A stretch of 64,000 nucleotides of DNA from Polyangiaceae bacterium (GTDB lineage Bacteria; Myxococcota_A; Polyangia; Polyangiales; Polyangiaceae): contig JAXLYR010000002.1 of NCBI GenBank assembly GCA_046351325.1, positions 560,334 through 624,333 of the forward strand, written 5' to 3'. Shown here piece by piece: positions 1 to 64,000 of the stretch; positions within the stretch are counted from its first letter, which is position 1, and the number at the start of each line of letters is the position of its first letter. The notes beneath the pieces are model-generated. The model made no database searches and had not been told where the DNA came from. It saw nothing but the letters and a program-made list of their open reading frames with translations. The translations under genes were made by a program, and so were the position numbers.

Positions 1-70
1 CACGTCGTCGAGCGCGCGACTGAGGTCTTCGGCGCGGCGAACGACGAAGAGGACGCTTACCGGCGCGGGC

Positions 71-2548
71 TCAGGTCGCTCGGGTCGCATGGGATACCTT
101 CGGGGTTGTAAGGGTTGATTGGTGGGTAGCGTCCGCAGGTCGGCTTGTCTGGCGGACCCATTGTCCATTGTGGAGCGCGTATACCGCTCCCTCTCTGTCA
201 TCCAGTTGGAAGAGCGACAACCAGCCATTTTGCGCGAGGTCGCGCACCGTCGCATGCTTCTTCAATACGGCGTCGATGGCAGCCCGCGGGGCCTCGATGA
301 AGACGCTCAGTCGGAGCGGCGTGTGCATCCAACGTGCCCCGTCGTGGAGCGATTGGATGGGTAGCCCGATTCGGAGGTCACCGCTGTTCCCTTCGAATAC
401 GCCCAAGTGACCGCCGACGACGTTGTGCAAGGTTTTGTCGCCGCTTCCATAACGTGGGTTGTCGACCGTCGACGCATAGTATTGGAGGTTGATCCAGTGC
501 GTCACGACCATTGGCGCCGTCATGATGAGCTCGAGGACTGTATGGTTCTCGTCCTCCTCGTAGCGATATTCATGCAAGAAGCAGCGGCCGCGTAGATTGA
601 TATGCCGACAGTGCTCGCGCGGCGCGACGATGAGCGCTGCGTTGTCAGCCAACCCCCACTCCGGGCGAACTTGCGACCAATCCCGACTCCTCGCCTCGAG
701 GGCTCGGCCCAGCGCGGTTGTGGCGAGACCGCTCAGCCCGAGTCGGTCCGAGCGCTCAGCGCGTGCTCGCGCCGTCGCCGCTGCGAGCCACGCTCGGAGA
801 GCCCCCAGATCACCGGAGTGCGATTGCGGCACATCGTCGAGTTCGAAGAGCTCGACCTCGTCGGTCGTCGTGTTGTGGAGCGCCGCTATGAACCACGTGC
901 TCTCGGGAATGTTCACCCCGCGCTCCGCGAGGCTCGCGCGCACGAGCGGATCGTTCAAGAGCGCCGCAGCAGCGCGAGCGTTGACCTCACCGGTCTGCCC
1001 GCCGCAGGCCCCGCAATCGAGCCCGGCCGCGTGCGGATTGTTCCGCGTCGCGCTCCCGTGCCCGACGAGGAGCACGAGCCTCGCGAAGCTCCGCGTCAGG
1101 CTCATTCCCTTGAGCATCGAGAGCGCGAGAGCGCTGCGCGCCTCGAGGTCGAGCGGCTCGCCGTCGACGGTACTAACTAGGCGCGGCCGCCGTCGAGCCT
1201 CCGCGGCAGGTGAGAGCCCCTGTCGGCGCGTTGCGTGTTCACCCAAGCCGAAGCTCGCTTTGAAGAGGTCGACGGCGCTCACGAGCCCGAGCGCTTCGAC
1301 GAACGTGAACGTCGAGACAGCGTCGGCTTTGAAAGCTCTCATCGACGAGCCGAGCTCGAGATGTCTCTCGCGCTGAAGCGCGGCCGACGCTTCGAGGCCG
1401 ATATCTCCAGCCCGAAGTCGCGGCGCGAGCAAACCTGGCAGCTGCGGTCGCGCCGAGGCCGCGCCGAGCGGCTGATACTCGAGGGGAAGGCCGAAGAACC
1501 CAGCGAAGCCGAGCGTCTGAACCTTCGGCGAGGTGGACTCGAGGGCTCGGCGGAGCACCTCGGAGCGGACGTCGATGCAGAAGACGGCCTGGACCGCAGG
1601 GCTCTCCGGGCGCGCGGCGCTGAGCCCGGACGCGAGCGGGCGAAGGAGCGGCTCTCGCCAAGCCTCCTCCAAAGCAGCTTGAAGGAGCCAGTCGCTGACT
1701 CTCGCTTGGGCGGCAGCCTCGTCGACCCTCGGCCAATTGGACATCGCGACAGCCCAGCGCCGCGCGACAACCTCGCCCCCTAGACGATAAAGCAGCCACT
1801 CCCAAGCCACACGAATCGCCAGGAGCTCGACGATCGCCTCGTCGTTACGACCCTGTAAGCGCGCTGTCCATCGTCGATAGGCGCACCACGAGGCCCAGCC
1901 ATTGACGTCCAGCAGCAAGCTCCAGAGATAGTCCGCTCGGTCGGCGGGTTGGACCTCGAGGGAGTCGAGCCCCACGGCGATCATCTGTCGAGCCGACGCG
2001 GGGAGCTCACGAGCGAGCGCACGGTAGCCGCGGGCGCCCATGCGAGCCGCCGGGCTCCGGTCGTCGACCGCAGAGCGCAGCCAACTCTCGTAGAGGCCGC
2101 CGTCCCGCTGCGGATCGAACGAGGCTTGTCCCTCGTCGAAGTAGGCCGCGGCGAATTGACTGATGCTCTGGACGATGAAGCTTCGCCACGAGAGGTCGGC
2201 ATTGATGCTGACATCGACGACGCGAGCGCGCGTGGGCACTGTCGGCTCTTCCTCGTCGAGCAGCGCGCGCAGGCTCGTCAGCGACTCGCCCGACCCGCTC
2301 GCCGCGAGCGCCGCCAAGATATGTTCGTCGCGGAGCTGGCCGCTCCGATAAGCCTCTTTGAAGAAGGCGCGCGGCATGAGCAGCTCGGCGCCGGACAATG
2401 CTCTCAACCTCGCGGCGACCTCGGGAAGCGGCGCGCTCACGAGCCCCCAAAAGGGGTTAACTGCGATGAAGCGATCGAGCGGCCAAGTCGGCGCGATGCG
2501 CGCGCACACCTCGTCGATGACCTCGTGGAGATTGGCGGCCTTGCTCAT
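71..2548 (-). CDS. dabA: DabA, DUF2309/UPF0753 subunit of the DAB inorganic-carbon pump (about 826 aa)
   Basis: Family hallmark residues are visible: FCIDVRSE (Cys/Asp pair), and LVGHGSATRNNPHAAGLDCGACGG (His plus Cys cluster). The ATG (revcomp of 2546-2548) overlaps the dabB TGA (2545-2547) as ATGA. The 1165-aa six-frame ORF (71..3568) has an Arg-rich N-terminal artefact overlapping dabB; the real start is MSKAANLHEVIDE. Confidence 0.8.
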   Translation of the reverse strand: MSKAANLHEVIDEVCARIAPTWPLDRFIAVNPFWGLVSAPLPEVAARLRALSGAELLMPRAFFKEAYRSGQLRDEHILAALAASGSGESLTSLRALLDEEEPTVPTRARVVDVSINADLSWRSFIVQSISQFAAAYFDEGQASFDPQRDGGLYESWLRSAVDDRSPAARMGARGYRALARELPASARQMIAVGLDSLEVQPADRADYLWSLLLDVNGWASWCAYRRWTARLQGRNDEAIVELLAIRVAWEWLLYRLGGEVVARRWAVAMSNWPRVDEAAAQARVSDWLLQAALEEAWREPLLRPLASGLSAARPESPAVQAVFCIDVRSEVLRRALESTSPKVQTLGFAGFFGLPLEYQPLGAASARPQLPGLLAPRLRAGDIGLEASAALQRERHLELGSSMRAFKADAVSTFTFVEALGLVSAVDLFKASFGLGEHATRRQGLSPAAEARRRPRLVSTVDGEPLDLEARSALALSMLKGMSLTRSFARLVLLVGHGSATRNNPHAAGLDCGACGGQTGEVNARAAAALLNDPLVRASLAERGVNIPESTWFIAALHNTTTDEVELFELDDVPQSHSGDLGALRAWLAAATARARAERSDRLGLSGLATTALGRALEARSRDWSQVRPEWGLADNAALIVAPREHCRHINLRGRCFLHEYRYEEDENHTVLELIMTAPMVVTHWINLQYYASTVDNPRYGSGDKTLHNVVGGHLGVFEGNSGDLRIGLPIQSLHDGARWMHTPLRLSVFIEAPRAAIDAVLKKHATVRDLAQNGWLSLFQLDDREGAVYALHNGQWVRQTSRPADATHQSTLTTPKVSHATRAT

Positions 2549-4146
2549 GATGATTGGACCTCCAGGGCCGCGGGGGTCGAGAGCGCGCGCGTCGCTACCT
2601 GCTTTGGACGGGGCAGGTGCGGCGGCCAGACTCGAAACATGAGCCTCGTGAGGAAATCGTCGAGGTAGAGCCCCGAGAACAGCCAGGGATGAAGAGCCCG
2701 GGCGAACGCGCCATTCGGTCGAAGCGCGATTGTCGACTTCGTGATGAACAGTCCGACGAAGCCGAGGCCGACGAGCCAAAGGCCCGCTGAGCTCGATTGG
2801 AGGGTAGGCGTGGGGACGAGGCGCTCCGCCGCTGCGTGCCAGCCGAAATAGAGGGCCACGACGACCAACATGCGCAGCGCGACTCCACTCCAGATTCGGG
2901 GGCTGCGAGGGGCGCTCATGAGCGGTGGCAGCGACAGCCCGACCAAGAGCGTGAGGACGATCGCGGTCGGCCAATGCGCGGGCTTTGCACCCCAATAGGA
3001 CTGCAGGAGCGTGGCTCCGAGGAGCGCGGCGCCGGCGAACAGCAAGGAGAGAGCGCCCTCGAGGATTTGCCGGCCTATCGTCGCGGGCCTCTTCGTGAGC
3101 ACGCGCGTCTCCCAGGCTTCGACGGCCCCGCCCGCGCTCAAGAAGGCGTGGGCCTTGTAAAGCGAGTGCGCGACGATATGCAGGAACGCGAGCGGCCAAA
3201 GCCCGAGGCCACACTGCACGAGCAGGAAGCCCATCTGCGCGCAGGTCGACCAAGCGAGCGCGACCTTCACGCTTACCCGCGTCATCATGACGAGCGCCGC
3301 TGCGATCGTGGACGTCAGTCCAATCGCCACGAGGAGGAGCTGCGCCGGCTCCGCGCGCGATATCCAAGGCGCCAATCGAATGAGCACGAAGCCGCCGATG
3401 TTGACGACACCTGCGTGGAGCAGCGCCGAGACAGGGGTCGGAGCCTCCATCACTTGGGTGATCCAGCCATGAAATGGGAGCTGCGCCGACCTCAACGCGA
3501 CCGCGGAGACGAGGAGCGCTGCGGCGACCTGCATCGACAATGGCAGGTTGCTCTCTGCGCTCAGCCACGCGGCGATGACGTCGAGCTCGAAGCTGCCGAC
3601 GTTCGAGTAGACCAGCAAAAGAGCGGGCGCGAGCGCGAGGTCGGCGAGTCGACTGACCAAGAATTTTTTGTGTGCGGCGACCTGGGCCGCTTCACGGTCC
3701 TCATAGAGGGTGAGGAGCTGGTGGAGGGCGAGGCTGGTCGCGGTCCAAGAGGCCGCCATCACGAGGAGGTTATTGGAGACGACCAGCGTGGTGACCGCGC
3801 TCAAGGTGAAGAGGAGCCAGCGCTGGTAATGATGCCATCGCTCGCTCCGCCGGCCCGTGTCGCCCCCGAGGTAATTCTCTGAGAAGCGAGCGACGATTGC
3901 TCCGAGCGACGTGACCAACACGAGCATGAGGGCCGTCAGCGCGTCGACTCGAACACCGAAGTCCGACGCCGGTCGACCCAGGTCGTAAGCCCCAAAGACG
4001 ACGACCGCAAAGAGCGAGGCCAAGAGGAACGCTGCGCGGAGCAGCGCCGTGGCCCTGCGCGGGAGCAGCGCCCCGCCGAGCGCGAGCGTCACGGGGATCG
4101 CTGCGGCCACGAGCGGCGCGATCGGCCATGTCGGGAGTCCGTTCAT
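2545..4146 (-). CDS. dabB: DabB, NuoL/MrpA/ND5-like proton-translocating membrane subunit
   Basis: Polytopic membrane protein with complex I antiporter-subunit signatures (HGWITQVMEAPTPVSALLHAGVVNIGGF; HSLYKAHAFLSAGG). Sits immediately upstream of, and overlapping, dabA. ATG at 4146 (MNGLPTWPIAPLV) is preferred over the TTG at 4179. Confidence 0.8.
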   Translation of the reverse strand: MNGLPTWPIAPLVAAAIPVTLALGGALLPRRATALLRAAFLLASLFAVVVFGAYDLGRPASDFGVRVDALTALMLVLVTSLGAIVARFSENYLGGDTGRRSERWHHYQRWLLFTLSAVTTLVVSNNLLVMAASWTATSLALHQLLTLYEDREAAQVAAHKKFLVSRLADLALAPALLLVYSNVGSFELDVIAAWLSAESNLPLSMQVAAALLVSAVALRSAQLPFHGWITQVMEAPTPVSALLHAGVVNIGGFVLIRLAPWISRAEPAQLLLVAIGLTSTIAAALVMMTRVSVKVALAWSTCAQMGFLLVQCGLGLWPLAFLHIVAHSLYKAHAFLSAGGAVEAWETRVLTKRPATIGRQILEGALSLLFAGAALLGATLLQSYWGAKPAHWPTAIVLTLLVGLSLPPLMSAPRSPRIWSGVALRMLVVVALYFGWHAAAERLVPTPTLQSSSAGLWLVGLGFVGLFITKSTIALRPNGAFARALHPWLFSGLYLDDFLTRLMFRVWPPHLPRPKQVATRALSTPAALEVQSS

Positions 4147-4225
4147 GTCACCGACTATGGCCTGTATAATCGTTCTCAAAAATAAGATTAAAGTGATCGA
4201 TACGTTCTCCTATTGAGAATGAAAG
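4147..4225. promoter_or_regulatory. AT-rich divergent control region between dabB and the LysR gene
   Basis: Lowest-GC stretch in the window. Inverted repeat TTCTCAA (4173-4179) / TTGAGAA (4213-4219) and direct repeat CGTTCTC (4171-4177, 4203-4209). Candidate LysR operator plus divergent promoters. Confidence 0.45.
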
Positions 4226-5146
4226 ATGAACGTCGAACAGCTCAATTTTCACCACCTCCGCTACTTCTGGGCGGTCGCCAAAGACGGGAATCTGACCCGT
4301 ACGGCGGCTCGTCTGCGCGTCGCGCAGTCAGCGCTGTCGTCGCAGATCCATCAGCTCGAGGAGCAGCTCGGCTGCGCTCTCTTCGATCGCAGTCGCCGCC
4401 GGCTCGCCCTCACGGAGGCCGGCCAGATCGCGCTCGCTTACGCCGAAGAGGTGTTCATGGCCTGCACCGAGATGGTGGCGACGCTCGAGCGCGGTCGGCG
4501 CAGCGACCCGTGGATTCGCATCGGCGCGGTCGCGACGCTGTCGAGGAACTTCCAAGAGTCCTTCGTGAGGCCGCTCCTCGCGCAGTCGGGCGTGTGCCTC
4601 CGCCTCGAGTCTGGGCTGTTCGACGATCTGCTCGAGCGACTGGAGAAGCACGCGCTCGACCTCGTCCTCGCGAATCGCGCTCCCCGTCGAGGCGCGGCGA
4701 CACCCCTACGTTCACGTCGGATCGCACGCCAAGCGGTCAGCATCGTCGGGGTGAAGCGCCGACGACGCTTTCGTTTCCCGAAGGACGTCGCGGACGCGCC
4801 GATGATCCTCCCGGGTCGGGAGAGCGACCTCCGCTCCGAGTTCGACGCCATGTGCGAGCAGTTCGGCGTCCGCGTTCGAGTCCTGGCCGAGGTCGACGAC
4901 ATGGCCACGATGCGGTTGCTCGCTCGCGACGCGGACGCGCTCGCGCTCTTGCCCACGGTGGTCGTCCGTGACGAGCTCCACAGCGGGGTCTTGCACGAGC
5001 ACTGCGCTGTCCCTGGCCTGTTCGAGAATTTCTACGCCATCACCGCGGAGCGCATGTTTCAGCATCCGCTCATCGAGACCGCGCTCGCGCGTGACGAGCG
5101 CGACCTGCTCGAGACGACTGCGCCCCGCCGGCCGAGGAACGCCTGA
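4226..5146 (+). CDS. LysR-family transcriptional regulator
   Basis: N-terminal HTH motif LNFHHLRYFWAVAKDGNLTRTAARLRVAQSALSSQIHQLEEQLG, about 306 aa. Divergent from dabBA. Confidence 0.85.
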   Translation: MNVEQLNFHHLRYFWAVAKDGNLTRTAARLRVAQSALSSQIHQLEEQLGCALFDRSRRRLALTEAGQIALAYAEEVFMACTEMVATLERGRRSDPWIRIGAVATLSRNFQESFVRPLLAQSGVCLRLESGLFDDLLERLEKHALDLVLANRAPRRGAATPLRSRRIARQAVSIVGVKRRRRFRFPKDVADAPMILPGRESDLRSEFDAMCEQFGVRVRVLAEVDDMATMRLLARDADALALLPTVVVRDELHSGVLHEHCAVPGLFENFYAITAERMFQHPLIETALARDERDLLETTAPRRPRNA

Positions 5147-5149
5147 TTT

Positions 5150-5164
5150 CGCGTGTCGTACGCG
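5150..5164. terminator. Short GC hairpin between convergent stops
   Basis: CGCGT-GTCGT-ACGCG (5-bp stem) sits exactly between the LysR stop (5144-5146) and the TCA/TGA at 5165-5167. Confidence 0.3.
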
Positions 5165-8100
5165 TCAGAGCCCGAGCTCGAGCCCGAGCGCGATCGTCGC
5201 CGCGTGCGTCGGGATCGCGTAGAACGCCCGTCGCGTCGGCTCCTCGCGGATGCGCGCGGCCCGCGTGTGGAGCCGCTCCAGCGCGTCGCGCGCCGCGTGC
5301 GCGGCCCGTGGATCGCTCGTCGCCATGAGCGCGCGGACCCACGCGAGGCAGACGACGGCCTCGCCCTCGTCGAGCACCCAGCGGCGCGCCTCGGCGTGTT
5401 CGATGGCCTCTCCGCGAGCGTGACAGCGCGCGCAGCGTCTCCGGCGGCGAGCGTCGCGAGCGCCTCGGTGGCGGTGGCGTACGGCAGGTGTTGCGGGTGG
5501 AGCTCGGCGCGCCGTCGCCCCGCGCGCGCCTCGGCGAGCGCTTGTTCGACGAGGCCTTCGGTGAGCAAGATCTCGCTCCTGTAGATGCGGCACGAGACCT
5601 CGTGGTGCATCGAGATCCCCGGCATCTCGAGGCATCGCTCGATGTGTCGCCGCCCGAGCGCGGGCCTGCCGGCGCGCGCGACCGCGAGCCCGAGGTTGTG
5701 GAGCGTGACGACGCGCAGGCCGTCGAGATCCATCCGCTCGGCGGTCGCGTACGCGGGCTCGAGCATCGCGATCGCGTCGGACAGCAGGCCGAGCTCGATG
5801 CTCATGAAGCCGGCGTTCGCGCGGTCGACCGCGGCGGAGCGCCGATTGCCGGCCTCGTCGTGGAGCGGAAACGCCCGAGCGAGGTGGCGACGCGCGCTCT
5901 CGAGATCGCCCGCGAGCTGTCGATCCCAGCCGAGCGCTCGTTCGAGGTAAGCGCGCACGTTCGCGGGCACCGGGTCGAGCGCGCGCGACGCCTTCTCGGC
6001 CGACGCGAAGAGCGCGCGGCGCAGCTCGGCGTCCGCGGCGAGCGCGATGCTCGAGGCGAGCCAAGCGCACCCCACGGCGAAGGACTCGACCGCGTCGGGG
6101 TCGGGCTTCGTCGCGATGAGATCGCGCAGCGCTTGCTGGAATCGGGGCGTGTCGGCGAGGCGCTCGGCGCTCATCGCGAGCTCGTAGAGCGCGACGCATC
6201 CATGGCGCGAGCCGGGTCGCAGAGCGCGGGCGGCGCGCGCGGCGTAAGCGGCCGCGCGATCGAAGCGGCCGCGCCAGCGCAGGGCCTCGGCGGCGACCAA
6301 GGCGAGGCGACCGGAGACGGGCTCGAGCGCGGGATCCTCGCGTCGCTCGAGGATCGCGAGCGCGCGCTCCGCGTGGCTCAGCGCGAGCGCGGTGTCGTCC
6401 GAGGCGAGCGCCCTCTCAGCGGCGTCGAGCCTGAACGGGAGCGCCGAGTCGGGGCGATCTCCACGTTCGAAATGCTCGGCGATCACCGCGGGATCGGCGC
6501 CCGCGAGCTCTGCGAGCCGCGCGCCGGCGCGGCGATGCCCTCGCGCGCGATCCGCTTCGGTGAGGCCTTGGTAAGCGCCCTCGGCGACGACCCGCTGACA
6601 AAACCGAAAGCGACCCGGAGCGCCGCCGTCGTCGGGCACGAGGAGCTCGAGCTCGAGCAGGCGAGGCGCCGCGCGCGCTGTCGCGCCCGGCTCGTCGAGG
6701 AGGTCGTCGACGAGGTCCGCGGTGAACGCGACGCCGAACACGCTCGCCGCGCGCAGGACGCGCCGCTCTTCGACCTCGAGCGCGTCGAGCCGGCCCTGCA
6801 CGACCGCGAGCAGAGAGTCGGGGAGCGCGTCCCCCGAGGCCTGCGTGCGCGCGAGCTGCTCCAAGAAGAGCGGGTTGCCGCCGGCGCGCTCGGCGATCTC
6901 GGTGACGCGCGTCGCGGGGGCGTCGGGTGGCAGGAGCGCGCGAGAGAGCTTGAGCGACGCCGCGCGCGAGAGCGGCGAGAGCGGCAGCCCGAGCGCGCGC
7001 GGCCCTGCGAGCTCGCGCGCCGGAGAGTCGTCCTCCTCCTCGAGCGGCCGACCGAGTGACACGATTGTAATCGGCGCCTCGGAGAGCGTGCGCTGCAAGC
7101 GGGCGAGGAGCGCGGCGCTCGCGCGGTCGGCCCACTGCGCGTCGTCGACGATCAGCACCGTCGGGGTCCGCGTCGTCAGCGCGCGCACGACCTCTTCGAA
7201 GGCGCGGCGCATGGCCTCGGCGGTGCCAGTCGGATCGCCGAGCCTTGCCTCGAGCCCGAGCGGCGCGCGCACGAGCGCCCCGAAATCCGCCAGCGTTCGA
7301 GCGTCGAGCGCGGGGCCGACGGACGCAGCGAGCTTCGTGATCGCGCGATCGATCTCGGCGCTCGACGAAGAGGTCGTCGCGCCGCAGAGCGCCCCCGCGA
7401 GGTGCGCGACGCACGCGAGCGCGCTCCCCGCCTCGAAGGCGTCGGCGGTCGCACGATAACAACGAAAGCCGAGCCCGCTCAGGCGTCGCTCGAGCTCGAA
7501 CGAGAGCCTCGTCTTGCCCGCACCGGGCGCGCCGGTCACGAGCGCGGCCCCCGCGGTGCGCTCGTCGCGCGACTCCTCCGCCAACGTGACGAGCTGGGTC
7601 ATCTCGCGATCTCGCCCGACGAAGGGGCCCCCGCCAGTCCCGGTCGGTAGCGCGAGTCGATCCATCGAGATCCAAGCGCCGGACGCGTCGTGCTCGACGG
7701 CGAGGTGCGGCTCGAACGCCGCGACGGCCTGGTCATCGAGCGCGATGCGCTCGACCGCGCCGCGCGGATCGGCGAGCCGCGCGCGAGCTGCCGCGAGTCG
7801 CTCGGGCGCGCGCGCCACGAGCGGTTCGCGAGAGGAGTCCTTGTCGACGCGGAGCACGCCGAGCCACGTGCGCTCGGCCCAGCCGGCCTCGACGAGCTCG
7901 GCCGCGCAGCGGAGCGCGGTCGTCGCGAGCTCGACCAGCGTGGCGCCGCGATCGACCACGACCGCGAAATGCTGTTCGTCGATCGCCTCGGGCGTGCCGA
8001 ACCGCGCGCAGCTTCGCAGGAGCCACGCGACCGACTCGTCGGCCGCGCCCGTGTGATCGAGCTTCGCGATGACGAGGCCGGCGACGCGGACCTCGTGGTC

Positions 8101-9189
8101 GCTCATGCGCGAGATCGGCGCGAGCTCGAGCTCGCTCTCGACGCGCACCGTGGGTGGCGCGGCGTCGATATCGTCGAACTCGCTCGAGTTGATGGTCGGA
8201 CCGGCGTCGCTCCCCGAGCCGCTCGGGGCCGCAGGCGAGGGGGCTTGGGGCGTCGTCGGCGCGATCGTCACCGCCGCTCCCGGCGCGGTCTCGCTCGGCG
8301 CGAGCGTCGCTGTGGCGAGGGCAGCGTGGGGCGCAGGCAGCCCGTCGATCCGGATCGCGCCGCGCGACAGGAGGTGCGCGAGGAGCGGCCGCAGATCGCT
8401 CATCCGCCGCTTGCGATCGCGCACCAGCATCGCGTCGACGAGCGCCGCGAGCGCCGGATCGATCGCGCGCGCGACCGACGCGAGCGGAGGGATCGGATCG
8501 AAGAGGATGCTCCGCAGGAGCGACGCGATGCTCGCGGTCGTGAACGGCGAGCGCCCCGCGAGCGCCTCGAACAAGACGACGCCGAGCGCCCAGACGTCGA
8601 CGCGCTGGTCGATCTCGCGATCGGCGAGCAGCTGCTCGGGCGCCATGAACGCGGGCGTCCCGATCGCGGCGCCGGTCTTCGTGAGGTTCGACGCGAGGCC
8701 GACGCGGCCCTTCAGCTTCGCGAGCCCGAAATCGAGGATCAGCCCGCGGCCGTCGCGAGTTACAAAGATGTTACCGGGCTTCACGTCGCGGTGGACGATG
8801 CCGTGCGCGTGCGCCGCGGCGAGCGCGCCCGTCACCGATCCGAGCAGCGCGAGCGCGCGCTCCTCGGCGAGCGGCCCCTCGCGCGCGAGCAGCGCGTCGA
8901 GCGACTCGCCCTCGCAGAGCTCCATCGCGAGCCCGAGCTCCTCGCCGCCCGCCTCGAAGACCTCGTGCACGCGGCGCACGCCCGGGTGCTGCACGATGCC
9001 GATCGCGAGCGCCTCGCGGCGGAGCCGCTCGCGCGCCACGCTGTCGCCCGCCGCGTGGAGCAGCTTCAGCGCGACGAGCGCGCCGCTCGCCCGATCGCGC
9101 GCGGCCCAGACCTCGCCGACGCCGCCTGCGCCGAGCTTGTCGACCAGTTCGAAACGCCCCTGGATGACCTCACCGGGGAGGTGCCCCAT
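5165..9189 (-). CDS. Ser/Thr protein kinase fused to an AAA (P-loop TGAPGAGKTRL) NTPase and a TPR/helical C-terminal region; the 3' end is frameshifted in this sequence
   Basis: N-terminal kinase motifs GAGGVGEVW, HRDVKPGNIF, DFG, APE, then a Walker A motif. The annotated six-frame ORF (5059..9189) becomes Arg/Ser-rich junk after about 5410 and would overlap LysR. A different frame continues protein-like (…GEAIEHAEARRWVLDEGEAVVCLAWVRALMATSDP…AIPTHAATIALGLELGL) to the stop at 5165. Confidence 0.75.
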
Positions 9190-9190
9190 C

Positions 9191-10528
9191 TCAATTGCTC
9201 GAGCCTGAATTGCACGCGAGCTTGCACTGCGCCTCGGCCGTGAAGCACTTCGAGTTGCAGTTCATGAAGGCCTGATAGAGCGAGGCCTCGGTCGGCTCTT
9301 TCCCGCACGCTGCGACGCACGCGTTCTTCTCCCGGCCGCACGACGCGCACTTGCCGCTCGGCTTCGGCTGCGTGGTCGCGGTGCTCGTCGGCCGCGGATC
9401 GGGCGTCGGTCGCGGCGTGGCCGTTCGCTTGCCAGTCGGCTGCGGGCGCGGATCGATCGTCGGCTCCGCGGTCGCGTCGATCTTGGGCGGAGGCGGCTGA
9501 TCGCGCTCGTCGGGCGGGATGCCGAGCTGCGCGAGCTCCTTCTCCCGCTTGCGACGCAGGCGCTCGGCCTCGTCGCGACCACACGCCTGCTGCGCGAGCA
9601 GGAGCACCTCGCGCGTGGGCGTCCCGCTCACGTCGAGACCACACGTGTCCGCGACGTGCATCAAGCTGTCCGCGAGCACGAACGAAGCCGAGAGCGCGAT
9701 CTCGTTCACGCTCGCGCTCGGCGCGGCAGCGCTCGCGTTCGCGCTGCTGCGCTTCGACAAATACAAGCCCGCGCCGAACGCGACGACGACGAGCACGAGC
9801 GCGCACCCGGCGATCACGAGCACGAGGCCCGTCTTCGACTCCGACTGCGGCTTGGCGGTCATCGCCGACGGCTCGAGAAAGAGGAGGCCAGGCTGCGGCG
9901 CGGTCTTGGGCTTGGTCGAGAGCGGCGCGACCGGGGGAGGCGTCGGCGCTGGAGCGACCTCGTTCGGCGCGGGCGTGCCTTGCGCGCTCGGCCCGATCCC
10001 TTGCAGCGTCGCGGCCGGCAGTCCGTCGAACGTCGGTCGACGGCGTGCAGACCGAGCGATCTCGCTCGCGAAGTTCCCCGACGACGACGACGGAGGCGGC
10101 GGCGTCTGCGTGGACGGATCCACCATGGCGCCCTCGAGCGGCCCCGCAGCGCGCGTCGAGGTGAAGGTCTGCGCGGCGCCGGCCGTTCCGTCCGCGCCCG
10201 CCGCGATCGCTCGCGCCTCGGGCAGATCGTCGACCGTCGGTGCGATCGGCTGGCGCGCCGAGAGCGCGCCGCCCGCCCACCGCGAGTCGTCTGCGGCCGC
10301 AAGCTCCGGCCACTCGACGAGCGGCTTCTCCGAGCGCAGCTTGCGCACGAGCTCGTCCGCGCCGAAGTGCCGAACCCCGACACGGACGACGCTGAGCGCG
10401 AGCGCCGACGGGTCGCCCGCGAGCTCCTGCTGCGTCGCGCCCCAGGTCTCGAGCAGCCTGCGGAGATCGGCGCCGCTGAAGCTCGCTTGGACGCGGAACC
10501 GCAGGTCGTTCAGATCGACGCCGCTCAC
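9191..10528 (-). CDS. Hypothetical single-pass membrane protein: cytoplasmic N-domain, Pro-rich linker, TM helix (LVLVIAGCALVLVVVAFGAGLYL), Cys-rich C-terminal ectodomain
   Basis: GTG start; stop is 1 nt before the kinase start codon (same operon). C-terminal motif CASCGREKNACVAACGK…CNSKCFTAEAQCKLACNSG. Confidence 0.55.
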   Translation of the reverse strand: MSGVDLNDLRFRVQASFSGADLRRLLETWGATQQELAGDPSALALSVVRVGVRHFGADELVRKLRSEKPLVEWPELAAADDSRWAGGALSARQPIAPTVDDLPEARAIAAGADGTAGAAQTFTSTRAAGPLEGAMVDPSTQTPPPPSSSSGNFASEIARSARRRPTFDGLPAATLQGIGPSAQGTPAPNEVAPAPTPPPVAPLSTKPKTAPQPGLLFLEPSAMTAKPQSESKTGLVLVIAGCALVLVVVAFGAGLYLSKRSSANASAAAPSASVNEIALSASFVLADSLMHVADTCGLDVSGTPTREVLLLAQQACGRDEAERLRRKREKELAQLGIPPDERDQPPPPKIDATAEPTIDPRPQPTGKRTATPRPTPDPRPTSTATTQPKPSGKCASCGREKNACVAACGKEPTEASLYQAFMNCNSKCFTAEAQCKLACNSGSSN

Positions 10529-10545
10529 AGGGTGGTGAGCTTAGC

Positions 10546-11643
10546 TCAATGCGGCGGGTCGATGATGGGCGCGACCGTCGTGACGCCCGCGCCGGCCCAG
10601 GTATGGCCCGCATAGGTGTCGATGAGACAAGCGCCCCCGTCGACGTTGTCGATCTCGATCGCGTAGCCGTTCCCGCTCTTGCGCGAGAAGCCGTAGACCT
10701 TGCCGAGCCAAGCGGCGATCCCGTAGACGCTGCCGTAACCCGTGGCGGTGTCCGAGCAGCTCGGGCGCCGCACGATTTGCCCGCGGACGCTCTTCAGGAC
10801 CGACTGCGTGGTCGACGTCGCGAGCGCGGGCACGTCGAGATCCACCAGCGTGTCGATGTTCGAGCAGCCCGTCGTGTCGGGCGGCGTCGGGCAGTCGCGC
10901 AGCGTGGCGAACCCCACCGGCGAGCCGTTGTTCTCGAAGAACGCGATGTCGCCCGAGAGCTCCCACGTCTTGCCGACGTTCGCCGCGTCGTACGAATGAC
11001 CGTGGCCGTCGTTCGCCGGCACGATGCCGAGCGTCCCGCGCTGCGCGAGGTTGCCGTCTTTGTCGACGCTCCAGAGCTCCCCGGCCGAGTTGCCTGCGAT
11101 GAGCACCTCATCGGTCGGCGACAGCACGCCGCGCGGCGCGAACGTGAGCCCGTAGAAGCGGATCCCCTGGGGGTTGTTGAGCGGGATCGTCTCCGCGCAA
11201 TGCACCGTCGAGCCCTCGATGGTGATTCGATATATGCGTGTCGCAGATATCGCCCAGACCTCACCTGCGTCGTTTACAGCCACGTCAGTCATCGCCGTGG
11301 ACTCACCCGTCCCGCCGATGCAGTCGAAGTCACCGATCTGCGTGAGCGTCAGCGGGCTCACCGACGGGTCGCCTTGAAACAGCGTCGTGTTGTCGTGGAC
11401 GTAGAGCACGCTCGGCGCGGCAGCCCCGCCTGTCCCGCCCCCGCCGTCCGTCATGAAGCTCGAGGAGCTCCCGCCGCTCCCGCCAGCGCCTACCGCAGTC
11501 GCGCCGGCACCTCCGTCTCCACCAGCTCCCCCTGTCGCGCCCGTTCCCCCGCCAGCTCCCCCCGACCCATCGTCGCCGCAGCCCATCCCGACGATGCCGA
11601 AGACCACAGCAAGCCAAAGAGCGTTCGATAAGGGCAAGCGCAT
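10546..11643 (-). CDS. Hypothetical secreted lipoprotein with a Gly-rich linker
   Basis: Start MRLPLSNALWLAVVFGIVGMGCGDDGSGG (signal peptide plus Cys). The upstream part of the six-frame ORF only reads through the tandem repeats. First gene of the operon, 17 bp before the next gene. Confidence 0.6.
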   Translation of the reverse strand: MRLPLSNALWLAVVFGIVGMGCGDDGSGGAGGGTGATGGAGGDGGAGATAVGAGGSGGSSSSFMTDGGGGTGGAAAPSVLYVHDNTTLFQGDPSVSPLTLTQIGDFDCIGGTGESTAMTDVAVNDAGEVWAISATRIYRITIEGSTVHCAETIPLNNPQGIRFYGLTFAPRGVLSPTDEVLIAGNSAGELWSVDKDGNLAQRGTLGIVPANDGHGHSYDAANVGKTWELSGDIAFFENNGSPVGFATLRDCPTPPDTTGCSNIDTLVDLDVPALATSTTQSVLKSVRGQIVRRPSCSDTATGYGSVYGIAAWLGKVYGFSRKSGNGYAIEIDNVDGGACLIDTYAGHTWAGAGVTTVAPIIDPPH

Positions 11644-11654
11644 CCCTGGAGGAT

Positions 11655-11820
11655 AGCCCTTCCCCGACGAGCCCCACGAGTCCTTCGGTCGTGGGGCCCC
11701 CCCTCCAGAGCCCCACGAGTCCTTCGGTCGTGGGGCCCCTCCCTCCAGAGCCCCACGAGTCCTTCGGTCGTGGGGCCCCTCCCTCCAGAGCCCCACGAGT
11801 CCTTCGGTCGTGGGGCCCCG
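11655..11820. repeat. About 4 tandem copies of a 40-bp unit, each carrying a perfect 9-bp-stem hairpin
   Basis: Unit AGCCCCACGAGTCCTTCGGTCGTGGGGCCCCTCCCTCCAG with copies at about 11669, 11709, 11749 and 11789 (last truncated). Hairpin GCCCCACGA-GTCCTTCGG-TCGTGGGGC. No spacers, so not CRISPR. Lies between the divergent starts at 11643 and 11880. Confidence 0.85.
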
Positions 11821-11879
11821 CACGCTGGTGTTCGCTACTGCACTCGACTAAGCCACCGAGGGGCCAGGTCTGGAGAGCA

Positions 11880-14582
11880 ATGACGAGGGACAACGTAACG
11901 TTCGGGCTCGTCGGTGGCGCACGCGCGCCGTTCACGGGCCGCCGCAAAGAGAGTGGGCTGCTCGATCGCGCGCTCGACGCCGTGATCAACCGCGGCGAGA
12001 CGCGGGTCGTCACCCTGCTCGGCTCGCAGGGCACGGGCAAGAGCCGCCTCATCCAAGAGTTCGTGATGCGCCACCGCGCTGGCAATTCGCTCGTCCCGCG
12101 CGTCTATCGCGGCAGCGCGCGCGACGGCGACTCGGCCTACGGCGTGTTCGCGCGCCTGCTCCGCATGCGGTTCGGCCTGGTCGAGGGCATGCCCCTCGAC
12201 GAGCTCAAGAACGCCGTCCGCGAGCAGGTCTCGCGCGTCGTCGGCGATCGCCGCGTCGGCGACGTCGTCTACTACCTCGGCCAATTCCTCGAGGTCCCCT
12301 TCGACGAGAGCCCGCTCACGCGCGCCGTCAGCGACGACCCCGCGCAGGGCCGCTTGCTCCGCCGCGCCGTCGTCAAATCCTTCATCGAGGCCGACGCCGC
12401 GCACAGCCCGCTCTGCCTCGTGTTCGACGACCTTCACGCCGCGCACGCCGACTCGATCGAGCTCCTCCGCTACCTCATCGAGTACCTCTCCGGTCCCGTC
12501 CTCATCGTCTGTGCGGCGCGCCCCGAGCTCCTCGCCCTCGCCGAGGATTGGGCCATCGCCGGCGAGCCTCGCCACGAGACCATCGAGCTCGAGCCCCTCG
12601 CCGACGCCGAGTCTCGCGCCCTCATGTCCGCGCTGCTCGCGCCTTGCGCCGCGCCCGACGGCACCGTCCCCGCGAAGCTCGTTGACAACGCTGTAACCTT
12701 CGCGGCCGGCAACCCCATGCTCCTCGAGCAGATGCTGCGGGTCTATCACGACCGCCGCGTCCTCGAAGAAGAGGCCGCGCTCAGCGACACGCCGCGCTGG
12801 GTCGTCCACCTCGAACGCATCGCGGAGGCCGCGCTCCCGCTCACGATCGAAGACGCGATCCACGCGCGCCTCGCGTCGCTCTCGCAGAACGAGCGTCGCC
12901 TCCTCGAGCTCGCGGCGACCATGGGCAGCGTCTTCTGGACCGCCGGCCTCGTGCCGCTCGTGCGCGCCGGCCGCGAGGCCCCCGACGTCTGGGTGCAGGG
13001 CGTCGGTGACGAGACCGAGAACCTCCGCAAGACGCTCGACGCGCTCGCGCGCCGCGACTTCGTCCTGCGCCTGCCGGACTCTTCGTTCCCCGGCAGCGAC
13101 GAGTACGCCTTCAAACACAACCGCGAGCGTGAGGCCATCCGCGCCCGCACGAGCCCCGCGGCCCAACGTAAGTATCACGCTGTCTTCGCAGATTGGCTGG
13201 ATTTTCAGGCCCACACGCGCTCGAGTGAGGAAGCGATCGTCATGCTCGCCGAGCACCGCGCCGAGGCCGGCGATCTCACCGCCGCAGGCTTCGCTTACCT
13301 CGAGGCCGGCGACGCCGCGCGCGCCGCGTACGCCGCGCAGGCCGCGTGCAACCACTACGAGAAGGGGCTCGAGCTCCTCGGCGACACGAGCGCCTCGCGC
13401 CGCTTGAACGCCCTGCACAACTACGGCGACGTGCTCCTCCTCACGGGGCGCATCGACGACGCGCTCTCCGCCTTCCGCGAGATGCTGACGCTCGCCTACC
13501 AGCTCGACGTGAAGTCGAAGGGTGGGGCCGCGCACAACCGCATCGGCCGCCTCTACCGCGACACCGGCGCCCTCGAGGACGCAGCTCGCTACCTCGAGGC
13601 CGGCATGGCCCTCTTCCTCGCGGCCAAGGACGACCGCGGCGTCGCCTCTTCGATCGACGACATCGGCAAGCTCCAATGGCGCAAGGGCGACTATCAGGCC
13701 GCGCTCGCCTCGCTCCGCGACGGGCTCAGCAGGCGTCGCCGCCTCGGTGATCGCCGTTCGATCGCGCTCAGCCTCAACAACATGGGCATCGTCCTCCAAG
13801 AGACGGGCGAGTTCTCGCAGGCGATCGAGGCCTTCGAGCAGGCGCTCGGCATGCGCCGCGAGATCGGCGATCTGCCCGGCGTCGTCGCGACCCTCAACAA
13901 CCTCGGCACCGTGTTCCAAGATCGCGGCGAGCACGAGAAGGCCCTGCCCCTCTTCGAGGAGGCGCTCGACGTCGCGAAGCAGGTCGGCGATCGCAACAAG
14001 GTCGCCGTCATCCTCACCAACGTCGGCGACACCTTGCACCGCACGGGTCAGGCCGACCGCGCCATCCAGGTCCTCCAGCAGGCCGAAGAGCAGCTCGACG
14101 AGCTCGGCGACAAGCTCGGCCTCGCCGACGCCCTGCGCGCGATGGGTGAGGCCCACCTCGCACGTGGCGAGCTCGTGAAGGCTCGCGAGTGCATCGGCCG
14201 CTGCGTCGATCTCTTCGCCATCGTGCGCAGCAAGGTCCAGCTCGGCATCGCCCTGCGCACCCTCGGTGAGATCACCGCGGCCGGCGGCTGGGGTCCGACC
14301 CACACGCGCGGCGCTCGCGAGTACTTCGCGCGGAGCGTCACCATCTTCGAGCAGACGGGCAACGAGATCGAGCTCGCGCGCACGTTCACCTCGTTCGCGA
14401 AATTCCTCCGCACGCAGGACGACTTCAAGCGCGACGCCTCCGCGCAGGCCGACGCCCAACGGATGGAGGAGTCGGCGCGCTCGATCTTCGCCCGCATGGT
14501 CTCGGCGACGGGCAGCACCGCAGGTCGCCGCACCGCACCGGGCGCGAGCTCGGCGGGCGCACGCAGCCCTGCTCCCAAGTAA
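11880..14582 (+). CDS. STAND-type AAA ATPase (LGSQGTGKSRL) with a long TPR array
   Basis: ATG 11880 is preceded by GGAGAG. Walker A motif, then many TPR-like repeats (…NNMGIVLQETGEFSQAIEAFEQAL…). The in-frame region upstream of 11880 is repeat-derived artefact. Confidence 0.8.
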   Translation: MTRDNVTFGLVGGARAPFTGRRKESGLLDRALDAVINRGETRVVTLLGSQGTGKSRLIQEFVMRHRAGNSLVPRVYRGSARDGDSAYGVFARLLRMRFGLVEGMPLDELKNAVREQVSRVVGDRRVGDVVYYLGQFLEVPFDESPLTRAVSDDPAQGRLLRRAVVKSFIEADAAHSPLCLVFDDLHAAHADSIELLRYLIEYLSGPVLIVCAARPELLALAEDWAIAGEPRHETIELEPLADAESRALMSALLAPCAAPDGTVPAKLVDNAVTFAAGNPMLLEQMLRVYHDRRVLEEEAALSDTPRWVVHLERIAEAALPLTIEDAIHARLASLSQNERRLLELAATMGSVFWTAGLVPLVRAGREAPDVWVQGVGDETENLRKTLDALARRDFVLRLPDSSFPGSDEYAFKHNREREAIRARTSPAAQRKYHAVFADWLDFQAHTRSSEEAIVMLAEHRAEAGDLTAAGFAYLEAGDAARAAYAAQAACNHYEKGLELLGDTSASRRLNALHNYGDVLLLTGRIDDALSAFREMLTLAYQLDVKSKGGAAHNRIGRLYRDTGALEDAARYLEAGMALFLAAKDDRGVASSIDDIGKLQWRKGDYQAALASLRDGLSRRRRLGDRRSIALSLNNMGIVLQETGEFSQAIEAFEQALGMRREIGDLPGVVATLNNLGTVFQDRGEHEKALPLFEEALDVAKQVGDRNKVAVILTNVGDTLHRTGQADRAIQVLQQAEEQLDELGDKLGLADALRAMGEAHLARGELVKARECIGRCVDLFAIVRSKVQLGIALRTLGEITAAGGWGPTHTRGAREYFARSVTIFEQTGNEIELARTFTSFAKFLRTQDDFKRDASAQADAQRMEESARSIFARMVSATGSTAGRRTAPGASSAGARSPAPK

Positions 14583-14867
14583 TCGCAGCGTTGGATTTGG
14601 GGCCACCCTCCCCACCGAACGAAGCGCTCTCTGGCGCTCCGCGCTCGATCGGCTTACATGTCTGTCACCCCATCCAGCGCGCCCCGCGCGTGGTATTTTG
14701 CGCCCATGTCCGCTCCGCGCTCGCTGCGCGCGTTCGCCGAGCGCGACTGGCAGGCCGCCGACGCCGCGAAGGAAGCGTATTGGGTGGAGCGCAAGCGCTC
14801 GGGCGGCCCCGACGACGAACGCGAGGCGATCGGCGCACGCACCTCTTCGTCGCCGGAGTGACAGCGC

Positions 14868-15260
14868 GTGTCGGGCGCCTCGCTCGCTGATCTCCTGCGC
14901 GCGCACGAACTACCGCTCGTGCACTCGCCATCGGCGATCCCCGTCGACATGCTCATCGCCGCGCCAGGGCTCGACGAAGAGCTCCTCGATCGCGCAGTGT
15001 GGCTCGATCTCGGCGGCGTCGAGGTGCCGGTGATCTCCGCCGAGGATCTCGTCGCGCTCAAGTTCCTCGCCGGCCGCCGAAAGGATCTCGAGGACTGTCG
15101 AGGTGTGCTCCTCGAGCGGGCGGCCCGCCTCGATCTCGAGCGCACGAGGGCGCTCGTTCGGGCGTTCGCGGACGCGACCGAAAACCCGAAGCTCCCCGCG
15201 CGCCTCGAGCGCCTCGTGCGCGCCGCGGCCCGTCGACGAAGCTCGCCGCGAACCGGTTGA
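14868..15260 (+). CDS. Nucleotidyltransferase-fold C-terminal-like domain protein; may be the 3' part of a gene interrupted by an in-frame TGA at 14859-14861
   Basis: …PVDMLIAAPGLDEELLDRAVWLDLGGVEVPVISAEDLVALKFLAGRRKDLEDCRGVL resembles the C-terminal helix region of minimal nucleotidyltransferases. The upstream in-frame ORF 14658..14861 has high GC3 and is separated only by a TGA. Confidence 0.35.
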   Translation: MSGASLADLLRAHELPLVHSPSAIPVDMLIAAPGLDEELLDRAVWLDLGGVEVPVISAEDLVALKFLAGRRKDLEDCRGVLLERAARLDLERTRALVRAFADATENPKLPARLERLVRAAARRRSSPRTG

Positions 15261-15291
15261 CGACCGCACGTCGCGCGTCGACATCCTCTTC

Positions 15292-16929
15292 ATGCGGTAC
15301 TCCGGCACGATCTTCGACCCGCTCGGGCGTCGCAGCTTCCGCGGCCACGTCGACGTAGAGGACGGCCACATCGCCCGCCTCGTCGAGGACGCGAGCGTCG
15401 AGCCCTCACGCTGCATCCTGCCCGGCTTCGTCGACGCCCACATCCACATCGAGAGCTCGATGCTCCCGCCCGCCGAGTTCGCGCGGCTCGCGACCGTGCA
15501 CGGCACCGTCGCGGCGGTCTGCGACCCGCACGAGATCGCCAACGTCCTCGGCGTGGACGGCGTGCGCTTCATGCTCGTGGACGCCGCGCGCGTGCCCTTC
15601 CACTTCGCGTTCGGCGCGCCGTCGTGTGTGCCCGCTACCTCGTTCGAGACGAGCGGCGCGACGCTCGGCGCGGCCGAGCTCACGCCGCTCTTCGAAGCGA
15701 GCGACGTGACCTTCCTCAGCGAGGTCATGAACTACCCCGGCGTCCTCGCGGGCGACCCCGAGGTCCTCGCGAAGGTCGCCCTCGCGCGCAGGCTCGGACG
15801 CCCCATCGACGGCCACGCGCCGGGCCTGCGCGGCGAGCCGCTTCGTGGTTACGCGGCTGTAGGCATAAGCACCGATCACGAGTGCACCTCGCTCGCCGAG
15901 GCGCGCGACAAGCTCGACGCCGGAATGAACATCATTGTCCGCGAGGGCTCTGCAGCGCGCGACTTCGAGGCCCTGCACCCGCTCCTCGCGACCCACGCGG
16001 ATCGCTGCATGTTCGGGAGCGACGACCGCCACCCCGACGATCTCGCCGAGAGCCACATCGACGGCCTCGTCGCGCGCGCCCTCGCGCACGGGCACGCTCC
16101 GCTCGAAGTCCTTCGCGCCGCGTGCGTCGTGCCCGTCCTGCACTACGGCCTTCCTGTCGGCCTCTTGCGCCCTGGAGATCCGGCCGATTTCCTCATCGCC
16201 GAGGGGCTCACGGAGCCACAGCGCGGCGCGCTCCGCGTCCTCGAGACCTACGTCGCGGGTCGACTCGTCGCCGCGAACGGCGCACCCCTCCTCGAACATC
16301 ACGGAGCTCGCGAGCTCGGCCGCGTCGCTCACCCTCCGCTCGAAAAGAGCTCGCTCGTCCTCCCCGCCGAGCGCCCCGACGTTCGCGTCATCGGCGTCGA
16401 GGACGGGCAGCTCGTGACCCGCGCGCTCGTTGGGCGGGCTCGCTTGACTGACGGCGCTGTAACCGCCGACCCCCAAAACGACATCCTCAAGCTCGTCGTC
16501 GTCAATCGCTACGGGCTAGCCCCCCCAGCCGTGGCCTTCATTCGTGGGTTCGGCCTCGCGCGCGGCGCGCTCGCGTCGAGCGTCGCGCACGACTCACACA
16601 ACCTCATCGCCGTCGGGGCCTCCGACGAGGACCTCCTCGCGGCCCTCGACGCGATCATCGAGAGCGGCGGCGGCGTCGCGGTGTCGAGCGCGGGTCGGAC
16701 CGACGTCCTCGCGCTGCCCATCGCCGGCCTGATGAGCCCGCTCGACGGCTACGAGGTCGCGCGGCGATATCGCGCGCTCGACGCGCACGCCAAAGCCCTC
16801 GGCTCCACGCTGCGCGCGCCCTTCATGACGCTCTCGTTCATGGCGCTGCTCGTCATCCCCTCGCTCAAGCTGAGCGACCGTGGTCTCTTCGACAGCGAGG
16901 AGTTCCGCTTCGTCTCGCCGCTCTTATGA
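15292..16929 (+). CDS. ade: Adenine deaminase
   Basis: Amidohydrolase motifs PGFVDAHIHIESSM, …DGHAPGL, …STDHE; 545 aa from the ATG at 15292. Confidence 0.8.
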   Translation: MRYSGTIFDPLGRRSFRGHVDVEDGHIARLVEDASVEPSRCILPGFVDAHIHIESSMLPPAEFARLATVHGTVAAVCDPHEIANVLGVDGVRFMLVDAARVPFHFAFGAPSCVPATSFETSGATLGAAELTPLFEASDVTFLSEVMNYPGVLAGDPEVLAKVALARRLGRPIDGHAPGLRGEPLRGYAAVGISTDHECTSLAEARDKLDAGMNIIVREGSAARDFEALHPLLATHADRCMFGSDDRHPDDLAESHIDGLVARALAHGHAPLEVLRAACVVPVLHYGLPVGLLRPGDPADFLIAEGLTEPQRGALRVLETYVAGRLVAANGAPLLEHHGARELGRVAHPPLEKSSLVLPAERPDVRVIGVEDGQLVTRALVGRARLTDGAVTADPQNDILKLVVVNRYGLAPPAVAFIRGFGLARGALASSVAHDSHNLIAVGASDEDLLAALDAIIESGGGVAVSSAGRTDVLALPIAGLMSPLDGYEVARRYRALDAHAKALGSTLRAPFMTLSFMALLVIPSLKLSDRGLFDSEEFRFVSPLL

Positions 16930-18185
16930 ACGCCGCGCGCCCCTTCCGAATGAGCTCTTCGCGGATCGCGTTCGAGACGCCGCTCCGCCCGCAGCTCGCG
17001 TGGGGCGCGTGGGGCCTCGGGCTCGCGCCGATCCTCGTGCGCATCCTCGGGTCACTCCTGCACGTGCCCCAGCCGCCCTTCTGGAAAGAGAGCGTCGAGG
17101 TGAGCTGGGCGCTCTGCCTCGTCGCCGTCGTCGCGTGGGCCGCGTTGCGCGCGCGAGGGCAGGGCGCGAGCGGCACGCTCGAGGTCGAGCCCGACGCGCT
17201 CGCGCTCACGATGGGGTCCACGCGGCGTCGCGTGCCCCGGCAGAAGATCGCGAGCGGCGTCATCTACCAGGACGGCGCGGGCTTCGGCGTCGAGTTCGGT
17301 TTGCCGGGCCGCGTGCTTCGCGTCCGCGCTCGAGACGAGGGCGCCGCGCGTGCGCTCTTGCGCGCGACCGGCTTCGACGCTGGCGCCCATCGCTTGACGG
17401 TCCCCGCGGTGAGCGCGGCTTCTCGGATCCGCGTCGGCTGGGGTCTCGCGGCGCTCGCCGTCATCACGATCGGGTTGCCGTTCTCCCTGCTCGCGCGGTT
17501 CACCCAACTACCCGCGTGGAGCACCTGGGTTTGGGTGTTCGGCTCGGCCGCGCTCGCGGCGGCGGTGCAGCCGCTCTCGGCCCGCGGCACCGTGTCCGTC
17601 GGCCTCGACGGCGTCGAGATCACCGGCATGTTCCGGCGACGCTTCATCCCCTACAAGAATGTCAGCGCTGCGCACGCGGCCGCCTCCGATCTCGTGATCG
17701 AGCTCCGCGACGACGAGCCCCTGCGGGTCCACGTCGGCGACGCCATTCAGGGCGCCTCACCCCACTTGGCGCGCGCGCTCGCCGAGCGGATCCAAGAGGC
17801 TCGCGCGCTCGCCGGCGGCGTGTCCTCCCCCAAAGCTCTGCTCGCGCGCGGCGGACGCACCGTGAGTGAGTGGCGCGCGGCGCTCGCCGAGCGCGTCCGA
17901 AACGCCGCCGGTTACCGCGACGCGCCGCTCGATCGCGAGACGCTCGCGCGCGTCCTCGCCGAGCCCTCGTCAGGCGTGGAGCAACGGGTCGGCGCCGCGC
18001 TCGCGCTCGTCGGCAGCGAGGACCCGGAGGCTCCCGACAAGATCCGCGTCGCGCTCGACACGACCGCCGACGCCGCCGTGGGGCGTGCGCTCCAGGCCGT
18101 GCTCGACGGCAGCCTCGAGGACGCACAGCTCGAGGAGGCGCTCGCCGCCGAAGAGAGCTCCGAGGTCACCTCCAATAGTGACTGA
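16926..18185 (+). CDS. Hypothetical membrane protein with a soluble C-terminal domain and an acidic tail
   Basis: ATGA overlap with the ade stop. Several TM helices (WALCLVAVVAWAAL; GWGLAALAVITIGLPFSLLARF; VWVFGSAALAAAV). Confidence 0.5.
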   Translation: MNAARPFRMSSSRIAFETPLRPQLAWGAWGLGLAPILVRILGSLLHVPQPPFWKESVEVSWALCLVAVVAWAALRARGQGASGTLEVEPDALALTMGSTRRRVPRQKIASGVIYQDGAGFGVEFGLPGRVLRVRARDEGAARALLRATGFDAGAHRLTVPAVSAASRIRVGWGLAALAVITIGLPFSLLARFTQLPAWSTWVWVFGSAALAAAVQPLSARGTVSVGLDGVEITGMFRRRFIPYKNVSAAHAAASDLVIELRDDEPLRVHVGDAIQGASPHLARALAERIQEARALAGGVSSPKALLARGGRTVSEWRAALAERVRNAAGYRDAPLDRETLARVLAEPSSGVEQRVGAALALVGSEDPEAPDKIRVALDTTADAAVGRALQAVLDGSLEDAQLEEALAAEESSEVTSNSD

Positions 18186-18208
18186 CATGTCTGTTATTGG
18201 GTTGATGA

Positions 18209-18817
18209 CTACACGACCTTCGCGAGGACCCGCGCGAGCTCGCCGACGAAGGTCCGATCGACGTGCTCCAGGTCGGCCTCGCGCGGCTGGATGAGGAGGC
18301 CCGTCACGAGCGGCCTCGTGATGAACGGCGGCGGCAAGGGCGGCAGCGCGGGCGCGGCGCGCAGGTAGGTCGCGTAGCCGAAGACGGGCTTGTCGTTCGC
18401 GAACGGCGGGAGCGGCGGGCGTGGCCACTCGTCGACCGCGACGTGGCCGTACGTCGGACTGACGACCTTCGCGAGCCCCTCGAGGAGGAGCGCCGCCTTG
18501 CCGAGCTCCAACCCGCCGCGGAACCGCACCACGATCTGATGAGGGATCCACGCCGACGGTAAGGGCCAATCCACCCCGGCGATCATGGACAGCGTTGTAA
18601 CTCGACCGGCGAGCTCCACGCCGAACGCCGTGCGCGCGCCGCCGACCTCACAAGGGCGCCTCGATCGCTCGACGGTCGCGCGCGGGTCGCGGCAGGCTGG
18701 GGCCCAGCTCGCGTCGCCACGCCCGAGGACCTCGAGCACTGCTGCCAAGCGACCAGCGACAGCGTCGACGTCCTCTCGCTTCGGCGCGTCGTAGAGCCGC
18801 ACGGACAGCGACCTCAC
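18209..18817 (-). CDS. Putative cognate immunity protein for the lipase effector
   Basis: GTG start overlaps the effector TGA (GTGA). About 200 aa with no recognisable catalytic motifs. Confidence 0.45.
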   Translation of the reverse strand: MRSLSVRLYDAPKREDVDAVAGRLAAVLEVLGRGDASWAPACRDPRATVERSRRPCEVGGARTAFGVELAGRVTTLSMIAGVDWPLPSAWIPHQIVVRFRGGLELGKAALLLEGLAKVVSPTYGHVAVDEWPRPPLPPFANDKPVFGYATYLRAAPALPPLPPPFITRPLVTGLLIQPREADLEHVDRTFVGELARVLAKVV

Positions 18818-20802
18818 GACGCGTCCTCCGCGGGGAGCCCGTAGAACTCGCGCGCCTCGGCCGAGATGCCCTTCACGAGCTCGTCGCGGACGGTCGCGTC
18901 CACCGCGAGCTCGGCGTGGGGGACCTGGCTCAGCTTGACGAAACGCTCGGAGAGCGGGCTCGAGACGAGCTCGTCCGGCGGACACGCTGACAAGAGTGGA
19001 ACCGCGCCGTCGCCCCAGAACGCCGCGCCCGTGGCGTCGGGTGTAGCGGGCGGGGTCGCGAACGGTGGGGTCGGCAGATACGACCACACGATGGAGTTCG
19101 CGTCGTAGCTCGAGCGGACGTCGAGGCATGCGAGGGTGCCCCCCGACTCGACAGCAATGTCCGAGGTCGCGTACGCGCTCGTCCGCGGGTGCACGTACGC
19201 GCGCGGCTTGATCTTGACCGCCGCTCTGTCCGCGGGCCGCTCGTCGAGCCTCTTCTTGAGCGCGGTCATGGCGTCCGTCTGCGTCTTGCTGTTTGCGACC
19301 GCGCGCCCGGCGGCCTCCGTGAAGGCTGCGGTCAGCGTCTCGGGCGCGGGCATCGATGGATTGAGCGTCAAGCTGTCCTCGAACCTCCGCGCGAGATCGA
19401 GCCCGAGCTTCGACAGGGGACGCAGGTCGACCCGATCGAGTAGGCCTACAAAGATGTCATTGTAAAGCGCGACCGGGTTCCGACTATTGATGAAGTGCTT
19501 GAGGATACGCTCCATAATGGCCTGTATGCGGGCCCCCAATCGATAGGCCTCTCGCGCGACCTTGCCCTCGGGGATCGTCATGAGCCCGATGAACGCCTCG
19601 GCGAACGTCTCCTTGTTCGCGCGCGTCAGCCTCGTGTCCTGCTCGACCGAAGCGGACGAGCGGGCGCGCTCCTCGGCCCGCGCGATCTCCGCGCCGAACA
19701 CCTGGATCCACGGGTTCTCCCCCGAGGTGGGCTTGTCGTGGATGGTCGTCGGGTCGAGCGGCGTCGGCAGCATCACGACATAGCCGCGCTGCGGATACGC
19801 CGTGTGCCACGGGTCGAAGCGCATCCAATGGCGCTCTCGGTCGCAATAGATGGCGTGGGGCATCGACTGGAAGATCGAGGGCATCGCGCGGAGGAACGCG
19901 ACAGTCTCGGCCCGCGTGAGACAGCGCCCCGCGCCGTGGACGAGCAACATATACAAGAGTGTCAGGTAGCCGACGTTCGCGACGCCGCCGCTCGCCGCGG
20001 TCGCGATCGCCGCCGCGATGTTGCCCGCGTCGGTGAGCGCTCCCTGCACGGTCGCGGCGACGTCGTCTTCCTCCTCGGGGTCGACGTGGAAATAGTCCTT
20101 CACGTAGGCGCCGGGGAGGCCATGTTTGAGGTGTACGAACATCTCGGGCGCGCCCAAGATCGGCGAGCCCAAGAGGTGCATCGCGAAGATCTTCGGCTCG
20201 CCGGCGAGCACGCGGCTGTAATAGCGAGCGACGCTACCGCCCATTCCGTGCGCGACGAGGACACATTGGGACTCTCCTGTCTCGGCGAGCACGCGGTCCA
20301 CGTATTGGGAGAGCCGCGCGGCCGACTTGCAGAGGTCGAGTCGCCAGTCGTATCCGAAGCAGTAGACCCTCACCCCGAGATCCAGCTCGGGGTGGTCTTT
20401 GCTCAACCTGTCTGTAAGCGATACGAGCAGATCCTCGAGGAGCAAGTCGTAGAAGGGCAGGACCAGCGCGCCGAGGTCGATGGGCTGATCGATGCGCTCG
20501 ACGGGCGCCTCGGCGTGGTGATCGACGACCTTTTCGGGGTCCGAGCGGTCGTAGAAGTCAGTCGCGGGCACGAGCTCGGTCGGCTCGAGCAGGCGGCCGT
20601 ATTGAATGACGAACGGCCCGCTCGTCGCGATCGTCATGGGGAAGCCGCTCGGGTTCCAGACGAGCTGGTCCGTCCCGGGGTCCTTGAGCCTCGTCATGAA
20701 GAGGTCCGGGATCACCACGACAGGCAGGAGGCGCCGCCGCAGGCCGAGCCGCACGCGCCGCCCCCCGCTCCGCTCGATCGTCCCTGACAAGATGCCGCTC
20801 AT
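18814..20802 (-). CDS. T6SS cargo effector candidate: LCAT/PGAP1-like alpha/beta-hydrolase lipase with Ser to Gly at the canonical nucleophile
   Basis: LCAT-family landmarks FGYDWRLD and LLGSPILGAPEM (cf. LGAPWGGS). Nucleophile elbow reads VLVAHGMGGSV rather than GHSxG. Sits 12 bp overlapped with, or downstream of, vgrG. Confidence 0.6.
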   Translation of the reverse strand: MSGILSGTIERSGGRRVRLGLRRRLLPVVVIPDLFMTRLKDPGTDQLVWNPSGFPMTIATSGPFVIQYGRLLEPTELVPATDFYDRSDPEKVVDHHAEAPVERIDQPIDLGALVLPFYDLLLEDLLVSLTDRLSKDHPELDLGVRVYCFGYDWRLDLCKSAARLSQYVDRVLAETGESQCVLVAHGMGGSVARYYSRVLAGEPKIFAMHLLGSPILGAPEMFVHLKHGLPGAYVKDYFHVDPEEEDDVAATVQGALTDAGNIAAAIATAASGGVANVGYLTLLYMLLVHGAGRCLTRAETVAFLRAMPSIFQSMPHAIYCDRERHWMRFDPWHTAYPQRGYVVMLPTPLDPTTIHDKPTSGENPWIQVFGAEIARAEERARSSASVEQDTRLTRANKETFAEAFIGLMTIPEGKVAREAYRLGARIQAIMERILKHFINSRNPVALYNDIFVGLLDRVDLRPLSKLGLDLARRFEDSLTLNPSMPAPETLTAAFTEAAGRAVANSKTQTDAMTALKKRLDERPADRAAVKIKPRAYVHPRTSAYATSDIAVESGGTLACLDVRSSYDANSIVWSYLPTPPFATPPATPDATGAAFWGDGAVPLLSACPPDELVSSPLSERFVKLSQVPHAELAVDATVRDELVKGISAEAREFYGLPAEDAS

Positions 20803-20814
20803 GGTCGTGCTCCC

Positions 20815-23800
20815 TCAGCTCCGGTAGGTCGTTGGGTCGAGGGCCTTCTCGGTCGCGCCGCCTTGGATGAGCTCGCCGCTCGGCGCGAGGCCCTGATCAC
20901 GCTGGTAGAGCGCGAGCGCTGCGACGTTCGCGGCGTCGGACGCGAGGGCTGCCTGCGCGCCCTTCTTCTCGAGCGGCGGCTCGATGGCCCGCGGGCTCGC
21001 GGGGTAGCCCAAGTTGAGGAGGCGCTGGCGCGTACCCTCCGCGGACTCGAGCGCGGCAAGTTCGTCAACCAGCTTGACGGACCACACGAGCGGCGCGTCG
21101 AAGAGGCGGTCGTCGGGCGCGACTTGATCGACGAAGAGGACCAAGGTCCCGCGCTCCTCCTTCAGGAGATCGCTCGGCACAGTGAGATCCGCGAGGCCGT
21201 CGTCGTCGGTCTCGCCGGCGAAGACCTGCGCGCGGAGCGTGAGCTCGAACCGCGTCTTCTTGAACGGGAGGAGACCGTGGTGGAGCGCGAGCTTGAGGGT
21301 CTCGGTCTTGGGCTCGCTGCTCTCTTCGCTCGCGTCGCTCGCGCTCGCGTTCGCCGAGCCGCTATCGAGCTTCACCGCTGGGGACTGGACGGTCGCGGCG
21401 TTCGCAGCTTTGAGCGTGGCCGAGTCCTTCTCGAGGACGAACGACGTCGACTGCGTCTCGAGCTTGAGCTTGGTGAGCGCCGAGCTCGCGACCCCCTCGT
21501 CGCTGAAGCTGAGCTCCTCGGTCTTGCGGCCCAGGGTGAGTTTGTCGTCCGCGTGGAGGTCGACGGTCTTCGCGGCTCGAATGACAACCTTGTCACTCGA
21601 GAGCGTGATCGTGTCCTTCGTGAGCTCGAGGAAGCTCGCGCCGCACGAGAGGCGCACCGTCGCGCCGTCTTTGTCCGTCAGCGTCGTCAGCTCGATCCGC
21701 TCGGTCGCGGTCGTGAGGACGCTGCCTTGTACGAACGTCGCGAGACGTCGCGCGGTCGGCGCGCCCTGGCCGACCTCGAGCGAGGCGTCGCCGAAGACGA
21801 TCTCGGTCGCGTCGCCCCCGACGGCGCGGTGACGCTCCCTCTTCACGCGCTCGAACGACACGCCGTCGACCTCGCGCGAGGCGCTGCCCCCGACGTGCTC
21901 GTCGAGGTTCTGCGCGACGTCGACGATGCGCCGCCCCTCCACCCTGATGACGGACGCGCCGCCAACAAGCTCGGTCGCGTCGCCGCCGCTCACCGCGAGG
22001 CGCGCGCCCTCCACGTCGCTCTCGAGCGTGCCGACGACGCGCTCTCGTCGGTCGCCGAGCACCGTCGTCGAGTGCGTGTCGGTGACGATCTCCTCGAGGT
22101 CCTTCTGGGCGTGCAAGAAGACCCGCTCGCAGCCCTGCGTGTCGTCGAACGAGAGCTCGTTGAAGCCGTCCCCGGTCGGGATCGACTGCGTGCGGAGCCC
22201 TGATTTGCCGAGCTGCTCGGGCAGCACGAACGGCAGCGGGTGGGTCGCGTTGTAGAGCGCCCCCATCACGAAGGGTCGGTCTGGGTCGCCGCCGACGAAC
22301 GCGACGACGACCTCCATCCCGACGCGCGGGAAGAACTGGAAGCCGAAGCCAGTGCCGGCCCACGGCTGCACGACACGCAGCCAATAGGAGGAGCGCTCGT
22401 CGTAGCGTCCTTGTCGGTCCCAATGGAATTGCACCTTCACCCGGCCGAGCCTGTCGACGAAGAGCGGCTTGCCAGGCGGGCCGACGACGACCGCAGTCTC
22501 GGGCGCGGCGGCGCGCAAGCGCTCAGGCGGCTCTGGACGATAGGCCACGTCCGCGGCGACCCACTCGAACGTGTTCGCGTATCCGGGCGCCCCGGACTGG
22601 GCTCCTGAGTTGACTTCGCAGTAAGCCGAATGGGTCACTCTGACAGGCGTGTAATCGCCCTCTTCGAAGGTTCGCGGCGTGCGGAGCCAATGCACCTTGT
22701 GACCCGGGAGGAGCCGCGGACAGTCGGACGCTCCCGACACGATGCGCGCGCGCCTGCGGTGCTGTTCGAGCGTCGCGCCCGCGAGGTCGGCCGTGAGGTC
22801 GGGTTTGTCATATTCACCGTGGTGCTCGTAGACCTCGAGCAGCGCCTGCGCGGCGAGGGCCGGCGCCTCGTGGAGCGAGCTCTCGGCTTTGTGGATTTGC
22901 AGCGGCTTGCGGTAGTCGCGGTCGCGGATCTCGACGCGCTGGACGGCCGCGGCCCGCCGCGCGACGACCGCTCGGATCGCGCGTGGCGCGCGTGGCTCGG
23001 CGCCGCTCGGTGCGCTCGACTCTACCCAATAGAGCTCGTCGCGCTGCGGAGCAGGCTCGGTTGCGGTCGAGAGCCCAGCCATCGCGTGAATCGGCGCCTC
23101 ATAATGGAGCGGGTCCAATCGCGCTGTGCCGCGGTGGCGCGTCGACCGGAATCGCTCGGCCGGTGCGTCCTCTCCCGCAGCGCCCGTCTCGGTCATATCG
23201 TCGTAGCCGTCGTCCCGAATGACGAGGACATCACAAGGGTGCGAAATCGAGGGTCCGCGGCCCTCGAAGATCCGCGACCTCGGGTCTTCAGGCTCTTCCT
23301 CGAGCGTCGAAAACACCATATCGGCGAACATGTTCGCTTGCCCCGCTTGGGCGTTCGAGCCGCCGGCGAACTGCGCCGACCCACCCGCAGCCGGCCCGGC
23401 CGCCGCACCTGCGCCGCCGCCAATTCCGAGCGCGACGCCCGCGGCGACGACGATGTCGGGCGGCTCGGGGATGGGGTCACCGCGACCGACGTGCTCCTCG
23501 ACGTGTTCGTAATACCAATAGACGCCAGCCTCGGCGAGGAGCCGGGTGACGAACTGCCAATCCGTCTCCTCGTATTGGGTCGTATACGGCCTGCGCTTAT
23601 AGGTCCTGTGGAGCGCGAGTCTGTGCGGTACGCCCGCGGTAGAGAGCACGCGGCTCACCACGTCGTGGAGGTGCATCGCTTGGAAGGACTGGGTGTTCTT
23701 GCGCAGGGTCGCGACGTGGGTGTGCGGGCGTATCTCGAGCTTGAGCACGAGCGGGAGAGCACAGTCGCCCGGTGCGAGCTCGACCGCCGTCACGATGCCG

Positions 23801-24012
23801 CTGCGCGGGACGCCGGCCACGTGCATGGAGAACGTCGCGGCGACGCCGAGCAGGTCGTGCGCGAGCGTGTCCACGTCGGCAGGGTGGTCGACCGGCGCGT
23901 GCCTCAGCTCGATGGTAAAAAGAAAGGGCTCGTTCACGGCCTCCACCCCCGAGATGGAGGTGATGGACCAATCGTCGAGTTGGTACGCGGCGTCGTGGAG
24001 CTCGAGGTGCAT
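20815..24012 (-). CDS. vgrG: VgrG spike protein with a C-terminal extension containing a peptidoglycan-binding-like (PG_binding_1-like) module
   Basis: N-terminal gp27-like region (TDWQFVTRLLAEAGVYWYYEH) and gp5-like beta-helix. C-terminal RQRLLNLGYP…AANVAALALYQRDQGLAPSGELIQGGATEKAL. Confidence 0.8.
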   Translation of the reverse strand: MHLELHDAAYQLDDWSITSISGVEAVNEPFLFTIELRHAPVDHPADVDTLAHDLLGVAATFSMHVAGVPRSGIVTAVELAPGDCALPLVLKLEIRPHTHVATLRKNTQSFQAMHLHDVVSRVLSTAGVPHRLALHRTYKRRPYTTQYEETDWQFVTRLLAEAGVYWYYEHVEEHVGRGDPIPEPPDIVVAAGVALGIGGGAGAAAGPAAGGSAQFAGGSNAQAGQANMFADMVFSTLEEEPEDPRSRIFEGRGPSISHPCDVLVIRDDGYDDMTETGAAGEDAPAERFRSTRHRGTARLDPLHYEAPIHAMAGLSTATEPAPQRDELYWVESSAPSGAEPRAPRAIRAVVARRAAAVQRVEIRDRDYRKPLQIHKAESSLHEAPALAAQALLEVYEHHGEYDKPDLTADLAGATLEQHRRRARIVSGASDCPRLLPGHKVHWLRTPRTFEEGDYTPVRVTHSAYCEVNSGAQSGAPGYANTFEWVAADVAYRPEPPERLRAAAPETAVVVGPPGKPLFVDRLGRVKVQFHWDRQGRYDERSSYWLRVVQPWAGTGFGFQFFPRVGMEVVVAFVGGDPDRPFVMGALYNATHPLPFVLPEQLGKSGLRTQSIPTGDGFNELSFDDTQGCERVFLHAQKDLEEIVTDTHSTTVLGDRRERVVGTLESDVEGARLAVSGGDATELVGGASVIRVEGRRIVDVAQNLDEHVGGSASREVDGVSFERVKRERHRAVGGDATEIVFGDASLEVGQGAPTARRLATFVQGSVLTTATERIELTTLTDKDGATVRLSCGASFLELTKDTITLSSDKVVIRAAKTVDLHADDKLTLGRKTEELSFSDEGVASSALTKLKLETQSTSFVLEKDSATLKAANAATVQSPAVKLDSGSANASASDASEESSEPKTETLKLALHHGLLPFKKTRFELTLRAQVFAGETDDDGLADLTVPSDLLKEERGTLVLFVDQVAPDDRLFDAPLVWSVKLVDELAALESAEGTRQRLLNLGYPASPRAIEPPLEKKGAQAALASDAANVAALALYQRDQGLAPSGELIQGGATEKALDPTTYRS

Positions 24013-24039
24013 GGGAGGGTCCCTTCGCTTACAGTCGTG

Positions 24040-25161
24040 TCAAGGTTTGGCGCGCTCGCGCAGGGCCCTCACGCGGTCGTCGAGCGCGCTCAGGAACCTG
24101 CGCTGCAGGGCGGGGTCCCGCATGAACATCGTGGCGAAATGCACGCGAACGGCCTCTCGCGCGGCGCTCGTGGTGAGGCCGTAGTCAGCCCACGCCTCCG
24201 CCGACAGATCGCCGTCGACGAGCAATTGCGCGCGGATCGCGACGTAGTCGTCGAGGCTGGTTTGTGGCAGCGCGAGCGTCTCGTCAGCGGGGTCGCGCGG
24301 CGCAGTGCTCTCGCGGACTGGAGTCCCAAACATCTCGGCGACGACCGCGCGCGGCGTCGTACCCCCGAATGGCAAGGCCGGGCGCGGCGCGAGCGGCGCG
24401 GCGATCGGGACTGTCGCGTCCGCAAAATCCTGAACTTGCTTTATCGACAATAAAGGAACCCTCGATTCGGTCGTGTTCGTCGACAGGGCACCGAGAGGGG
24501 CCGCGAGCTCGCGCGGCGCCGACAGGCCTCGTTTCGTCGCCAAGGCCATTTCGAGGATCGCGAAGCGAGCGTCGTCGTCGTCGTGCTCCGCGCCGCGCGC
24601 GTGGGCCTGAATCAGCCATCCGTCGCCGAGCCGCGTCTGTGTGGCTCCGCGCGGGAGCGGCTCCGGCACGGGGCGAAGGCGGTAGTTGAGCCATCCGAAG
24701 GGCAGGTGCCTTTGTTCGAAGGGGCGAATCGTCGCCGCGTCGAGCTGCCCTTCTTCGACCCACTCGCGGAGGAGCTCGGCCCACGGGATCGGGCCGCAAT
24801 GGACGAGCGCCTCGAGGCTCAGGCCCGGCTGTGTGGTTGCGACGCGAGAAGCAAAGACGATGTCCACGCGCCCTTCGACCGACTTGGGATCACCCTCGGT
24901 CGAGAACGACAGGCGCGCAGATGGCTGACCCGTGCGCGCCCCGGCCGCGCTCGGACTGCGCGGTGACAGGACGAGCGGCTCTCTCAGGGCGCGCGAGAGC
25001 ACTCCGAGCCAGGTCGAGGCGAGCGTCGCGGCCTGCTCGATGTCGAGGGGGCGCGTATGGCGACTGAGCTCCAGTTGAATCCTGCTCACGGCAGGGGAGT
25101 CGACGGGCGCTCCGAGCCGGTGACAGCCCTTCGTTGGGCGTCTCGCTCGACGAGCTGTCAC
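24040..25161 (-). CDS. Hypothetical protein immediately upstream of vgrG (possible T6SS accessory or adaptor)
   Basis: Ends 27 bp before vgrG. Protein-like composition. No motif that I can name. Confidence 0.4.
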   Translation of the reverse strand: MTARRARRPTKGCHRLGAPVDSPAVSRIQLELSRHTRPLDIEQAATLASTWLGVLSRALREPLVLSPRSPSAAGARTGQPSARLSFSTEGDPKSVEGRVDIVFASRVATTQPGLSLEALVHCGPIPWAELLREWVEEGQLDAATIRPFEQRHLPFGWLNYRLRPVPEPLPRGATQTRLGDGWLIQAHARGAEHDDDDARFAILEMALATKRGLSAPRELAAPLGALSTNTTESRVPLLSIKQVQDFADATVPIAAPLAPRPALPFGGTTPRAVVAEMFGTPVRESTAPRDPADETLALPQTSLDDYVAIRAQLLVDGDLSAEAWADYGLTTSAAREAVRVHFATMFMRDPALQRRFLSALDDRVRALRERAKP

Positions 25162-25229
25162 GGCTCTTGCTTGGCTCGGATCGGCTCGCCGTCCGCGAAT
25201 TGTCTGCGGACCGGATTTGGAGGGCTGCC

Positions 25230-28200
25230 ATGCTCGCTCGTCGCGCGCTTCTCTTGCCGGCTCGTGTGTTCGGACTGGTGGCTTTGCTGTCCAGTTGTGA
25301 AGAGAACGACTCCAATGCGCCCGACGCGCAGCCGAGCGCAGCGGTTGCGGCGCCGAGCGCGATGCCTGCGCCGAGGCCCGAGCTCCAAGCTGTCCCGGAG
25401 GGCGCCCCCATCTTCACGCGCACGGCCGCGGGGTGGACGGCGCTCGGCGCATCCCTGAGCGTGACCGTCGATGACAGTGACGTCAGCCTCACCTCGGAGC
25501 AGGCCACGCTCCATGTGGAGACGGAGCAGATGGGCCGTGGTGAGGACGCAGCGGTCGGCGCCCGTGAGGTGCACGAGAGACCCGACGGGGCGGTCGCGAT
25601 CGCTTACAGCAGTGTAGAGGAAATCTGGCGCGCGAGCGACACCTCCGCGGAGCAGAGCTTTCATTTCGCCGAGGTCCCCGAGGGCGCTGGGGATTGGACG
25701 GTTCGACTCGGCGTTTCAGGGTTGGAGCGCGCCTCCGCAGGGGAGGGGGGCGTCGTCTTCGAGGGGGCTGACGGCGCGTTCTTCCGCTATGGCGTCGCGA
25801 CCTGGGTCGACGCGCTCGGGGCCCGAACGACCATCGTGCCGAGCTACGAGGCAGGTCGCATCGTCCTGCGCGTGCCCGAGGCCTTGCTCGAATCGAGCGC
25901 GTACCCCGCAGTCCTCGACCCGGTCATTACCCCGCTGTCGGAGCTCGACGTGGGGAACCCTGGCGCCGGCCCCAACTTGGATCGCTTCGGCCCTGGAAAG
26001 TGGGCCGCGTGCGGCGCGTCGCGCTGCCTCATCGCGATTCGCCCGACGAGCGGGGTGAGCTTGCTCATTTGGACCGAGCTCGACGGCGGTCCGATCGGCG
26101 GCGGCGCTTATGCCCCAATCCCGACTCCCACGGTCGCTGGCGTCGGCTATGACAGCGGGCGCTTCACCGTCCTCACCCAGCCGTCGACCGCCGTGCTCCA
26201 CCTCACTCGTTATGACGAGAGCGGCGCCACAGTGGGCGGCTTCGACGCGGTCACCACCAACAACACCAAGTTCAACCCGGCCATCAACTGTGGCCACGGC
26301 TTCTGCCTCCTCACCTGGGTACAAGACAGTTTGCCCGGCCCCAGCTTCGCCGCGCGCGTGATGGCGGACGACTCGTTGCCCGACTTCCTCGGCTTCCCAC
26401 TGATCCCCTACACTGTGCGGCGCGTGACGGCAGCGATTGGCCCCACGCAGATGGCGGTCCAATTCGATAGCTCCTCGATCAGCCGCTACAACCACGACAC
26501 GACGTACATCGACTCGGGTGGGTCGTACACGGCAAACCCCGACACGATTGTAGGCACAGTCGTCGCGGGACCGAGCGCGTTCGTGTTCTCGACCGAGAAG
26601 TTCGTCTGGGCGCTCGACTACTCCTGGGTTCCGCTCCCGATGTCGGCGTCCGCTCGAGTCCTTTGCGATGCAGGGAGCGTCGATGGCTTCCAGTACTACT
26701 ATCCTGGGGATACCGGCCTGACCTACGCGAGTGATCGCCTCTTCATGGCGGTGGTGAGGGACCCCGACCCGAACGGCTACGTCCTCGCCAACAATGTCCT
26801 CATTGGTGCACAAGACCCGGCGTTTGTCGCGTGTCTCACCTCGGACGGCTACCAGTCCCTCGCGCAGAACCTCCTCGCCAAACAGAGCCGACCCGTCCTC
26901 GTGACCTCGGGGACCGACGCGCTCGCGCTCTTCCAACACGCCGACATGCGGCTGAAAGAGCTCGACACGGTCCGCGTGCGCCGGTTTGGCGCGACAGGGC
27001 CGACAGGCCCTGAGTACGTCCTCACCCAACACCAGGCTGTCCAATTTCGCCCGGCGCTCGCGTCCGACGGCGCTGGTTACATGGCTGTCTGGACCGAGGC
27101 CCGACTCGGCGGCTTCGCCGTCATGGCGCTGCCGCTCGACGGTCTCGGGAGCCCGACAGCGTCCCCGCGCCTCTTGGATTTCAACCAGGCCGGTCCCATC
27201 GAGACTGGTGCCTTCCCGCAAACCATAGAGCGGACCCCGAGCGTCGCTTGGAATGGCTCGCGCTACATCGTCGGCTGGAGTCGCTTCGACCCTGACGCGC
27301 CTTCGAGCCAATGGGTGGTACGGCTCGACTCGACTGGCAACCCGCTCGATCCGGCGCCCATCCGTGTGAGCCCAATCGACACGGTCACGCGCAACGAGGC
27401 GATCGTCGCCTCGAACGGTGCTGTGGATTTGGTCGGGTTTCACACCTCCACCGGGGAGTTTCGCGTCTATCGCCTCGGCGCGAGCGGCGCCCCGCTCGAG
27501 TCGCAAGGCATCTATCTCGGGGGCGGCGCGGGCACGGCTGTCGACGCCGCGTGGGACGGGACGCGGTTCTTCGTCGCGAGCAGCGCAGGGCTACATCGGC
27601 TGAGCGCGGCGGGGACGCTGCTCGAGGCCAACGTCTTTGGTCCGGCCCTCGCGGGGCCGCGGCTCGCGTGCTCGCCGACGGCGTGCCTCGTCGTCCACGC
27701 GCAGGCGCGTCTCTTCGCTGGCGACTCGAGCGCGATCGGTGGCGCGATCACCTACGCAACGGGGACTCCGAGCGAGTGGTCGGCGACTTACAATGGTGTA
27801 GACTATGTCGTCGCTTACACGGACGCGTCCGGCACGCTGTGGGGGCGCACGCTGTCGTCCGCCGGCGTCCCCCAGGGCTCGAGCCCGTTCCTCGTCCTGA
27901 GCGGACAGAACAGTCAGCCTGCTGTGGCGAGTCGTGGAGACGGCACCGCCATCGTCCTCACTGCCCGCCGCGACGGGACCTCGCCCTCGGGTCGACTCCG
28001 GATCTTCTCGGGGCGCATCGAGGCGTCTCTGTCGCTCGGTCAGGCCTGCTCGACGAACGACGATTGTGGCTCGCAATATTGCGTAGACGGGGTCTGCTGC
28101 AACTCGCTTTGCGGCGCAGGTGCCGCGGATTGCCAGGGCTGCAGCGTCGCGACTGGCGCGCTCACCAATGGGACCTGCAGGGTATATTCCGCGAGCTCGG

Positions 28201-30458
28201 TGTGTCGCGCGGCGACCTCCGAGTGCGACGTCGCTGAGGTTTGCAACGGCATTGTGGGCTCCTGTCCAGCGGACGCGGCCAAGCCAGTCGACACGATCTG
28301 CGGGGCTCCCGTGGCCGGCCCTTGCGACCTCGAGGATCGGTGCGCGGGCACTGTGGGCGCCTCCGCGACGTGCCAAGCGCGGTTCGTTTTGGGGGGGACG
28401 ATCTGCAGAGCCAGCACTGGGCCTTGTGACCCTTCGGAGTCCTGTAGTGGTGGGAACGCCGCGTGCCCGGCTGACACGCTGTTCCCCGCGGGCATGCTTT
28501 GCCGCTCGGCCTCGGGGCCGTGTGACGCGCCAGACTATTGCTCCGGTTCGAGCGGGACGTGCGCGGACGCGGTCCTCGATCCGAGCACGATCTGTCGCGC
28601 AGCGGTCTCTCAATGTGATCTCGACGAGGCGTGCAATGGCGTAGCCAAGACGTGTCCGACCGACGCCGCGCGCCCTGTCGGGTCTGCGTGCAATGGCGCT
28701 CCCGTTGGAGCCTGTGACCTGCAAGACACCTGCTCTGGGACTGTCGGCGCTACGGCTATATGCAACGCGAGGCTCGCCACCAGCGGCACTGTCTGTCGAG
28801 CGGCGGCTGGCACTTGCGACCAGCCGGAGACCTGCACAGGAGCGGCCCCGAGCTGTCCAGTCGACTCCTTCAAGAACACTGTCTGCAGGCCCTCGACGGG
28901 CGTCTGCGATTTGGTCGAGTGGTGCACAGGAGCGGCCCCCGACTGCCCAGCCGACGTCCTCGAGGTCGGGACGCTTTGTCGCGCAGCGGCCGGGGACTGT
29001 GATGTCGCGGAGACCTGTAATGGCCTCTCCGGACAATGCCCTGCCGACGCGCGCTCGGTCGCGGTCTGTAGGCCTTCGGCGGGCCCGTGTGACGAGGCAG
29101 AGTCCTGCGACGGCGTCGCGGTCAGCTGCCCGGCAGACGCGTTCGCACCTGCGAGTCAGGTGTGTAGAACCGCAGCGGGCGCATGTGATCTCGCCGAGGC
29201 CTGCACGGGCTCGTCCGCGACTTGCCCACCTGACGGCCTGCGGGCCTCGGGCGCGCTCTGTCGCGGTTCGACTGGAATTTGCGACGCCGCAGAGACCTGC
29301 AACGGCAGCTCTCCTGCTTGCCCTACGGACTTGTTCGCGCCGCCGACGACAGTATGTCGGCCCTCTCTTGGGGTCTGCGACCTCGAGGAGAAATGCAATG
29401 GCGTGAGTGGCTCGTGTCCCGCGGACGAGGTGGCGTCCCCGACGACAGTTTGTCGGGCCTCAGCAGGGGTCTGCGACCCCGAGGAGAAATGCAATGGCGT
29501 GAGTGTATTGTGCCCTTCAGATTGGCTCTCCACGGCGGCGTGTCGACCATCGGCTGGTCCTTGCGACTACACGGAGTTCTGCAATGGCGCCATGGCCGAC
29601 TGCCCGCCCGACGGGCTCGTCGCGGCCAACACCGTTTGCCGCTCCGCGGCCGGCGCGTGCGACATCGTCGAGCGCTGCGATGGGGCGTCCCCTGCTTGCC
29701 CGAGCGATGGCCACGCGCTCGTGGGCACGCTTTGCAGACCCTCTCTCAGCGAGTGCGACGCGCCCGAGCACTGCGACGGGAGCGCGGTCTGTCCATTGGA
29801 CGCGGCGGTCGCGGCGGGCACTGCCTGTGGGGTTCAGCCGACAGGCAGCTGCGACCTATGGGACCTTTGCACGGGGACAGTCGGCGCCAGCGCATACTGT
29901 CAGGCTCGTCTCGCCTCGAGCGGGACCATTTGCAGGCCGCCCGATGGCCCGTGCGACGCCCTCGAGCTCTGTGACGGCTCGCACGTGAACTGTCCTGTTG
30001 ACAAGCTTGTCATCGATGGAACTGCCTGTGGTGAGGCTGGCGTCTGTTTGGGCGGTATCTGCGACGAGGGGGGTGGTGGTTCAGGCGGCGCGGGTGGCTT
30101 CGGCGGTGGTGGCGCCGGCGGCCTCGGCGGTGGTGGTGCTGGTGGCGGCGCGGGTGGCCTCGGCGGCGGTGGAGCTGGCGGTCTCGGCGGTGGCGGTGGT
30201 CTCGGCGGCTCGGGTGGCTCCCCAACGGGAGGATCGAGTCTGGGTGGTGGTGGAGACGGGACCGCAGGTACTGGTGGCGCGAACTCGGGTGGTGGTGGAG
30301 ACGAGCCGACCGGCGGAATGGGCGGCGGCGGTGGTGGTGGACAGGGTTGCGACTGTCGCGCGAGCCCGACGAGCTCCGCGCTCGGCGCCCCCTATTGGGT
30401 GCTCGCATTGGCGCTCTTGCTCTCGCGGCGGAAGGGCACTCGCTCGGACAACACCTAG
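25230..30458 (+). CDS. Giant (about 1742 aa) lipoprotein: N-terminal beta-rich region, about 20 tandem Cys-rich repeats, Gly-rich spacer, MYXO-CTERM sorting tail
   Basis: GGAGGG sits 6 nt before ATG 25230. Signal LLSSCEEN. Repeats of type T.CR...G.CD..E.C.G....CP.D. Ends …GGGQGCDCRASPTSSALGAPYWVLALALLLSRRKG. Confidence 0.8.
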   Translation: MLARRALLLPARVFGLVALLSSCEENDSNAPDAQPSAAVAAPSAMPAPRPELQAVPEGAPIFTRTAAGWTALGASLSVTVDDSDVSLTSEQATLHVETEQMGRGEDAAVGAREVHERPDGAVAIAYSSVEEIWRASDTSAEQSFHFAEVPEGAGDWTVRLGVSGLERASAGEGGVVFEGADGAFFRYGVATWVDALGARTTIVPSYEAGRIVLRVPEALLESSAYPAVLDPVITPLSELDVGNPGAGPNLDRFGPGKWAACGASRCLIAIRPTSGVSLLIWTELDGGPIGGGAYAPIPTPTVAGVGYDSGRFTVLTQPSTAVLHLTRYDESGATVGGFDAVTTNNTKFNPAINCGHGFCLLTWVQDSLPGPSFAARVMADDSLPDFLGFPLIPYTVRRVTAAIGPTQMAVQFDSSSISRYNHDTTYIDSGGSYTANPDTIVGTVVAGPSAFVFSTEKFVWALDYSWVPLPMSASARVLCDAGSVDGFQYYYPGDTGLTYASDRLFMAVVRDPDPNGYVLANNVLIGAQDPAFVACLTSDGYQSLAQNLLAKQSRPVLVTSGTDALALFQHADMRLKELDTVRVRRFGATGPTGPEYVLTQHQAVQFRPALASDGAGYMAVWTEARLGGFAVMALPLDGLGSPTASPRLLDFNQAGPIETGAFPQTIERTPSVAWNGSRYIVGWSRFDPDAPSSQWVVRLDSTGNPLDPAPIRVSPIDTVTRNEAIVASNGAVDLVGFHTSTGEFRVYRLGASGAPLESQGIYLGGGAGTAVDAAWDGTRFFVASSAGLHRLSAAGTLLEANVFGPALAGPRLACSPTACLVVHAQARLFAGDSSAIGGAITYATGTPSEWSATYNGVDYVVAYTDASGTLWGRTLSSAGVPQGSSPFLVLSGQNSQPAVASRGDGTAIVLTARRDGTSPSGRLRIFSGRIEASLSLGQACSTNDDCGSQYCVDGVCCNSLCGAGAADCQGCSVATGALTNGTCRVYSASSVCRAATSECDVAEVCNGIVGSCPADAAKPVDTICGAPVAGPCDLEDRCAGTVGASATCQARFVLGGTICRASTGPCDPSESCSGGNAACPADTLFPAGMLCRSASGPCDAPDYCSGSSGTCADAVLDPSTICRAAVSQCDLDEACNGVAKTCPTDAARPVGSACNGAPVGACDLQDTCSGTVGATAICNARLATSGTVCRAAAGTCDQPETCTGAAPSCPVDSFKNTVCRPSTGVCDLVEWCTGAAPDCPADVLEVGTLCRAAAGDCDVAETCNGLSGQCPADARSVAVCRPSAGPCDEAESCDGVAVSCPADAFAPASQVCRTAAGACDLAEACTGSSATCPPDGLRASGALCRGSTGICDAAETCNGSSPACPTDLFAPPTTVCRPSLGVCDLEEKCNGVSGSCPADEVASPTTVCRASAGVCDPEEKCNGVSVLCPSDWLSTAACRPSAGPCDYTEFCNGAMADCPPDGLVAANTVCRSAAGACDIVERCDGASPACPSDGHALVGTLCRPSLSECDAPEHCDGSAVCPLDAAVAAGTACGVQPTGSCDLWDLCTGTVGASAYCQARLASSGTICRPPDGPCDALELCDGSHVNCPVDKLVIDGTACGEAGVCLGGICDEGGGGSGGAGGFGGGGAGGLGGGGAGGGAGGLGGGGAGGLGGGGGLGGSGGSPTGGSSLGGGGDGTAGTGGANSGGGGDEPTGGMGGGGGGGQGCDCRASPTSSALGAPYWVLALALLLSRRKGTRSDNT

Positions 30459-30463
30459 AGATC

Positions 30464-30498
30464 TCTCGCTTTTCAGGAGGGCTCGCTTTTCAGGAGGG
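30464..30498. repeat. Tandem 18-bp direct repeat containing an SD-like CAGGAGGG, in the 5' leader of the next gene
   Basis: CTCGCTTTTCAGGAGGG occurs at 30464-30480 and 30482-30498. Confidence 0.6.
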
Positions 30499-30521
30499 CG
30501 TGGTTCGGGTAGGAGTCCCCT

Positions 30522-31100
30522 GTGGACGCAGCCTTCACGGAGCCCGACTTAGCTGCAGGGTTGGATGTCGCTGGCCACCTCCAAAGAGTCCCGCGCGACG
30601 CGATCGTCAAAGGGCTGTTTCTTCAGGGCGCGATTCACACCGCCACGCGCGCTCGTGGCAACCCGCCGCCGGTTGCTCACGTCTCCAAGTTCGCGAGTTA
30701 CCCCGCTCAAGAGGCTGCGGACATCATCGCTCGCTGCGCATCGCACGGGTTCCCGAAGCTCCCACCGCGCGAGGCCCTGCGTCGGGTCGGGCTCGACGCC
30801 TATCCAACGTTGCTCGAGTCGAGCGCGGGCAAGGTCTTGGTCGCGCTCACTGGGCTCGATTGGTCGATGGCTGTCGACCTCCTGCCCAAGGCCTACGCGC
30901 TCGCGGGCTCGGCCCGCGTTCGCACTGTCAGTCGCGAGGCTGGGCGCGCCATCATCGAGCTCCGGTCCCTTTGGACCTTCGTCGACTGCTACCACGTCGG
31001 CGTGTTTCAAGGCGGCATGAAGGCCTTCGGCGTGCAGGGCACCGTCGCGGTTCGGCCGATCGGACCCGCGGACGCGGACTTCGAGTTGCGCTGGCAGTGA
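30522..31100 (+). CDS. Conserved hypothetical cytoplasmic protein (possibly the myxobacterial paralogous family TIGR02265/DUF2378)
   Basis: GTG start with AGGAG 8 nt upstream. 192 aa, globular composition. Family assignment is from memory only. Confidence 0.45.
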   Translation: MDAAFTEPDLAAGLDVAGHLQRVPRDAIVKGLFLQGAIHTATRARGNPPPVAHVSKFASYPAQEAADIIARCASHGFPKLPPREALRRVGLDAYPTLLESSAGKVLVALTGLDWSMAVDLLPKAYALAGSARVRTVSREAGRAIIELRSLWTFVDCYHVGVFQGGMKAFGVQGTVAVRPIGPADADFELRWQ

Positions 31101-31230
31101 CCGCCAGGTCGTGAGCGTCAGCGCTCATGGCTTACTCGATTGTCAATATCATGCAGGTCGAGGGGCTCGGTCGATCCGCCTTGAAGAGAGCGCCGCGGGC
31201 CGATTACCCTCCACTCGAAGAGGACTGCCC

Positions 31231-31698
31231 ATGCTGACCAATCCGCTGCTCATCACCATTGCACTGGCTTCGTTCGCGTCCGGCCATCAGCGGCTCCCCA
31301 CGATCGCTGCCCCCGCCGACGCACCGGCCGTCGCCGCCGATCGCTCGAACCCGCCCACGGTCGACGAGTGGAACGCTCAAACCAAAGAGGTGACCGTCAC
31401 CGGCTCGAGCACGTTGAACTGCGAGACCAAGATGGTCCGCGAGTGGCTGCGCGTGTCTTGCCGCGGCAAGAACAAGAGCGGCGGGACGACGAACGGTGTG
31501 GTCGTGACCAAAGGCGACAACAAGAACGACGTCTTCACCTTTGCCGGCAAGGGGGTGTCGAGCCTCGTCGTCCGCTTCGTGGAGGGCGTGGATCTCGACG
31601 CTACCTTCAGCTGGACGGACGGCTCTCACGACTTGCACGTCGTCTGGGCGAAGGGCTCCCCCGAGCCCGCGGCGAAGGGCAAATTCGACGGCGTCTGA
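31231..31698 (+). CDS. Small secreted hypothetical protein
   Basis: AGAGGA sits 7 nt before the ATG. Signal peptide MLTNPLLITIALASFASG. About 155 aa. Confidence 0.55.
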   Translation: MLTNPLLITIALASFASGHQRLPTIAAPADAPAVAADRSNPPTVDEWNAQTKEVTVTGSSTLNCETKMVREWLRVSCRGKNKSGGTTNGVVVTKGDNKNDVFTFAGKGVSSLVVRFVEGVDLDATFSWTDGSHDLHVVWAKGSPEPAAKGKFDGV

Positions 31699-31780
31699 CC
31701 CACGGTTCGGCCGCTGAGCTCCATTCTATTGGCGGCAGCGACACATTGACTCGAGGGCCTCTGTCTGGGACCTTCGAGCG

Positions 31781-33613
31781 GTGCCGTTGGTAAAGGTGAG
31801 GGGGATCGTCAGGCTCGGGGGCTTGGCCGTTGGGGCGTTGGCCGTTGGGGGCTTGGCCGTTGGGGGCGCGTGTGATGCGCGCCGCTCCCAGCAAAACTCG
31901 GCCTCCAGCGTGGTCGTCGCGCCGTCCGCATCAGCGCCGTCGGCTTCTCAGGCGCGCGGCTCGACGTCACCCCGTTCGGGCGCGGGCGACCCTATCCCGC
32001 CTTTGCTCCTCGATACTCGGTCGGTCGGCGCGAGCCCGGACCCGGACCCGATCGTGGCGACCATGGAGCCGCTGCCTGCAAAGTACGCTTGTGCGACGCT
32101 GACCGCCCGTGGCCACAAGCTGCGCAAGGTCCCTCGGCGAACAGCGGATACCTATGCAAAGTGTAAAGCTGTACTTGACGCACCCGCGGGTGACCTCCAA
32201 TCGTGTGTAGAGCTCGCGAGGCTCCTCGAGGTCGCTCCCCGCGACGAGGTGCTTAGTGACAACGTCGCAGCGCGGGCGTGTGCTCGGGGCAACCGAGTCG
32301 CCTGTCGCAGGCTCGCGCTGGGGCGGCTCGACTCCGGCGCGCGGTTCGATCCCATCTGTGCGGCGAGTCTATTGGACACACTCTGCGGCGAGGGCGATCT
32401 GTCGGCCTGCTTTCGGCTCGGCACCCTCAAAGTGGAGGGGGAGCTCGCAGTCCAGGACGTCGCGGCCGGCGAAGCGCTGGTCAAGCGCGCTTGTGACGAG
32501 GGCGAATATATGGCGTGTCTCGACATCGTCGAGCGCGGGGCGCACAAGCTAGTAGGTGGCCAGCGCCCGTCGGAGATGTCCGACGAGGAGAAGCGCCGCA
32601 TCGTCGAAGGGGCGTTCACCAGCGTCACGAAGGCCTGCTCTCTCGACGACGCAGACGCTTGTTTGGAGCTCGGTCGAGCCTATTCGCACGCTGGACAATG
32701 GTATTATCTAGCGTCCCAACCGGCCGACGAGGCGAAGTCGGTCGCGGCGAATCGCCGCGCGTGCAACCTCGGACTCGAGGACGCCTGCAGTGAACTCGAG
32801 CGTGACCAGCGGACTGACACGTACAAAGACGACTGTGACGAGTCGCGTATGGCGTGTGCGCCGCCGCTCAACTCCAAAGACCCCGACCAATATCCCGAGT
32901 GGATATTTCATCGCTGTGCTGCGGGCTGGGACAGCGCATGCGAGGGGCTGAGGCTGTCTCTGCGCGTCAACCGTTCGAAGGATCCAGCCGTGATCGAGCG
33001 CCGCACGCGCGTGCTCGAGACGGGCTGTCTCGAGGGCGCGGCCGGCGCCTGCTCCTTCTTGTTGGTGGGCAAGCTCGGCCCGTTCGAGCCCTCCGAGGCC
33101 TTCTTGAAGACTGGCTGTGAGCTCGGGGTCGCGGAGAGCTGCCGTCGACTCGCGACCAAGGCCGGCGCGACTGGCGACCACACTCTGGAGCTCGAATATC
33201 TGGAGCTGGGCTGTCCAGTCGTGACGCCGCTCGGGGGGACCTCGACCTCGCGGCTCGCGTGTCGACTCGCAGGCCTCATGTACAAAGACGGCGTCGGCAC
33301 CCAGCCCGATCTCGGGCGCGCGGCGATCCTCCTCCAGAAGGGTTGCGTCGAGCGTCGCTACGTCCTCGACGGTGAGTCCTGCCTGGTCCTCGGGACGATG
33401 TTCGAGAGCGGACTCGGCGTGGAGAAGAACCTGGCCCGCGCCCTCGACCTTTATGCAGCAGGCTGCGCGGACGAGAATTACATGGATATCGTTCGGTCGC
33501 GTGCGGAGCGACGCCGCTCTCCGAACAGCCCTCCACTCGAGCCCAAACCCGAGCGGCGCGAGCCCTCGGCCTGCGCACGACTGCGAGCGAGCGAGAGCGG
33601 GGGTGCCCAATGA
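31781..33613 (+). CDS. Sel1/Hcp-like Cys-rich repeat lipoprotein
   Basis: Lipoprotein-type signal (…LAVGGLAVGGAC). Repeated AC..G...AC..LG..Y..G.GV..D modules. The N-terminal signal is encoded by 15-bp tandem DNA repeats. Confidence 0.7.
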   Translation: MPLVKVRGIVRLGGLAVGALAVGGLAVGGACDARRSQQNSASSVVVAPSASAPSASQARGSTSPRSGAGDPIPPLLLDTRSVGASPDPDPIVATMEPLPAKYACATLTARGHKLRKVPRRTADTYAKCKAVLDAPAGDLQSCVELARLLEVAPRDEVLSDNVAARACARGNRVACRRLALGRLDSGARFDPICAASLLDTLCGEGDLSACFRLGTLKVEGELAVQDVAAGEALVKRACDEGEYMACLDIVERGAHKLVGGQRPSEMSDEEKRRIVEGAFTSVTKACSLDDADACLELGRAYSHAGQWYYLASQPADEAKSVAANRRACNLGLEDACSELERDQRTDTYKDDCDESRMACAPPLNSKDPDQYPEWIFHRCAAGWDSACEGLRLSLRVNRSKDPAVIERRTRVLETGCLEGAAGACSFLLVGKLGPFEPSEAFLKTGCELGVAESCRRLATKAGATGDHTLELEYLELGCPVVTPLGGTSTSRLACRLAGLMYKDGVGTQPDLGRAAILLQKGCVERRYVLDGESCLVLGTMFESGLGVEKNLARALDLYAAGCADENYMDIVRSRAERRRSPNSPPLEPKPERREPSACARLRASESGGAQ

Positions 33614-34017
33614 GGCCCTCTCAGCGTTGCTCGCTTTATTGGCTTTGCGCGGTCGCGCTCATCGCGCTCTCTTCGGTTCGGTCCGCTTACGCCGATGTAG
33701 CTCCCGACCCCCCGGAGGCCTGCGCCGTACGCTCGGCGGGCGAGCGCTGCTTCGATTCTGTCGGGCGCCCTGGGCGTTGCGAGCCGGGGGACTACACCCG
33801 AGGGCATTGCGTCCTCACACAAGACAGCGCGGTCGCCTCGCCCAGCAGCGCGTCGGCAGCGTCTTCCTCGGAGCCGGAGAATCACCAGGCTCCGCCGCTC
33901 GAGCAGGAGCACGTGTCTGGCTGCTCCGCAACGGCAGAGCCGCTGGTCGGTGGCCTCACGTGGGGCCTCGCTGTCCTTGCGTTCCTGGCGATGCGCCGTC
34001 GTCGGCCACGGCGTTGA
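33610..34017 (+). CDS. Small secreted protein with a MYXO-CTERM-like tail
   Basis: ATGA overlap with the upstream gene. Signal peptide, Cys pairs, and ending …GCSATAEPLVGGLTWGLAVLAFLAMRRRRPRR. Confidence 0.55.
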   Translation: MRPSQRCSLYWLCAVALIALSSVRSAYADVAPDPPEACAVRSAGERCFDSVGRPGRCEPGDYTRGHCVLTQDSAVASPSSASAASSSEPENHQAPPLEQEHVSGCSATAEPLVGGLTWGLAVLAFLAMRRRRPRR

Positions 34018-34059
34018 GTCGCCAGCCGGGCAGGGGTGATTGGTATATCCTCTGCCAAC

Positions 34060-35187
34060 ATGCGAGTGCTCGATTGGGTTATTGCCATTGCGACCTTGGC
34101 GTCGATGGGTTGTGGGGATGACGGGTCGCAGGGGGGCGGCGGCGCTGGCGGCTCGCCCATTAGCGGCGGCGCAGGTGGGCTGGGCACGGGTGGGGACGGC
34201 GGCGCCAGCGTCGAGAGCCGCGTCCTCGTCTCCGTCGCGCTCCACCTCGAGCCCAGCACTGCTTATTCCCAGTGCGCTGTGGCTGGTTATTACGGGACCC
34301 GTGACCGCCTCGTCGAGTTCGTCAAAGCGACCAGCGCGCTCGGCGCGACGCTCAACATCCAGTCGGACAATACCTTCTTGGAAGGGATCCGAGACTGCGA
34401 AGCGACCGCCACGCACACGAACACGGACGGGATGAGCCTGGGTGATTGGCTCGCGGCGCAATCGGGGGTCGAGTTCGACGCTCATAAAGAGGGCGGCAAC
34501 GAGCTCAACGGCACAGGCACTGGGCCTGACGATTTCCTTTACGCTGATGTCCACGCGCTCCTCGACGCGGACGTACCGAACCCGAGCGACGTCGTCGGTG
34601 GCCTCATTTGGCAGGACGCCAATCAGCTCGCCCGACTGGAGGATCCTGCGGGGGCGACGGGCGTCGATCCTGCCTCTCCTCCTTGGTTCCCCGCGATCCT
34701 CAGCCTCGCTGTCGGCACGAACCACCACCTCGGGAACTTCGACGACGACGACTTCTCGAGCGGCGTCTGGCGCCCCAAAGGCGCCAACGCGGACTTCACG
34801 ACGGACGACCCGGCCAAGCTGCCTTATGTCGGGCCGGGGCTTCAGCACACCGACTGGGGCAACACCTGTCCTTATGGCTTCCACGACGCGCGTGATTACA
34901 TCCCTGTAATCCTCACGATGGTGGACGAGGGGTCAGCCGCGCCCGGGCTCTACACCGCGACGCTCGCTTTGCCCGAGGACACGTTGAAGCTCGGGGACCC
35001 TGCGGGGCGGTGGGCGCACGCCATCGAGATCATCGAGGGCGTCAATGAGCTCGCCGCGGCCGACGCCCGAATCCAGTGGGCGAACTACAGCACAGTCGTC
35101 GAGACGTGGCAGACGGAGTTCGCGAGCTCACCGACCCGCGTCGCGCTCACCGACATCCCCGCCGAGCGGTGGACCTGCGCTCCGTGA
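34060..35187 (+). CDS. Hypothetical lipoprotein with a Gly-rich linker
   Basis: MRVLDWVIAIATLASMGCGDDGSQGGGG. Alternative GTG start at 34036. Confidence 0.55.
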   Translation: MRVLDWVIAIATLASMGCGDDGSQGGGGAGGSPISGGAGGLGTGGDGGASVESRVLVSVALHLEPSTAYSQCAVAGYYGTRDRLVEFVKATSALGATLNIQSDNTFLEGIRDCEATATHTNTDGMSLGDWLAAQSGVEFDAHKEGGNELNGTGTGPDDFLYADVHALLDADVPNPSDVVGGLIWQDANQLARLEDPAGATGVDPASPPWFPAILSLAVGTNHHLGNFDDDDFSSGVWRPKGANADFTTDDPAKLPYVGPGLQHTDWGNTCPYGFHDARDYIPVILTMVDEGSAAPGLYTATLALPEDTLKLGDPAGRWAHAIEIIEGVNELAAADARIQWANYSTVVETWQTEFASSPTRVALTDIPAERWTCAP

Positions 35188-36345
35188 TCAATCGGCGAGA
35201 GACACGCTGAGCGGAGAGGCCACCAGCGTCGGGACCTCGGGCGCGCGCACGCTGAGGCCGAGCGCGTCGAGCGACTCCATCGTGTGGGCACGAGCCAAGA
35301 TCGCGACGCGCGCCTTCATCGCGCCGGTGGGGATCGGCACGGTCGCGTCGCGCGCCTCGCCAGGACTCAGCGTCGACGAGCGCATGGACGTCGCGTCGAC
35401 GAGCAGCGTGACGGGGCCGCTCGCGCCCTCTCCGAACACACCGAGGACGAGCGGCGATTCGTGGAGGACTCGGCCGTCCGCATCGACATCGCCGTAAGCG
35501 GAGAGCACCACGTCGCGCTCGTCGAGGAACTCGATTCGCACCCATATACGACGTAGCGCCGCGACCCCCGTCGGGACTGCGTGGCCCGCGCCCGAGTTCG
35601 AAAATCGCACGCGCAACGCTCCATTGTCTGACTCTGCTGTCAGTGTTAGCGCGCGCTCGAGCATCGCTCGGCTCGCCTCGGCGCGCTCGTCGCGCGCGGC
35701 CTCGTCCGCCCCCCAAGCCGCTCGCAGCCCGACGAAGGTGTGGTCTCTCAAGCTGCGTTCGGACGGACCGCCGTCGGCCGCCGGTCCTTCGGCGAGCGCG
35801 GGCATGTGACAATCGATACAGCTCTCCTCACCACCGCCGGCGCGGAAGGCGCTGTACTCCGCGGCCGTCGACTCCACGAAGTGAACAGGACCAGTGACCT
35901 CGTGACACGTGAGGCAGAGCTCCGCGTCCGCGAGGAAGCCAGCAGGCCGCGCGCCGTGTGGGCCGCCGTCGCTGCCGAGCGGGCCCGCCGGCGGACGCCC
36001 CAAGTCGACGATGAGCTTTCCGTCGCGCGGCTCCACGTTGCCGAGGGCGTCATGACAAGAGACACACGAGACGTGTTCGTCGGGGCTGTGCTTCGGCTTG
36101 TGGCAAGCATCACAGCGCTTGCGCGCGCCGATCCCCCAAGCTGCCTCGACGCGCGGGCGTAGCGCATTGAAGACTGGGGAGTCCGCGCTCGTGCCGTGCG
36201 CCGAGTCCGCTTGCTCGCTTTGCTGGCGAGAGTGACACGCCCCGCAGTCGGCATCCTCCATTTGCTCGGTGTCCGGAGGCGCTGCGCACCCGAGCGTCCC
36301 GAGCGCGCCGGAGAGCGCGACCCACAGGAAGACTGAGCGGCTCAT
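35188..36345 (-). CDS. Pentaheme c-type cytochrome lipoprotein
   Basis: Five CxxCH motifs (CGACH, CDACH, CVSCH, CLTCH, CIDCH). Signal with Cys (ALGTLGCAAP). ATGA overlap with the upstream outer-membrane-protein gene. Confidence 0.8.
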   Translation of the reverse strand: MSRSVFLWVALSGALGTLGCAAPPDTEQMEDADCGACHSRQQSEQADSAHGTSADSPVFNALRPRVEAAWGIGARKRCDACHKPKHSPDEHVSCVSCHDALGNVEPRDGKLIVDLGRPPAGPLGSDGGPHGARPAGFLADAELCLTCHEVTGPVHFVESTAAEYSAFRAGGGEESCIDCHMPALAEGPAADGGPSERSLRDHTFVGLRAAWGADEAARDERAEASRAMLERALTLTAESDNGALRVRFSNSGAGHAVPTGVAALRRIWVRIEFLDERDVVLSAYGDVDADGRVLHESPLVLGVFGEGASGPVTLLVDATSMRSSTLSPGEARDATVPIPTGAMKARVAILARAHTMESLDALGLSVRAPEVPTLVASPLSVSLAD

Positions 36346-36932
36346 GGCTGGACGTGGACCGACAGCCCGAGGATCGCTTGGCCGAGTCCGAAGGTCCGAT
36401 ATTCCTCCCCGACCGAGCCCGACCAACCGAGCGCGGACCGATCATGGCCGAGGTAACCGATCGCTTTCAGGTCTGTAAATAGAGACAGCTCGTCGATGAG
36501 CGCGACGTCGAGGCCGGCGCCCGCCTGGAGTCCAAAGAGGACGTCATCGGAGCGGGGGCCGTCCGGCTGATCGGGGTCCTGCAATGAGAAGACGACACAC
36601 ATCCCCGCGAGCGGTCGGATTCGTACGCGCTCCCCGAGCCGAATGGGAACGAACATATCGAAGCCGACAGGATGGTCGTGGCGAAACCCTCCAGGGCTGT
36701 CGACAAAGACAGCCTCGGCGAAGAGCTCCAGTCCAAACCACTTGTGGGGCACGATCGCCAGGCGTCCGCCCGCGCCTCCACCCGAGTAAGCGCCAGCCCA
36801 GCCCACGCCATAAGCCGAGAGCGAGATCATTCGATCGAAGGTCGAGAGGCTGGGGGCGTCTTCGGCGGCGAATGTACTGTGCGTTACGAATAGAGATGCG
36901 CCGACGACAAAGGAGAAGACGAGCTTCCGCAT
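36342..36932 (-). CDS. Small outer-membrane beta-barrel-like protein
   Basis: Signal peptide MRKLVFSFVVGASLFVTHSTFA, about 196 aa, alternating amphipathic strands with Gly/aromatic-rich composition. Confidence 0.55.
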   Translation of the reverse strand: MRKLVFSFVVGASLFVTHSTFAAEDAPSLSTFDRMISLSAYGVGWAGAYSGGGAGGRLAIVPHKWFGLELFAEAVFVDSPGGFRHDHPVGFDMFVPIRLGERVRIRPLAGMCVVFSLQDPDQPDGPRSDDVLFGLQAGAGLDVALIDELSLFTDLKAIGYLGHDRSALGWSGSVGEEYRTFGLGQAILGLSVHVQP

Positions 36933-37010
36933 GACGAGCCTCCACCCGAGTCGATCGAATGTCGACTTGGACAACCTCGAGTGGAGCGAGCCGTTCGTTC
37001 TTCTGATCGA

Positions 37011-38204
37011 TCAGGCAACGAATCCCTTCGGGATCTCGCGGAGCCCCGACTGGGATGGAGACCGCTCGAAGCTCCGCGCCAGGTTCGCGGAGCACGCCCA
37101 GCCGAGCGCCTGGGGGACCTTGCGGCTCGTGAGGAGCCAAGCCGTCGACTCAAAGTCCGCGAGCTCCACCCCGAAGAGCCATACGTCATTGTCGCCGACG
37201 AGCGCAGCGCGCGACCGAACACCGCCCTCCGTCGGGCCGGCTCCAAAGATGTATGTGTCGACGTCGAACATGCGCGCCCGCTCTTTGGCGACAATGGCGC
37301 AACGCTCGAACTCGGCGCGGGTGCGCCCGACTGCGCGGACGACTTCGGACCGCCGGTCGAGGACGACGACAGCCCGCGCCTCGTTGCCACGCTCGAGGAG
37401 CTCGCGGAGGGACCGCGCTTCGAGCGAGCCCCCGACGAAGGTCGCGATTGGCGGCGGCGCTGAGCTCGAATGGGAGCCCACGGGCGTCGGCGGAGCCAAG
37501 CCCAAGCGGGACACGGCCGCGCCATAGCTGCTCGGCCTGGTTGCACACCATATCCTGTGTGCGGCGCCGCTCGGGTGAACCCCCAAGAGGGCGACTGTCG
37601 GGCTCCTGAAGGCGACGAAGTCCACCGCCCCGTTCAGCTGACAAGACAGTTCGTCAGGGACGCTCGAGCGAGCCGCAGGAGGCGCGCTGTCCACGGTGTC
37701 CTGGTTTGCGACCTCCACCCAAACGGCGCCCGGAATGGATTCACGAATGGAGCGCGCGCTAGGGGCAGCGGGGGAGTGCGGGCGCGCCGCGAACGCGTCG
37801 AGAGTGAAGGTCAGCGCTGTATCGTATTGAGTGAAGTGGTTGCGAGTCAGAAAGACGGTGCGCCCACCCTCCAGTTCGGAGAGCGCGCCCGTCGACCGCG
37901 CGATCTGGTGGTGCAGCGCGGCCCGCACATCGTCGTAGGACACGACGCCCCAAGCCACGAGCGTCTCACCGAGAGGCAAGCGCCGCTGCCTGCACTCTTC
38001 AACGACAGAACGCAGCGCCGAATCCTCGATTTGGCAACGCGCTTTGAGGGCGCGCACGAACTCGAGCGGGTGGGTCGAGGTGGTCGCCCAAGCGACGCGT
38101 CCGCGCTGGAGGTAAACGTGAATCTCGACCGTCTTGGAGCTGGCAATGAACTCGCCACTCGCCTCCGCCCTTGTAAGTGCTTCGAGTTCGTCGAACGGTC
38201 GCAT
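37011..38204 (-). CDS. Hypothetical protein with an N-terminal DUF4388-like domain
   Basis: AGGAGG sits 7 nt before the ATG. N-terminus GEFIASSKTVEIHVYLQRGRVAWATT is typical of DUF4388. Sits between the enhancer-binding protein and the outer-membrane/cytochrome genes. Confidence 0.5.
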   Translation of the reverse strand: MRPFDELEALTRAEASGEFIASSKTVEIHVYLQRGRVAWATTSTHPLEFVRALKARCQIEDSALRSVVEECRQRRLPLGETLVAWGVVSYDDVRAALHHQIARSTGALSELEGGRTVFLTRNHFTQYDTALTFTLDAFAARPHSPAAPSARSIRESIPGAVWVEVANQDTVDSAPPAARSSVPDELSCQLNGAVDFVAFRSPTVALLGVHPSGAAHRIWCATRPSSYGAAVSRLGLAPPTPVGSHSSSAPPPIATFVGGSLEARSLRELLERGNEARAVVVLDRRSEVVRAVGRTRAEFERCAIVAKERARMFDVDTYIFGAGPTEGGVRSRAALVGDNDVWLFGVELADFESTAWLLTSRKVPQALGWACSANLARSFERSPSQSGLREIPKGFVA

Positions 38205-38377
38205 TGCACCCCTCCTGTCCCGACTGTCGACTATGCAACGATCGGACTCACGGGCCTCGCGGGCGGTGTTCCCGTCGGACTCGGCTCACACGCAGCTTCG
38301 AGGTCCGAATGGCAGGCAACGGACCGTCGAGACCCGACGGCCGAGTGGCGGAACTCGACATGGACTGTCGGAATCCG

Positions 38378-39727
38378 TCAGCGCAGGCCCAGCTTGCGGA
38401 GTTTGTCGCGCAGGGTGGAGCGCGGCAGGTCGAGGGCGCGGGCGGCGCGCGTGAGGTTGTGGCCGTGGTCCGCCCACGCCCTCACGATGAGGTCTCGCTC
38501 GAAGTCTCTGAGGCTGTTGGATTGGACAGGCACCTTCGGCTCGGAGGGCGGTGTGATGCTCGGGCGCGTCAGCCGAGGCATCTGCGCGAGCGCTACGCGA
38601 ATGTGCTCCGCGTCGAGCGTGCCGGCCGTCGACACGATGGCCGCGTGGTCCAGGACTGCGCGCAGCTCGCGGACGTTGCCCGGCCAAGACGCGCCACGCA
38701 GGAGCTCGAGCGCGTCCTCGGTGAGGTCCACGCTGTCGAGGTTGTGGCGCTTGCTGAACGCCTGGAGAAACTCTCGCGCGAGCGTCTCGATATCGTGGAC
38801 TCGCTCGCGGAGCGGCGGCAGCGAGATCGTGAACCCGGCGAGGCGATAGAGAAGGTCGGGTCGGAGATGCGCGGCGCTCAGGCTCGAGAGGCGATTGGTC
38901 GCGCTCACGACACGCGCATCGAGGGGGCGATCCTGGTTCGATCCCAAGCGACGGAACCTCCTCGTCTCGAGCACGCGCAAGAGCTTGGCCTGCGTGGCCA
39001 GCGGCATCTCCGTGACCTCGTCGAGGAAGAGCGTGCCGCCGTTCGCGGCCTCAGCCAACCCGATGCGCGGCGTCCTCGCGCCCGTGAACGCGCCCGCCTC
39101 GTGCCCGAAGAGCTCGCTCTCCAAGAGCTGCTCGGGGATGGCCGCGCAATTGACAGCAATGAAAGGACGGTCGGGGGCGTGGCTGAGCCGATGAATCTCC
39201 TCGGCCACGAGCTCCTTGCCGGTGCCTGTCTCTCCGAGGATGAGGACTGACACTTCACGGTAGGACGCCACGCTCCGGACCTGCTCGCGAACGAGCCGAA
39301 TCGCCAGCGTATTGCCGAGGATCGCGCTGTCTCCGAGGGCGACCTCGCGGGCTGGGAGGAGGGCGCGCACGTCGTTGAGCAGCGCTTCGAGCGCGGCGCG
39401 GGAGTAGGCCTGACTGCGCGCCGCATATCGCCGAGGAGGCTCGGGCTGCACGAGGAGGAGAATGGTGTCGTGCGGGACGACGCTGTTCACGACCGGGCAC
39501 CGCTCACACTTGGACGCTGTGCAAGCAGGGCACGCGCGTGGGACCAGGGTCGAGGTGCGGTCGAGCAGCTTGGCCACGTAGTCTTGAGAGGCCAGCATCG
39601 CCGCGGCGTGATCCACAGTCCCGGCGATCTCGAGGATGGCGTGCGCTTGCCCCACCACGTGCGCGACACGCTCGATGATCTCGCTGTCTTCGCTGATGAG
39701 CGCAACCTTCGGTGCTGGTGGCGTCAC
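38378..39727 (-). CDS. Sigma-54-dependent transcriptional activator (NtrC family): REC-like domain + CxxC-x4-CxxC knuckle + AAA + HTH
   Basis: GETGTGKE Walker A, GAFTGA motif (HEAGAFTGA), ESELFGHE, C-terminal Fis-type HTH. Inserted motif [14 protein letters not shown]. Confidence 0.85.
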
Positions 39728-40011
39728 GAGTCACTCCCCCAGATCCGAGAAATCTGCTCGCTGCTGAGAACGCGAGTCGACCACTTGAAGCCCACGACTC
39801 TAGCGCACCCGAGCTTACCGGATGGTTCCGCTAAAGAAACGCCGGTGTCCGTTTGCGCCGGGCAAAGCGAGCTCTGCGACAGTCGTCCAATGCGTCGGTG
39901 TCACGACTGTCAGCGTGGTCGCTCGCGAGCTGACAACAGCCGGACGCGAATGTTCGACTGGAGCCGTGGACCACGCCGGCTCCGCTTGATGTCGGCTCGC
40001 TCCGCCGGCTC

Positions 40012-40033
40012 GGACTCCGGGGGACCGGAGTCC
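40012..40033. terminator. Strong GC hairpin (9-bp stem, GGGA loop) downstream of the metallophosphoesterase gene
   Basis: GGACTCCGG-GGGA-CCGGAGTCC. No U-tract, as is common in high-GC genomes. Confidence 0.3.
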
Positions 40034-40083
40034 CAGTCTCGCTTGCGCTCGACCCACGCCGGCTCCGCTTGGGGCCAGCGCCC

Positions 40084-41559
40084 TCAGCGGGTCTCGAACG
40101 CTACAGGTCCATTCGAGGCGCACCATCGCAAGAGCGCGCCCGTCACGCCGCGTCTCCGCGGATGGACGACCAAGTGCGTGCGGGGCGCGGGGCTCGCGCC
40201 CTCTTCCTCGGACCAGCCGCCTACATTTACGTAAGTCGATTCGCCGTGAGCGAGCTTCACGAGCCTCGGCGTGTGGGTGTGGCCCATGACCACGAAGCGC
40301 GAGGGGAAGAGCCTGACCAACTTGCTAGCTCGCTCGCGGAGCCGATCGTCGGCGTCCACCGTTCGTTGATTGGCGATATACCGATAAGCCACCATCGAGA
40401 GACCGAGGACGGCCGCCGCTCCAATCCAGAACGCGGCCCCCGGCAGGCGGAGCAGCGCGAGAATCAAGAGGGCTGTTCCCGCGACGAAGAGGAGCGCGAG
40501 CCGATCGACCAAGAGGCTCGCCATCACGCCGCGCACGGTCCTCGTGATGGGGGGTGTCTGGAGCACGCGGGCCGCGCGCACGTGTCGCAGCCGGATGCGA
40601 TGCCTGCGAGCGAAGCGCACGAGCGCCCCCCAATGTTGGCGCCGCAGGGTGCGCGCCGACGCCGACCAGTGCTGCCGCCACAGCCTGAAGAGCTGCGCCA
40701 CCGCTCGGACATAGCGCCAAAAGAGCTGCGTCATGCCGACGAGCCCCATGCGCACGCCGAGTCGAACATAATCGACGACGCCGAGCTCCTCATGACCGTG
40801 CTCGGGGAGCCCGCGCGTAGGGCGGACCACGTGTCGCAGCAAGACCTCACAGAACCCGAACGAGAGGCGCTGACGGTCACCGGCAGCGAGCGGCATCATC
40901 GGATGATCGGTCGCGCAGAACGGGTCGTATTGGTGGCCGTGCTCGACGTAGACGGCCCCCGCCACGTAATAGAACCAGGGGTTGTGGTCGACGCGCGCCG
41001 CGAAGTCGCGGCGTGAGATCGCGGTCGTGCGATGCGCGAGCAGGATCTCGAGGAGCTCGGCGCGGACAGAGCCCCAATAGAGCTCCAAATCATGATTGCC
41101 GTGCACGAACGTGAGCGCGTTGCCGGCCTCGACGAAGGCCGCGAGCGCGGCGAAGACCTCGGCGTGGCGCTGGGCCACGCGCCGCAGCTTCTCTCGGCTG
41201 TGGTCTTCAGCGTTGCCGAGGCCGTGAGCGCGCTCTTCCTCGGTCAGGGGGGTTTGGAGCGACAGTCCGTCGGGGGCGACGGACATGCCGATGAAGTCGA
41301 TGAAGTCACCCGCGACGACGAGCCGCCAGCGCCGGCCCTCTGCGGGCGTGCGCCGATAATGGTCGAGGAGCCCGACGAGGTCGCGATCGACCTCGGCCGA
41401 GCGACGCGCGCCGTGAGGCGTGAGGTCGTTGATGTCGCTACCGAGGTGGACGTCGGACAGGACGAGCAAGCTCTCTTTGAGGGGAGCTCTCCCGCGCGTC
41501 CGGTCGAGTCGTGCGCGCAGCCATGTCATTGTCTTCAGCGTGGTGCTTCGGGTCCTCAC
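40084..41559 (-). CDS. Membrane-associated calcineurin-like metallophosphoesterase
   Basis: Motifs LVLSDVHLG, GDFIDF, GNHD, GH. TM helices in the C-terminal half. Probable start at 41529 (MTWLRARL). Confidence 0.7.
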   Translation of the reverse strand: MRTRSTTLKTMTWLRARLDRTRGRAPLKESLLVLSDVHLGSDINDLTPHGARRSAEVDRDLVGLLDHYRRTPAEGRRWRLVVAGDFIDFIGMSVAPDGLSLQTPLTEEERAHGLGNAEDHSREKLRRVAQRHAEVFAALAAFVEAGNALTFVHGNHDLELYWGSVRAELLEILLAHRTTAISRRDFAARVDHNPWFYYVAGAVYVEHGHQYDPFCATDHPMMPLAAGDRQRLSFGFCEVLLRHVVRPTRGLPEHGHEELGVVDYVRLGVRMGLVGMTQLFWRYVRAVAQLFRLWRQHWSASARTLRRQHWGALVRFARRHRIRLRHVRAARVLQTPPITRTVRGVMASLLVDRLALLFVAGTALLILALLRLPGAAFWIGAAAVLGLSMVAYRYIANQRTVDADDRLRERASKLVRLFPSRFVVMGHTHTPRLVKLAHGESTYVNVGGWSEEEGASPAPRTHLVVHPRRRGVTGALLRWCASNGPVAFETR

Positions 41560-41952
41560 GGACCGTCACGAATTGGACATGATTGGTCCGGAGGCCGTCA
41601 CCCGCCGCACGATCCGGACCTTGACGTCGTCATGATCGCCGACATTCAAGACAGCGCAGGCGGCGAGACCGCGCTCGTGACGACACCTACGCGGTGACGC
41701 TCGACGTCTCGCTCGGCGCGACCCCTCACGCGAGCTTCACGGACGTCGAGCAAACGAAGGTCGGGGCGTGCATCTCGATCGACGCGGGAGCGACCAAACA
41801 GTTGCCATCGCGGTCGTCGTGGGTCCTCACGACTGTCGCAGTCGCGGCGCTATGGGCCGCGCGTCGAGCCCGCCGGTCGAGGCCCGCGCGTGACGGCCAG
41901 TCGACCTGACCCTGCCAGCGCCCCGGTCGATCTCGAGTATGCTGGCCTCCTT

Positions 41953-42681
41953 ATGAGCCCTCGCGTGGTTGCCTGCTTCTTGATCCTGGGCGCAGGGTGC
42001 AACGGCGTCTTGGGGATGGATGAGGTCGAGCTGCGGAATGACGGCGGTGGTGGCGCTGGAGTTGGCGGCAATGGCGGCGGGCCTGGGGCTGGTGGCGATC
42101 AGGGCGTTGGTGGGCAAGGCGGCGCTATGGGCCCGACGCTCTGTCAGCCCATCCCAGCCGACAATATCGTGGTGGACGGGTCGTTCGAGCAGCCGATTGG
42201 ACAGTATTGGAGCGGGTACAACGCGCATGTTACCCAAATGCCGTTTACCGGTTCTGACAGCTGCGACGGTGACAACTATGTCAACATTCTCGACTTTGAC
42301 TACACTGCGGAGGCCTGGGGTTCGGGCGACAAGGAAGTGCTGAAAGCGGCCAATACCGATTGTGTCGAGTGGAGCTACTCGGCGCGCGCAGCCAGCCCGG
42401 ACGTCTATGTCTGGCTGACATTCGCGTTCGAGGGGACGCCCTACGTCGTGAACGATCTCACGGGGCAGAATGGCGTCTATATGCAGTCCCAGGCGTGGAC
42501 GCTCTATCACGGTGCGTGTCGGCTCACGCTGCCGGGCTCCATCGGTCACATCAACGTGTACGTCTCGCTCGACGAGGACCACGACGCGAACGATCCCGAC
42601 ATGATCGCGGACTTCGACTCGCTCGTTGTCCGCCCGATTCCTTGCACGGTGTCGACGCCGCCTTGCGACGTCGAGCCGTGA
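41953..42681 (+). CDS. Hypothetical lipoprotein with a Gly-rich linker
   Basis: MSPRVVACFLILGAGCNG then a poly-Gly region. Confidence 0.55.
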   Translation: MSPRVVACFLILGAGCNGVLGMDEVELRNDGGGGAGVGGNGGGPGAGGDQGVGGQGGAMGPTLCQPIPADNIVVDGSFEQPIGQYWSGYNAHVTQMPFTGSDSCDGDNYVNILDFDYTAEAWGSGDKEVLKAANTDCVEWSYSARAASPDVYVWLTFAFEGTPYVVNDLTGQNGVYMQSQAWTLYHGACRLTLPGSIGHINVYVSLDEDHDANDPDMIADFDSLVVRPIPCTVSTPPCDVEP

Positions 42682-42711
42682 GCGCCGACTGACCGCTGAG
42701 CCCGACTGCGA

Positions 42712-43479
42712 CTACAGCATGAAGCCGGCGACGATCGCGCCGACTAGCATGAGCGCGCCGAACACGAGGAGCGCGCCGCCGAGCGTGCGCCTGCCTGTTC
42801 GTTGTTCGGTGAGCCCCGCTTCATCCGAGTCGAAGACTCGCACGCCGGCCCCCGCGCTCTCGAACAAGCCGAGCCCGTTTGGCGTCGGCGCGACCCAACC
42901 CACTACGCTGATGAGCTCTCCCGGCTCGATGCGTGTCTCCAAGACGGCCTCGATGTTCTCTCCGCTGCCACCGAGGCGCTGCCCCATGCTTCGCTGCTGC
43001 GCGGTGGTGAGCGGCCCGGCGAAGGCCCCGCCCACGACGATGAGTCCGCTGCGGTTCGTCCAATAGTATTGCGTCTTGACCACCGAGATCCTCGCGGTCG
43101 AGACCAAGAGCCACGCTGCGCCGTCGACGATGTAGAAGTCACGCTCGAGCCTCTCGACGGTGTGCAGCACGCGCCGAGCGACGAGCTGCGCTGCCGTCTC
43201 GTAGAAGACAGTCGGCACGGCCGCCGCAGGACTGAGCTCGACGCCGCGCGGGCCGGGCTGAGCCACGCCGCGGACCCGGACGCGCGTCCCTGGTCGCGCG
43301 GCCGAGAGCGGTGTCAGCGGGAGCTTCGCGTCTCGGACGAGGGCGCTCATGCCGCCGCCGAACATGATGAAGAGCCCGAACGCGGCGAGCGCGAGCCCCA
43401 TGATTGCGCCACCCACGCAGAGACCCATCAAGTCCCGCGCGGCCCCCGCCAAAGCCGTCATTCGAATGAAATACCTCAC
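42712..43479 (-). CDS. Hypothetical membrane protein
   Basis: N-terminal and C-terminal TM helices flank a soluble domain. 255 aa. Confidence 0.45.
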   Translation of the reverse strand: MRYFIRMTALAGAARDLMGLCVGGAIMGLALAAFGLFIMFGGGMSALVRDAKLPLTPLSAARPGTRVRVRGVAQPGPRGVELSPAAAVPTVFYETAAQLVARRVLHTVERLERDFYIVDGAAWLLVSTARISVVKTQYYWTNRSGLIVVGGAFAGPLTTAQQRSMGQRLGGSGENIEAVLETRIEPGELISVVGWVAPTPNGLGLFESAGAGVRVFDSDEAGLTEQRTGRRTLGGALLVFGALMLVGAIVAGFML

Positions 43480-43561
43480 GTTCGGGCGCGGGGAGAGTGC
43501 CCTTCAGTTTCCGCGGGGGCTCGAGGATGATGCGCGCCGTCGAGTACGAGAAGGTTCACGC

Positions 43562-44602
43562 ATGAGCAAGGCTGTTGTCATAGGCGGGGCGGGATTCATC
43601 GGGCGGCGACTCGTCGAGATGCTGGCTGGCAATGAGCCACACCCCGATTGGGCTCGCTTCGATCATGTCCACGTCGTGGACTTGGCGCCCGCGACCATCG
43701 CAGAAGGTGAAGCTCCGCGCGTCACCACCGCGAAGGCGGACGTGCGCTCCCACGACGATCTGCGGCGCGCGTTCGAAGGCGCGGACACCGTCTTTCATTT
43801 GGCGTCGGTCGTCGACGTCGGCTTGAAGAAGAGCGCGACGATCGAGCCGACGAACGTCGGCGGAGCGCGCAACGTCGTGGCTGCGGCGCGCGAGGCCGGG
43901 GTGCGAGCGCTCGTCTACACGAGCTCCGAGGACGTGTTGCTCTCGGAGATCCCCGTGCGCGGCGGCGACGAGACCATGCCTTATCCGGCGCGACCGATTC
44001 ACGACTACGTGCGGACCAAGATCGAGGGCGAGCGCATCGTCCTCGGCGCCGACGATCCGAGCGGCCTTCGCACGTTGGCGATCCGCCCCGTCCACGTGTA
44101 CGGGCCCCGCGATCCGCATGCGATCGTCACGAGCCTCCGCGCCTTCGCGAAGGGCTCGGTGCCGTTCCTCCTCGGGAACGGCGAGGCGCTCTTCGACGTC
44201 GTGTACGTCGACAACGTCGTCCACGCCCACCTACTCGCGGCGCGCGCGCTCCACGAGGCTCCCCATCGCGTCGCGGGCCGCCCCTACATCGTGAACGAGG
44301 ACCACGCGGTCAACTACTTCGAGTGGCTGCGTCCTTATGCCGCGCGCAAGAACGTGAAGATGCCTCGCTTGCGGCTCGGGCGCAGGCCGACCCACGCCCT
44401 CGCGCGGGCGATGGGCCTCGTTCATCGCGTGACCGGTCTCGAGGTTCCCTTCCATTCCTTTCACGCGCACGTCATCGGCGAGGATTTCTACTTCTCGTCG
44501 CGCCGAGCAAAGACGGAGCTCGGCTACACGCCGATCGTCTCCGTCGAGGACGCGCGGCGCCGCACGCTCGAGTGGCTCGATCACGTGGCGCTCGAGGGCT
44601 GA
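43562..44602 (+). CDS. NAD(P)-dependent epimerase/dehydratase (3-beta-HSD-like)
   Basis: VVIGGAGFIGRRLVEML Rossmann motif; YxxxK (YVRTK). Confidence 0.8.
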   Translation: MSKAVVIGGAGFIGRRLVEMLAGNEPHPDWARFDHVHVVDLAPATIAEGEAPRVTTAKADVRSHDDLRRAFEGADTVFHLASVVDVGLKKSATIEPTNVGGARNVVAAAREAGVRALVYTSSEDVLLSEIPVRGGDETMPYPARPIHDYVRTKIEGERIVLGADDPSGLRTLAIRPVHVYGPRDPHAIVTSLRAFAKGSVPFLLGNGEALFDVVYVDNVVHAHLLAARALHEAPHRVAGRPYIVNEDHAVNYFEWLRPYAARKNVKMPRLRLGRRPTHALARAMGLVHRVTGLEVPFHSFHAHVIGEDFYFSSRRAKTELGYTPIVSVEDARRRTLEWLDHVALEG

Positions 44603-44673
44603 GGATCGGATTCTCGTCGAAGGGCTGCGTCCTTTCCGCGAGGTCCCCGTCTTGAGGGCAGGAGACTACGAAG

Positions 44674-45501
44674 ATGAACGAGCAGACGAAGGATGAAGTT
44701 CGCGCCGCCGTGCGGGATCAATACGGCAAGGTCGCACGGCAGAACGCGACGGGCTGCGCGCCCAGCTGCTGCGGCAGCGGCGCGGACATGAGCTTGAAGC
44801 TCGGCTATTCGGCCGAGGATCTGGCGGCAGTCCCCGAGGGCGCGAACATGGGTCTCGGGTGCGGCAATCCGCAGGCGATCGCGGCCCTCAAGGCTGGCGA
44901 GACGGTCCTCGACCTCGGAGCAGGTGGTGGCTTCGATTGCTTCTTGGCGGCCAAACAGGTCGGTCCGACGGGCAAGGTGATCGGCGTCGACATGACACCC
45001 GACATGGTGTCGAAGGCCCGGGTCAACGCACAGAAGGTCGGCGCGACCAACGTCGAGTTCCGCCTCGGGGAGATCGAGCATCTGCCTGTCGCTGACAATA
45101 CTGTAGACGTCATCCTCTCGAACTGCGTCATCAACCTCAGCCCGGACAAGGGCGCCGTCTTCCGCGAGGCCTTTCGTGTCCTCAAGCCCGGCGGTCGTCT
45201 CGCGATCTCGGACGTCGTCAAATTGAAGGCTCTGCCCGAAGCACTCGAGCGCGACATGGCGGCGCTCACGGGGTGCGTGTCGGGGGCCGCGACGGTCGAC
45301 GACGTGCGAGCCATGCTCGCTGCGGCAGGCTTCGGCACTGTCGTGGTCGACGTCCGGCCCGAGAGCCGCGAGTTCATCCGCGAGTGGATACCGGACTCCA
45401 ACGTCGAGGACTTCGTCGCCTCGGCTGCCATCGAGGCCGTGAAGCCAGGTGGGAAGTCCTGCTGTGGCCCCTCGTGTTGCGAGCCCGGAGCCTCGGCGTG
45501 A
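44674..45501 (+). CDS. arsM: Arsenite S-adenosylmethionine methyltransferase
   Basis: SAM-binding motif VLDLGAGGG. Conserved Cys signatures [25 protein letters not shown]-terminal CCGPSCC. Confidence 0.8.
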
Positions 45502-46115
45502 TCGACGCCGCGGCGCGCGGTGCATGGCGCGAGCTCGAGACTCGCCTCAGGCCGTTCATCGCGCGGCGCGTGCCCACGGCGAGTGATGTCGATGACGTTG
45601 TACAAGATATTTTCTTGCGAATGCAGCGCGGCTTGGGTGGTCTTCGCGACGACGAGCGCTTCGGGCCCTGGGTGTACCAGGTCGCGCGGAGCGCCATCGT
45701 CGAGCATCGACGCTCCCTCGCGCGCCACCCCATCGCCGAGGGCGTCACGGTGGAAGAGCCCGTCGAGGACGGTGACGATCGCGCGGTCGAGGAGGAGCTC
45801 GCGCTCCACGTCGCGCCGTTCGTCGCGATGCTGCCGTCGCCCTACCGCGAGGCCCTCACCCTCGTCGAGCTCGAGGGCCTCACGCAGAAGCAGGCGGCCG
45901 AGATGCTCGGCGTTTCGCTCTCGGGGATGAAGTCGCGCGTGCAGCGGGGGCGCGTGCAGCTGCGCCGCGCCCTCGAGGATTGCTGTCACATCGCGCTCGA
46001 CGTTCGAGGTCGCGTGGTCGCCTGCGAACCGCGACCGGATGGGCGTCTGCCGAGCGGGTGCTGCGAAGCGACTCGGTGCGCTGCGAGCGATTCACCCTCG
46101 AGCCGCGCGCGTTGA
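45498..46115 (+). CDS. ECF sigma factor with a C-terminal Cys-rich extension (CorE/ECF44-like)
   Basis: Sigma-2 ([10 protein letters not shown]…) and sigma-4 ([25 protein letters not shown]) regions, then [36 protein letters not shown] start overlaps the arsM TGA. Confidence 0.7.
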
Positions 46116-46390
46116 TTGGCCCCGCGCTCGTGGGTCGCGCAGTCTACCAGAAGTCGCCGGAGAGCCGCGGGTAGCTTGCACACCTCGCAAGCAATCAGCC
46201 TTCTCTTCTAGGTCGAGACCAGTGAGCGGCGACGTGAACCGCACTCGGGTTTTGTCTTTTTCGAGTTCGCAACGGGAATGTTTGCGGAGTGAGGAGCCTT
46301 GCCCTGTACGATCCCTCCTACCGGTCCAGTCTTCCGCCGAGTGGCCCCGAAAACACAGCTGGGTCGCTTCCGCGCAGAAAAGGAAGGGCT

Positions 46391-46750
46391 ATGAACATCT
46401 CGATCACGTTCCGGCATATGGATGGCACGGATGCGGTCAAAAACTATGCGAACGAGAAGATCTCTCGGCTGCAGAAGTTCCTGCGTCAGGCGATGACGGC
46501 GCAAGTCACGCTCTCCGTCGAGGGCTTGGAGCACATCGCTGACGTGCGCATCCACTCGGGGAGCGCGACGTTCCACGCGAACGAGCGCAAGGAGGACATG
46601 TACGCTTCGATCGACCTCGTCCTCGACAAGCTGGAACGTCAGATCCACGCCCAGAAGGGGGCGAACGTCGCAAAGAAGCACGGTGGGATGAGCGCTGGTG
46701 AGTTCGCGGTCGCGGTCGAACGCGAGTCGCAGCGCGGCACGCGCGGCTGA
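46391..46750 (+). CDS. hpf: Ribosome hibernation-promoting factor / sigma-54 modulation protein
   Basis: MNISITFRHMDGTDAVKNYANEKISRLQKF. AGGAAGG RBS. Confidence 0.85.
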   Translation: MNISITFRHMDGTDAVKNYANEKISRLQKFLRQAMTAQVTLSVEGLEHIADVRIHSGSATFHANERKEDMYASIDLVLDKLERQIHAQKGANVAKKHGGMSAGEFAVAVERESQRGTRG

Positions 46751-47005
46751 GTTCTTCGGCAGAGTTTTTCGGCTGAGTTTCTCGTAAGTGGCCGTGGCCT
46801 TCGCTGGCGCGAGCGAACAGGACCGGTGAGGAGGTCGAGCCTGCGAGGGCTCGCGGCCACAGCAGGGTAGACACAGCAGGGTGGACGCAAGACGCGTCGT
46901 TCAGCGGGGGGCGCCGAACGACGCGGGCAGTTGTCCCGTCGGTGCGGGGCGATCGCAAAAGGCAGTTCGTGTTGTGGCGTGTGCTAAGGTTCCGGAGCCT
47001 TAGCC

Positions 47006-47497
47006 ATGCTGGTCGTCGACATCCTCAGTCCGAGTCGAGTGTCGGTCGCAGGTCTCGGTGCCGGCGCGAAAGGTGCGGACGTCGAGACCAAGCAAGCCGT
47101 CCTGCATCGGCTCGCGGAGCTCCTCTGCTCCGGGGAGAGCGCCCTCGATCCGGTGAAGATCGAGCAGATGCTCCTCAAGCGAGAGGAACAACAATCCACC
47201 GGCGTCGGCGGTGGTGTCGCCATCCCCCACGCCGCGATCGAGGAGCTCGATCACATCGTCGGTGCGGTCCTGCTCTGCCCGAAACCCGTGGGTTTCGATG
47301 CGATCGATGGTCTGCCCGTCTCGATCTTCTTCGCGGTCATCGGTCCGCGTCGCGCGGTCGGCGAGCACCTGAAAACGCTGGCGCGCGTGTCGCGCCTGCT
47401 GCGGGACGACCATTTCCGCAAGCGGCTCGTCTCGGCCGTCGACGGTCGTACGGCGTTCGAGCTCATCGCCAGTGAAGAGGGGCGCCCCGCGGTGTGA
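47006..47497 (+). CDS. ptsN: PTS IIA-Ntr (nitrogen-regulatory EIIA)
   Basis: …HRLAELL…VGGGVAIPHAAIEELDHIVGAVLL. Confidence 0.85.
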   Translation: MLVVDILSPSRVSVAGLGAGAKGADVETKQAVLHRLAELLCSGESALDPVKIEQMLLKREEQQSTGVGGGVAIPHAAIEELDHIVGAVLLCPKPVGFDAIDGLPVSIFFAVIGPRRAVGEHLKTLARVSRLLRDDHFRKRLVSAVDGRTAFELIASEEGRPAV

Positions 47498-47570
47498 TGC
47501 GGGGCTCGCGTTCGCTTCACGACGTTCTCGCGCTCAGTCTCCCGCTTCTTGGAAAGGCAGCCTGGAAGCC

Positions 47571-48929
47571 ATGAAATCCGACGACGATCCTCCGTCCCGG
47601 GCGGCGCCCTCGAGCTCGAAGAACAGCACGCCCGGCGGGCAAGTGTCCTACGACTGGCCCGACGACGAGACCTTCGCGGGGCCGGCTCCATCCGAGTCTC
47701 CCGCGAAGCGTCCGCTCATGTCGGCGCGCGCGCTGCTCGACGAGACGCTCCACGGTCTGTCGCTGGCCCTCCTCGCCGGGAGAGCCGGTCTTGATCGACC
47801 CATCGCGCACACCCGAATCCAGAAGAGCGGGCTCGCGCTCGCGGGGCACTTCCACGGCATCGTGCCCTCGCGCATCCAGATCCTCGGTCAGACCGAGCAA
47901 TCGTTCGTCGATCGGTTGGAGCCGAACGCTCGCGAGCGCGCGCTCGCCGGCTTCTTCGGGCTCGGCCTCAGCTGCGTGGTCCTCACGGGTGAGCTCGGGC
48001 GCGCGGCGCCCAAAATCATCGAGCGCGCCGACGTGACCGACACACCTCTTCTGCACGCACCGGAGCGATCGAGCCTGACGATCACCTCGCTCCACGCGCT
48101 CCTCGATGAGCGGCTCGCGCCTCGCAAGCGCCTTCACGGCGTGCTCATCGACGTGTTCGGCGTCGGCCTCTTCTTGATGGGAGGCAGCGGCGTCGGCAAG
48201 AGCGAGTGCGCGCTCGAGCTCGTGATGCGTGGTCACCGCCTCGTCGCCGACGACGTCGTCGAGTGCGACTTCCGTCCTCCGGGGATGGTCTTCGGCGCGC
48301 CGGCGAAGCTCCTGCGACACCACCTCGAGGTTCGCGGTCTCGGCATCCTCAACATCAAGGATCTCTTCGGTGTGACGGCGATCCGCGAGCGCAAGCGCGT
48401 CGACGTTGTCGTGCGCCTCGTCGACGAAGCGAGCGCCGAAGCAGACTTCGATCGGCTCGGGCTCGACGAGCGATTCCACACGATCCTCGGCGTGTCGATC
48501 CCCGAGCTCGTCGTGCCTGTGCGACCCGGTCGCGATATGGCCTCCATCCTCGAGGTCGCGGCTCGCAACGAGCTGCTGAAGAACGCGGGACACCACGCTG
48601 CGCGCGAGCTCTTCGGCGCGATCGAGACCCAGATCGCGACGGGCGCCCCGCGTGAGCCCATGCTTCGACTCGACGCGAGCGTGCCGTCCTCGACGGTCAC
48701 GCCTGCGACAGCGCGTACGCCGATCGCGCACGACGCCGAGGGCGAGCGGCTCCCGCTTCGACAGGCCGCGGCCTTCACGCAGCGCGGCTCTCCGCTTCGT
48801 CCGCGCGAGAGCGAGTTCGGCATGCCTGCGGTGCGCGCGCCGCGCACCGACGAGTCTTCCGCGCCTCCGCCGGTCGGCCCGCACCAGGGCCGGCTCGGCC
48901 CCCTCGGCGGCGGCAGGGAACGCAAATGA
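47571..48929 (+). CDS. hprK: HPr kinase/phosphorylase with an N-terminal Pro/Ser-rich extension and a C-terminal low-complexity extension
   Basis: LIDVFGVGLFLMGGSGVGKSECALELVMRGHRLVADDVV. Alternative start at 47718 (MSARALLDE…). Confidence 0.8.
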   Translation: MKSDDDPPSRAAPSSSKNSTPGGQVSYDWPDDETFAGPAPSESPAKRPLMSARALLDETLHGLSLALLAGRAGLDRPIAHTRIQKSGLALAGHFHGIVPSRIQILGQTEQSFVDRLEPNARERALAGFFGLGLSCVVLTGELGRAAPKIIERADVTDTPLLHAPERSSLTITSLHALLDERLAPRKRLHGVLIDVFGVGLFLMGGSGVGKSECALELVMRGHRLVADDVVECDFRPPGMVFGAPAKLLRHHLEVRGLGILNIKDLFGVTAIRERKRVDVVVRLVDEASAEADFDRLGLDERFHTILGVSIPELVVPVRPGRDMASILEVAARNELLKNAGHHAARELFGAIETQIATGAPREPMLRLDASVPSSTVTPATARTPIAHDAEGERLPLRQAAAFTQRGSPLRPRESEFGMPAVRAPRTDESSAPPPVGPHQGRLGPLGGGRERK

Positions 48930-49873
48930 ACGAGAGTCCGTCGAGTGAGCGCAGGAGAACCCACGTCGTGGTCGTGACGGGTCTCTCCGGGGCTGGCAGA
49001 TCGACGGCGATGGCGGCCCTCGAGGATCTCGGGTTCTACAGCATCGAGAACGCTCCGCCGTCGGTCATCGTCGAGGCCATCGAGGCCTGCGAGCAAGCGG
49101 GCGTTCGTCGCATCTCGCTCGGCATCGGCAACTCCGTTCCGGCGTTCATCGAGAGCACCGCGGATGCCGTCGCGAAGCTCGCCCCACAATCGAATCGACG
49201 CGTCACGACGCTCTTCCTCGACGCGACCGATGAGGTCCTGCTCCGCCGCTTCAGCGAGACGCGGCGGCCTCACCCTGCGTTCTCACGCGAGCAAGACGCG
49301 GCCGGCGTGCTCGAGGGAATTCGCATCGAGCGTCGTAGGTTGTCACCGCTGCGTGCGCTGTCTCCGCTCGTCGTCGACACCAGCATGCTGACCGTGCACG
49401 AGCTGCGTCGTCACGTGTTCGCCTTGTTGCGCCCCGAAGCCGGCGCGCACCAGATGGTCACGCGCGTCGTGTCCTTCGGCTTCAAGTATGGATTGCCGAG
49501 CGACGCTGACCTGGTGTTCGACGTCCGTTTCTTGGATAATCCTCACTTCGTAGCGGAGCTTCGGCCGCTGACCGGCCAAGATCGGCGCGTCTCCGACTAC
49601 GTGCTTCAGGCCAAAGGGGCGGGGGACTTCGTGGATCGAACGGCCGAGCTCTTGAACACACTGCTCCCTCGTTACGAGGAAGAGGGAAAGAGCTACCTCA
49701 CCATCGCGGTCGGTTGTACGGGCGGGCGTCATCGCTCGGTCGCTCTCGCCGAAGCGATCGCCGAGCGGCTTCGTCGCGCTGCAGCCGATCCGGGCGCGCC
49801 GGGCGGGCGCGTCACCATCGTTCACCGCGACATCGAGCGCGCCGACAAGCACATACGGGAGTCGGCGCCGTGA
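48926..49873 (+). CDS. rapZ: RNase adaptor protein RapZ (YhbJ)
   Basis: VVVTGLSGAGRSTAMAALEDLGFYSIENAPP. ATGA overlap with hprK. Confidence 0.85.
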   Translation: MNESPSSERRRTHVVVVTGLSGAGRSTAMAALEDLGFYSIENAPPSVIVEAIEACEQAGVRRISLGIGNSVPAFIESTADAVAKLAPQSNRRVTTLFLDATDEVLLRRFSETRRPHPAFSREQDAAGVLEGIRIERRRLSPLRALSPLVVDTSMLTVHELRRHVFALLRPEAGAHQMVTRVVSFGFKYGLPSDADLVFDVRFLDNPHFVAELRPLTGQDRRVSDYVLQAKGAGDFVDRTAELLNTLLPRYEEEGKSYLTIAVGCTGGRHRSVALAEAIAERLRRAAADPGAPGGRVTIVHRDIERADKHIRESAP

Positions 49874-49923
49874 CCGCCGACGCTGGTGGGACACGCGACG
49901 GCGGTCGCGAGGCTGCGGAGGCC

Positions 49924-50184
49924 GTGTTCGAGATCGTGAACGAGCGCGGGATGCACGCGCGCGCCGCGACGAAGCTCGTTCAGCTCGCGGGCCGATACCG
50001 CTGCGACGTCCTGCTCTCGAGCGACGAGGCCGAGGGCGTGAACGCGAAGAGCGTGATGGGCGTGCTCCTGCTTTGTGGAGCGAAGGGGACGATGCTCCAC
50101 GTCCGCGCCGACGGGCCCGCAGCGGGTGAGTGCGTGGACGCCATCGGGGTCCTCATCGCCAACCGCTTCGGAGAGCCGGAGTGA
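49924..50184 (+). CDS. ptsH: HPr/NPr phosphocarrier protein
   Basis: (M)FEIVNERGMHARAATKLVQLAG… with the active-site His. Alternative GTG start at 49870 would give a GTGA overlap with rapZ. Confidence 0.7.
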   Translation: MFEIVNERGMHARAATKLVQLAGRYRCDVLLSSDEAEGVNAKSVMGVLLLCGAKGTMLHVRADGPAAGECVDAIGVLIANRFGEPE

Positions 50185-51989
50185 GCGCCGACAACGACAC
50201 CAGCACGCTCGCCGGCCTTCCGGGGTCGCCCGGCCTCGCGATCGGCACCGCCTACGTCCTCGGTCATCAGCTCGTACGCATCCCGCGTCGCAGCGTGCCC
50301 GTCAGCGAGCGCGCGTTCGAGATCGACCGGTTTACCTCGGCGCGCAGGCGCGCTCGGGACGATCTTCGCCGCTTGGTCTCGGCGCTGAGCGATCGATCTT
50401 CAGGGTCGGCGAGCGCCGTCCTCGAGGCCTACGCGCTCATGGTCGACGACCCGATGCTCACCGGCGAGGTCGAGCGTCGCATCACCGAAGAGGCGCGCTG
50501 CGCAGAGTGGGCCGTCGCGCTCGCGGTTCAGGCCTTCTCGCACAAGCTCGGTGAGGCCGACGATCCGTACTTGCGCGAACGCAGCCGCGACATCGAGTTC
50601 GTCGGTGAGCACCTGCTTCGCGCGTTTGGTCAGACCGGCGAGCTGAAGAAGCTCCCGGCCGGTCCTGTCGTGCTCGTCGCCCGCGATCTGTCCCCCGCGG
50701 AGACCGCGGGCTTCGTCAACGACTCGGGTGGTGGCCGGGGTGAGGGTCGCGACGGGGCGAAGAGCTTCGTCGTCGCGTTCGCGACCGAGGGCGGGACCCG
50801 CACGAGCCACACGTCGATCACGGCGCGCGCGCTGAAGCTGCCCGCGGTCGTCGGGGTCTCGGAGCTCTGCTCGATCGTCTCCACGGGCGATCTCTGCATC
50901 ATCGACGGCATCCGCGGCACCATTATCGTCAACCCAACTGACGAAGCTCTCGCCGAGGCTCGAGCCCGCGCCGAGCGCTACCGCGCTCTCTCCGTCGAGC
51001 TCACGCGCGCAAGGGAGCGCGCGGCGACCACGCTCGACGGCACGACCGTCGCGGTGCGCGCCAACGTCGAGGTCCCCGACGAAGCGCGCGAAGCGAGCGG
51101 CGAGGGCGCCGAGGGCGTCGGCCTCTACCGCACCGAATATCTCTACGTCGACCGCCTCCATCCGCCGAACGAAGAGGAGCAGTTCGCTGCGTTCCGCTCG
51201 GTCGCCGAGGCCATGCCCCACCACCCTGTGGTGCTGCGCACGTTCGACATCGGTGGTGACAAATTTGTCTCCACGTTCAAGGTCCCTGTCGAGCTCAACC
51301 CGATGCTCGGGCTGCGCGCGGTCCGGCTCGCGGTGTCGCGCCCCGACATCTTCCTCGAGCATTTGCGCGCGATGGTCCGCGCGAGCGCACACGGCGACGT
51401 TCGCATCATGGTGCCCATGGTGAGCGGGATCGGCGAGCTCCGGTGGGTCCGCTCGATGCTCGACAAAGCCATCGAGCAGGTCCGCCAAGCGGGGCATCCC
51501 GTCGCCGAACACATCCCGCTCGGGGTGATGATCGAGGTCCCCTCCGCGGCGATCCTCGCGGATCACTTCGCGCGCGAGTGCTCGTTCCTCAGCATCGGGA
51601 CCAACGATCTCATCCAGTACACACTCGCCGTCGATCGCGCGAGCCGGCGGCTGGCCTACCTCGCGTCACCGTTCGATCCCGCGATCGCTCGCTTGATCCG
51701 GCGGATCGTCGCCGCGGGTGAGGACCACGGTCGCAGCGTCAGCGTCTGCGGCGCGATGGCCGGTGACCCTCTCGGTGCGGTGCTGTTGCTCGGGCTCGGC
51801 GTCCGTGAGTTCTCGATGGAGGTCGGGGCGATCGCCGAGATCCGCGAGACGCTGCGCCGCGTGTCGCTCGACGAGGCCGTGCGGGTCGCCGAGCGCGCGC
51901 TCGAGCTCGCGACCGCCGAGGAGGTCGAGTCGCTGGTAGTCGAGTCGTTCGCGCCCCGGCTGCACGATCTCTTGAGCGGTGAGGCGTGA
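50181..51989 (+). CDS. ptsI: PTS Enzyme I (no GAF domain)
   Basis: GTG start overlaps the HPr TGA, with GGAGAG upstream. Motifs GGRTSHTSITARALKLPAVVG, GLYRTEYL, SIGTNDLIQY. Confidence 0.85.
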   Translation: MSADNDTSTLAGLPGSPGLAIGTAYVLGHQLVRIPRRSVPVSERAFEIDRFTSARRRARDDLRRLVSALSDRSSGSASAVLEAYALMVDDPMLTGEVERRITEEARCAEWAVALAVQAFSHKLGEADDPYLRERSRDIEFVGEHLLRAFGQTGELKKLPAGPVVLVARDLSPAETAGFVNDSGGGRGEGRDGAKSFVVAFATEGGTRTSHTSITARALKLPAVVGVSELCSIVSTGDLCIIDGIRGTIIVNPTDEALAEARARAERYRALSVELTRARERAATTLDGTTVAVRANVEVPDEAREASGEGAEGVGLYRTEYLYVDRLHPPNEEEQFAAFRSVAEAMPHHPVVLRTFDIGGDKFVSTFKVPVELNPMLGLRAVRLAVSRPDIFLEHLRAMVRASAHGDVRIMVPMVSGIGELRWVRSMLDKAIEQVRQAGHPVAEHIPLGVMIEVPSAAILADHFARECSFLSIGTNDLIQYTLAVDRASRRLAYLASPFDPAIARLIRRIVAAGEDHGRSVSVCGAMAGDPLGAVLLLGLGVREFSMEVGAIAEIRETLRRVSLDEAVRVAERALELATAEEVESLVVESFAPRLHDLLSGEA

Positions 51990-53404
51990 CCTTCTCGGTG
52001 CGACGCGGGCTCTTGTTCTTCGGTCTCGTCGCAGCCTGCGAGGCCCCGTCGGCGTCGCCTTCGGATGAAGCGACGGCGAGCGCGAGCCAAGCCTCGAGCG
52101 CGTCGTCAGCGACGCTCCCGACCAACAACGGGAGCGCTGCGACAGCCGCCGCCTTCGAACCGCAGGGCCCCTTTCAGACGGGGTTCTCCGATCCGGTGGG
52201 GCTCACCGCAATTGCTGCCTCGGGGCGCACGATCGCGGTCGCCGCTGGCCCGAACCTCGTGATCCTCGATCCCTCGAGCGGTCAGCGCCTCTGCACGACC
52301 TACGCAGACGACCTCGATCGAAAGGCCGAGTTCACCGCGCTGGCGGTGTCGCGCGATGGCAGTCGCGTCGCCGCTCGGCAGGGCGCCGCTGGTGTGGTCG
52401 TCCTCGAGCGCGACACCTGCCGCGCGGTCTTCCACGGCAAGGTCAGCGATGGGCTCGCGCACGGCTCGCTGCGCTTCTCGGCGGATGGCGAGACGCTCGC
52501 GGTCCTCACCGACGGCACCCGCAAATACCAGCTCGTCCAAGCCCTCGATCTGCGCAGTGGCGCCGCCCATTCGCCGCTCCGCGCGCTCGACGCCACGCCA
52601 GAAGAGGACCCGCGCCCCGAGGCCTTTCTCGCGCCCGACGGTCGGACCGCGCTTCGGCTCGTCGAGCTCGACGTCGAGAAGAAGAAGGAGGGCTGCGAGA
52701 CCCAAGCGACCCCGAAGCGCTGGGCACTCGAGAGCGTTCAGCTCGGGGCTCGCCCGAGCGACAGCGCGCTGACCTTCGGGGACGCAGCGACGATCAGCGC
52801 GGACTTCACCGAGCACCCCAAGCCCATCGCGTTCAGCGACGACGCGGCGCTCGCGGTCATCGTCTCCGGTGCTCAGGTCGGTCTCTACGATCTCGCGCGC
52901 AGCGAGCGCAAATTCAGCTTCGAGAGCAGTCCGCCGCTCGCGGCCGCCATCGCCCCCGACGGGTCGCGAGTCCTCATCCTCTATCCAGATCGCCTCGAGG
53001 TCCGCGCGAGCTCGGGCGTTGTCTCGACGACGCCGCTGCCGACTCGCACGGTTGCAACGCAGCCCTTCGCGCCGATCGCGAGTACGGTCGTGACCCCACG
53101 CGTCGGGTTCAGCAGCGCTGGCGCAGGCGTTTTTGCGACTTACGCTCTCGACGCAGGCACCAACGCACAAACCCTTCGCGGCACTGCGATTTACCTCGCG
53201 TGCAGCGGCGCTTCGCTCGATGCATGTGTCGAGCAGCGTGGCGAATTCAGTATCGATATGCCGTTCCCGAATTTCGCCTGGCCTGACATGGTGGGTGGCT
53301 TCTCCGACGACGGGCGCTCGGTCGCTCTGCCGAATGGAACGTTGCTGCAGTTTGGCAAGTCCGTGATGGGCAGCAGCACCTCGTCCGCGTCGAGTGCGCC
53401 GTGA
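51986..53404 (+). CDS. Hypothetical beta-propeller-like lipoprotein
   Basis: GTGA overlap with ptsI. Signal LVAACEAP. Repeated beta-strand-rich modules. Confidence 0.5.
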   Translation: MTFSVRRGLLFFGLVAACEAPSASPSDEATASASQASSASSATLPTNNGSAATAAAFEPQGPFQTGFSDPVGLTAIAASGRTIAVAAGPNLVILDPSSGQRLCTTYADDLDRKAEFTALAVSRDGSRVAARQGAAGVVVLERDTCRAVFHGKVSDGLAHGSLRFSADGETLAVLTDGTRKYQLVQALDLRSGAAHSPLRALDATPEEDPRPEAFLAPDGRTALRLVELDVEKKKEGCETQATPKRWALESVQLGARPSDSALTFGDAATISADFTEHPKPIAFSDDAALAVIVSGAQVGLYDLARSERKFSFESSPPLAAAIAPDGSRVLILYPDRLEVRASSGVVSTTPLPTRTVATQPFAPIASTVVTPRVGFSSAGAGVFATYALDAGTNAQTLRGTAIYLACSGASLDACVEQRGEFSIDMPFPNFAWPDMVGGFSDDGRSVALPNGTLLQFGKSVMGSSTSSASSAP

Positions 53405-54024
53405 GCCTGCGGTTTTCCCTGGGCGCGCTGGCTCCGACTGCGCTGCTCGTGGGGTGTGGCAGCGCGCCGCTCGCGCACGTGGAGACCTCGGTCCCGGACG
53501 CGGTCGCCGTGCGCGGCGCGGTGGAAGAGTACTCGCTCGTCGGAGACAACGTCGCGGTCGAGGCCGATGTCCGAGCGTCCGCTGCGTATACGGTGCACTT
53601 CCCCAATTCGAAGGGGACGCTCAAGTTCGCGCCGGACGCGCATGACGCCTCGAGCTTCGAACTCGACATCGATGTAACCGTCGCGACGTCGAGCCTGCAG
53701 ATCGTCGCCGACATCGCTCGCGACAAGTTCCTTCACGCGGGCGATTACCCGACAGCCCGCTTCGCGACACGGTCGCTTCGCCCGGGACTCGAGGCCGGCA
53801 GTTATACCCTCTTTGGCGATCTCACCTTGCACGGCAAGACCTTGAGCCTCTCGATGCCGGCGCACGTCGTCGCCGACGACTGCCACGTCTCGATCGATGT
53901 GGAGTTCGGCGTCGATCGGCAAGCCTTCGGGGTCGTCGCCACAGGCGTCCTCGAGGACGTCGTATCCAACACGGTCGTCGTGCGGATCAAGACCTCCGTC
54001 TTGCGACAGTCGTGCAAGGGATGA
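53401..54024 (+). CDS. YceI-like family lipoprotein
   Basis: GTGA overlap. Signal LLVGCGS. …TLKFAPDAHDASSFELDIDVTVATSSLQ… is YceI-like. Confidence 0.6.
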   Translation: MSLRFSLGALAPTALLVGCGSAPLAHVETSVPDAVAVRGAVEEYSLVGDNVAVEADVRASAAYTVHFPNSKGTLKFAPDAHDASSFELDIDVTVATSSLQIVADIARDKFLHAGDYPTARFATRSLRPGLEAGSYTLFGDLTLHGKTLSLSMPAHVVADDCHVSIDVEFGVDRQAFGVVATGVLEDVVSNTVVVRIKTSVLRQSCKG

Positions 54025-54046
54025 CTGACAGTGTTGTAACAGTGGT

Positions 54047-54961
54047 TCAGGCGACCGCAGCGAGGACGAGGATCTTCACCGCGGGGCCGCCGCGCTCGTC
54101 GCGAGCCTCCGCGACCCCGACGCCGATCGCGGTGGCAGCCGGCGTCAGGAGCGAGGCGCTCGGCGTGTACTCCGTCGCGGAGACGACGCGCTGTCCTGTC
54201 ACCGTGATCGAACCTGCCTTGCCGCGCTTCTTCTGATCCTCGGCGACGCGACGACCGACCTCGGCGAGCGCCGCGTCGCTGAGCGAGTCCTCGAGCTCGG
54301 TGACCTTCGCGCGCGCGACCTCATCGAGGTTCGCGTCGATCGTCGCCGGCGGCAGGCCGAGCCGCTTTCGCTCCTCGCCAATTCGTTCGATGACGGTCTG
54401 CCGCGCCACATCCGTCGATTGGCGGATTGCAGGCTTCGCGAAGACCTGGACGAAGAGCCGATTGCCCGCGTCTTTGAATCCACCCTCGGCGACGCCTATT
54501 CCGATATGCGTGACATCGGTGCTCAGCAGGTTCTCTCGATGTCCTGGGCTCGCGAGGAGGCCATCCTCCGCCGCGTCGACGTCGGGGGCATCCGCCAGAT
54601 TCTCACGGGCGAAGAGCACAGCGATTCGAGCGCGCGCGAGGCGATCTTCGAGCTTTCCCGTGGTGGGCGACGTGTGTGAAAAGAACCGGGCGCGGCGCAT
54701 GTCGTCGGCGTGCGCGCGGGCGACCGACGTGAGCGCGTCGTCGTGAGCGAGGGCCGGCACGCCGGCGGCCTGCCGATCGCGATTGACCCGCTCGAGCATG
54801 GAGCGCTCGAGGTCCTCGAGCGACGGAGCTTTGGGGCGCTCGGGCGTGCCCGCGCAACGCGCGCAGCCCATCGCCAGAGCGCCCGCGAGCAGCTGACGCC
54901 GGCGGAGGCCTCCATCGTGATCTCCAGTGAGCTTGATCGAGCCGGGGGAGCGGCGCACCAT
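54047..54961 (-). CDS. Secreted CAP (SCP/PR-1) domain protein with a Tat-like signal
   Basis: RRRQLLAGALAMG. CAP-domain motifs FFSHTSPTTG and HRENLL. Confidence 0.7.
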   Translation of the reverse strand: MVRRSPGSIKLTGDHDGGLRRRQLLAGALAMGCARCAGTPERPKAPSLEDLERSMLERVNRDRQAAGVPALAHDDALTSVARAHADDMRRARFFSHTSPTTGKLEDRLARARIAVLFARENLADAPDVDAAEDGLLASPGHRENLLSTDVTHIGIGVAEGGFKDAGNRLFVQVFAKPAIRQSTDVARQTVIERIGEERKRLGLPPATIDANLDEVARAKVTELEDSLSDAALAEVGRRVAEDQKKRGKAGSITVTGQRVVSATEYTPSASLLTPAATAIGVGVAEARDERGGPAVKILVLAAVA

Positions 54962-54967
54962 GACGGC

Positions 54968-55762
54968 ATGATGAAGTCGTTCTTTGCTTGGCGTAAGAGC
55001 GGTTCTCCTCGGTCCGTCGCGCGCGGCGCCACGCTCGCGCTCGTCGCCCTCGGGGTGTGGAGCGGCTGCTCCGACGACGCCCCGACCGGCGGCTCAGGGG
55101 GCTCGGGCGCGAGCACCACGGGCGGCGGTGGCAATGTGGCTACGGGCGGGGCCGGTGGCGGCGGCGGCTCCTCGCAAGGCGGCCAAGGTGGCTCGGCGGG
55201 TGGGACTAGCCAGGGCGGCGCGGGTGGCAGCGCCCAGGGCGGCGCGGGCGGCGGCACCGTCGCAACACCCGAGTGCGCAGTGCCCGCGGACTGCCAGCTA
55301 GTCAACGACTGCTGCACGTGTGCAAGCATCCCGACGGGTGACACGCCTCCCGATTGCAACGTCCCCGAGTGCTTCGCGACGGCGTGCTCCACTGCGGGAT
55401 ACAATGGCTCGCTCGACTGCCAGCTCGGGCAATGCGTGGCGGGCTTCGATTGTGATGGTTCGATGACGGTCTGCGCGCAGCCCCCGCCAGAGTGCGAACC
55501 CGGCAAGACGCCTGCCGTCGTGAACGGTTGCTGGGGCGGTTGTGTGTTCGCGAGCGAGTGTCGAGTCGTCGGCGATTGCAATCAGTGTGGGCCGAGCGAC
55601 GTCTGCGTTCATCGATCCGTCGGCCCCGCCGACCAGCTGCACTGCGTGGCGGTCCCGCCCGAGTGCGGCACGAAGGCTTCGTGCGACTGTATGGGTATGG
55701 CCGTTTGCGGAGGTGTCCAATGCGCCGAGGTGAACGGTGAGCTCGAGTGTCTGACCCAGTGA
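54968..55762 (+). CDS. Cys-rich lipoprotein with a Gly-rich linker
   Basis: LALVALGVWSGCSDD, poly-Gly, then about 30 Cys in the C-terminal domain. Confidence 0.6.
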   Translation: MMKSFFAWRKSGSPRSVARGATLALVALGVWSGCSDDAPTGGSGGSGASTTGGGGNVATGGAGGGGGSSQGGQGGSAGGTSQGGAGGSAQGGAGGGTVATPECAVPADCQLVNDCCTCASIPTGDTPPDCNVPECFATACSTAGYNGSLDCQLGQCVAGFDCDGSMTVCAQPPPECEPGKTPAVVNGCWGGCVFASECRVVGDCNQCGPSDVCVHRSVGPADQLHCVAVPPECGTKASCDCMGMAVCGGVQCAEVNGELECLTQ

Positions 55763-55770
55763 CGTCAGGC

Positions 55771-56946
55771 ATGCAGCGCGCTCGACTCGTCGTCGCGACT
55801 CTGGCGTTCGCCGGCGCGCTGTCCGCCGTCCTACCGTCGTGTCGCGAGGTCGTCGTCGGTGAACCCGTCGACCTCACGGATCGGGTCTGCACGCTCCTCG
55901 AGAGCTGTTATGGAACGAGCGCGTTCACCTGCACCGATATTCGCGCCCGGTTCGAGGGCGCCGACGACGCGACTCGCGCGGCGTTTCTGGGCAATTTCGA
56001 CACGCAGACTTGCTTCGCGACGTGTCCTGGGGCGCGCGCGTGTCTCGATGCTCCCCCGTTTTGCGGAGTGAGCGAGTGCCAATCGGATACCGACTGCTGC
56101 GGCTGGTCGACGGGGACTGCCGCGTGTCTATCGGGTTATTGCTGTCGCCCCGACGGGGTGGCTTGTGGTGACGACGCGCTGTTCTGTTGCAATGGCTTGT
56201 GCGAAGACGGGGGCTGCGGCGGGTACGTCTGCGCCGATATCGGCGCGACCTGTGCGACCGACTTCGATTGTTGTTCGCAGTACTGTGTCGATGACGTCTG
56301 CCAAATACGCAATTGCTCGAATCCCGGGGAGCCGTGCCTCGGTGACGACGATTGCTGCACCATCGGCGGCACCAGTCTGAAGCTCACGTGTGATCCCCAA
56401 TCGAGCACGTGTGTCGGTGGGGATCAGGCCTGTATCCCGCAGGGTGAGACTTGCTTCGCCACGGACGTCCTCCCTTGCTGCGACGGGCTCCCTTGCCAGC
56501 TCGGGGCGGACGCGCAGACGGGGGTCTGCGCGAACAGCTCCACGTGCCTCGGCCCCGAGTCGGACTGCGATCCGATGTTGGGTAATCCCTGCTGCCCGCC
56601 ATATTTCTGCAGTCCGACGACGGCGCGGTGCCAGCCGCAGACGAACAACTGCGCCGGCCCGACCGAGCCCTGTAATGGTGATACGGACTGCTGCACGGGC
56701 TTGCAATGCGCGGGCAATGTCTGCGAAGCCCCGACCTGCAATACGGCGTCGTGTCACAGCCCTTGCGTCACCGGTGCCCCGATTGACCTGCCGTGTCCGT
56801 CGACTCCCGCGCTGTCGACGGACGCGCTCGATTGCATCACGAAGGTCCTCGGTATTCGGCCCGCGTGCGGCTGCGTCGAATGGGCGAGTGAGTGCGTGGA
56901 CGCCGCGAGGATGGCGTGCGGCCCGCTCTGCGCGAACACCAACTAG
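55771..56946 (+). CDS. Cys-rich secreted lipoprotein (knottin-like CC/CxC modules)
   Basis: MQRARLVVATLAFAGALSAVLPSC. Repeated …DCC…C…C… modules. Confidence 0.6.
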   Translation: MQRARLVVATLAFAGALSAVLPSCREVVVGEPVDLTDRVCTLLESCYGTSAFTCTDIRARFEGADDATRAAFLGNFDTQTCFATCPGARACLDAPPFCGVSECQSDTDCCGWSTGTAACLSGYCCRPDGVACGDDALFCCNGLCEDGGCGGYVCADIGATCATDFDCCSQYCVDDVCQIRNCSNPGEPCLGDDDCCTIGGTSLKLTCDPQSSTCVGGDQACIPQGETCFATDVLPCCDGLPCQLGADAQTGVCANSSTCLGPESDCDPMLGNPCCPPYFCSPTTARCQPQTNNCAGPTEPCNGDTDCCTGLQCAGNVCEAPTCNTASCHSPCVTGAPIDLPCPSTPALSTDALDCITKVLGIRPACGCVEWASECVDAARMACGPLCANTN

Positions 56947-56994
56947 CTGGTTGCCGGCCACTCCGCCAAGGCGCGCGGCCGCTCCGCCAGGAGG

Positions 56995-58620
56995 TTACTC
57001 CGCGCCGCACCCGAGGACGGCGACGCCGAACTCGTTCTTGCCCTCCACCATCTCGCAGTCGGGCGCTCGACAGAAGTGCTCGCAGAACTCGCCAGTCGCG
57101 GCGGTGCAGCCGTGGGTGCCGCCGGGGATCGTCCACACGCAGCCGTCGCCTTTGCAGCTGACCTTGAGGTCATCGAACTCGCGGTCGCCCTGCGCGCACT
57201 CACGCACGCATACCCCGCTCGCGTCTTTGGTCAGGCCCTCGCGGCAAGCCGAGTCGAGATCCTTGCAGCCGCCCTCCTCTTCGAGCGCGCCGTCGGGACA
57301 GATTTTACGGCATTTGCCGTCGAAGCCCGCGGCCTGGCCCTCGGCGCAGTTCTCCACGAGGACATCGCTGTTGCGGCGCACGACCACGCTCGCGGCGACT
57401 TGGAGGTTCGCCTCGGCGGTGGGGAAGGAGATATAGCCATAGCCTGCGTCGCCCCACGCGCTGCCCCAGCTATTTCGGATCTCGAAATAGGACTTACCGC
57501 CGATGTTCTTGAAGCCCACGAGCAAGACCGCGTGCCCGAAATTCCGGCCCTCGTCGTAGTCCTCAATCACCCCACCCGGGAGCAGGTTCTGCGAATACCA
57601 GTTATCGCTCATCCGGAAGCCGACCATCAGGTCCTCTCCGTCGGCGATGGCGTGGGCCATCTGGTCGGCGGTGATGTGATCGTTGCCACCCTCGGGGCCG
57701 AGCTCGTGGACCGCGGCGACCTCGAAGGCGATCTTTCCGTCAAGGTCCTTGACCTTCGTCTCGTCGGGCGCCTCTTCGCCCTTGAGCCAGCCAGCCGCGA
57801 CCGTGGAGTCGTATTTGAAGCCCTCCGCGTCGGCGAGCTCCTCGAGCACCGTGCCGGTCTGCAGCGTGCGGATCGCGTCCTGGTATCGCGTCGTGTGGTA
57901 GTGCGAGAGAAAGTGCAGCTCGCTGAGGATGATGTGACTGCCGGTCTCGGCGGCGACCGCGCCCTCGAGCGCCGCGGTGCTCGCGAAGGAAATGCACGCG
58001 GGGGCGGACCCTTGGTTCTTGATCGAGCCGTAGCGCGCTCGATGGCTGATCTCGTCGGGGAGGGGACCCGCTGCGGCTTGCAAGTCGGCGCTCGGCGCGA
58101 CGCCCTTCGCGCCGAAGTCGCGTGATGGGTTCGTGTCTTCGGTCGCCTCTTCGCACTCGACGGCGATCCAGTCCGAGCCGTTGGGGAACCAATCGCAGAT
58201 GACCTTGCCGTCGGCCGCGCTCGGCGGGTGGTTGGCGGACGGTTTGCCGTCGGCGCCGCACTCGCCGGGATACACGCCGACGCCTGCGGGCACGAGATCG
58301 CAGACCCAATCACACGCGGGGTAGGTCTTGCCGTCGGTCCCGCAGTACTTGTCCGCGTTCTCGGTCGCGTCCTTCGCGCAGCCGGTCTTGCACTCGTCGT
58401 CGGTCTCTTCGTGCTTCGCCGCTGGTGAGGCGCCCGCAGCCGGTGCGCTCGATGGGGCGGTGCTGCTCGTCGCAGCGGTCGCTGAAGGCTTCGCGCTCGA
58501 GGTGGACGCCGCGCTCGAGGTGGTCGAGGTGCTCGACGTCGAACCGCTCTTCTTCTCGCCGCAGCTCGTGAGGGCGAGGATCACCAAGAACAAACGCGCG
58601 GATATCGGACGAGGCCCCAT
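56995..58620 (-). CDS. Secreted multidomain lipoprotein: Kazal-like domain + papain-like (C1) cysteine peptidase + Cys-rich C-terminal domain
   Basis: Lipobox LTSC. Kazal motif CGTDGKTYPACDWVC. C1 motifs NQGSAPACISFAS (Cys nucleophile), HAVLLVGF (His), NSWGSAWGDAGY. Confidence 0.7.
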   Translation of the reverse strand: MGPRPISARLFLVILALTSCGEKKSGSTSSTSTTSSAASTSSAKPSATAATSSTAPSSAPAAGASPAAKHEETDDECKTGCAKDATENADKYCGTDGKTYPACDWVCDLVPAGVGVYPGECGADGKPSANHPPSAADGKVICDWFPNGSDWIAVECEEATEDTNPSRDFGAKGVAPSADLQAAAGPLPDEISHRARYGSIKNQGSAPACISFASTAALEGAVAAETGSHIILSELHFLSHYHTTRYQDAIRTLQTGTVLEELADAEGFKYDSTVAAGWLKGEEAPDETKVKDLDGKIAFEVAAVHELGPEGGNDHITADQMAHAIADGEDLMVGFRMSDNWYSQNLLPGGVIEDYDEGRNFGHAVLLVGFKNIGGKSYFEIRNSWGSAWGDAGYGYISFPTAEANLQVAASVVVRRNSDVLVENCAEGQAAGFDGKCRKICPDGALEEEGGCKDLDSACREGLTKDASGVCVRECAQGDREFDDLKVSCKGDGCVWTIPGGTHGCTAATGEFCEHFCRAPDCEMVEGKNEFGVAVLGCGAE

Positions 58621-58663
58621 CGGCTCACGCTACGAGCACGCCGCGGACCCGGTCAAGGCGCGC

Positions 58664-59653
58664 TCAGCTGTCCTTCTTTCGCCGCGCGAGCTCTTCGCCG
58701 CGTAGGGTCGCGACCTCGACCTCGATGTCGACGTCGATCTCGACCTCCCACGGCGCATCGATCGGCGCCGCAGCCTTCTGCGGTCGCGTGGGGATCTCGG
58801 CGATCGCTCGCAAGACGGACCACATCTTCCCCACGCTCGCGAACCGATCGATCGCGTTCGGCGCGAGCGCCTTCTCCACCCACTCGTCGATGGCTGCGGG
58901 CAGCTCGGGGCGATCGCCGCGGAGGCTCGGGCGCGGCCCGCGCGTGACCGCGATGAGGAAGCGATCGATCGGCTGCTTGGGGTCGAACGGTGGTCGGCCC
59001 GCGAGCGCGCGGAACACCACCGCACCGAGCGAGTAGACGTCGATGCGGCGGTCGGCGTCCTTGGCTTTGCCGCGCCAGATCTCGGGCGCGATGTAAGCGG
59101 GTGAGCCCGCGACCATGCCCTCACGCGTGAGGGCGCTCGCGTTCAGATCCTTCGCCAGGCCGAAGTCGAGGAGGCGCACGCCGCCGCGGGTCATGCTGTC
59201 GAGGACGAAGATGTTCCCAGGCTTGACGTCGCGATGGATGATCCCGGCCTCGTGCGCAGCGTCGAGCGTCTCGGCGATCGGACCGAGCAGGTTGACGAGG
59301 CGCTTCAGCTCGATGCGCGCGCCGTGGTGCTCGAGCTCACCGAGGTAAGCCTCGAGGTCGCGCCCCGCGAGCAGCTCCATCACGATGTAGAGCTCGTCGC
59401 GTGAGGACTTCGCGAACGCGAAGATCTGCGCCGCGCTCGTGCCGCTCAGGGCGCCCATCGCGCGCGCCTCGCGGTGCATGCGCGTCTTGAAGTCGGGGTC
59501 TTGCGCGAGGTCGCTCGCGAGGCATTTGACAGCGACTTTGGACCCGAGCGTCTCGTCGACCGCGGCGTAGACCACCCCGTGTCCCCCGCGGCCGATAGTG
59601 CCGGTCACGCGATAGCGACCATCGATGCGCTCCCCGACTGCGTAGAGGCTCAT
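58664..59653 (-). CDS. Ser/Thr protein kinase
   Basis: GRGGHGVVY, VAVK, HRDVKPGNIF, DFG, APE. 43 bp upstream of the peptidase gene. Confidence 0.8.
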   Translation of the reverse strand: MSLYAVGERIDGRYRVTGTIGRGGHGVVYAAVDETLGSKVAVKCLASDLAQDPDFKTRMHREARAMGALSGTSAAQIFAFAKSSRDELYIVMELLAGRDLEAYLGELEHHGARIELKRLVNLLGPIAETLDAAHEAGIIHRDVKPGNIFVLDSMTRGGVRLLDFGLAKDLNASALTREGMVAGSPAYIAPEIWRGKAKDADRRIDVYSLGAVVFRALAGRPPFDPKQPIDRFLIAVTRGPRPSLRGDRPELPAAIDEWVEKALAPNAIDRFASVGKMWSVLRAIAEIPTRPQKAAAPIDAPWEVEIDVDIEVEVATLRGEELARRKKDS

Positions 59654-59750
59654 TCGTGGCTCTTGCTCCCGAAAATGCTGGTCAAGCTCCGTCATCCTAT
59701 CCGAGGACGCGTGCTCGCGCCCAACGAGCCGTGTAAGGATGCGCGCTCCC

Positions 59751-61283
59751 ATGGCGCTCTCGAAGCGGCTCGTGTCACCCGCGCTGCTCGCCTCGGTCTT
59801 CGTCATCGCGACGAGCGGCCTGGTCTATCAGCTCATCAGCGGCACGCTCGCGAGCTACGTCCTCGGCGACAGCGTCGCGCAGTTCAGCTTCGTCATCGGG
59901 CTCTATCTCTTCGCGATGGGGGTGGGCTCCTATCTGTCGAAGCTCCTCGAGCGGGATCTCTTGGTCCGCTTCGTCGAGGTCGAGCTCGCGATCGCGCTCG
60001 TGGGTGGTCTCTCGGCGCCGATCCTGTTTCGCGTCTACACGGCGTACGGCGCCTTTCGCACGGTGCTCTACGCGCTCGTGTTCGTCATCGGGACGCTCGT
60101 GGGGCTCGAGATCCCGCTGCTCCTGCGGCTGCTCACGTTCTCCCTCGACCTGAAGGAGCTCGTCGCGCGCGTGCTCACGGTCGACTACGTCGGTGCGCTC
60201 GTCGGCAGCGTGCTCTTCCCGAGCGTGCTCCTGCCCAAGCTCGGCATCCACCAAACGAGCTTGCTCGTCGGCGCCCTCAACGGGCTCGTCGCGCTGCTCG
60301 GTACGTTCCTCTTTCCGCTCGAGCCGCGCGTCGTCGTTCGCCTGCGCGCGACCGCGGCGCTCGTCCTCGCCGTCCTCGCGTCGGTCGCGATCTGGGTCGC
60401 CGACGTGGTGAAGTCGAGCGAGAGCCAGTACCTCGGCTCGCCGATCATTTACGTGATGCAGTCGCCTTATCAGCGGGTCGTCATCACACAGTCGAAGCAC
60501 GCGACGCGTCTCTTCTTGAACGGCAATTTGCAGTTCAGCAGCGAGGACGAGTACCGCTACCACGAGGCCCTCGTGCACCCACCGGTCGCGGCTTTCGGTG
60601 CGCCGCTGCATCGCGTCCTCGTGCTCGGTGGCGGCGACGGCCTCGCGGTTCGCGAGCTGCTCCGCTACCCGTCGATCGAGCGCATCGACCTCGTCGATCT
60701 GGACTCGGCGGTCACCGACTTCTTTCGCACGCACGAGCTCGGCGTGAAGCTCAACAGCGGCTCGCTCAACGACGCCCGCGTGCACGTGCGCAACGAGGAC
60801 GCCTTCCGCTTCCTCGACGAGACCGACGAGCTCCCGTACGACCTCGCGATCGTCGACTTCCCCGATCCGTCGAACTACTCGGTCGGCAAGCTCTACACCG
60901 ACACGTTCTATCGATTGCTCCGCGATCGCATCGGCGCGCGCGGCGTGATCGTCGTGCAGGCGACGTCGCCGGGGTACGCGCGCCAGACCTATTGGAGCGT
61001 CGTGCGCACCGTCGAAGCCGGCGGCTTCAAGGTCCTCCCCTATCACGCGTACGTGCCGAGCTTCGGCGACTGGGGCTTCGTCCTCGGCGGCGGCCCGGAG
61101 CTCGAGGTGCCGACGCAGGTCGCGACAGACACCTCCGCGCTTCGCTTTCTCGACGACGAGACGATGGCGAGCCTCTTCCGCTTTCCCAAGGATTTGGCTC
61201 GCGTCGAGGCCCCCATCAACCGCCTCAACGACCAGCGAATCGTGCCCATCTACACGACCGAGTGGGCCGAGTGGTCGCGGTAG
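59751..61283 (+). CDS. Spermidine-synthase-like aminopropyltransferase with an N-terminal polytopic membrane domain
   Basis: N-terminal half has about 7 TM helices. C-terminal VLVLGGGDGLAVRELL, DLVDLD, VDFPDP motifs. Confidence 0.75.
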   Translation: MALSKRLVSPALLASVFVIATSGLVYQLISGTLASYVLGDSVAQFSFVIGLYLFAMGVGSYLSKLLERDLLVRFVEVELAIALVGGLSAPILFRVYTAYGAFRTVLYALVFVIGTLVGLEIPLLLRLLTFSLDLKELVARVLTVDYVGALVGSVLFPSVLLPKLGIHQTSLLVGALNGLVALLGTFLFPLEPRVVVRLRATAALVLAVLASVAIWVADVVKSSESQYLGSPIIYVMQSPYQRVVITQSKHATRLFLNGNLQFSSEDEYRYHEALVHPPVAAFGAPLHRVLVLGGGDGLAVRELLRYPSIERIDLVDLDSAVTDFFRTHELGVKLNSGSLNDARVHVRNEDAFRFLDETDELPYDLAIVDFPDPSNYSVGKLYTDTFYRLLRDRIGARGVIVVQATSPGYARQTYWSVVRTVEAGGFKVLPYHAYVPSFGDWGFVLGGGPELEVPTQVATDTSALRFLDDETMASLFRFPKDLARVEAPINRLNDQRIVPIYTTEWAEWSR

Positions 61284-61293
61284 CTCGGCGACC

Positions 61294-62277
61294 TCAGCCG
61301 TCGTAGCGACCCGTCTCGCGCGCCCACGCGTTGTGCGCCATCACCCACGAGCGCGCGGCAGCGGCGCGAGCCCGATGTCGCGTCGAGCGCCTGCCGTTGA
61401 GCATCCGCGCGGCCAGCGAGTAGAAGTGCGCAGCCTCCTCGTCGTGGACGGACGCGGCTCGCTCCACCGCGTCGCCGAGCGTGGCGCGCTCCTGGTGCGC
61501 GACGACCGTCACCAAGTTCATGACCTCGCCGCTCGCGACCTCTCGACGAAAGGTGAAGAGGTCGTTCGCATAGCCGACGAGGCGTCCAGCGCGCTCCTCG
61601 AGCGTCGCGACGAGCGGAGCGGGTTCGGTGATGTCGCCGTGCGCGAGCTCGTGGATGACGAGCAAGAGCGGGATGCCCGAGGTCTGCGTGCGGATCGCTG
61701 CATAGGTCCTCGGCATGACCGGCGCTGCGCTCGCGCGCGGTCCGACCTCACGACCGAAGGCGTCGAAGAGCCTCGTGACGGCGACCCGCCAGCGTGCGAG
61801 CCAAGCCTCGCTCGCGATCGCCGAGAGGCGCCCGTAGATGTCGGCGCACGCGCTCACGGGGCCAGGTTCGGCGGTGATCGAGCGCGGCCTCGTCAGGGCG
61901 TCGACGATCTCGGCAGTCGCGCCCTCCTCGGAGTGGGACTCGAGCCAATCGTCGAGCAAACAGAAGAGCACCGTCCAATCCGAGGCGATCTGGACGATCG
62001 CCGCGGGCGCGTCGTACATCGCTCGCGCGACCAAGCGACCCACTCGGCTCGCGCGCAGCCGCGGCAGGCCGCGCTCTTCGGCGACGAGCCTATGCGAGAG
62101 CGCCCAGGTCACCGACGTCGCCTCGATGCGGTCGGCGTCGGGGTGCAGGCAGCGCGCCTCGGGAGCGAAGATGCCGCTCGTGCGGCTCGTGTCCCCTGCG
62201 GCGAGCTCTCGGGCGAGGCGCTCTACAGTGTTATCAGTGGATTCGATTCGGGCTTGGGCGGGACGCGAGGTTGTCAT
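61294..62277 (-). CDS. Class I terpene synthase/cyclase
   Basis: Asp-rich motif LLDDWLE and NSE/DTE motif NDLFTFRRE. About 327 aa, as expected for bacterial sesquiterpene cyclases. Confidence 0.7.
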   Translation of the reverse strand: MTTSRPAQARIESTDNTVERLARELAAGDTSRTSGIFAPEARCLHPDADRIEATSVTWALSHRLVAEERGLPRLRASRVGRLVARAMYDAPAAIVQIASDWTVLFCLLDDWLESHSEEGATAEIVDALTRPRSITAEPGPVSACADIYGRLSAIASEAWLARWRVAVTRLFDAFGREVGPRASAAPVMPRTYAAIRTQTSGIPLLLVIHELAHGDITEPAPLVATLEERAGRLVGYANDLFTFRREVASGEVMNLVTVVAHQERATLGDAVERAASVHDEEAAHFYSLAARMLNGRRSTRHRARAAAARSWVMAHNAWARETGRYDG

Positions 62278-62467
62278 GTCGAGCGCTACAGATTGCAGCG
62301 TCGATGCCAGGACGGTTTGCTAGGTGTTTTGCAGGGATTTTCGACGATCGATCGTGTGCGTTGCGCAGCTCCCAGCGCTGCGCACGGTTGCGCATTGAGC
62401 AAGGTGCGCGCAGCGAGAGGCTGCTCGGCCCTCGCGAACCCCTGGGGAACTGCACTACATTGCTCGA
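62278..62467. promoter_or_regulatory. Divergent intergenic region with a near-perfect palindrome
   Basis: TTGCGCAGC-TCCCAGC-GCTGCGCA at about 62345-62375, plus a third TTGCGCA copy. Confidence 0.3.
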
Positions 62468-63988
62468 GTGAAGCGCACGAACTTCGGACTCGGTGGGATC
62501 CTTCTTACGACTCTCGCGGCCGCGCTCGGCGTCGGCTGCGGTGACGACTCGACGGGCGGCGGCGGAACCGGCGCGACGGGGGGCACAGGCGGTAGCGGTG
62601 GTCAAGGCGGCACCGGCGTGACGACGACGACGCACACGTCCTCGACGAGCACGGGGATGGTCACGATGAGCAACGTCGGCGAGCCGTGTGAGATGGACGC
62701 GGACTGCGGCGACGGCGGGGTCTGCATCCCGCAGGTGACCTCGGGCTGGGCGAAGGGCTACTGCACCCAGCCCTGCATGGACGACTCCGAGTGCATCACA
62801 GGCGACACCTGCAACCTCGATATCCAGAGGTGCTTACATTCTTGTCAGAATGTCGGCGACTGCCGCGCGGGCTACGACTGTCTGCAGGCCTCGCAGACGG
62901 ACACCTCCACGACCTGCATTCCATATTGCTCGATGACCTCGGATTGCGCCGCGCCGGCCGAATGCATCACCGACACGATGAGCCAGCAGCTGGGCCTCTG
63001 CATCGAGGCCGAGCAATGCCAGGACACGCTGGACAACGACCTCGACAGCCTGCCCGATTGCGCCGATCCCGACTGCGCGGCCGACGCGATGTGCGTCGCC
63101 TTGGTCGACGCGGCGTGCGCGGCGTCGGCCCCGCTCGTCAGCCCGCTGAACGGGACGACCGTGGGGGGCAGCGCGCTCTTCGCCTCTCAGTGCGGCGCCT
63201 TCGTGTCGGGGCTCGGCGCCGAGCAAATTTACAGCATCTCCGTGCCGGGTCGCGGGCAGCTGCACGTCGAAGCGACGCCCATCGGCGGCTCGACGGACCT
63301 CGCTCTCTACGCTCGCGCGACCTGCGCGGACGCGGCGACGCTCGCGGATTGCTCGGACGACCCGCAGGACCCGGCCACGACCGAGGTGCTCGACATCGGC
63401 GCGCAAGCTGCGCAGGACTACACCGTCTTCGTCGACTCGTACCTCAACACGACGGAGGGCGCGTTCAGCCTGACCGCGACCTTCACGCCGGCGGTCTGCG
63501 GTGATGGAGCGATCACGCTGCCCGAGACCTGCGACGACTCGAACGAGATGGATGGCGACGGCTGCACCGCCAACTGCGACATCGACCTCGCGTTCTACTG
63601 CGCTCAGGCCACGTCGATCGGGCTCGGCGCGACGAACGGCACCACGATCGGCGGCACGAGCCTCTTCGAGGCCCCGCAAGACGCGGTCGAGTGCGCCTAC
63701 GGCACAGGTGGCGGCGGCAACGAGAAGCTCTACGTCTTCACCCCCGCGACGAGCGGGATGCTCACCGCGGCGCTCGCGCCGACGGGCGACTACGACATGG
63801 GGCTCTACGCACGGACCAGCTGCGCAGACGGCGCGACCCAAATCGGCTGCTCGGACGTCAACTTCACGACCGGCATGCAAACCGAGTCGCTCACGGTGCC
63901 CGTCACCGCCGGCGTCCCCGTCACGATCTTCGTCGACTCCTACCACAACGTCGGCGGAGCCTTCACGCTCACGCTCTCACAGAACTGA
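62468..63988 (+). CDS. Secreted lipoprotein with Cys-rich modules, including a Myxococcus-type disulfide repeat
   Basis: Signal LGVGCGDD then a Gly-rich linker. CGDGAITLPETCDDSNEMDGDGCTANC (TIGR02232-like). Confidence 0.65.
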   Translation: MKRTNFGLGGILLTTLAAALGVGCGDDSTGGGGTGATGGTGGSGGQGGTGVTTTTHTSSTSTGMVTMSNVGEPCEMDADCGDGGVCIPQVTSGWAKGYCTQPCMDDSECITGDTCNLDIQRCLHSCQNVGDCRAGYDCLQASQTDTSTTCIPYCSMTSDCAAPAECITDTMSQQLGLCIEAEQCQDTLDNDLDSLPDCADPDCAADAMCVALVDAACAASAPLVSPLNGTTVGGSALFASQCGAFVSGLGAEQIYSISVPGRGQLHVEATPIGGSTDLALYARATCADAATLADCSDDPQDPATTEVLDIGAQAAQDYTVFVDSYLNTTEGAFSLTATFTPAVCGDGAITLPETCDDSNEMDGDGCTANCDIDLAFYCAQATSIGLGATNGTTIGGTSLFEAPQDAVECAYGTGGGGNEKLYVFTPATSGMLTAALAPTGDYDMGLYARTSCADGATQIGCSDVNFTTGMQTESLTVPVTAGVPVTIFVDSYHNVGGAFTLTLSQN

Positions 63989-64000
63989 GCGCGGTCGGCG

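Follow-up and report, generated by a model that had tools for sequence, protein, structure and literature searches.

The barrels of known outer-membrane electron conduits (MtrB, the Pcc complexes and Cyc2) are composed of 16 to 26 strands and sheathe a periplasmic cytochrome. Genes of the PHC family of cytochromes are found next to those of outer-membrane barrels as well. In Geobacter, the gene for the porin ExtI adjoins that of ExtKL/MccSep, the polysulfide reductase of Geobacter sulfurreducens (PDB 9WT8/9WT9; PMC13510729). ExtI is tied to selenite uptake and to the localisation of the lipoprotein ExtH in the title of a reference cited there (PMC13510729). PtdA-PtdB likewise combines a PHC-family gene with a barrel in marine Alpha- and Gammaproteobacteria, Nitrospirales and Planctomycetes (bioRxiv 10.1101/2023.11.21.568154). 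A further described pentahaem cytochrome is c552 of Thermochromatium tepidum (PDB 5ZE8; Chen et al., 2019, as cited in PMC11976967).

The window analyzed here is a stretch of 64,000 nt from a Polyangiaceae bacterium (GCA_046351325.1 JAXLYR010000002.1:560334-624333). Four genes were found on the minus strand between 35188 and 39727 (Table 1). These genes, the CxxC-x4-CxxC cluster, five CxxCH motifs and the ATGA overlap were all seen where the original prediction had placed them. The main reading, to which a probability of about 60% is given, is that the barrel and a cytochrome of the PHC fold form a two-gene cassette with an ECF-type promoter and that the two upstream genes are a separate module.

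Table 1. Positions of the genes and sequence elements analyzed in the window.
Feature	Position	Strand	Basis
Pentahaem c-type cytochrome, predicted lipoprotein, 385 aa	35188..36345	-	five CxxCH, lipobox
Small outer-membrane protein, 196 aa, signal peptide and predicted 8-stranded beta-barrel	36342..36932	-	structure model
Proposed two-gene cassette (promoter, barrel, pentahaem lipoprotein)	35188-37006	-	
Putative ECF-sigma-type promoter TCAGAA-N16-CCAC (-35, -10)	36981..37006	-	comparative motif
DUF4388 (PatA_N/PATAN)-like protein, 397 aa	37011..38204	-	PF14332, sub-threshold
Best sigma-54-like site TGGCGAGTTCATTGCC, GG-N10-GC	38142..38157	-	weighted score
Sigma-54 enhancer-binding protein (activator), 449 aa	38378..39727	-	Pfam and NCBIfam matches
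CxxC-x4-CxxC cluster C66, C69, C74, C77	39497..39532	-	translation

The pairing of barrel and cytochrome was found to be conserved. A homologue of the barrel of about 200 aa is encoded directly upstream of the cytochrome on the same strand in 37 of 38 loci from Myxococcota MAGs and in 7 of 7 metagenome contexts. Since this adjacency recurs in 37 of the 38 related loci, the pair is more than a chance arrangement. The ATGA overlap of the two genes can be read directly as ...cagccATGAgcc..., and an overlap of 4 nt is present in 21 of the 38 loci, with a 1-nt overlap in another 3. The pair of the original prediction is a real, translationally coupled one. As judged from the loci compared, the barrel and the five-haem lipoprotein form a conserved unit of two genes in Myxococcota that had not been described before. 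Homologues of the DUF4388-like protein or of the activator N-terminal domain were found beside the pair in none of about 45 related loci. Both are likewise missing from the locus of its closest relative (71% and 64% identity).

The sequence upstream of the barrel gene contains the two-block motif TCAGAA-N16-CCAC, which begins 5 bases past the stop codon of the DUF4388-like gene and stops 48 nt short of the barrel ATG. It is matched once in the 64 kb (0.07 matches expected); a looser form was also examined. With identical spacing, the motif was identified ahead of the barrel gene of 19 further loci (20 of 41 counting the window), at a distance of 33 to 78 nt and, in one locus, of 187 nt. The closest relative (L013/L015) shows a version with one mismatch only, about 190 nt upstream. 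In 10 loci the motif is also located upstream of an adjacent ECF sigma gene. Altogether, 31 matches were counted in 966 kb of locus sequence (both strands, window included), 20 of them ahead of barrel genes and 10 ahead of ECF sigma genes.

Roughly half of the related genomes from Myxococcota encode an ECF sigma factor and a single-pass anti-sigma-like protein next to the cassette. The sigma factor is recognised by Sigma70_r2, r4_2 and TIGR02937, and the gene of the anti-sigma-like protein, which has one TM helix, overlaps the sigma gene. For L012, L016 and L037 the motif is present and the available sequence holds no sigma gene; that of L012 starts about 350 nt upstream of the barrel gene. 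These loci speak for a motif that does not depend on where the sigma gene is located. The cognate ECF sigma gene was also not found in the window, where the only ECF gene (approximately 45.3-46.1 kb) shows 30% identity and is without the motif. The -35 element TCAGAA(A) and the -10 element (T)CCAC were not matched here to a catalogued ECF group. A motif common to the target gene and the sigma gene is the signature of an autoregulated ECF regulon. The pair therefore seems to have its own conserved ECF-type promoter, an assignment made by sequence comparison only.

The cytochrome consists of an N-terminal helical domain with five haems and a C-terminal Ig-like beta-sandwich carrying a GHAVPTG motif. 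The five CxxCH motifs are kept in 37 of 38 loci and in every full-length family member. The predicted fold can be superimposed on 5ZE8, including the Ig-like C-terminal sandwich, and the cytochrome belongs to the c552/MccSep (PHC) fold family. Its signal peptide ends in LGTLG-C20, a lipobox, and the Cys is found in 18 of 18 sequences covering the N-terminus; a lipobox was present in 38 of 38 scored loci, although the search itself had required one. Cys20 is followed by A, G, S or T in 31 of the 38 loci and by Lys in none. From the signal peptide and the lipobox Cys, the cytochrome is predicted to be a lipoprotein.

Apart from the haem-binding motifs, only four His are invariant for the five haems. 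A Met, Lys, Tyr or Cys that could serve as a further haem ligand is not conserved across the family. From this missing ligand conservation, in place of a haem-containing structure, we infer that the fifth haem may be open. The invariant residues E158, T160 and E163 are located where MccSep forms its active-site pocket. Both observations speak against the cytochrome being a pure electron carrier, a periplasmic shuttle or store tethered to the outer membrane with five six-coordinate haems, no catalysis and the barrel as an anchor only. An ECF-controlled induction would also be more in keeping with a response enzyme than with a constitutive carrier, which is an argument by inference only. Nevertheless, the loop 102-138, modelled with low confidence, could donate a non-conserved haem ligand, position 151 is a His in 13 of 21 family members, and no enzymatic function is assigned to the protein of the closest structure, T. 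tepidum c552. A carrier role is rather unlikely, and it is the alternative to be taken most seriously.

The barrel has a signal peptide and, in the model, eight antiparallel amphipathic strands in about 170 mature residues, and it structurally matches solved 8-stranded barrels of the OmpA/OmpX/OmpW class. No specific Pfam family was found for it, the sole exception being one family member with a match to OMP_b-brl (E 0.006), and the barrel is assigned to a new family. Invariant in this family are R84-H85-D86, C112, Q185 and H193, together with many lumen-facing Gly. The segment R84-H85-D86-H87 is predicted to lie close to the extracellular end of strand 4, and C112 faces the lumen.

Conservation of this kind (R84-H85-D86-H87, C112, H163, H193) is unusually strong for an outer-membrane protein. 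Combined with the tight coupling to a multihaem lipoprotein and the pairing of PHC-type cytochromes with outer-membrane barrels in known systems, it could point to a miniature conduit, in which the invariant His, Cys, Arg and Asp of the barrel bind a metal or haem and electrons cross the outer membrane together with the lipoprotein. However, the eight strands of the model are too few for a haem protein, since a conduit would require at least about 16 to accommodate a cytochrome or haem. By prediction, H85 and H87 point outward and do not share a lumen site with C112, a cofactor site cannot be demonstrated from sequence, and no second, surface cytochrome was found to be conserved beside the pair in related loci. 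Such a conduit is considered improbable.

The original prediction had described a redox operon of four genes, in which the sigma-54 activator, a sensor of redox state or metal by virtue of its four Cys, drives the DUF4388-like, barrel and cytochrome genes from a -24/-12 promoter. The genes all lie on the same strand with short gaps, and the activator is a genuine enhancer-binding protein. Pfam matches to Sigma54_activat (PF00158, 1.3e-60), AAA_lid_14 and HTH_8 (5.8e-11) were obtained, the GAFTGA motif is visible in the translation and a Fis-type HTH is found at the C-terminus. While the AAA+ and DNA-binding parts of the annotation hold, the N-terminus named 'REC-like' gave no Pfam match and aligned to receiver domains with a probability of 9% over the first 49 columns (hhalign). 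In that alignment the invariant D56 falls on the phospho-acceptor Asp, but the acidic pair of receiver domains is not conserved among the relatives of the activator. A degenerate receiver-like domain is weakly supported. This N-terminal domain has only three relatives among 1.84 billion representatives, and a word-indexed search for such relatives returned zero.

The cluster C66-P-A-C69-T-A-S-K-C74-E-R-C77 is located between the N-terminal 60 or so residues and the AAA+ domain. In the four sequences compared (the window protein and its three relatives), C74 and C77 are invariant, and C66 and C69 belong to an insertion of 5 to 7 residues seen in the window protein only. A Cys4 metal or Fe-S site is not supported, as only the second CxxC is kept across the family.

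Sigma-54 promoters were sought between 35 and 40 kb, where no match to TGGCAC-N5-TTGCW with up to 2 mismatches was found. Upstream of 38204 and 36932, the weighted scores of 14 to 15.5 correspond to a level reached 3 to 8 times per kb per strand, so that the proposed -24/-12 promoter could not be recovered above background upstream of 38204 or of 36932/36974. The best sigma-54-like site of the region lies 47 to 62 nt within the DUF4388-like ORF and upstream of no start codon. Its score class comprises 21 sites in 128 kb (window, both strands), or about 0.16 per kb per strand, and it is probably a chance match. A target promoter of the activator was not found in this region. Since the DUF4388-like gene stops just before the cassette promoter and no terminator was found between it and the barrel gene, read-through co-transcription is possible.

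The DUF4388-like assignment itself is based on a match to PF14332 at residues 7-122 with an E-value of 1.8e-4 and 21.9 bits, below the cut-off of 25 bits. The protein also shows a weak MshE-type c-di-GMP motif. One relative of the activator (P0031) is encoded beside a REC-DUF4388 protein and a kinase, in a neighbourhood that lacks cytochromes. The DUF4388-like protein probably acts in signalling and goes with the upstream activator, not with the cytochrome cassette, and the two genes appear to be a separate signalling module, adjacent to the cassette in this genome only. A sigma-54 operon thus has the same-strand arrangement, a true activator, one CxxC invariant in its small family and a missing terminator in its favour, but no promoter above background before either candidate start, and the barrel gene is preceded by an independent conserved promoter. 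None of the related loci, that of the closest relative included, shows the association, and two of the four Cys are private to this protein. We consider it highly improbable. By the criteria of the original prediction itself, a missing sigma-54 promoter and an unconserved Cys cluster, its regulatory part is largely refuted.

Least probable of all, and contradicted already, is that the cytochrome is the Myxococcota orthologue of the polysulfide/selenite reductase MccSep (ExtKL) with a barrel importing sulfur species: the family profile matches MccSep (E 2.4e-12), both share a cap with five c-type haems on an Ig-like stem and the route of polysulfide across the outer membrane is unsolved for MccSep, but the MccSep family is defined by a conserved Sec or Cys and both defining catalytic residues are gone, namely C239, the Cys distal ligand of haem 2, with the two-residue insertion that carries it (EPTLTEF here), and U325 of the D-G-U-P loop in the Ig-like domain, replaced by Val or Ala after GHAVPTG, and the weak NCBIfam ExtKL match reaches 26.6 bits against a cut-off of 250.

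In the preferred reading of a two-gene cassette under ECF control, an envelope signal would free an ECF sigma factor from its anti-sigma factor and so induce the cassette, with TCAGAA-N16-CCAC as the ECF-dependent promoter and the cognate sigma gene located outside the window in this genome. The cytochrome would be lipidated at Cys20, sorted to the outer membrane and work with the barrel on the periplasmic face of this membrane. The barrel, which in the model is far too narrow to enclose the cytochrome, would most likely dock the cytochrome and/or offer a narrow passage to a small substrate. Electrons would be relayed via four bis-His haems to the fifth haem. Because the latter has no conserved distal ligand, the cytochrome would act on small inorganic or reactive species and not merely shuttle electrons.

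The regulation resembles that of autoregulated ECF sigma/anti-sigma modules in the two-block promoter with a fixed spacing of 16 nt before both the sigma gene and a neighbouring target, in the overlapping sigma and anti-sigma genes and in the anti-sigma-like protein with one TM helix. Unlike these modules, the cassette in the window has no adjacent sigma gene. Compared to the 8-stranded OmpA N-domain, NspA, OprF-N, OmpW and PagL, the barrel shows an identity of 10-18%. Different from those small barrels, its family has an invariant RHD(H), C, Q, H set of its own and a C-terminus of H-[FLV]-x-x in place of an aromatic residue.

The cytochrome is about 19-20% identical to T. tepidum c552, described as a soluble, low-potential protein without an assigned function from a purple sulfur bacterium, whereas the window protein is a predicted lipoprotein, carries the invariant Glu (E158) in place of a Cys in c552 and is consistently encoded beside a small barrel. 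In MccSep, a segment GH-x-x-P-x-G of the stem extends to the catalytic haem. Its gene clusters with that of ExtI as the cytochrome gene adjoins the barrel gene here, but MccSep is soluble, periplasmic and tetrameric in contrast to the predicted lipoprotein, and the porin ExtI is, by its description, much larger than the barrel. The Ptd system, compared by description and not by sequence, has no assigned function either. Its gene order is reversed, and it is a cluster of seven genes whose products include a flavoprotein and tetra- and decahaem proteins, compared to two conserved genes here. The pair matches no named system, as the original prediction had stated, and its likeness to porin-plus-cytochrome gene pairs is reasonable: as in MtrCAB, Geobacter Pcc and Cyc2, an outer-membrane barrel and a multihaem lipoprotein are encoded side by side, but a separate pair of periplasmic and surface cytochromes is not present.

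Four genes occupy the reverse strand at 35188-39727 of the window, which stems from a Polyangiaceae MAG and has a G+C content of approximately 68%. The genes themselves, the CxxC-x4-CxxC cluster of the activator, the five CxxCH motifs of the cytochrome and the overlap of the cytochrome ATG with the stop codon of the small-protein gene (ATGA) were all read in the sequence as the original prediction had described them. At NCBI, U0271_09435 is identical to the cytochrome and U0271_09440 to the small protein. Exact-sequence look-ups of the cytochrome and the activator gave no match; homology searches later retrieved the database proteins P0001 and P0022 of the source MAG.

Features of the window and of related loci (L numbers; local coordinates) discussed in the text
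Feature	Position	Strand	Length	Remarks
610-aa protein gene	31781-33613	+	610 aa	Cys-rich; Sel1-repeat match sub-threshold
383-aa protein gene	34036-35187	+	383 aa	Gly-rich N-terminus; convergent with cytochrome gene
Cytochrome	35188-36345	-	385 aa	five CxxCH motifs, lipobox Cys
Small (barrel) protein	36342-36932	-	196 aa	no Pfam match
TCAGAA-N16-CCAC motif	36981-37006			starts five bases past the DUF4388-like stop codon; ends 48 nt before the barrel ATG
DUF4388-like protein	37011-38204	-	397 aa	PF14332 sub-threshold, 21.9 bits (cut-off 25)
Best sigma-54-like site	38142-38157			TGGCGAGTTCATTGCC; inside the DUF4388-like ORF
Sigma-54 activator	38378-39727	-	449 aa	Sigma54_activat 1.3e-60, AAA_lid_14, HTH_8, GAFTGA loop
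Activator Cys cluster				C66-P-A-C69-T-A-S-K-C74-E-R-C77
Calcineurin-like metallophosphoesterase	40084-41559	-	491 aa	hydrophobic segment; upstream of the activator gene, 356-bp gap
3-beta-hydroxysteroid dehydrogenase/isomerase-family gene	43349-44602	+		E 6e-52
ECF sigma gene of the window	45273-46115	+		Sigma70_r2 and r4_2; 30% identical to the cassette-linked sigma
ORF after the window ECF gene	46039-46542			no Pfam match
Recurrent three-gene set	L047:2724-5311			beside the cassette; cassette-linked ECF sigma gene at L047:3951-4487
One-mismatch motif TCAGAA-N16-CCAA	L013:9789-9814			about 190 nt before the barrel gene
Relative of the activator and following genes	L061:8001-12691			genome CP089984.1
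GG-N10-GC sites	L061:7820-7835, 4025-4040			just upstream of a divergent MFS gene and of a 501-aa gene
Larger multihaem protein	L056:5434-7122		562 aa	Candidatus Thiodiazotropha endolucinida

Homologues of the cytochrome were found solely in metagenomes and MAGs of Myxococcota. A protein of about 200 aa was encoded directly upstream of the cytochrome in seven metagenomic contexts. Among the species-representative genomes, 38 loci hold a clear cytochrome homologue, and 37 of them have a homologue of the small protein directly upstream on the same strand. The two genes overlap by 4 nt in 21 of these 38 loci and by 1 nt in three others. Of the 38 cytochromes, 37 carry five CxxCH motifs, and the position following the lipid Cys is usually occupied by A or G and never by Lys. 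Neither the DUF4388-like protein nor the activator N-terminal domain has a homologue in any related locus; AAA+ activator genes occur in three of them, never adjacent to the cassette. The closest relative (71% and 64% identity) carries the pair alone behind a 400-bp intergenic region. Gene neighbourhoods therefore indicate that the conserved unit is a two-gene cassette of barrel and cytochrome. The four-gene operon of the original prediction is not supported by the related loci, which keep this pair only, and the proposal of an unnamed outer-membrane haem module is supported. Literature searches found no description of such a barrel-cytochrome cassette.

Matches from the genome scan in Thiodiazotropha/Chromatiales were rejected as cassette members, being distant multihaem proteins with GHxxPTG. 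The one listed for L056 and those in L053, L055, L057 and L058 are larger proteins with the motif N-x-T-G-H-x-x-P-T-G; they are encoded by sulfur-oxidising gammaproteobacterial symbionts, and no small barrel adjoins the multihaem gene.

Several other genes surround the cassette in the window. The last base of the 383-aa gene abuts the cytochrome stop codon, leaving zero intergenic space; this gene has neither a Pfam or NCBIfam match nor a homologue in any related locus. A Metallophos gene, as found upstream of the activator, is also present in L003, at a distance of about 9 kb from the cassette. The 3-beta-hydroxysteroid dehydrogenase/isomerase-family gene may have a bearing on sterol metabolism, a pathway known from Myxococcota.

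Control by sigma-54 had been expected from the position of the activator gene, and the search for a -24/-12 promoter upstream of 38204 and 36932 lent it no support. Even with two mismatches allowed, the consensus TGGCAC-N5-TTGCW had no match in the 35-40 kb interval, and a weighted scan upstream of 38204 and 36932/36974 gave background-level scores only; the score class of the best site comprises 21 sites in the window. Sigma-54 scans of the loci of activator relatives, L060 and L061, were at chance level, and a scan for sigma-70 promoters and terminators yielded nothing meaningful. Adjacency on the same strand as a sigma-54 activator gene is no evidence of regulation here, a point of correction for annotation.

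With the N-terminal 141 residues of the activator, a word-indexed search recovered no homologue, and an exhaustive HMMER search among 1.84 billion representative proteins recovered three relatives only, all of them activators with about 50% identity over the full length. D56, P63, C74 and C77 are invariant in the alignment, and C66 and C69 lie within an insertion unique to the window activator. The Cys4 knuckle is therefore not a feature of the family; the single CxxC is. The suggested redox-sensing four-Cys site is not supported. Similarity of the N-terminus to receiver domains is weak and confined to the first half of the domain. A permissive Pfam search with this region and with the C-terminal half of the DUF4388-like protein gave no match.

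One relative of the activator is encoded in a complete 12.2-Mb genome (CP089984.1, locus L061), where the genes after it encode a HisKA/HATPase kinase, a REC-DUF4388 protein whose C-terminus is Roadblock-like, and a Roadblock/LC7-like protein of 121 aa; no cytochrome is encoded nearby. Judging from this single context, activator and DUF4388-type protein probably belong to one signalling module. The DUF4388-like protein of the window and the REC-DUF4388 protein of L061 are linked by their common Pfam family alone, because their pairwise similarity is not significant. The overall count of GG-N10-GC sites in L061 was at chance level.

Alignment of the upstream regions of the barrel genes revealed the two-block motif TCAGAA(A)-N16-CCAC. 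The window contains a single copy in 64 kb (0.07 expected), and 19 other loci carry it 33-78 nt upstream of the barrel gene. A total of 31 occurrences was counted in 966 kb of loci sequence, 20 before barrel genes and 10 before sigma genes. For the barrel gene of the window, a TTG start at 36974 was ruled out, as it lies only 7 nt past the -10 element; the ATG at 36932 comes with a GGAGG and agrees with the NCBI protein.

Approximately 20 loci carry, directly upstream and occasionally downstream or divergent, an ECF sigma gene (Sigma70_r2 and r4_2, TIGR02937) overlapping the gene of a single-TM protein of about 275 aa. Such an overlap is the usual sigma/anti-sigma arrangement. Both genes are preceded by that of a secreted protein of about 380 aa. 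The recurrent three-gene set (L047; also L003, L017, L019, L021-L024, L026, L027, L030, L032, L034, L036, L043 and L046) thus encodes this secreted protein, with a beta-rich C-terminus and no Pfam match, an ECF sigma factor of about 178 aa and the overlapping single-pass protein, a presumed anti-sigma factor with a helical C-terminal domain. No copy of the motif was found upstream of the 380-aa gene; in ten sigma-bearing loci it also precedes the sigma gene. A motif common to barrel and sigma genes is the hallmark of an autoregulated ECF regulon, here with the cassette as its predicted local target.

No orthologue of the cassette-linked sigma factor was detected within the 64-kb window. The ECF gene that is present there was rejected as the cognate factor, given its low identity and the lack of TCAGAA-N16-CCAC upstream of it; the ORF following it could encode its anti-sigma factor. 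Three further loci (L012, L016 and L037) have the motif with no sigma gene in the available sequence, which for L012 reaches only about 350 nt beyond the barrel gene on its upstream side. In nine Myxococcaceae-type loci (L010, L020, L028, L029, L031, L035, L041, L042 and L044), a second motif, GTTGCC-N17-TCCAC, was identified 73-85 nt upstream of the barrel ATG. It has the -10-like TCCAC in common with the main motif, whereas the -35-like block differs. In L013, which holds the cassette's closest relative, the distant one-mismatch motif is the only version, and regulation may therefore differ there. A Haem_bd (PF14376) gene is divergent from the cassette in L004 and L010.

The small protein forms an 8-stranded barrel in the AlphaFold2 model (pLDDT 80.8). 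R84-H85-D86, C112, Q185, H193 and many Gly are invariant in its family. From the hydrophobic alternation, R57, E73, R84, D86, R106, C112, Q185, H193 and nine Gly are predicted to face the lumen, and H85 and H87 to point outward near the predicted extracellular rim.

For the cytochrome, the model (pLDDT 78.7) comprises a helical domain for the five haems and, at the C-terminus, a beta-sandwich for which a permissive Pfam search gave no match. The family profile also matches MccSep (ExtKL; 2.4e-12), the polysulfide reductase of Geobacter sulfurreducens, whose structure was solved recently. Catalysis by MccSep requires the haem-2-ligating C239 and the selenocysteine U325 from an Ig-like domain (PMC13510729). 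C239 sits in an insertion that is missing from the family of the window cytochrome, and the place of U325 is taken by Val or Ala, directly behind the invariant GHAVPTG of the cassette cytochromes. Since neither residue is present, an MccSep-type enzyme was ruled out. Just four His outside the haem motifs are invariant (H50, H130, H202 and H255), and no conserved Met, Lys, Tyr or Cys was found there in the family alignment. One of the five haems is thus left without a conserved distal ligand; it is probably open or weakly ligated, and a small molecule could bind there. Candidate substrates, taken from multihaem enzymes at large, are reactive species of nitrogen, sulfur or oxygen.

Sequence comparison indicates a conserved, translationally coupled cassette sharing its promoter motif with ECF sigma genes, and the modelled folds agree with those described for the barrel and the cytochrome. 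An envelope signal would free the ECF sigma factor and thereby induce the cassette; the cytochrome would be lipidated, reach the outer membrane and work with the barrel. As the barrel is too narrow to sheathe the cytochrome, it would act as a docking partner, as a narrow channel for a small substrate, or as both. Electrons would pass through four bis-His haems to the fifth, possibly open haem. A further reading, which we consider improbable, is that the barrel is no passive anchor and holds a metal or cofactor through invariant residues (Arg-His-Asp-His, Cys and His). Barrel and tethered pentahaem lipoprotein would then form the smallest known outer-membrane redox relay, ECF-induced and passing electrons to, or detoxifying, something at the cell surface of largely aerobic Myxococcota.

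The cassette is a well-delimited conserved unit across the phylum. The sigma/anti-sigma pair adjoining it in about half of the related loci offers a possible induction route, so that the function of this conserved envelope redox module is directly testable. The pentahaem c552/PHC family is widespread, and one member was recently identified as the enzyme of sulfur respiration that had long been sought (PMC13510729); the other members have no known function. The subfamily described here spans Myxococcota in at least 38 species-level MAGs, none of them cultured; its members are predicted to be lipid-anchored, have lost the catalytic residues of MccSep and always occur with the new small outer-membrane barrel.

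An analogous adjacency is known from Geobacter, where the gene of the outer-membrane barrel ExtI sits with that of the PHC-family protein ExtKL (PMC13510729); the title of a reference cited there ties ExtI to selenite uptake and lipoprotein localisation. In PtdA-PtdB, an uncharacterised pair of marine bacteria (10.1101/2023.11.21.568154), a PHC-family gene likewise adjoins an outer-membrane barrel gene. The cytochrome is a new subfamily within a known fold family and the barrel a new family within a known fold class, and their obligatory pairing under predicted ECF control is a new variation on the barrel-plus-multihaem theme.

Follow-up and report, generated by a model that had tools for sequence, protein, structure and literature searches.

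Regulators of arsenic genes and sigma factors with built-in sensors

The control of arsenic-resistance and arsenic-methylation genes is described in the literature in terms of repressors of the ArsR family, which As(III) releases. In the ars operons governed in this way, including those that encode ArsR–ArsM fusions (ArsRM, PMC10190100), a Cys-thiolate regulator stands over arsenic detoxification genes, as it would in the arsM–sigma gene pair analysed here. ArsR systems repress, whereas control by the pair would be positive and would act through a dedicated sigma factor and promoter.

Sigma factors of the ECF type that carry their own Cys-rich sensor are exemplified by CorE and CorE2 of Myxococcus xanthus. 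Compared by description, these resemble the sigma factor of the window (the whole 64-kb stretch of DNA that was analysed): all are ECF factors from Myxococcota, with a Cys-rich extension after region 4 and no functional anti-sigma factor. The extension of CorE and CorE2 is required for activity, and the arrangement of its cysteines sets the metal specificity (PMC4937300, PMC8999054). The differences concern the linker, the tail and the presumed function. CorE and CorE2 have a linker CxC, which the window sigma factor lacks; the tail of the latter contains five cysteines arranged as CC/C/CC, as against the six-Cys patterns of CorE; and its proposed effector is a metalloid, with arsM as the target. 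Furthermore, corE2 has been reported as not upregulated by metals (PMC4937300), whereas the window sigma gene lies inside an operon behind its own promoter, so that autoregulation here would differ from what is seen in the characterised relatives.

The curated family that scores best with the window sigma factor is SigZ of Bacillus subtilis (TIGR02959/NF007215; ECF238 subgroup 9), which has no anti-sigma factor and a function that is essentially unknown (PMC7826278). The window protein falls just below both family cut-offs, and a SigZ-like homolog (L084) has Tyr for the middle Cys and no link to arsM. OrbS of Burkholderia cenocepacia is, like the window sigma factor, an ECF protein with its own Cys-rich C-terminal extension, proposed to be a direct metal sensor (PMC9023288). 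It differs in belonging to the iron-starvation ECF group, in being inhibited rather than activated by metal and in having a regulon of siderophore genes.

An ECF sigma factor with a Cys-rich on-board sensor is thus already known, and what is new here is the proposed effector, the promoter and the arsenic regulon. A literature search, which turned up papers on CorE, CorE2, SigZ, ECF238 and ArsR–ArsM fusions, returned no description of an arsM-linked or arsenic-responsive ECF sigma factor, although the ECF Hub subgroup pages may record gene neighbourhoods; its sole mention of arsM together with a sigma factor concerned non-RpoD expression of arsM in Cupriavidus. The arsM–sigma cassette looks like an undescribed route to arsenic defence without an ArsR repressor.

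The arsM–sigma gene pair

The genes and their translation signals are arranged as follows.

44660..44664, + strand: Shine–Dalgarno sequence AGGAG of arsM, by sequence reading; AGGAGG-like sequences stand at the same place in related loci
44674..45501, + strand: arsM, from ATG at 44674 to TGA at 45501, 275 aa, arsenite S-adenosylmethionine methyltransferase
45487..45490, + strand: GGAG ribosome-binding site of the sigma gene, inside the 3′ end of arsM, by sequence reading
45498..45501, + strand: GTGA start/stop overlap between arsM and the sigma gene; at least 55 of the 78 related loci have an RTGA overlap too
45498..46115, + strand: ECF (group 4) sigma gene, SigZ-like, GTG start at 45498, TGA at 46113–46115, 205 aa

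The GTG of the sigma gene (45498–45500) overlaps the TGA of arsM (45499–45501), with the GGAG located 7 nt upstream of the GTG; in most related loci, CCGGAG or GGAG is found 7–10 nt ahead of the sigma start. The same start is used in an annotated protein of an NCBI Polyangiaceae MAG (P0001), which consists of the identical 205 residues and is named ‘sigma-70 family’ by NCBI, and the sigma homologs have a common N-terminus, M-I-D/E, in the alignment. The exact sequence of the window sigma gave no match in the contig index. Within the window the cassette stands alone, with a gene for a 3-beta-HSD/epimerase on one side and hpf-ptsN-hprK-rapZ on the other. Searches of the 64 kb by tblastn with queries from related loci returned no match for ArsR, Acr3, ArsC, ArsA, ArsD or ArsN. 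The GC and GC3 contents of the module are like those of the neighbouring genes and give no compositional sign of recent transfer.

The methyltransferase scores 362 bits against the NCBIfam model for arsenite methyltransferase (NF008823, cut-off 263) over residues 4–259 of 275. It also matches the Pfam families Methyltransf_31, Methyltransf_11 and Methyltransf_25 and contains the SAM motif VLDLGAGGG, indicative of the class I SAM-binding fold. Residues C33, C63 (in GCGN), C151 (in SNCVINLS) and C201 (in GCVSGA) align with cysteines of the structures 4fr0, 4kw7 and 5evj, where they sit in the motifs GCG, SNCV.NLS and GC..GA of the solved algal ArsM proteins. These four conserved cysteines presumably correspond to C44, C72, C174 and C224 in CmArsM numbering. 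Vicinal Cys pairs are found at both ends of the protein (C32/C33, C263/C264 and C268/C269). With its catalytic cysteines intact, the window protein is predicted to be a canonical ArsM that methylates As(III).

Were the methyltransferase to act mainly on a non-arsenic substrate, for example a thiol compound or a different metalloid, the cassette would not be an arsenic system. Such a reading can appeal to the fact that NF008823 is a subfamily-level model, that related methyltransferases use other substrates and that the arsenic activity is a prediction. It is nevertheless highly improbable, given a full-length score well over the cut-off, the alignment of all four cysteines for As(III) binding or catalysis with those of solved ArsM structures, and canonical ars genes as frequent neighbours of the pair.

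Conservation of the pair and of its neighbourhood

With each species represented by one genome, a scan detected the subfamily of the window sigma in 121 species, and the best 80 of these 121 loci were analysed. Almost all of the best 80 come from Polyangia or other Myxococcota (Sorangium, Minicystis, Labilithrix, Nannocystis and many MAGs); the remaining few are MAGs labelled Planctomycetales, Binatia and Pseudomonadota. In these best 80 of 121 species-level loci, arsM lies directly 5′ of the sigma gene in 78. Of the two exceptions, one lies on a contig with only 63 bases ahead of the sigma gene, and the second (L058) has kept the promoter, a 34-codon remnant of arsM and an ATGA overlap. Of the 78 loci, 55 have the two genes overlapping by precisely the four bases RTGA, and about seven more do so if N-terminal indels are allowed. 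The linkage of the sigma gene to arsM is maintained down to ∼39% sigma identity (L081, L082 and L083).

After clustering of all flanking ORFs of the 80 loci, the only universal genes are arsM and the sigma gene. Recurrent neighbours among the best 80 of 121 loci are arsR (22 loci), acr3 (18), arsC (16–19), arsA (9) and arsD (8), with arsN and an aquaglyceroporin gene being rarer (5 each). A conserved anti-sigma factor or other partner gene was considered and rejected, since none recurs among the clustered flanking ORFs of the 80 loci.

These comparisons bear on several claims of the initial annotation. Both ORFs and their GTGA overlap were located correctly. The overlap is not fortuitous, because the same four bases, RTGA, recur in 55 of 78 related loci, and the arsM–sigma operon emerges as a strongly conserved unit. 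The contrast that it draws with the usual ArsR control also stands, with no ArsR gene in the 64-kb window and arsR present at 22 of the 80 loci.

Placement of the sigma factor

The 205-residue protein contains Sigma70_r2 (PF04542, residues 12–76) and Sigma70_r4_2 (PF08281, residues 109–155); searches with Pfam show neither a sigma3 nor a sigma1 domain. Its score of 68 bits against TIGR02937 (cut-off 42.9) identifies it as an ECF (group 4) factor. Among curated families the best matches are the two SigZ models, with 163.5 bits for TIGR02959, just under the cut-off of 168.65, and 167.2 bits for NF007215, below the cut-off of 212. With both curated cut-offs missed, these scores do not place the protein in the SigZ equivalog. 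The next-best family reaches 73.7 bits, ∼90 bits lower, and the match to the SigZ model extends through CC-x4-D-x-(R/Y)G into the tail.

In a HMMER search of 1.84 billion representatives, the sigma family comprised 286 clusters at E ≤ 1e-30. The linker CxC between sigma2 and sigma4 is absent in all 140 nearest 50%-identity representatives of the family that were aligned, and neither the window sigma nor its close homologs have any Cys in this linker. A CxC between sigma2 and sigma4.2 is present in all 67 CorE-like sigma factors and is essential in CorE and CorE2 (PMC4937300). Strict membership of the CorE-like group (ECF44) is rejected on this account, and the mechanism of CorE cannot be transferred unchanged to the window sigma.

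SigZ and CorE2 have both been placed in the merged group ECF238, the members of which have a short Cys-rich C-terminal extension and no anti-sigma factor (PMC7826278); ∼85% of them are without CxC (PMC8999054). The window sigma displays a Cys-rich extension (∼20 aa in ECF238), and no anti-sigma gene recurs in the neighbourhoods of the 80 loci. Judged by its likeness to SigZ alone, it would be a member of ECF238. Of the earlier designation ‘CorE-like/ECF44’, the Cys-rich C-terminal domain and a loose placement in ECF238 can be retained; the CorE-like part falls, with the linker CxC absent and SigZ the nearest family.

A conserved promoter-like motif upstream of arsM

Upstream of arsM lies a bipartite element with the following parts.

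44626..44632, + strand: −35-like element TGCGTCC, with no other exact match in the 64 kb of the window
44648..44653, + strand: −10-like element CGTCTT, 15 nt after TGCGTCC, a distance kept by 71 of 73 loci

Alignment of the 200-nt regions 5′ of arsM revealed the motif cTGCGTCCTTt-N12-CGTCTT in 73 of 75 cases. The positions of TGCGTCC are nearly invariant, with 1.8–2.0 bits each over 71 aligned upstream regions, and of the 73 regions that have the motif, 71 keep the same distance of 15 nt from TGCGTCC to CGTC, while the spacer and the flanks contain little information. Across loci the motif most often ends ∼23 nt (mainly 20–25 nt) before the ATG of arsM, and 22 nt before it in the window; only an AGGAGG-like ribosome-binding site is located in between. 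In the 80 loci plus the window (777,558 bases, both strands counted), the strict motif has 74 occurrences where 3.7 would be expected, and every one of them is on the strand of the sigma gene. Four loci have matches within the sigma ORF itself, which were discarded as coding coincidences at the codons of LRPFIARRV. No second exact copy of the promoter occurs in the 64-kb window. A search of positions 44300–46500, including the 71-bp gap upstream of arsM, found no sigma-70-type promoter, and a terminator scan of the same region gave a single chance-level match, inside arsM.

The geometry TGCGTC-N16-CGTC is like that of ECF promoters, such as those of B. subtilis sigma-W (TGAAAC-N16-CGTA) and sigma-M (TGCAAC-N17-CGTC), as well as that of sigma-X. 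The arsM–sigma pair keeps its own promoter even where arsR-acr3-arsC sit upstream. A conserved motif 5′ of the operon of the sigma factor itself is an accepted route to cognate autoregulated ECF promoters (PMC3817407). The autoregulation suggested in the initial annotation is thus borne out in its comparative signature, that is, a conserved motif of ECF geometry and a sigma family that adjoins the motif in several gene orders. The window sigma probably recognises the TGCGTCC-N15-CGTCTT promoter.

Occurrences of the motif in metagenomes

Public metagenome contigs were scanned for TGCGTCCTTT-N12-CGTCTT, which yielded at least 120 stretches with at least 125 instances. Among the 125 matches listed, an arsM start stands just 3′ of the motif in 51, a sigma factor of this SigZ-like family adjoins it in 47, and one or both of the two genes are next to it in 68. 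The other instances listed belong to an unrelated repeat family, lie on truncated contigs or are presumably chance matches. The repeats, a TTTGCG-rich family that happened to fit the scan pattern, are unrelated to the promoter.

Besides the order promoter–arsM–sigma, the matches listed include sigma–promoter–arsM (L083, L096, L167 and L199), promoter–sigma without arsM (L090, L092, L112, L119 and L152) and sigma–promoter–other gene (L121, L123, L132 and L172). Further genes behind the motif, among the matches listed, encode ArsI/CadI enzymes (143–156 bits, cut-off 116), ArsN2 (159.5 bits, cut-off 125) and a permease of the ArsP_1 family. Cys-rich proteins with DUF2703, an ABC transporter and a flavoprotein that weakly resembles ArsO are encoded there as well. 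The recovery of arsM is partly circular because the scan pattern was derived from regions upstream of arsM, and independent support from the scan comes only from targets other than arsM and from the deviating gene orders. The content of the putative regulon points to arsenic and, in relatives, to organoarsenicals in particular, via ArsI, ArsP and ArsN2.

It could be argued that the conserved motif is the operator of a different transcription factor, and that the sigma factor is a co-transcribed passenger with targets elsewhere. The motif contains CGTC-bearing direct repeats, GCGTCC and CCGTCT, 20 bp or two helical turns apart, as an operator might, and the connection between sigma and motif is a comparative one. 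Yet a motif ∼22 nt from the ATG, with only the Shine–Dalgarno sequence in between, must overlap the core promoter, where sigma-70-like hexamers are absent. In addition, the motif accompanies the sigma family in every gene order seen, is present with or without adjoining arsR and has no other conserved regulator beside it. An operator function of this kind is quite unlikely.

The gene orders also bear on the idea that ArsM is a regulatory partner of the sigma factor, either holding or modifying it in an anti-sigma-like manner or passing arsenic to it via its Cys-rich termini, with translational coupling fixing the stoichiometry. A near-obligate pair with a conserved start/stop overlap, vicinal Cys pairs at both ends of ArsM and the want of any other conserved regulator candidate would fit such a partnership. 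However, stop/start overlaps are common in ordinary operons, and related systems have the sigma gene ahead of promoter–arsM. Sigma factors of the family also appear to control other genes without arsM (for DUF2703 proteins, an ArsP-type permease, ArsI and an ABC transporter), and one Haliangium locus that has lost arsM still has promoter and sigma. A regulatory role of ArsM is on balance unlikely.

The cysteine-rich tail

The C-terminal part of the sigma factor divides into two segments.

45981..46064, + strand: conserved Cys-rich C-terminal extension, residues 162–189, from a 24-sequence alignment
46065..46112, + strand: non-conserved C-terminal appendix including C194, absent or unrelated in most homologs

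Five conserved cysteines occupy residues 162–189, directly after region 4. The 24-sequence alignment shows no variation at C162, C163, D168, R170, G171, R172 and C188 and at least 90% conservation at C176 and C189; C194 and all 16 residues past residue 189 show no conservation. The Cys-rich tail quoted in the initial annotation was read correctly, except that its last Cys, C194, is not among the conserved ones. In the wider family (140 representatives), the tail consists of CC-x4-D-x-RG, followed by Cys/Tyr/Phe-E-P-R and a terminal CC, CxC or CxxC; some arsM-linked members have Tyr, Trp or Phe at the position of the middle Cys (C176). In an AlphaFold2 model built with 24 close homologs, the mean pLDDT is 66 and residues 164–205 of the tail are below 50, so that the model lends no structural support to a metal site.

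In ArsR and ArsD, As(III) is classically bound by vicinal Cys pairs together with a third thiol. The CC…CC tail is not arsenic-specific, since it is common to relatives without arsM linkage, such as SigZ-like L084. This brings up a reading in which the operon is indeed autoregulated by its sigma factor and the tail responds to redox or thiol stress or to a soft metal (Zn, Cd, Cu or Sb), or else is a structural Zn site, with arsenic playing an indirect role or none. The generality of the CC…CC tail in the SigZ/ECF238-type family agrees with it, as do the targets of the ArsI/CadI family and with DUF2703, which are not strictly arsenic-specific, and the responses of characterised relatives to Cu or Cd/Zn (PMC4937300). 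On the other hand, the gene conserved as a target encodes a canonical ArsM in which no catalytic Cys is missing, many loci place the module inside arsR-acr3-arsC-arsD-arsA islands, ArsN2 and an ArsP-type permease figure among the further targets, and an autoregulated sigma factor without anti-sigma factor needs a specific gate. A signal other than arsenic is therefore a somewhat unlikely explanation, and arsenic would be the signal to which the cassette responds.

A proposed arsenic-response cassette

Collectively, the gene pair and its overlap, the motif, the occurrence of sigma and promoter side by side, the fact that no anti-sigma gene is conserved, the link to ars genes and the ArsM cysteines constitute comparative evidence, drawn from sequences. 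They favour, with a probability of roughly 55%, a self-contained, positively autoregulated arsenic-response cassette in which the sigma factor is gated through its Cys tail. The ECF promoter at 44626–44653 would give a transcript with a short leader, from which ArsM and the sigma factor would be made in translational coupling via GTGA. By reading the promoter 5′ of arsM, the sigma factor would raise the levels of ArsM and of itself. A self-activating sigma factor without anti-sigma factor calls for a post-translational gate, for which the Cys-rich tail is the only conserved candidate. This gate would be made up of the vicinal CC, the usual middle Cys and the terminal CC or CxC. Its ligand would be a trivalent arsenical, As(III) itself or the methylated product MAs(III), in analogy to the action of Cu or Cd/Zn on the Cys-rich domain of CorE and CorE2. 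With As(III) as the inducer, ArsM would methylate the inducer and thereby close a negative loop; with MAs(III), the loop would be feed-forward.

It is tempting to go further and to propose that the sigma factor is the arsenic receptor itself. Direct binding of the arsenical to the tail, as the initial annotation suggested for metal(loid)s, may then make a single protein both sensor and initiator, with As(III) or methylarsenite on the tail enabling promoter recognition. On this tentative proposal, which is plausible but would have to be held somewhat loosely, the window protein would represent a widespread family of metalloid-gated ECF factors with a dedicated promoter, TGCGTCC-N15-CGTCTT, and regulons of arsM, arsI, arsN2, arsP-type and DUF2703 genes, and would stand as the first arsenic regulator of such a kind to act positively and independently of ArsR.

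If the cassette functions as proposed, a second, positive control logic for arsenic genes would exist beside that of ArsR, the set of ECF factors with an on-board metal sensor (CorE, CorE2 and OrbS) would gain a metalloid case, and a function would be suggested for the relatives of SigZ. Should the promoter–sigma pair work, it could provide an orthogonal part for arsenic biosensors that is compact and predicted from sequence. The motif is in addition a handle for finding further arsenic-related genes, with candidates in the genes for TauD-like dioxygenases, for a small membrane protein and for proteins with DUF2703, all of which adjoin it.

Genomic setting of the cassette

In the window, the cassette formed by arsM and the ECF sigma gene is flanked by the following features:

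41890-42681, + strand, ORF of 263 aa, upstream of the epimerase gene
42712-43479, - strand, ORF of 255 aa, upstream of the epimerase gene
43562-44602, 3-beta-HSD/epimerase gene, on the other flank of the cassette
46391-49873, + strand, housekeeping cluster of hpf (Ribosomal_S30AE), ptsN (PTS EIIA-2), hprK and rapZ, directly downstream of the cassette

The cassette seems to sit as an insertion between the 3-beta-HSD/epimerase gene and the hpf-ptsN-hprK-rapZ cluster, which is unrelated to arsenic. Neither of the two upstream ORFs has a Pfam match; the 255-aa product looks like a membrane protein.

Genes behind further promoter copies

Copies of the cassette's promoter motif also precede genes other than arsM. 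In the Sorangium cellulosum So0157-2 locus (L048, 5718-9029), a second copy lies directly 3' of the sigma gene, upstream of a 181-aa multi-pass membrane protein without a Pfam family, which recurs in four loci and is followed here by arsR-arsD-arsA. Three metagenome contigs (L136, L147 and L203) carry two copies 269 nt apart, the first before an 84-aa small membrane protein without a family match and the second before arsM. In four others (L098, L104, L132 and L148), DUF2703 proteins with very Cys-rich tails are encoded immediately 3' of the motif, adjoining a sigma factor of the cassette's family. Their Pfam match is PF10865, the match to the NCBIfam 'DF family (seleno)protein' model is weak, and they are candidate members of a putative arsenic/metalloid regulon.

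Further matches to the promoter pattern

The strict promoter pattern also occurs within the sigma coding sequence of four related loci, at the codons for LRPFIARRV (L005 at 3390; L022, L049 and L067 at 5050). Such matches probably arise by chance from the codons there, and the sigma gene of the window lacks a strict match at this site. The scan pattern further caught an unrelated repeat family (L085, L087, L091, L100, L103, L108, L111, L118, L122, L133, L168, L192 and others), made of tandem TTTGCG-type units in metagenome contigs of lower GC content, as exemplified by TGCGTCCTTTGCGAAAACTTTGCGTCTTTGCGGTTAAAAA. Neither arsM nor the sigma gene is found near these repeats.

Altered forms of the cassette

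A Haliangium sp. MAG (L058, 4816-5555) retains a 34-codon arsM remnant with a start that is still ArsM-like. The promoter is still in place, and the remnant still overlaps the sigma gene by ATGA; the locus is a natural arsM deletion with the regulatory part preserved. Several arsM-linked loci (L026, L047, L072 and L076, each with the ORF running from about 5001, and L183), together with the 538-aa protein P0121, have a sigma ORF extended beyond the first CC...C of the Cys tail. Other residues take the place of the terminal CC pair in these extended forms, and a TauD/TfdA Fe(II)/2-oxoglutarate dioxygenase domain (PF02668) follows. In a few other loci, a separate, putatively similar gene of ∼334 aa lies just downstream (e.g. 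L061, 1197-2201).

Follow-up and report, generated by a model that had tools for sequence, protein, structure and literature searches.

The locus described here raises the question of why a regulatory PTS operon should run on into genes for envelope lipoproteins, and whether this arrangement has a function. The six cytoplasmic genes hpf, ptsN, hprK, rapZ, ptsH and ptsI, followed by orf472 and yceI, span positions 46391-54024 on the + strand of the window, that is, of the whole 64,000-nucleotide stretch analysed, which derives from the MAG of a soil myxobacterium of the family Polyangiaceae. The locus does not represent a new kind of system: it is a tidy local variant, specific to its lineage, of the rpoN-type regulatory PTS cluster that is already known. 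Its core is textbook and its novelty is local: a clade-specific, bounded YceI lipoprotein subfamily forms the last gene of a regulatory PTS operon, coupled stop-on-start in most of the loci that carry it. Within a single family, lipoprotein genes unrelated to one another have entered the slot after ptsI on at least three occasions, and one of these captures is an orphan without relatives in billions of proteins.

Annotation and comparison set

Gene identities were assigned by Pfam and NCBIfam profile matches, and the orf472 locus was read from one window of a MAG, which may contain an error of assembly or consensus. The comparison set consisted of 14 related Polyangiaceae contigs. The scan of the genome collection returned only Polyangiaceae and distant taxa, with Sorangium as the cultured outgroup, and a metagenome scan with a YceI profile contributed two loci.

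The core PTS genes

The first gene, hpf (46391-46750), encodes a short-form ribosome hibernation-promoting factor of 119 aa (PF02482, 6.7e-24; TIGR00741, 79.5 bits against a cutoff of 40.9) that is 78-87% identical in the genome loci L001-L004. An rpoN operon would have rpoN immediately upstream of hpf; here that place is taken by a gene for a SigZ-type ECF sigma factor, and in the relatives by one for an AAA_16-TPR regulator. The large ORFs of the window gave no match to a sigma-54 domain, and a search for RpoN-box peptides returned none in the window or in L001-L010, in agreement with the original statement that no rpoN lies upstream of hpf within the window. A spacing of 255 nt separates hpf from ptsN. 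At the hpf stop codon lies a weak hairpin that resembles a terminator and has a tail rich in T (46746-46770), the sole + strand site at a gene end in a consensus scan; since that scan returned 6 sites against 3.6 +/- 2.1 expected, the hairpin alone is not significant. Aligned across eight loci, the hpf-ptsN spacers contain no conserved block except a short TGCTAGGTTCC-like motif.

The ptsN-like gene (47006-47497) encodes an EIIA protein of 163 aa that clearly belongs to PTS_EIIA_2 (PF00359, 3.8e-24) and carries the phospho-acceptor His motif AIPH. Its best NCBIfam match is the PtsN model TIGR01419, at 80.1 bits and thus below the equivalog cutoff of 138.7; its context, with hpf upstream and hprK downstream, fits PtsN. 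The next gene, hprK (47571-48929), encodes an HPr(Ser) kinase/phosphorylase of 452 aa (TIGR00679, 314.6 bits against a cutoff of 240) in which both PF02603 and PF07475 are present, together with the Walker A motif GGSGVGKSE and the signature loop LEVRGLGILN. Alignment of the relatives (A1) places its start at ATG 47571, which is M34 of the long ORF, and not at GTG 47472, so that ptsN and hprK are 73 nt apart in the window and do not overlap. The low-complexity extensions originally described at both ends of HprK are real once the start is so corrected: proline/serine-rich tails of about 49 aa at the N-terminus and about 100 aa at the C-terminus flank the core and bear the invariant motifs DDDPPSR..SSS, WP..E and RES.F....R.PR.DES.APPP (A1). 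Such tails occur in other Polyangiaceae too; they are a general feature of the family and not peculiar to this locus.

RapZ (48926-49873, 315 aa; NF003828, 314.8 bits against a cutoff of 244) has both its P-loop N-terminal domain (PF03668) and its C-terminal domain (PF22740); its Walker-A Lys is replaced by Arg (K25R) in the window genome only. HPr, encoded by ptsH (49870-50184), has 104 aa (PF00381; TIGR01003, 70.6 bits against a cutoff of 47.9) and carries a His15-type site, GMHARAA, and a Ser46-type site, NAKSVMG. With the HPr fold and both sites present, dual regulation by phosphorylation is predicted. Enzyme I, encoded by ptsI (50181-51989; TIGR01417, 516.5 bits against a cutoff of 341.7, matching from residue 11 of 602), consists of three PEP-utiliser domains and nothing else. 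A search of Pfam and NCBIfam gave no GAF match, as had been claimed, and the PtsP model NF008283 scored 379 bits against a cutoff of 583, with only model positions 169-734 matched. Its domain make-up and the position of its gene in the ptsN/hprK cluster place this protein with the regulatory EI(R) type and not with EI(Ntr)/PtsP.

All six genes of the supposedly complete cluster from hpf to Enzyme I are thus present; hpf is set apart by its spacer and weak hairpin, ptsN does not overlap hprK, and this type of cluster has been described before (PMC2405797).

Junctions and transcript organization

Five serial overlaps of 4 nt, from hprK to yceI, were read directly in the sequence as predicted: ATGA between hprK and rapZ (48926-48929), and GTGA between rapZ and ptsH (49870-49873), ptsH and ptsI (50181-50184), ptsI and orf472 (51986-51989) and orf472 and yceI (53401-53404). 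The rapZ-ptsH overlap had been made dependent on the start at 49870, and this start is supported by its equivalents: ptsH overlaps the rapZ stop by 4 nt in all four genome loci L001-L004, with ATG as the start codon in three. The overlapping start of ptsI is likewise an ATG in L004. The same junctions recur in L001-L004 and in the gene calls of L013, L015, L016, L018, L019 and L021. A hand count over the genes called on related contigs found exact 4-nt overlaps at 9 of the 39 other junctions between same-strand genes (about 23%), so a single overlap is ordinary and it is the run of five that marks a tight operon. The overlaps indicate operon membership, add little beyond that, and are nothing unusual.

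The consensus scan found no terminator-like site on the + strand between 50068 and 54024, and no Rfam element was detected at E <= 1 in 44000-56000. A sigma-70 promoter scan gave 0 sites, which is uninformative for myxobacteria because the sigma-70 consensus does not capture their promoters; there may be internal promoters within the chain. Given the overlaps and the lack of a terminator-like site from ptsI to the end of yceI, a single transcript with translational coupling would be the natural reading. Of the proposal that the regulatory PTS is co-translated with two envelope proteins, the physical chaining is real and the common, coupled transcript is a likely consequence; the two proteins are not equivalent, yceI being conserved and orf472 an orphan.

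The YceI lipoprotein

The last gene, yceI (53401-54024), encodes a YceI-family protein of 207 aa (PF04264, 1.3e-18, 68.3 bits against a cutoff of 23.7) whose YceI domain covers residues 55-198. Its signal peptide, which predicts export, ends in the lipobox LLVGC with Cys19 (MSLRFSLGALAPTALLVGC; motif read by eye), so that the protein is classed as a lipoprotein by the lipobox criterion, with lipidation and sorting predicted. The lipobox Cys is invariant in all 5 of the orthologues aligned (A2), as is C161. Among the in-frame starts only GTG 53401 retains the signal peptide, the next one, at 53449, beginning at the lipobox; no clear Shine-Dalgarno sequence precedes it. The subfamily comprises about 21 proteins and is sharply bounded, its members scoring at least 192 bits and the next protein 87 bits, and the equivalog model of E. 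coli YceI (NF002994) is matched at only 29.8 bits against a cutoff of 232. YceI proteins form a lipocalin-like barrel, and characterised relatives bind polyisoprenoids or fatty-acid derivatives. By analogy with these distant family members, the protein encoded here may bind a ligand of the same class.

The orphan gene orf472

Between ptsI and yceI lies orf472 (51986-53404, 472 aa), which has no family match in Pfam or NCBIfam. The predicted signal peptide of its product ends in the lipobox LVAAC with Cys18 (MTFSVRRGLLFFGLVAAC; motif read by eye) and is followed by a Ser/Ala-rich linker, so that this protein, too, is a lipoprotein by the lipobox criterion, with predicted lipidation and sorting. 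The gene looks coding from its composition: with GC3 at 0.81 and GC2 at 0.57, it keeps up a frame-specific signal along its 1.4 kb, GC3 dipping to 0.70-0.76 around 52900-53200. An alternative GTG start is present at 51998.

Searches of 5.8 billion clusters and of 1.84 billion representative proteins yielded no homologue of orf472 other than itself. An exact-sequence lookup in the contig index gave no match; the identical NCBI MAG entry was found by protein search. No Pfam family matched at E <= 0.01, and the thresholds of the Pfam WD40, PD40 and PQQ models were not reached. The weak matches among the 1.84 billion representatives were to WD40 proteins only (best 5.8e-8): the 52 sampled were WD40 propellers, and the ten that were checked were all WD40 proteins. 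PkwA (PDB 5yzv) matches at 2.7e-5, and the sequence shows repeated xSxDGxxLA blade motifs. A single-sequence AF2 model (pLDDT 45), in which BamB matched at a TM of about 0.2, was too poor for fold assignment and was dropped. With a WD40 alignment, AF2 gave a model, biased by that alignment, with a pLDDT of 62 and a pTM of 0.60, and Foldseek aligned this same biased model to WD40 propellers at TM 0.5-0.58. The protein is thus probably a diverged seven-bladed WD40-like beta-propeller. In the description "beta-propeller lipoprotein" the second word is borne out by the lipobox, and the first is moderately supported, by the weak WD40 matches and the WD40-biased model.

Conservation of the operon in Polyangiaceae

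The related contigs share the six cytoplasmic genes, overlaps included. Directly 3' of ptsI, yceI is found in 12 of the 14 contigs, representing about 8 lineages (L001-L004, L011, L013-L018 and L021), and it keeps this position down to 62-64% identity in EI; in L001, L004 and L018 it does not overlap ptsI but starts 5-26 nt past its stop. The genes downstream of yceI vary between contigs, which shows that yceI travels with the PTS genes, and in this clade, as far as the compared contigs extend, the operon consistently ends with it. Sorangium and one MAG are without yceI. The genes coupled to ptsI in Sorangium encode two other lipoproteins, one 5'-nucleotidase-like and one of 481 aa, and in L020 no gene is coupled after ptsI. 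All genes coupled after ptsI have products with a lipobox.

The gene orf472 is absent from all related loci on the 14 contigs and, in this comparison, is an orphan unique to the window genome, evidently inserted between ptsI and yceI. In a neighbour-joining tree of EI the window falls within the yceI clade, and Sorangium L019 and L020, both without yceI, branch outside it, which makes orf472 a recent insertion. In Sorangium and L013 the 5'-nucleotidase gene is followed by genes for lipoproteins of 481/489 aa; these show no similarity to orf472, and kinship with them was rejected. Flanking repeats and target-site duplications were sought around orf472, with GC-rich chance matches as the only result; one of 16/17 positions (51763-51779 against 51986-52002, at the start of orf472) is near chance by a rough estimate and was not taken as a mechanism.

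Interpretation of the locus

The explanation that we favour, and consider fairly probable, is a regulatory PTS operon, coupled from hprK to yceI, with one gain of yceI, a later insertion of orf472, and shared expression. The locus encodes a transporter-less regulatory PTS made up of an EIIA(Ntr)-like PtsN, HprK/P, RapZ, HPr and an Enzyme I that has no GAF domain; hpf lies a short way upstream. The genes from hprK to yceI would most likely lie on one mRNA starting upstream of ptsN or hpf, and the chained genes would be translated by termination-reinitiation coupling. In one Polyangiaceae clade yceI was gained once, directly after ptsI, and then kept, orf472 was inserted between the two later, in the window lineage, and the position after ptsI behaves like a slot that repeatedly captures lipoprotein genes. 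Physical contact between the PTS proteins and the lipoproteins is unlikely because they are expected in different compartments; the link between them would most likely be shared expression, with the same promoter, the same mRNA and a fixed relative dosage.

The lipoproteins might instead work together with the regulatory PTS or be among its outputs, with YceI, and in this genome orf472 too, taking part in envelope lipid, isoprenoid or quinone handling under PtsN, HPr and RapZ, in a selected module that links carbon/nitrogen status and hibernation to envelope remodelling. The retention of yceI across about 8 lineages while its flanking genes change would fit such a module, as would a slot that always holds lipoprotein genes, even of other families as in Sorangium. 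The PTS(Ntr) circuit, moreover, has documented envelope links in E. coli, where, according to work cited in a review (PMC13104625), GlmS is under the control of RapZ, and NPr plays a part in envelope stress as well as acting on LpxD. The families found in the slot (YceI, WD40-like, 5'-nucleotidase-like and 481-aa) are however unrelated, which fits opportunistic capture better, L020 does without any coupled gene, the two sets of proteins belong to different compartments, and a literature search found no YceI-PTS link; a selected module is therefore unlikely in our judgement. Still bolder, and decidedly unlikely, is the speculation that the Polyangiaceae operon is a dedicated envelope-lipoprotein expression platform, in which a YceI-type binder of lipids or isoprenoids and, in this genome, a new propeller lipoprotein are produced at a constant ratio to HprK, RapZ, HPr and EI, coupling the handling of lipids in the outer envelope to carbon/nitrogen signals and hibernation, and in which the conserved disordered HprK tails (DDDPPSR..SSS, DESSAPPP) are docking sites that link the kinase to this process.

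Two further alternatives bear on the reality of the chain itself. The orphan could be a non-functional frame, arisen by chance or decaying, within a 1.4-kb insertion, or else it could be an artefact of MAG assembly, the true operon being the seven-gene unit of the relatives. Its lack of homologues and of Pfam/NCBIfam matches and its local sag in GC3 are what such a frame would show, and long ORFs arise readily at 68% GC; yet the compositional signal persists over 1.4 kb in exactly the frame of orf472, the product has a canonical signal peptide, lipobox and Ser/Ala linker, its xSxDGxxLA repeats come with significant WD40 matches, including that to PkwA, and an exact GTGA at both ends is unexpected from a random insertion or a chimeric join. 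We regard this as very unlikely. The overlapping starts of orf472 and yceI might also be unused, both genes being expressed from internal promoters in ptsI or orf472 and the chain reflecting compact packing. The GTG starts were indeed picked by ORF logic alone, orf472 has its second GTG, yceI is without a clear Shine-Dalgarno sequence, and three relatives have a short gap before it; but only GTG 53401 keeps the YceI signal peptide, the overlapping starts of ptsH and ptsI are ATG in relatives, and gaps of 0-26 nt are too small for a terminator-promoter pair, none of which was detected. This is the least probable of the readings considered. Should the co-expression that we favour prove functional, the locus would offer a handle on the role of YceI and on the targets of the transporter-less PTS in myxobacteria; should it be hitch-hiking only, it would be a clean example of operon growth at the 3' end and of the domestication of an orphan with exact coupling junctions.

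Comparison with known systems

Members of the YceI family (PF04264) include E. coli YceI, the polyisoprenoid-binding protein TT1927b of Thermus, and HP1286 of H. pylori. The protein described here resembles all three in its YceI domain and its predicted export, and differs from the known family in belonging to a narrow Polyangiaceae subfamily with a predicted lipoprotein anchor; in E. coli yceI stands beside a cytochrome b561 gene (yceJ-yceI), whereas here it follows ptsI. The best sequence and fold matches of orf472 are WD40 propellers, and it has no detectable orthologue. It is like PkwA of Thermomonospora curvata (PDB 5yzv) in its predicted repeated four-strand blades and its SxDG-type motifs. 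With BamB it shares the combination of a lipoprotein and a propeller body, both predicted here; nothing suggests a role in BAM.

The E. coli rpoN operon has the order rpoN-hpf-ptsN-rapZ-npr, with ptsP elsewhere (review PMC13104625). The genes hpf, ptsN, rapZ and an HPr-like gene occur here in the same order, and in both cases the role is regulatory and not sugar transport. E. coli is without HprK, which is present here, and its GAF-containing EI(Ntr) is encoded elsewhere, whereas the EI of this operon is GAF-less, so that sensing of glutamine/2-oxoglutarate through GAF cannot apply.

The closest counterpart is the proteobacterial rpoN-linked regulatory PTS cluster with EI(R) described by Comas et al. 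2008 (PMC2405797), consisting of rpoN, hpf, ptsN, ptsK/hprK, yhbJ/rapZ, ptsO/ptsH and ptsI; the combination of a GAF-less EI with hprK, ptsN and HPr was proposed there as ancestral for Proteobacteria. The gene set and order from hpf through ptsN, hprK, rapZ and HPr to a GAF-less Enzyme I are the same here, EIIB/EIIC permease genes are likewise absent from the cluster, and HPr has a His as well as a Ser phosphorylation site. Unlike that cluster, the one reported here is not adjacent to rpoN, its HprK has conserved disordered N- and C-terminal tails, and its operon runs on into lipoprotein genes.

Gene content and family assignments

The window has a G+C content of ~68%, and its positions 46391-54024 hold eight plus-strand genes, whose identities were checked against Pfam and NCBIfam. 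A short-form hpf (46391-46750, 119 aa; TIGR00741, 79.5 bits, cutoff 40.9) precedes a ptsN-like EIIA gene (47006-47497; PF00359), whose top NCBIfam match was PtsN, under its equivalog cutoff. These are followed by hprK (47571-48929; TIGR00679, 314.6 vs 240), rapZ (48926-49873; NF003828, 314.8 vs 244), ptsH (49870-50184; TIGR01003, 70.6 vs 47.9), ptsI (50181-51989; TIGR01417, 516.5 vs 341.7), orf472 (51986-53404), a 472-aa lipobox ORF without family match, and yceI (53401-54024; PF04264, 68.3 vs 23.7). Sequence reading located both the His15-type (GMHARAA) and the Ser46-type (NAKSVMG) site in HPr, the AIPH motif in PtsN, and the Walker A motif and signature loop in HprK. Enzyme I (EI) matches TIGR01417 from residue 11 and no GAF domain was found in it, in agreement with the original prediction.

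The predicted HprK extensions are real. In an alignment with four orthologues, the N-terminal tail (about 49 aa, 47571-47717) carries the invariant motifs DDDPPSR.A.SSS and WP..E, and the C-terminal tail (about 100 aa, 48627-48929) the invariant RES.F....R.PR.DES.APPP. Both tails are disordered. They are a family trait, since the HprKs of Polyangiaceae, cultured Sorangium included, are as a rule extended (380-530 aa), and the (D/E)ES(S/A)xPPP core of the C-terminal tail is retained in Sorangium and in the related contig L020.

The source of the window is a Polyangiaceae MAG, and NCBI holds entries 100% identical to orf472, YceI and HprK. Codon 25 of rapZ (48998-49000) is the rare codon AGA, placing arginine at the Walker-A lysine (GLSGAGRST); in all 11 related loci it is AAG or AAA (GLSGAGK[ST]T). 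The arginine is either a real substitution, probably impairing NTP hydrolysis, or a MAG consensus error.

Junctions and transcription signals

Alignment with four orthologues places the HprK start at ATG 47571 (MKSDDDPPSR...), and GTG 47472 was rejected as a start. HprK therefore has 452 aa, and 73 nt separate ptsN from hprK. With this gap and the 255 nt between hpf and ptsN, the tight chain spans hprK to yceI. Along it, the DNA reading gave the expected overlaps: ATGA at hprK/rapZ, and GTGA at rapZ/ptsH, ptsH/ptsI, ptsI/orf472 and orf472/yceI. The starts at 49870 (ptsH, on which the rapZ/ptsH overlap had been conditional) and 50181 (ptsI) are supported because both 4-nt overlaps recur in all four of the related loci L001-L004, several with ATG. 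Position 53401 is the only in-frame yceI start that keeps the signal peptide, and orf472 could start at 51986 or 51998, neither leaving space for a terminator-promoter pair.

A single 4-nt overlap is ordinary in these genomes: a hand count over the gene calls of related contigs, leaving out PTS cluster junctions, gave 9 exact cases at 39 same-strand junctions (~23%). Five in series are the mark of a conserved compact operon, nothing more exotic.

A terminator scan found no terminator-like site from ptsI to the end of yceI; the sole gene-end hairpin of this type in the region follows hpf and is weak, in a scan overall not above chance. An Rfam scan of the region found no elements. The hpf-ptsN spacer holds two perfect hairpins, one at 46893-46925 (CGCGTCGTTC-N13-GAACGACGCG) and one at 46983-47004 (GCTAAGG-N8-CCTTAGC), the latter ending 2 nt before the ptsN ATG with GGAG in its loop. 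Six of eight loci have, 25-60 nt ahead of ptsN, a TGCTAGGTTCC-like motif, which could be an extended -10 element. At the other end, a CAP/YkwD-family secreted protein gene (54047-54961, minus strand) converges on yceI with 22 nt between the stops, and no terminator-like hairpin was detected between them.

Comparison with related loci

The window was compared with 14 related Polyangiaceae contigs: L001-L004 from a genome scan with EI, L011 from a metagenome scan with a YceI profile, and L013-L021 from the genomic contexts of YceI and HprK homologues. In every sufficiently long contig hpf, ptsN, hprK, rapZ, ptsH and ptsI are present, with stop-on-start junctions like those of the window. Twelve contigs, representing about 8 lineages by EI identity, have yceI directly 3' of ptsI, the spacing varying between a 26-nt gap and, in one gene call (L015), a 23-nt overlap; the overlap is exactly 4 nt in L003, L013, L014, L016, L017 and L021. 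Downstream of yceI the gene content varies (convergent hypotheticals, rpmG-mreBCD, or a 179-aa ORF). The YceI subfamily is sharply bounded, with about 21 proteins at ≥ 192 bits and the next at 87 bits, and all five aligned members have a signal peptide and an invariant lipobox Cys.

Two loci lack yceI. In L019 (Sorangium sp. So ce145, 12602-16266), ptsI overlaps a 740-aa 5'-nucleotidase-like gene by 4 nt, which in turn overlaps a 481-aa gene, both products having lipoboxes; in L020, convergent genes follow ptsI. Homologues of the Sorangium pair occur in L013, L016 and L021 ~1.7 kb further downstream, past yceI and two opposite-strand genes. A neighbour-joining tree of EI places L019 and L020 outside the clade of all yceI-bearing loci, with the window nested inside, and orf472 is absent from all related loci. 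The parsimonious reading of these sequences is that yceI was gained once after ptsI, and orf472 later, in the window lineage only.

The orphan gene orf472

Composition supports orf472 as a real gene: in this frame, a GC3 of 0.81 vs a GC2 of 0.57 is sustained. A search of 5.8 billion protein clusters found no homologue except itself, and when 1.84 billion representatives were searched exhaustively with HMMER, only 52 weak matches (top 5.8e-8) came up, of which the 10 checked were all WD40 propeller proteins. The only match among PDB sequences was the bacterial WD40 protein PkwA (2.7e-5). Kinship with the 481/489-aa lipoproteins of Sorangium and L013 was rejected, as they proved unrelated on comparison.

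The predicted description as a beta-propeller lipoprotein holds for the export signal: the N terminus, MTFSVRRGLLFFGLVAAC, is a signal peptide with lipobox; a Ser/Ala-rich linker and repeated xSxDGxxLA-type blade motifs come after it. The propeller fold is probable and short of established. AlphaFold performed poorly on the single sequence (pLDDT 45), and with a 12-sequence alignment of WD40 matches gave pLDDT 62 and pTM 0.60 (residues 70-340 mostly 70-93); Foldseek matched this second model to seven-bladed WD40 propellers (TM 0.5-0.58), a result biased by the WD40 alignment.

No flanking repeats revealing an insertion route were found. The 17 nt at the orf472 start (51986-52002, GTGACCTTCTCGGTGCG) agree at 16 of 17 positions with 51763-51779, within the 3' portion of ptsI, which is near chance expectation although it falls at the insertion boundary.

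Upstream region

The original prediction noted no rpoN upstream of hpf; there is none anywhere in the window, nor beside hpf in the relatives, where the upstream neighbour is an AAA_16-TPR regulator. The orthologous TPR gene lies ~200 bp upstream of hpf in L013, L015, L018 and L021; that of the window (11880-14582), 66-74% identical to three of these, lies ~31.8 kb (14583-46390) before hpf, so that this genome has a large insertion or rearrangement there. Within the extra 31.8 kb, on the minus strand, a gene for a type VI secretion spike of the VgrG type (20815-24012; Phage_GPD, Gp5_C, Phage_base_V) adjoins one whose 662-aa product has a weak match to an LCAT-like lipase (18814-20802), and the two look like a spike-effector pair. 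A 1774-aa plus-strand ORF (25134-30458) has many repeats that sum to a very strong Pfam Disintegrin match (2.1e-79), unusual for a bacterial protein. A sigma-54 activator is encoded on the minus strand 6.7 kb upstream of hpf (38378-39727), and the gene immediately upstream of hpf (45273-46115, its true start probably near 45520) encodes a SigZ-type ECF sigma factor whose C terminus has a Cys-rich extension.

Interpretation and comparison with known systems

A transcript beginning upstream of ptsN or of hpf would extend through yceI, and ribosomes stopping at each TGA would start again at the ATG or GTG that overlaps it, so that HprK, RapZ, HPr, EI and the lipoproteins would be produced in fixed proportions. 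The cytoplasmic phosphorelay would run from PEP through EI and HPr-His to PtsN, with HPr-Ser phosphorylation set by HprK, while orf472 and YceI would be exported and lipid-anchored.

That the lipoproteins are partners of the PTS, as a selected envelope module, is a rival reading with some support: yceI has been kept for long, and PTS(Ntr) components have envelope links, RapZ-GlmS and NPr-LpxD (PMC13104625). Against it, the compartments differ and the families found in the position behind ptsI bear no relation to one another; no literature tying YceI to a PTS was found. For these two reasons of compartment and family, a direct biochemical partnership seems less likely to us than shared expression, or than opportunistic capture of genes by the 3' end of an operon that is constitutively useful. 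The predicted chain stands with small corrections to the hprK start and hpf spacing, and its interpretation as co-translation with two envelope proteins is supported in part.

Worth recording are the conserved linkage of YceI with the PTS, the lipoprotein genes captured repeatedly behind ptsI, and an orphan orf472 with exact coupling junctions. The locus represents a known cluster in a lineage-specific variant and overturns no expectation. Its SigZ-type ECF gene occupies the place of sigma-54 in the rpoN-type cluster. Its GAF-less EI, encoded together with ptsN, hprK and HPr, corresponds to the 'EI(R)' arrangement of Comas et al., proposed by them as ancestral for Proteobacteria (PMC2405797); enterobacterial PTS(Ntr) has a GAF-bearing PtsP, which forms a branch separate from EI(R) (PMC13104625).
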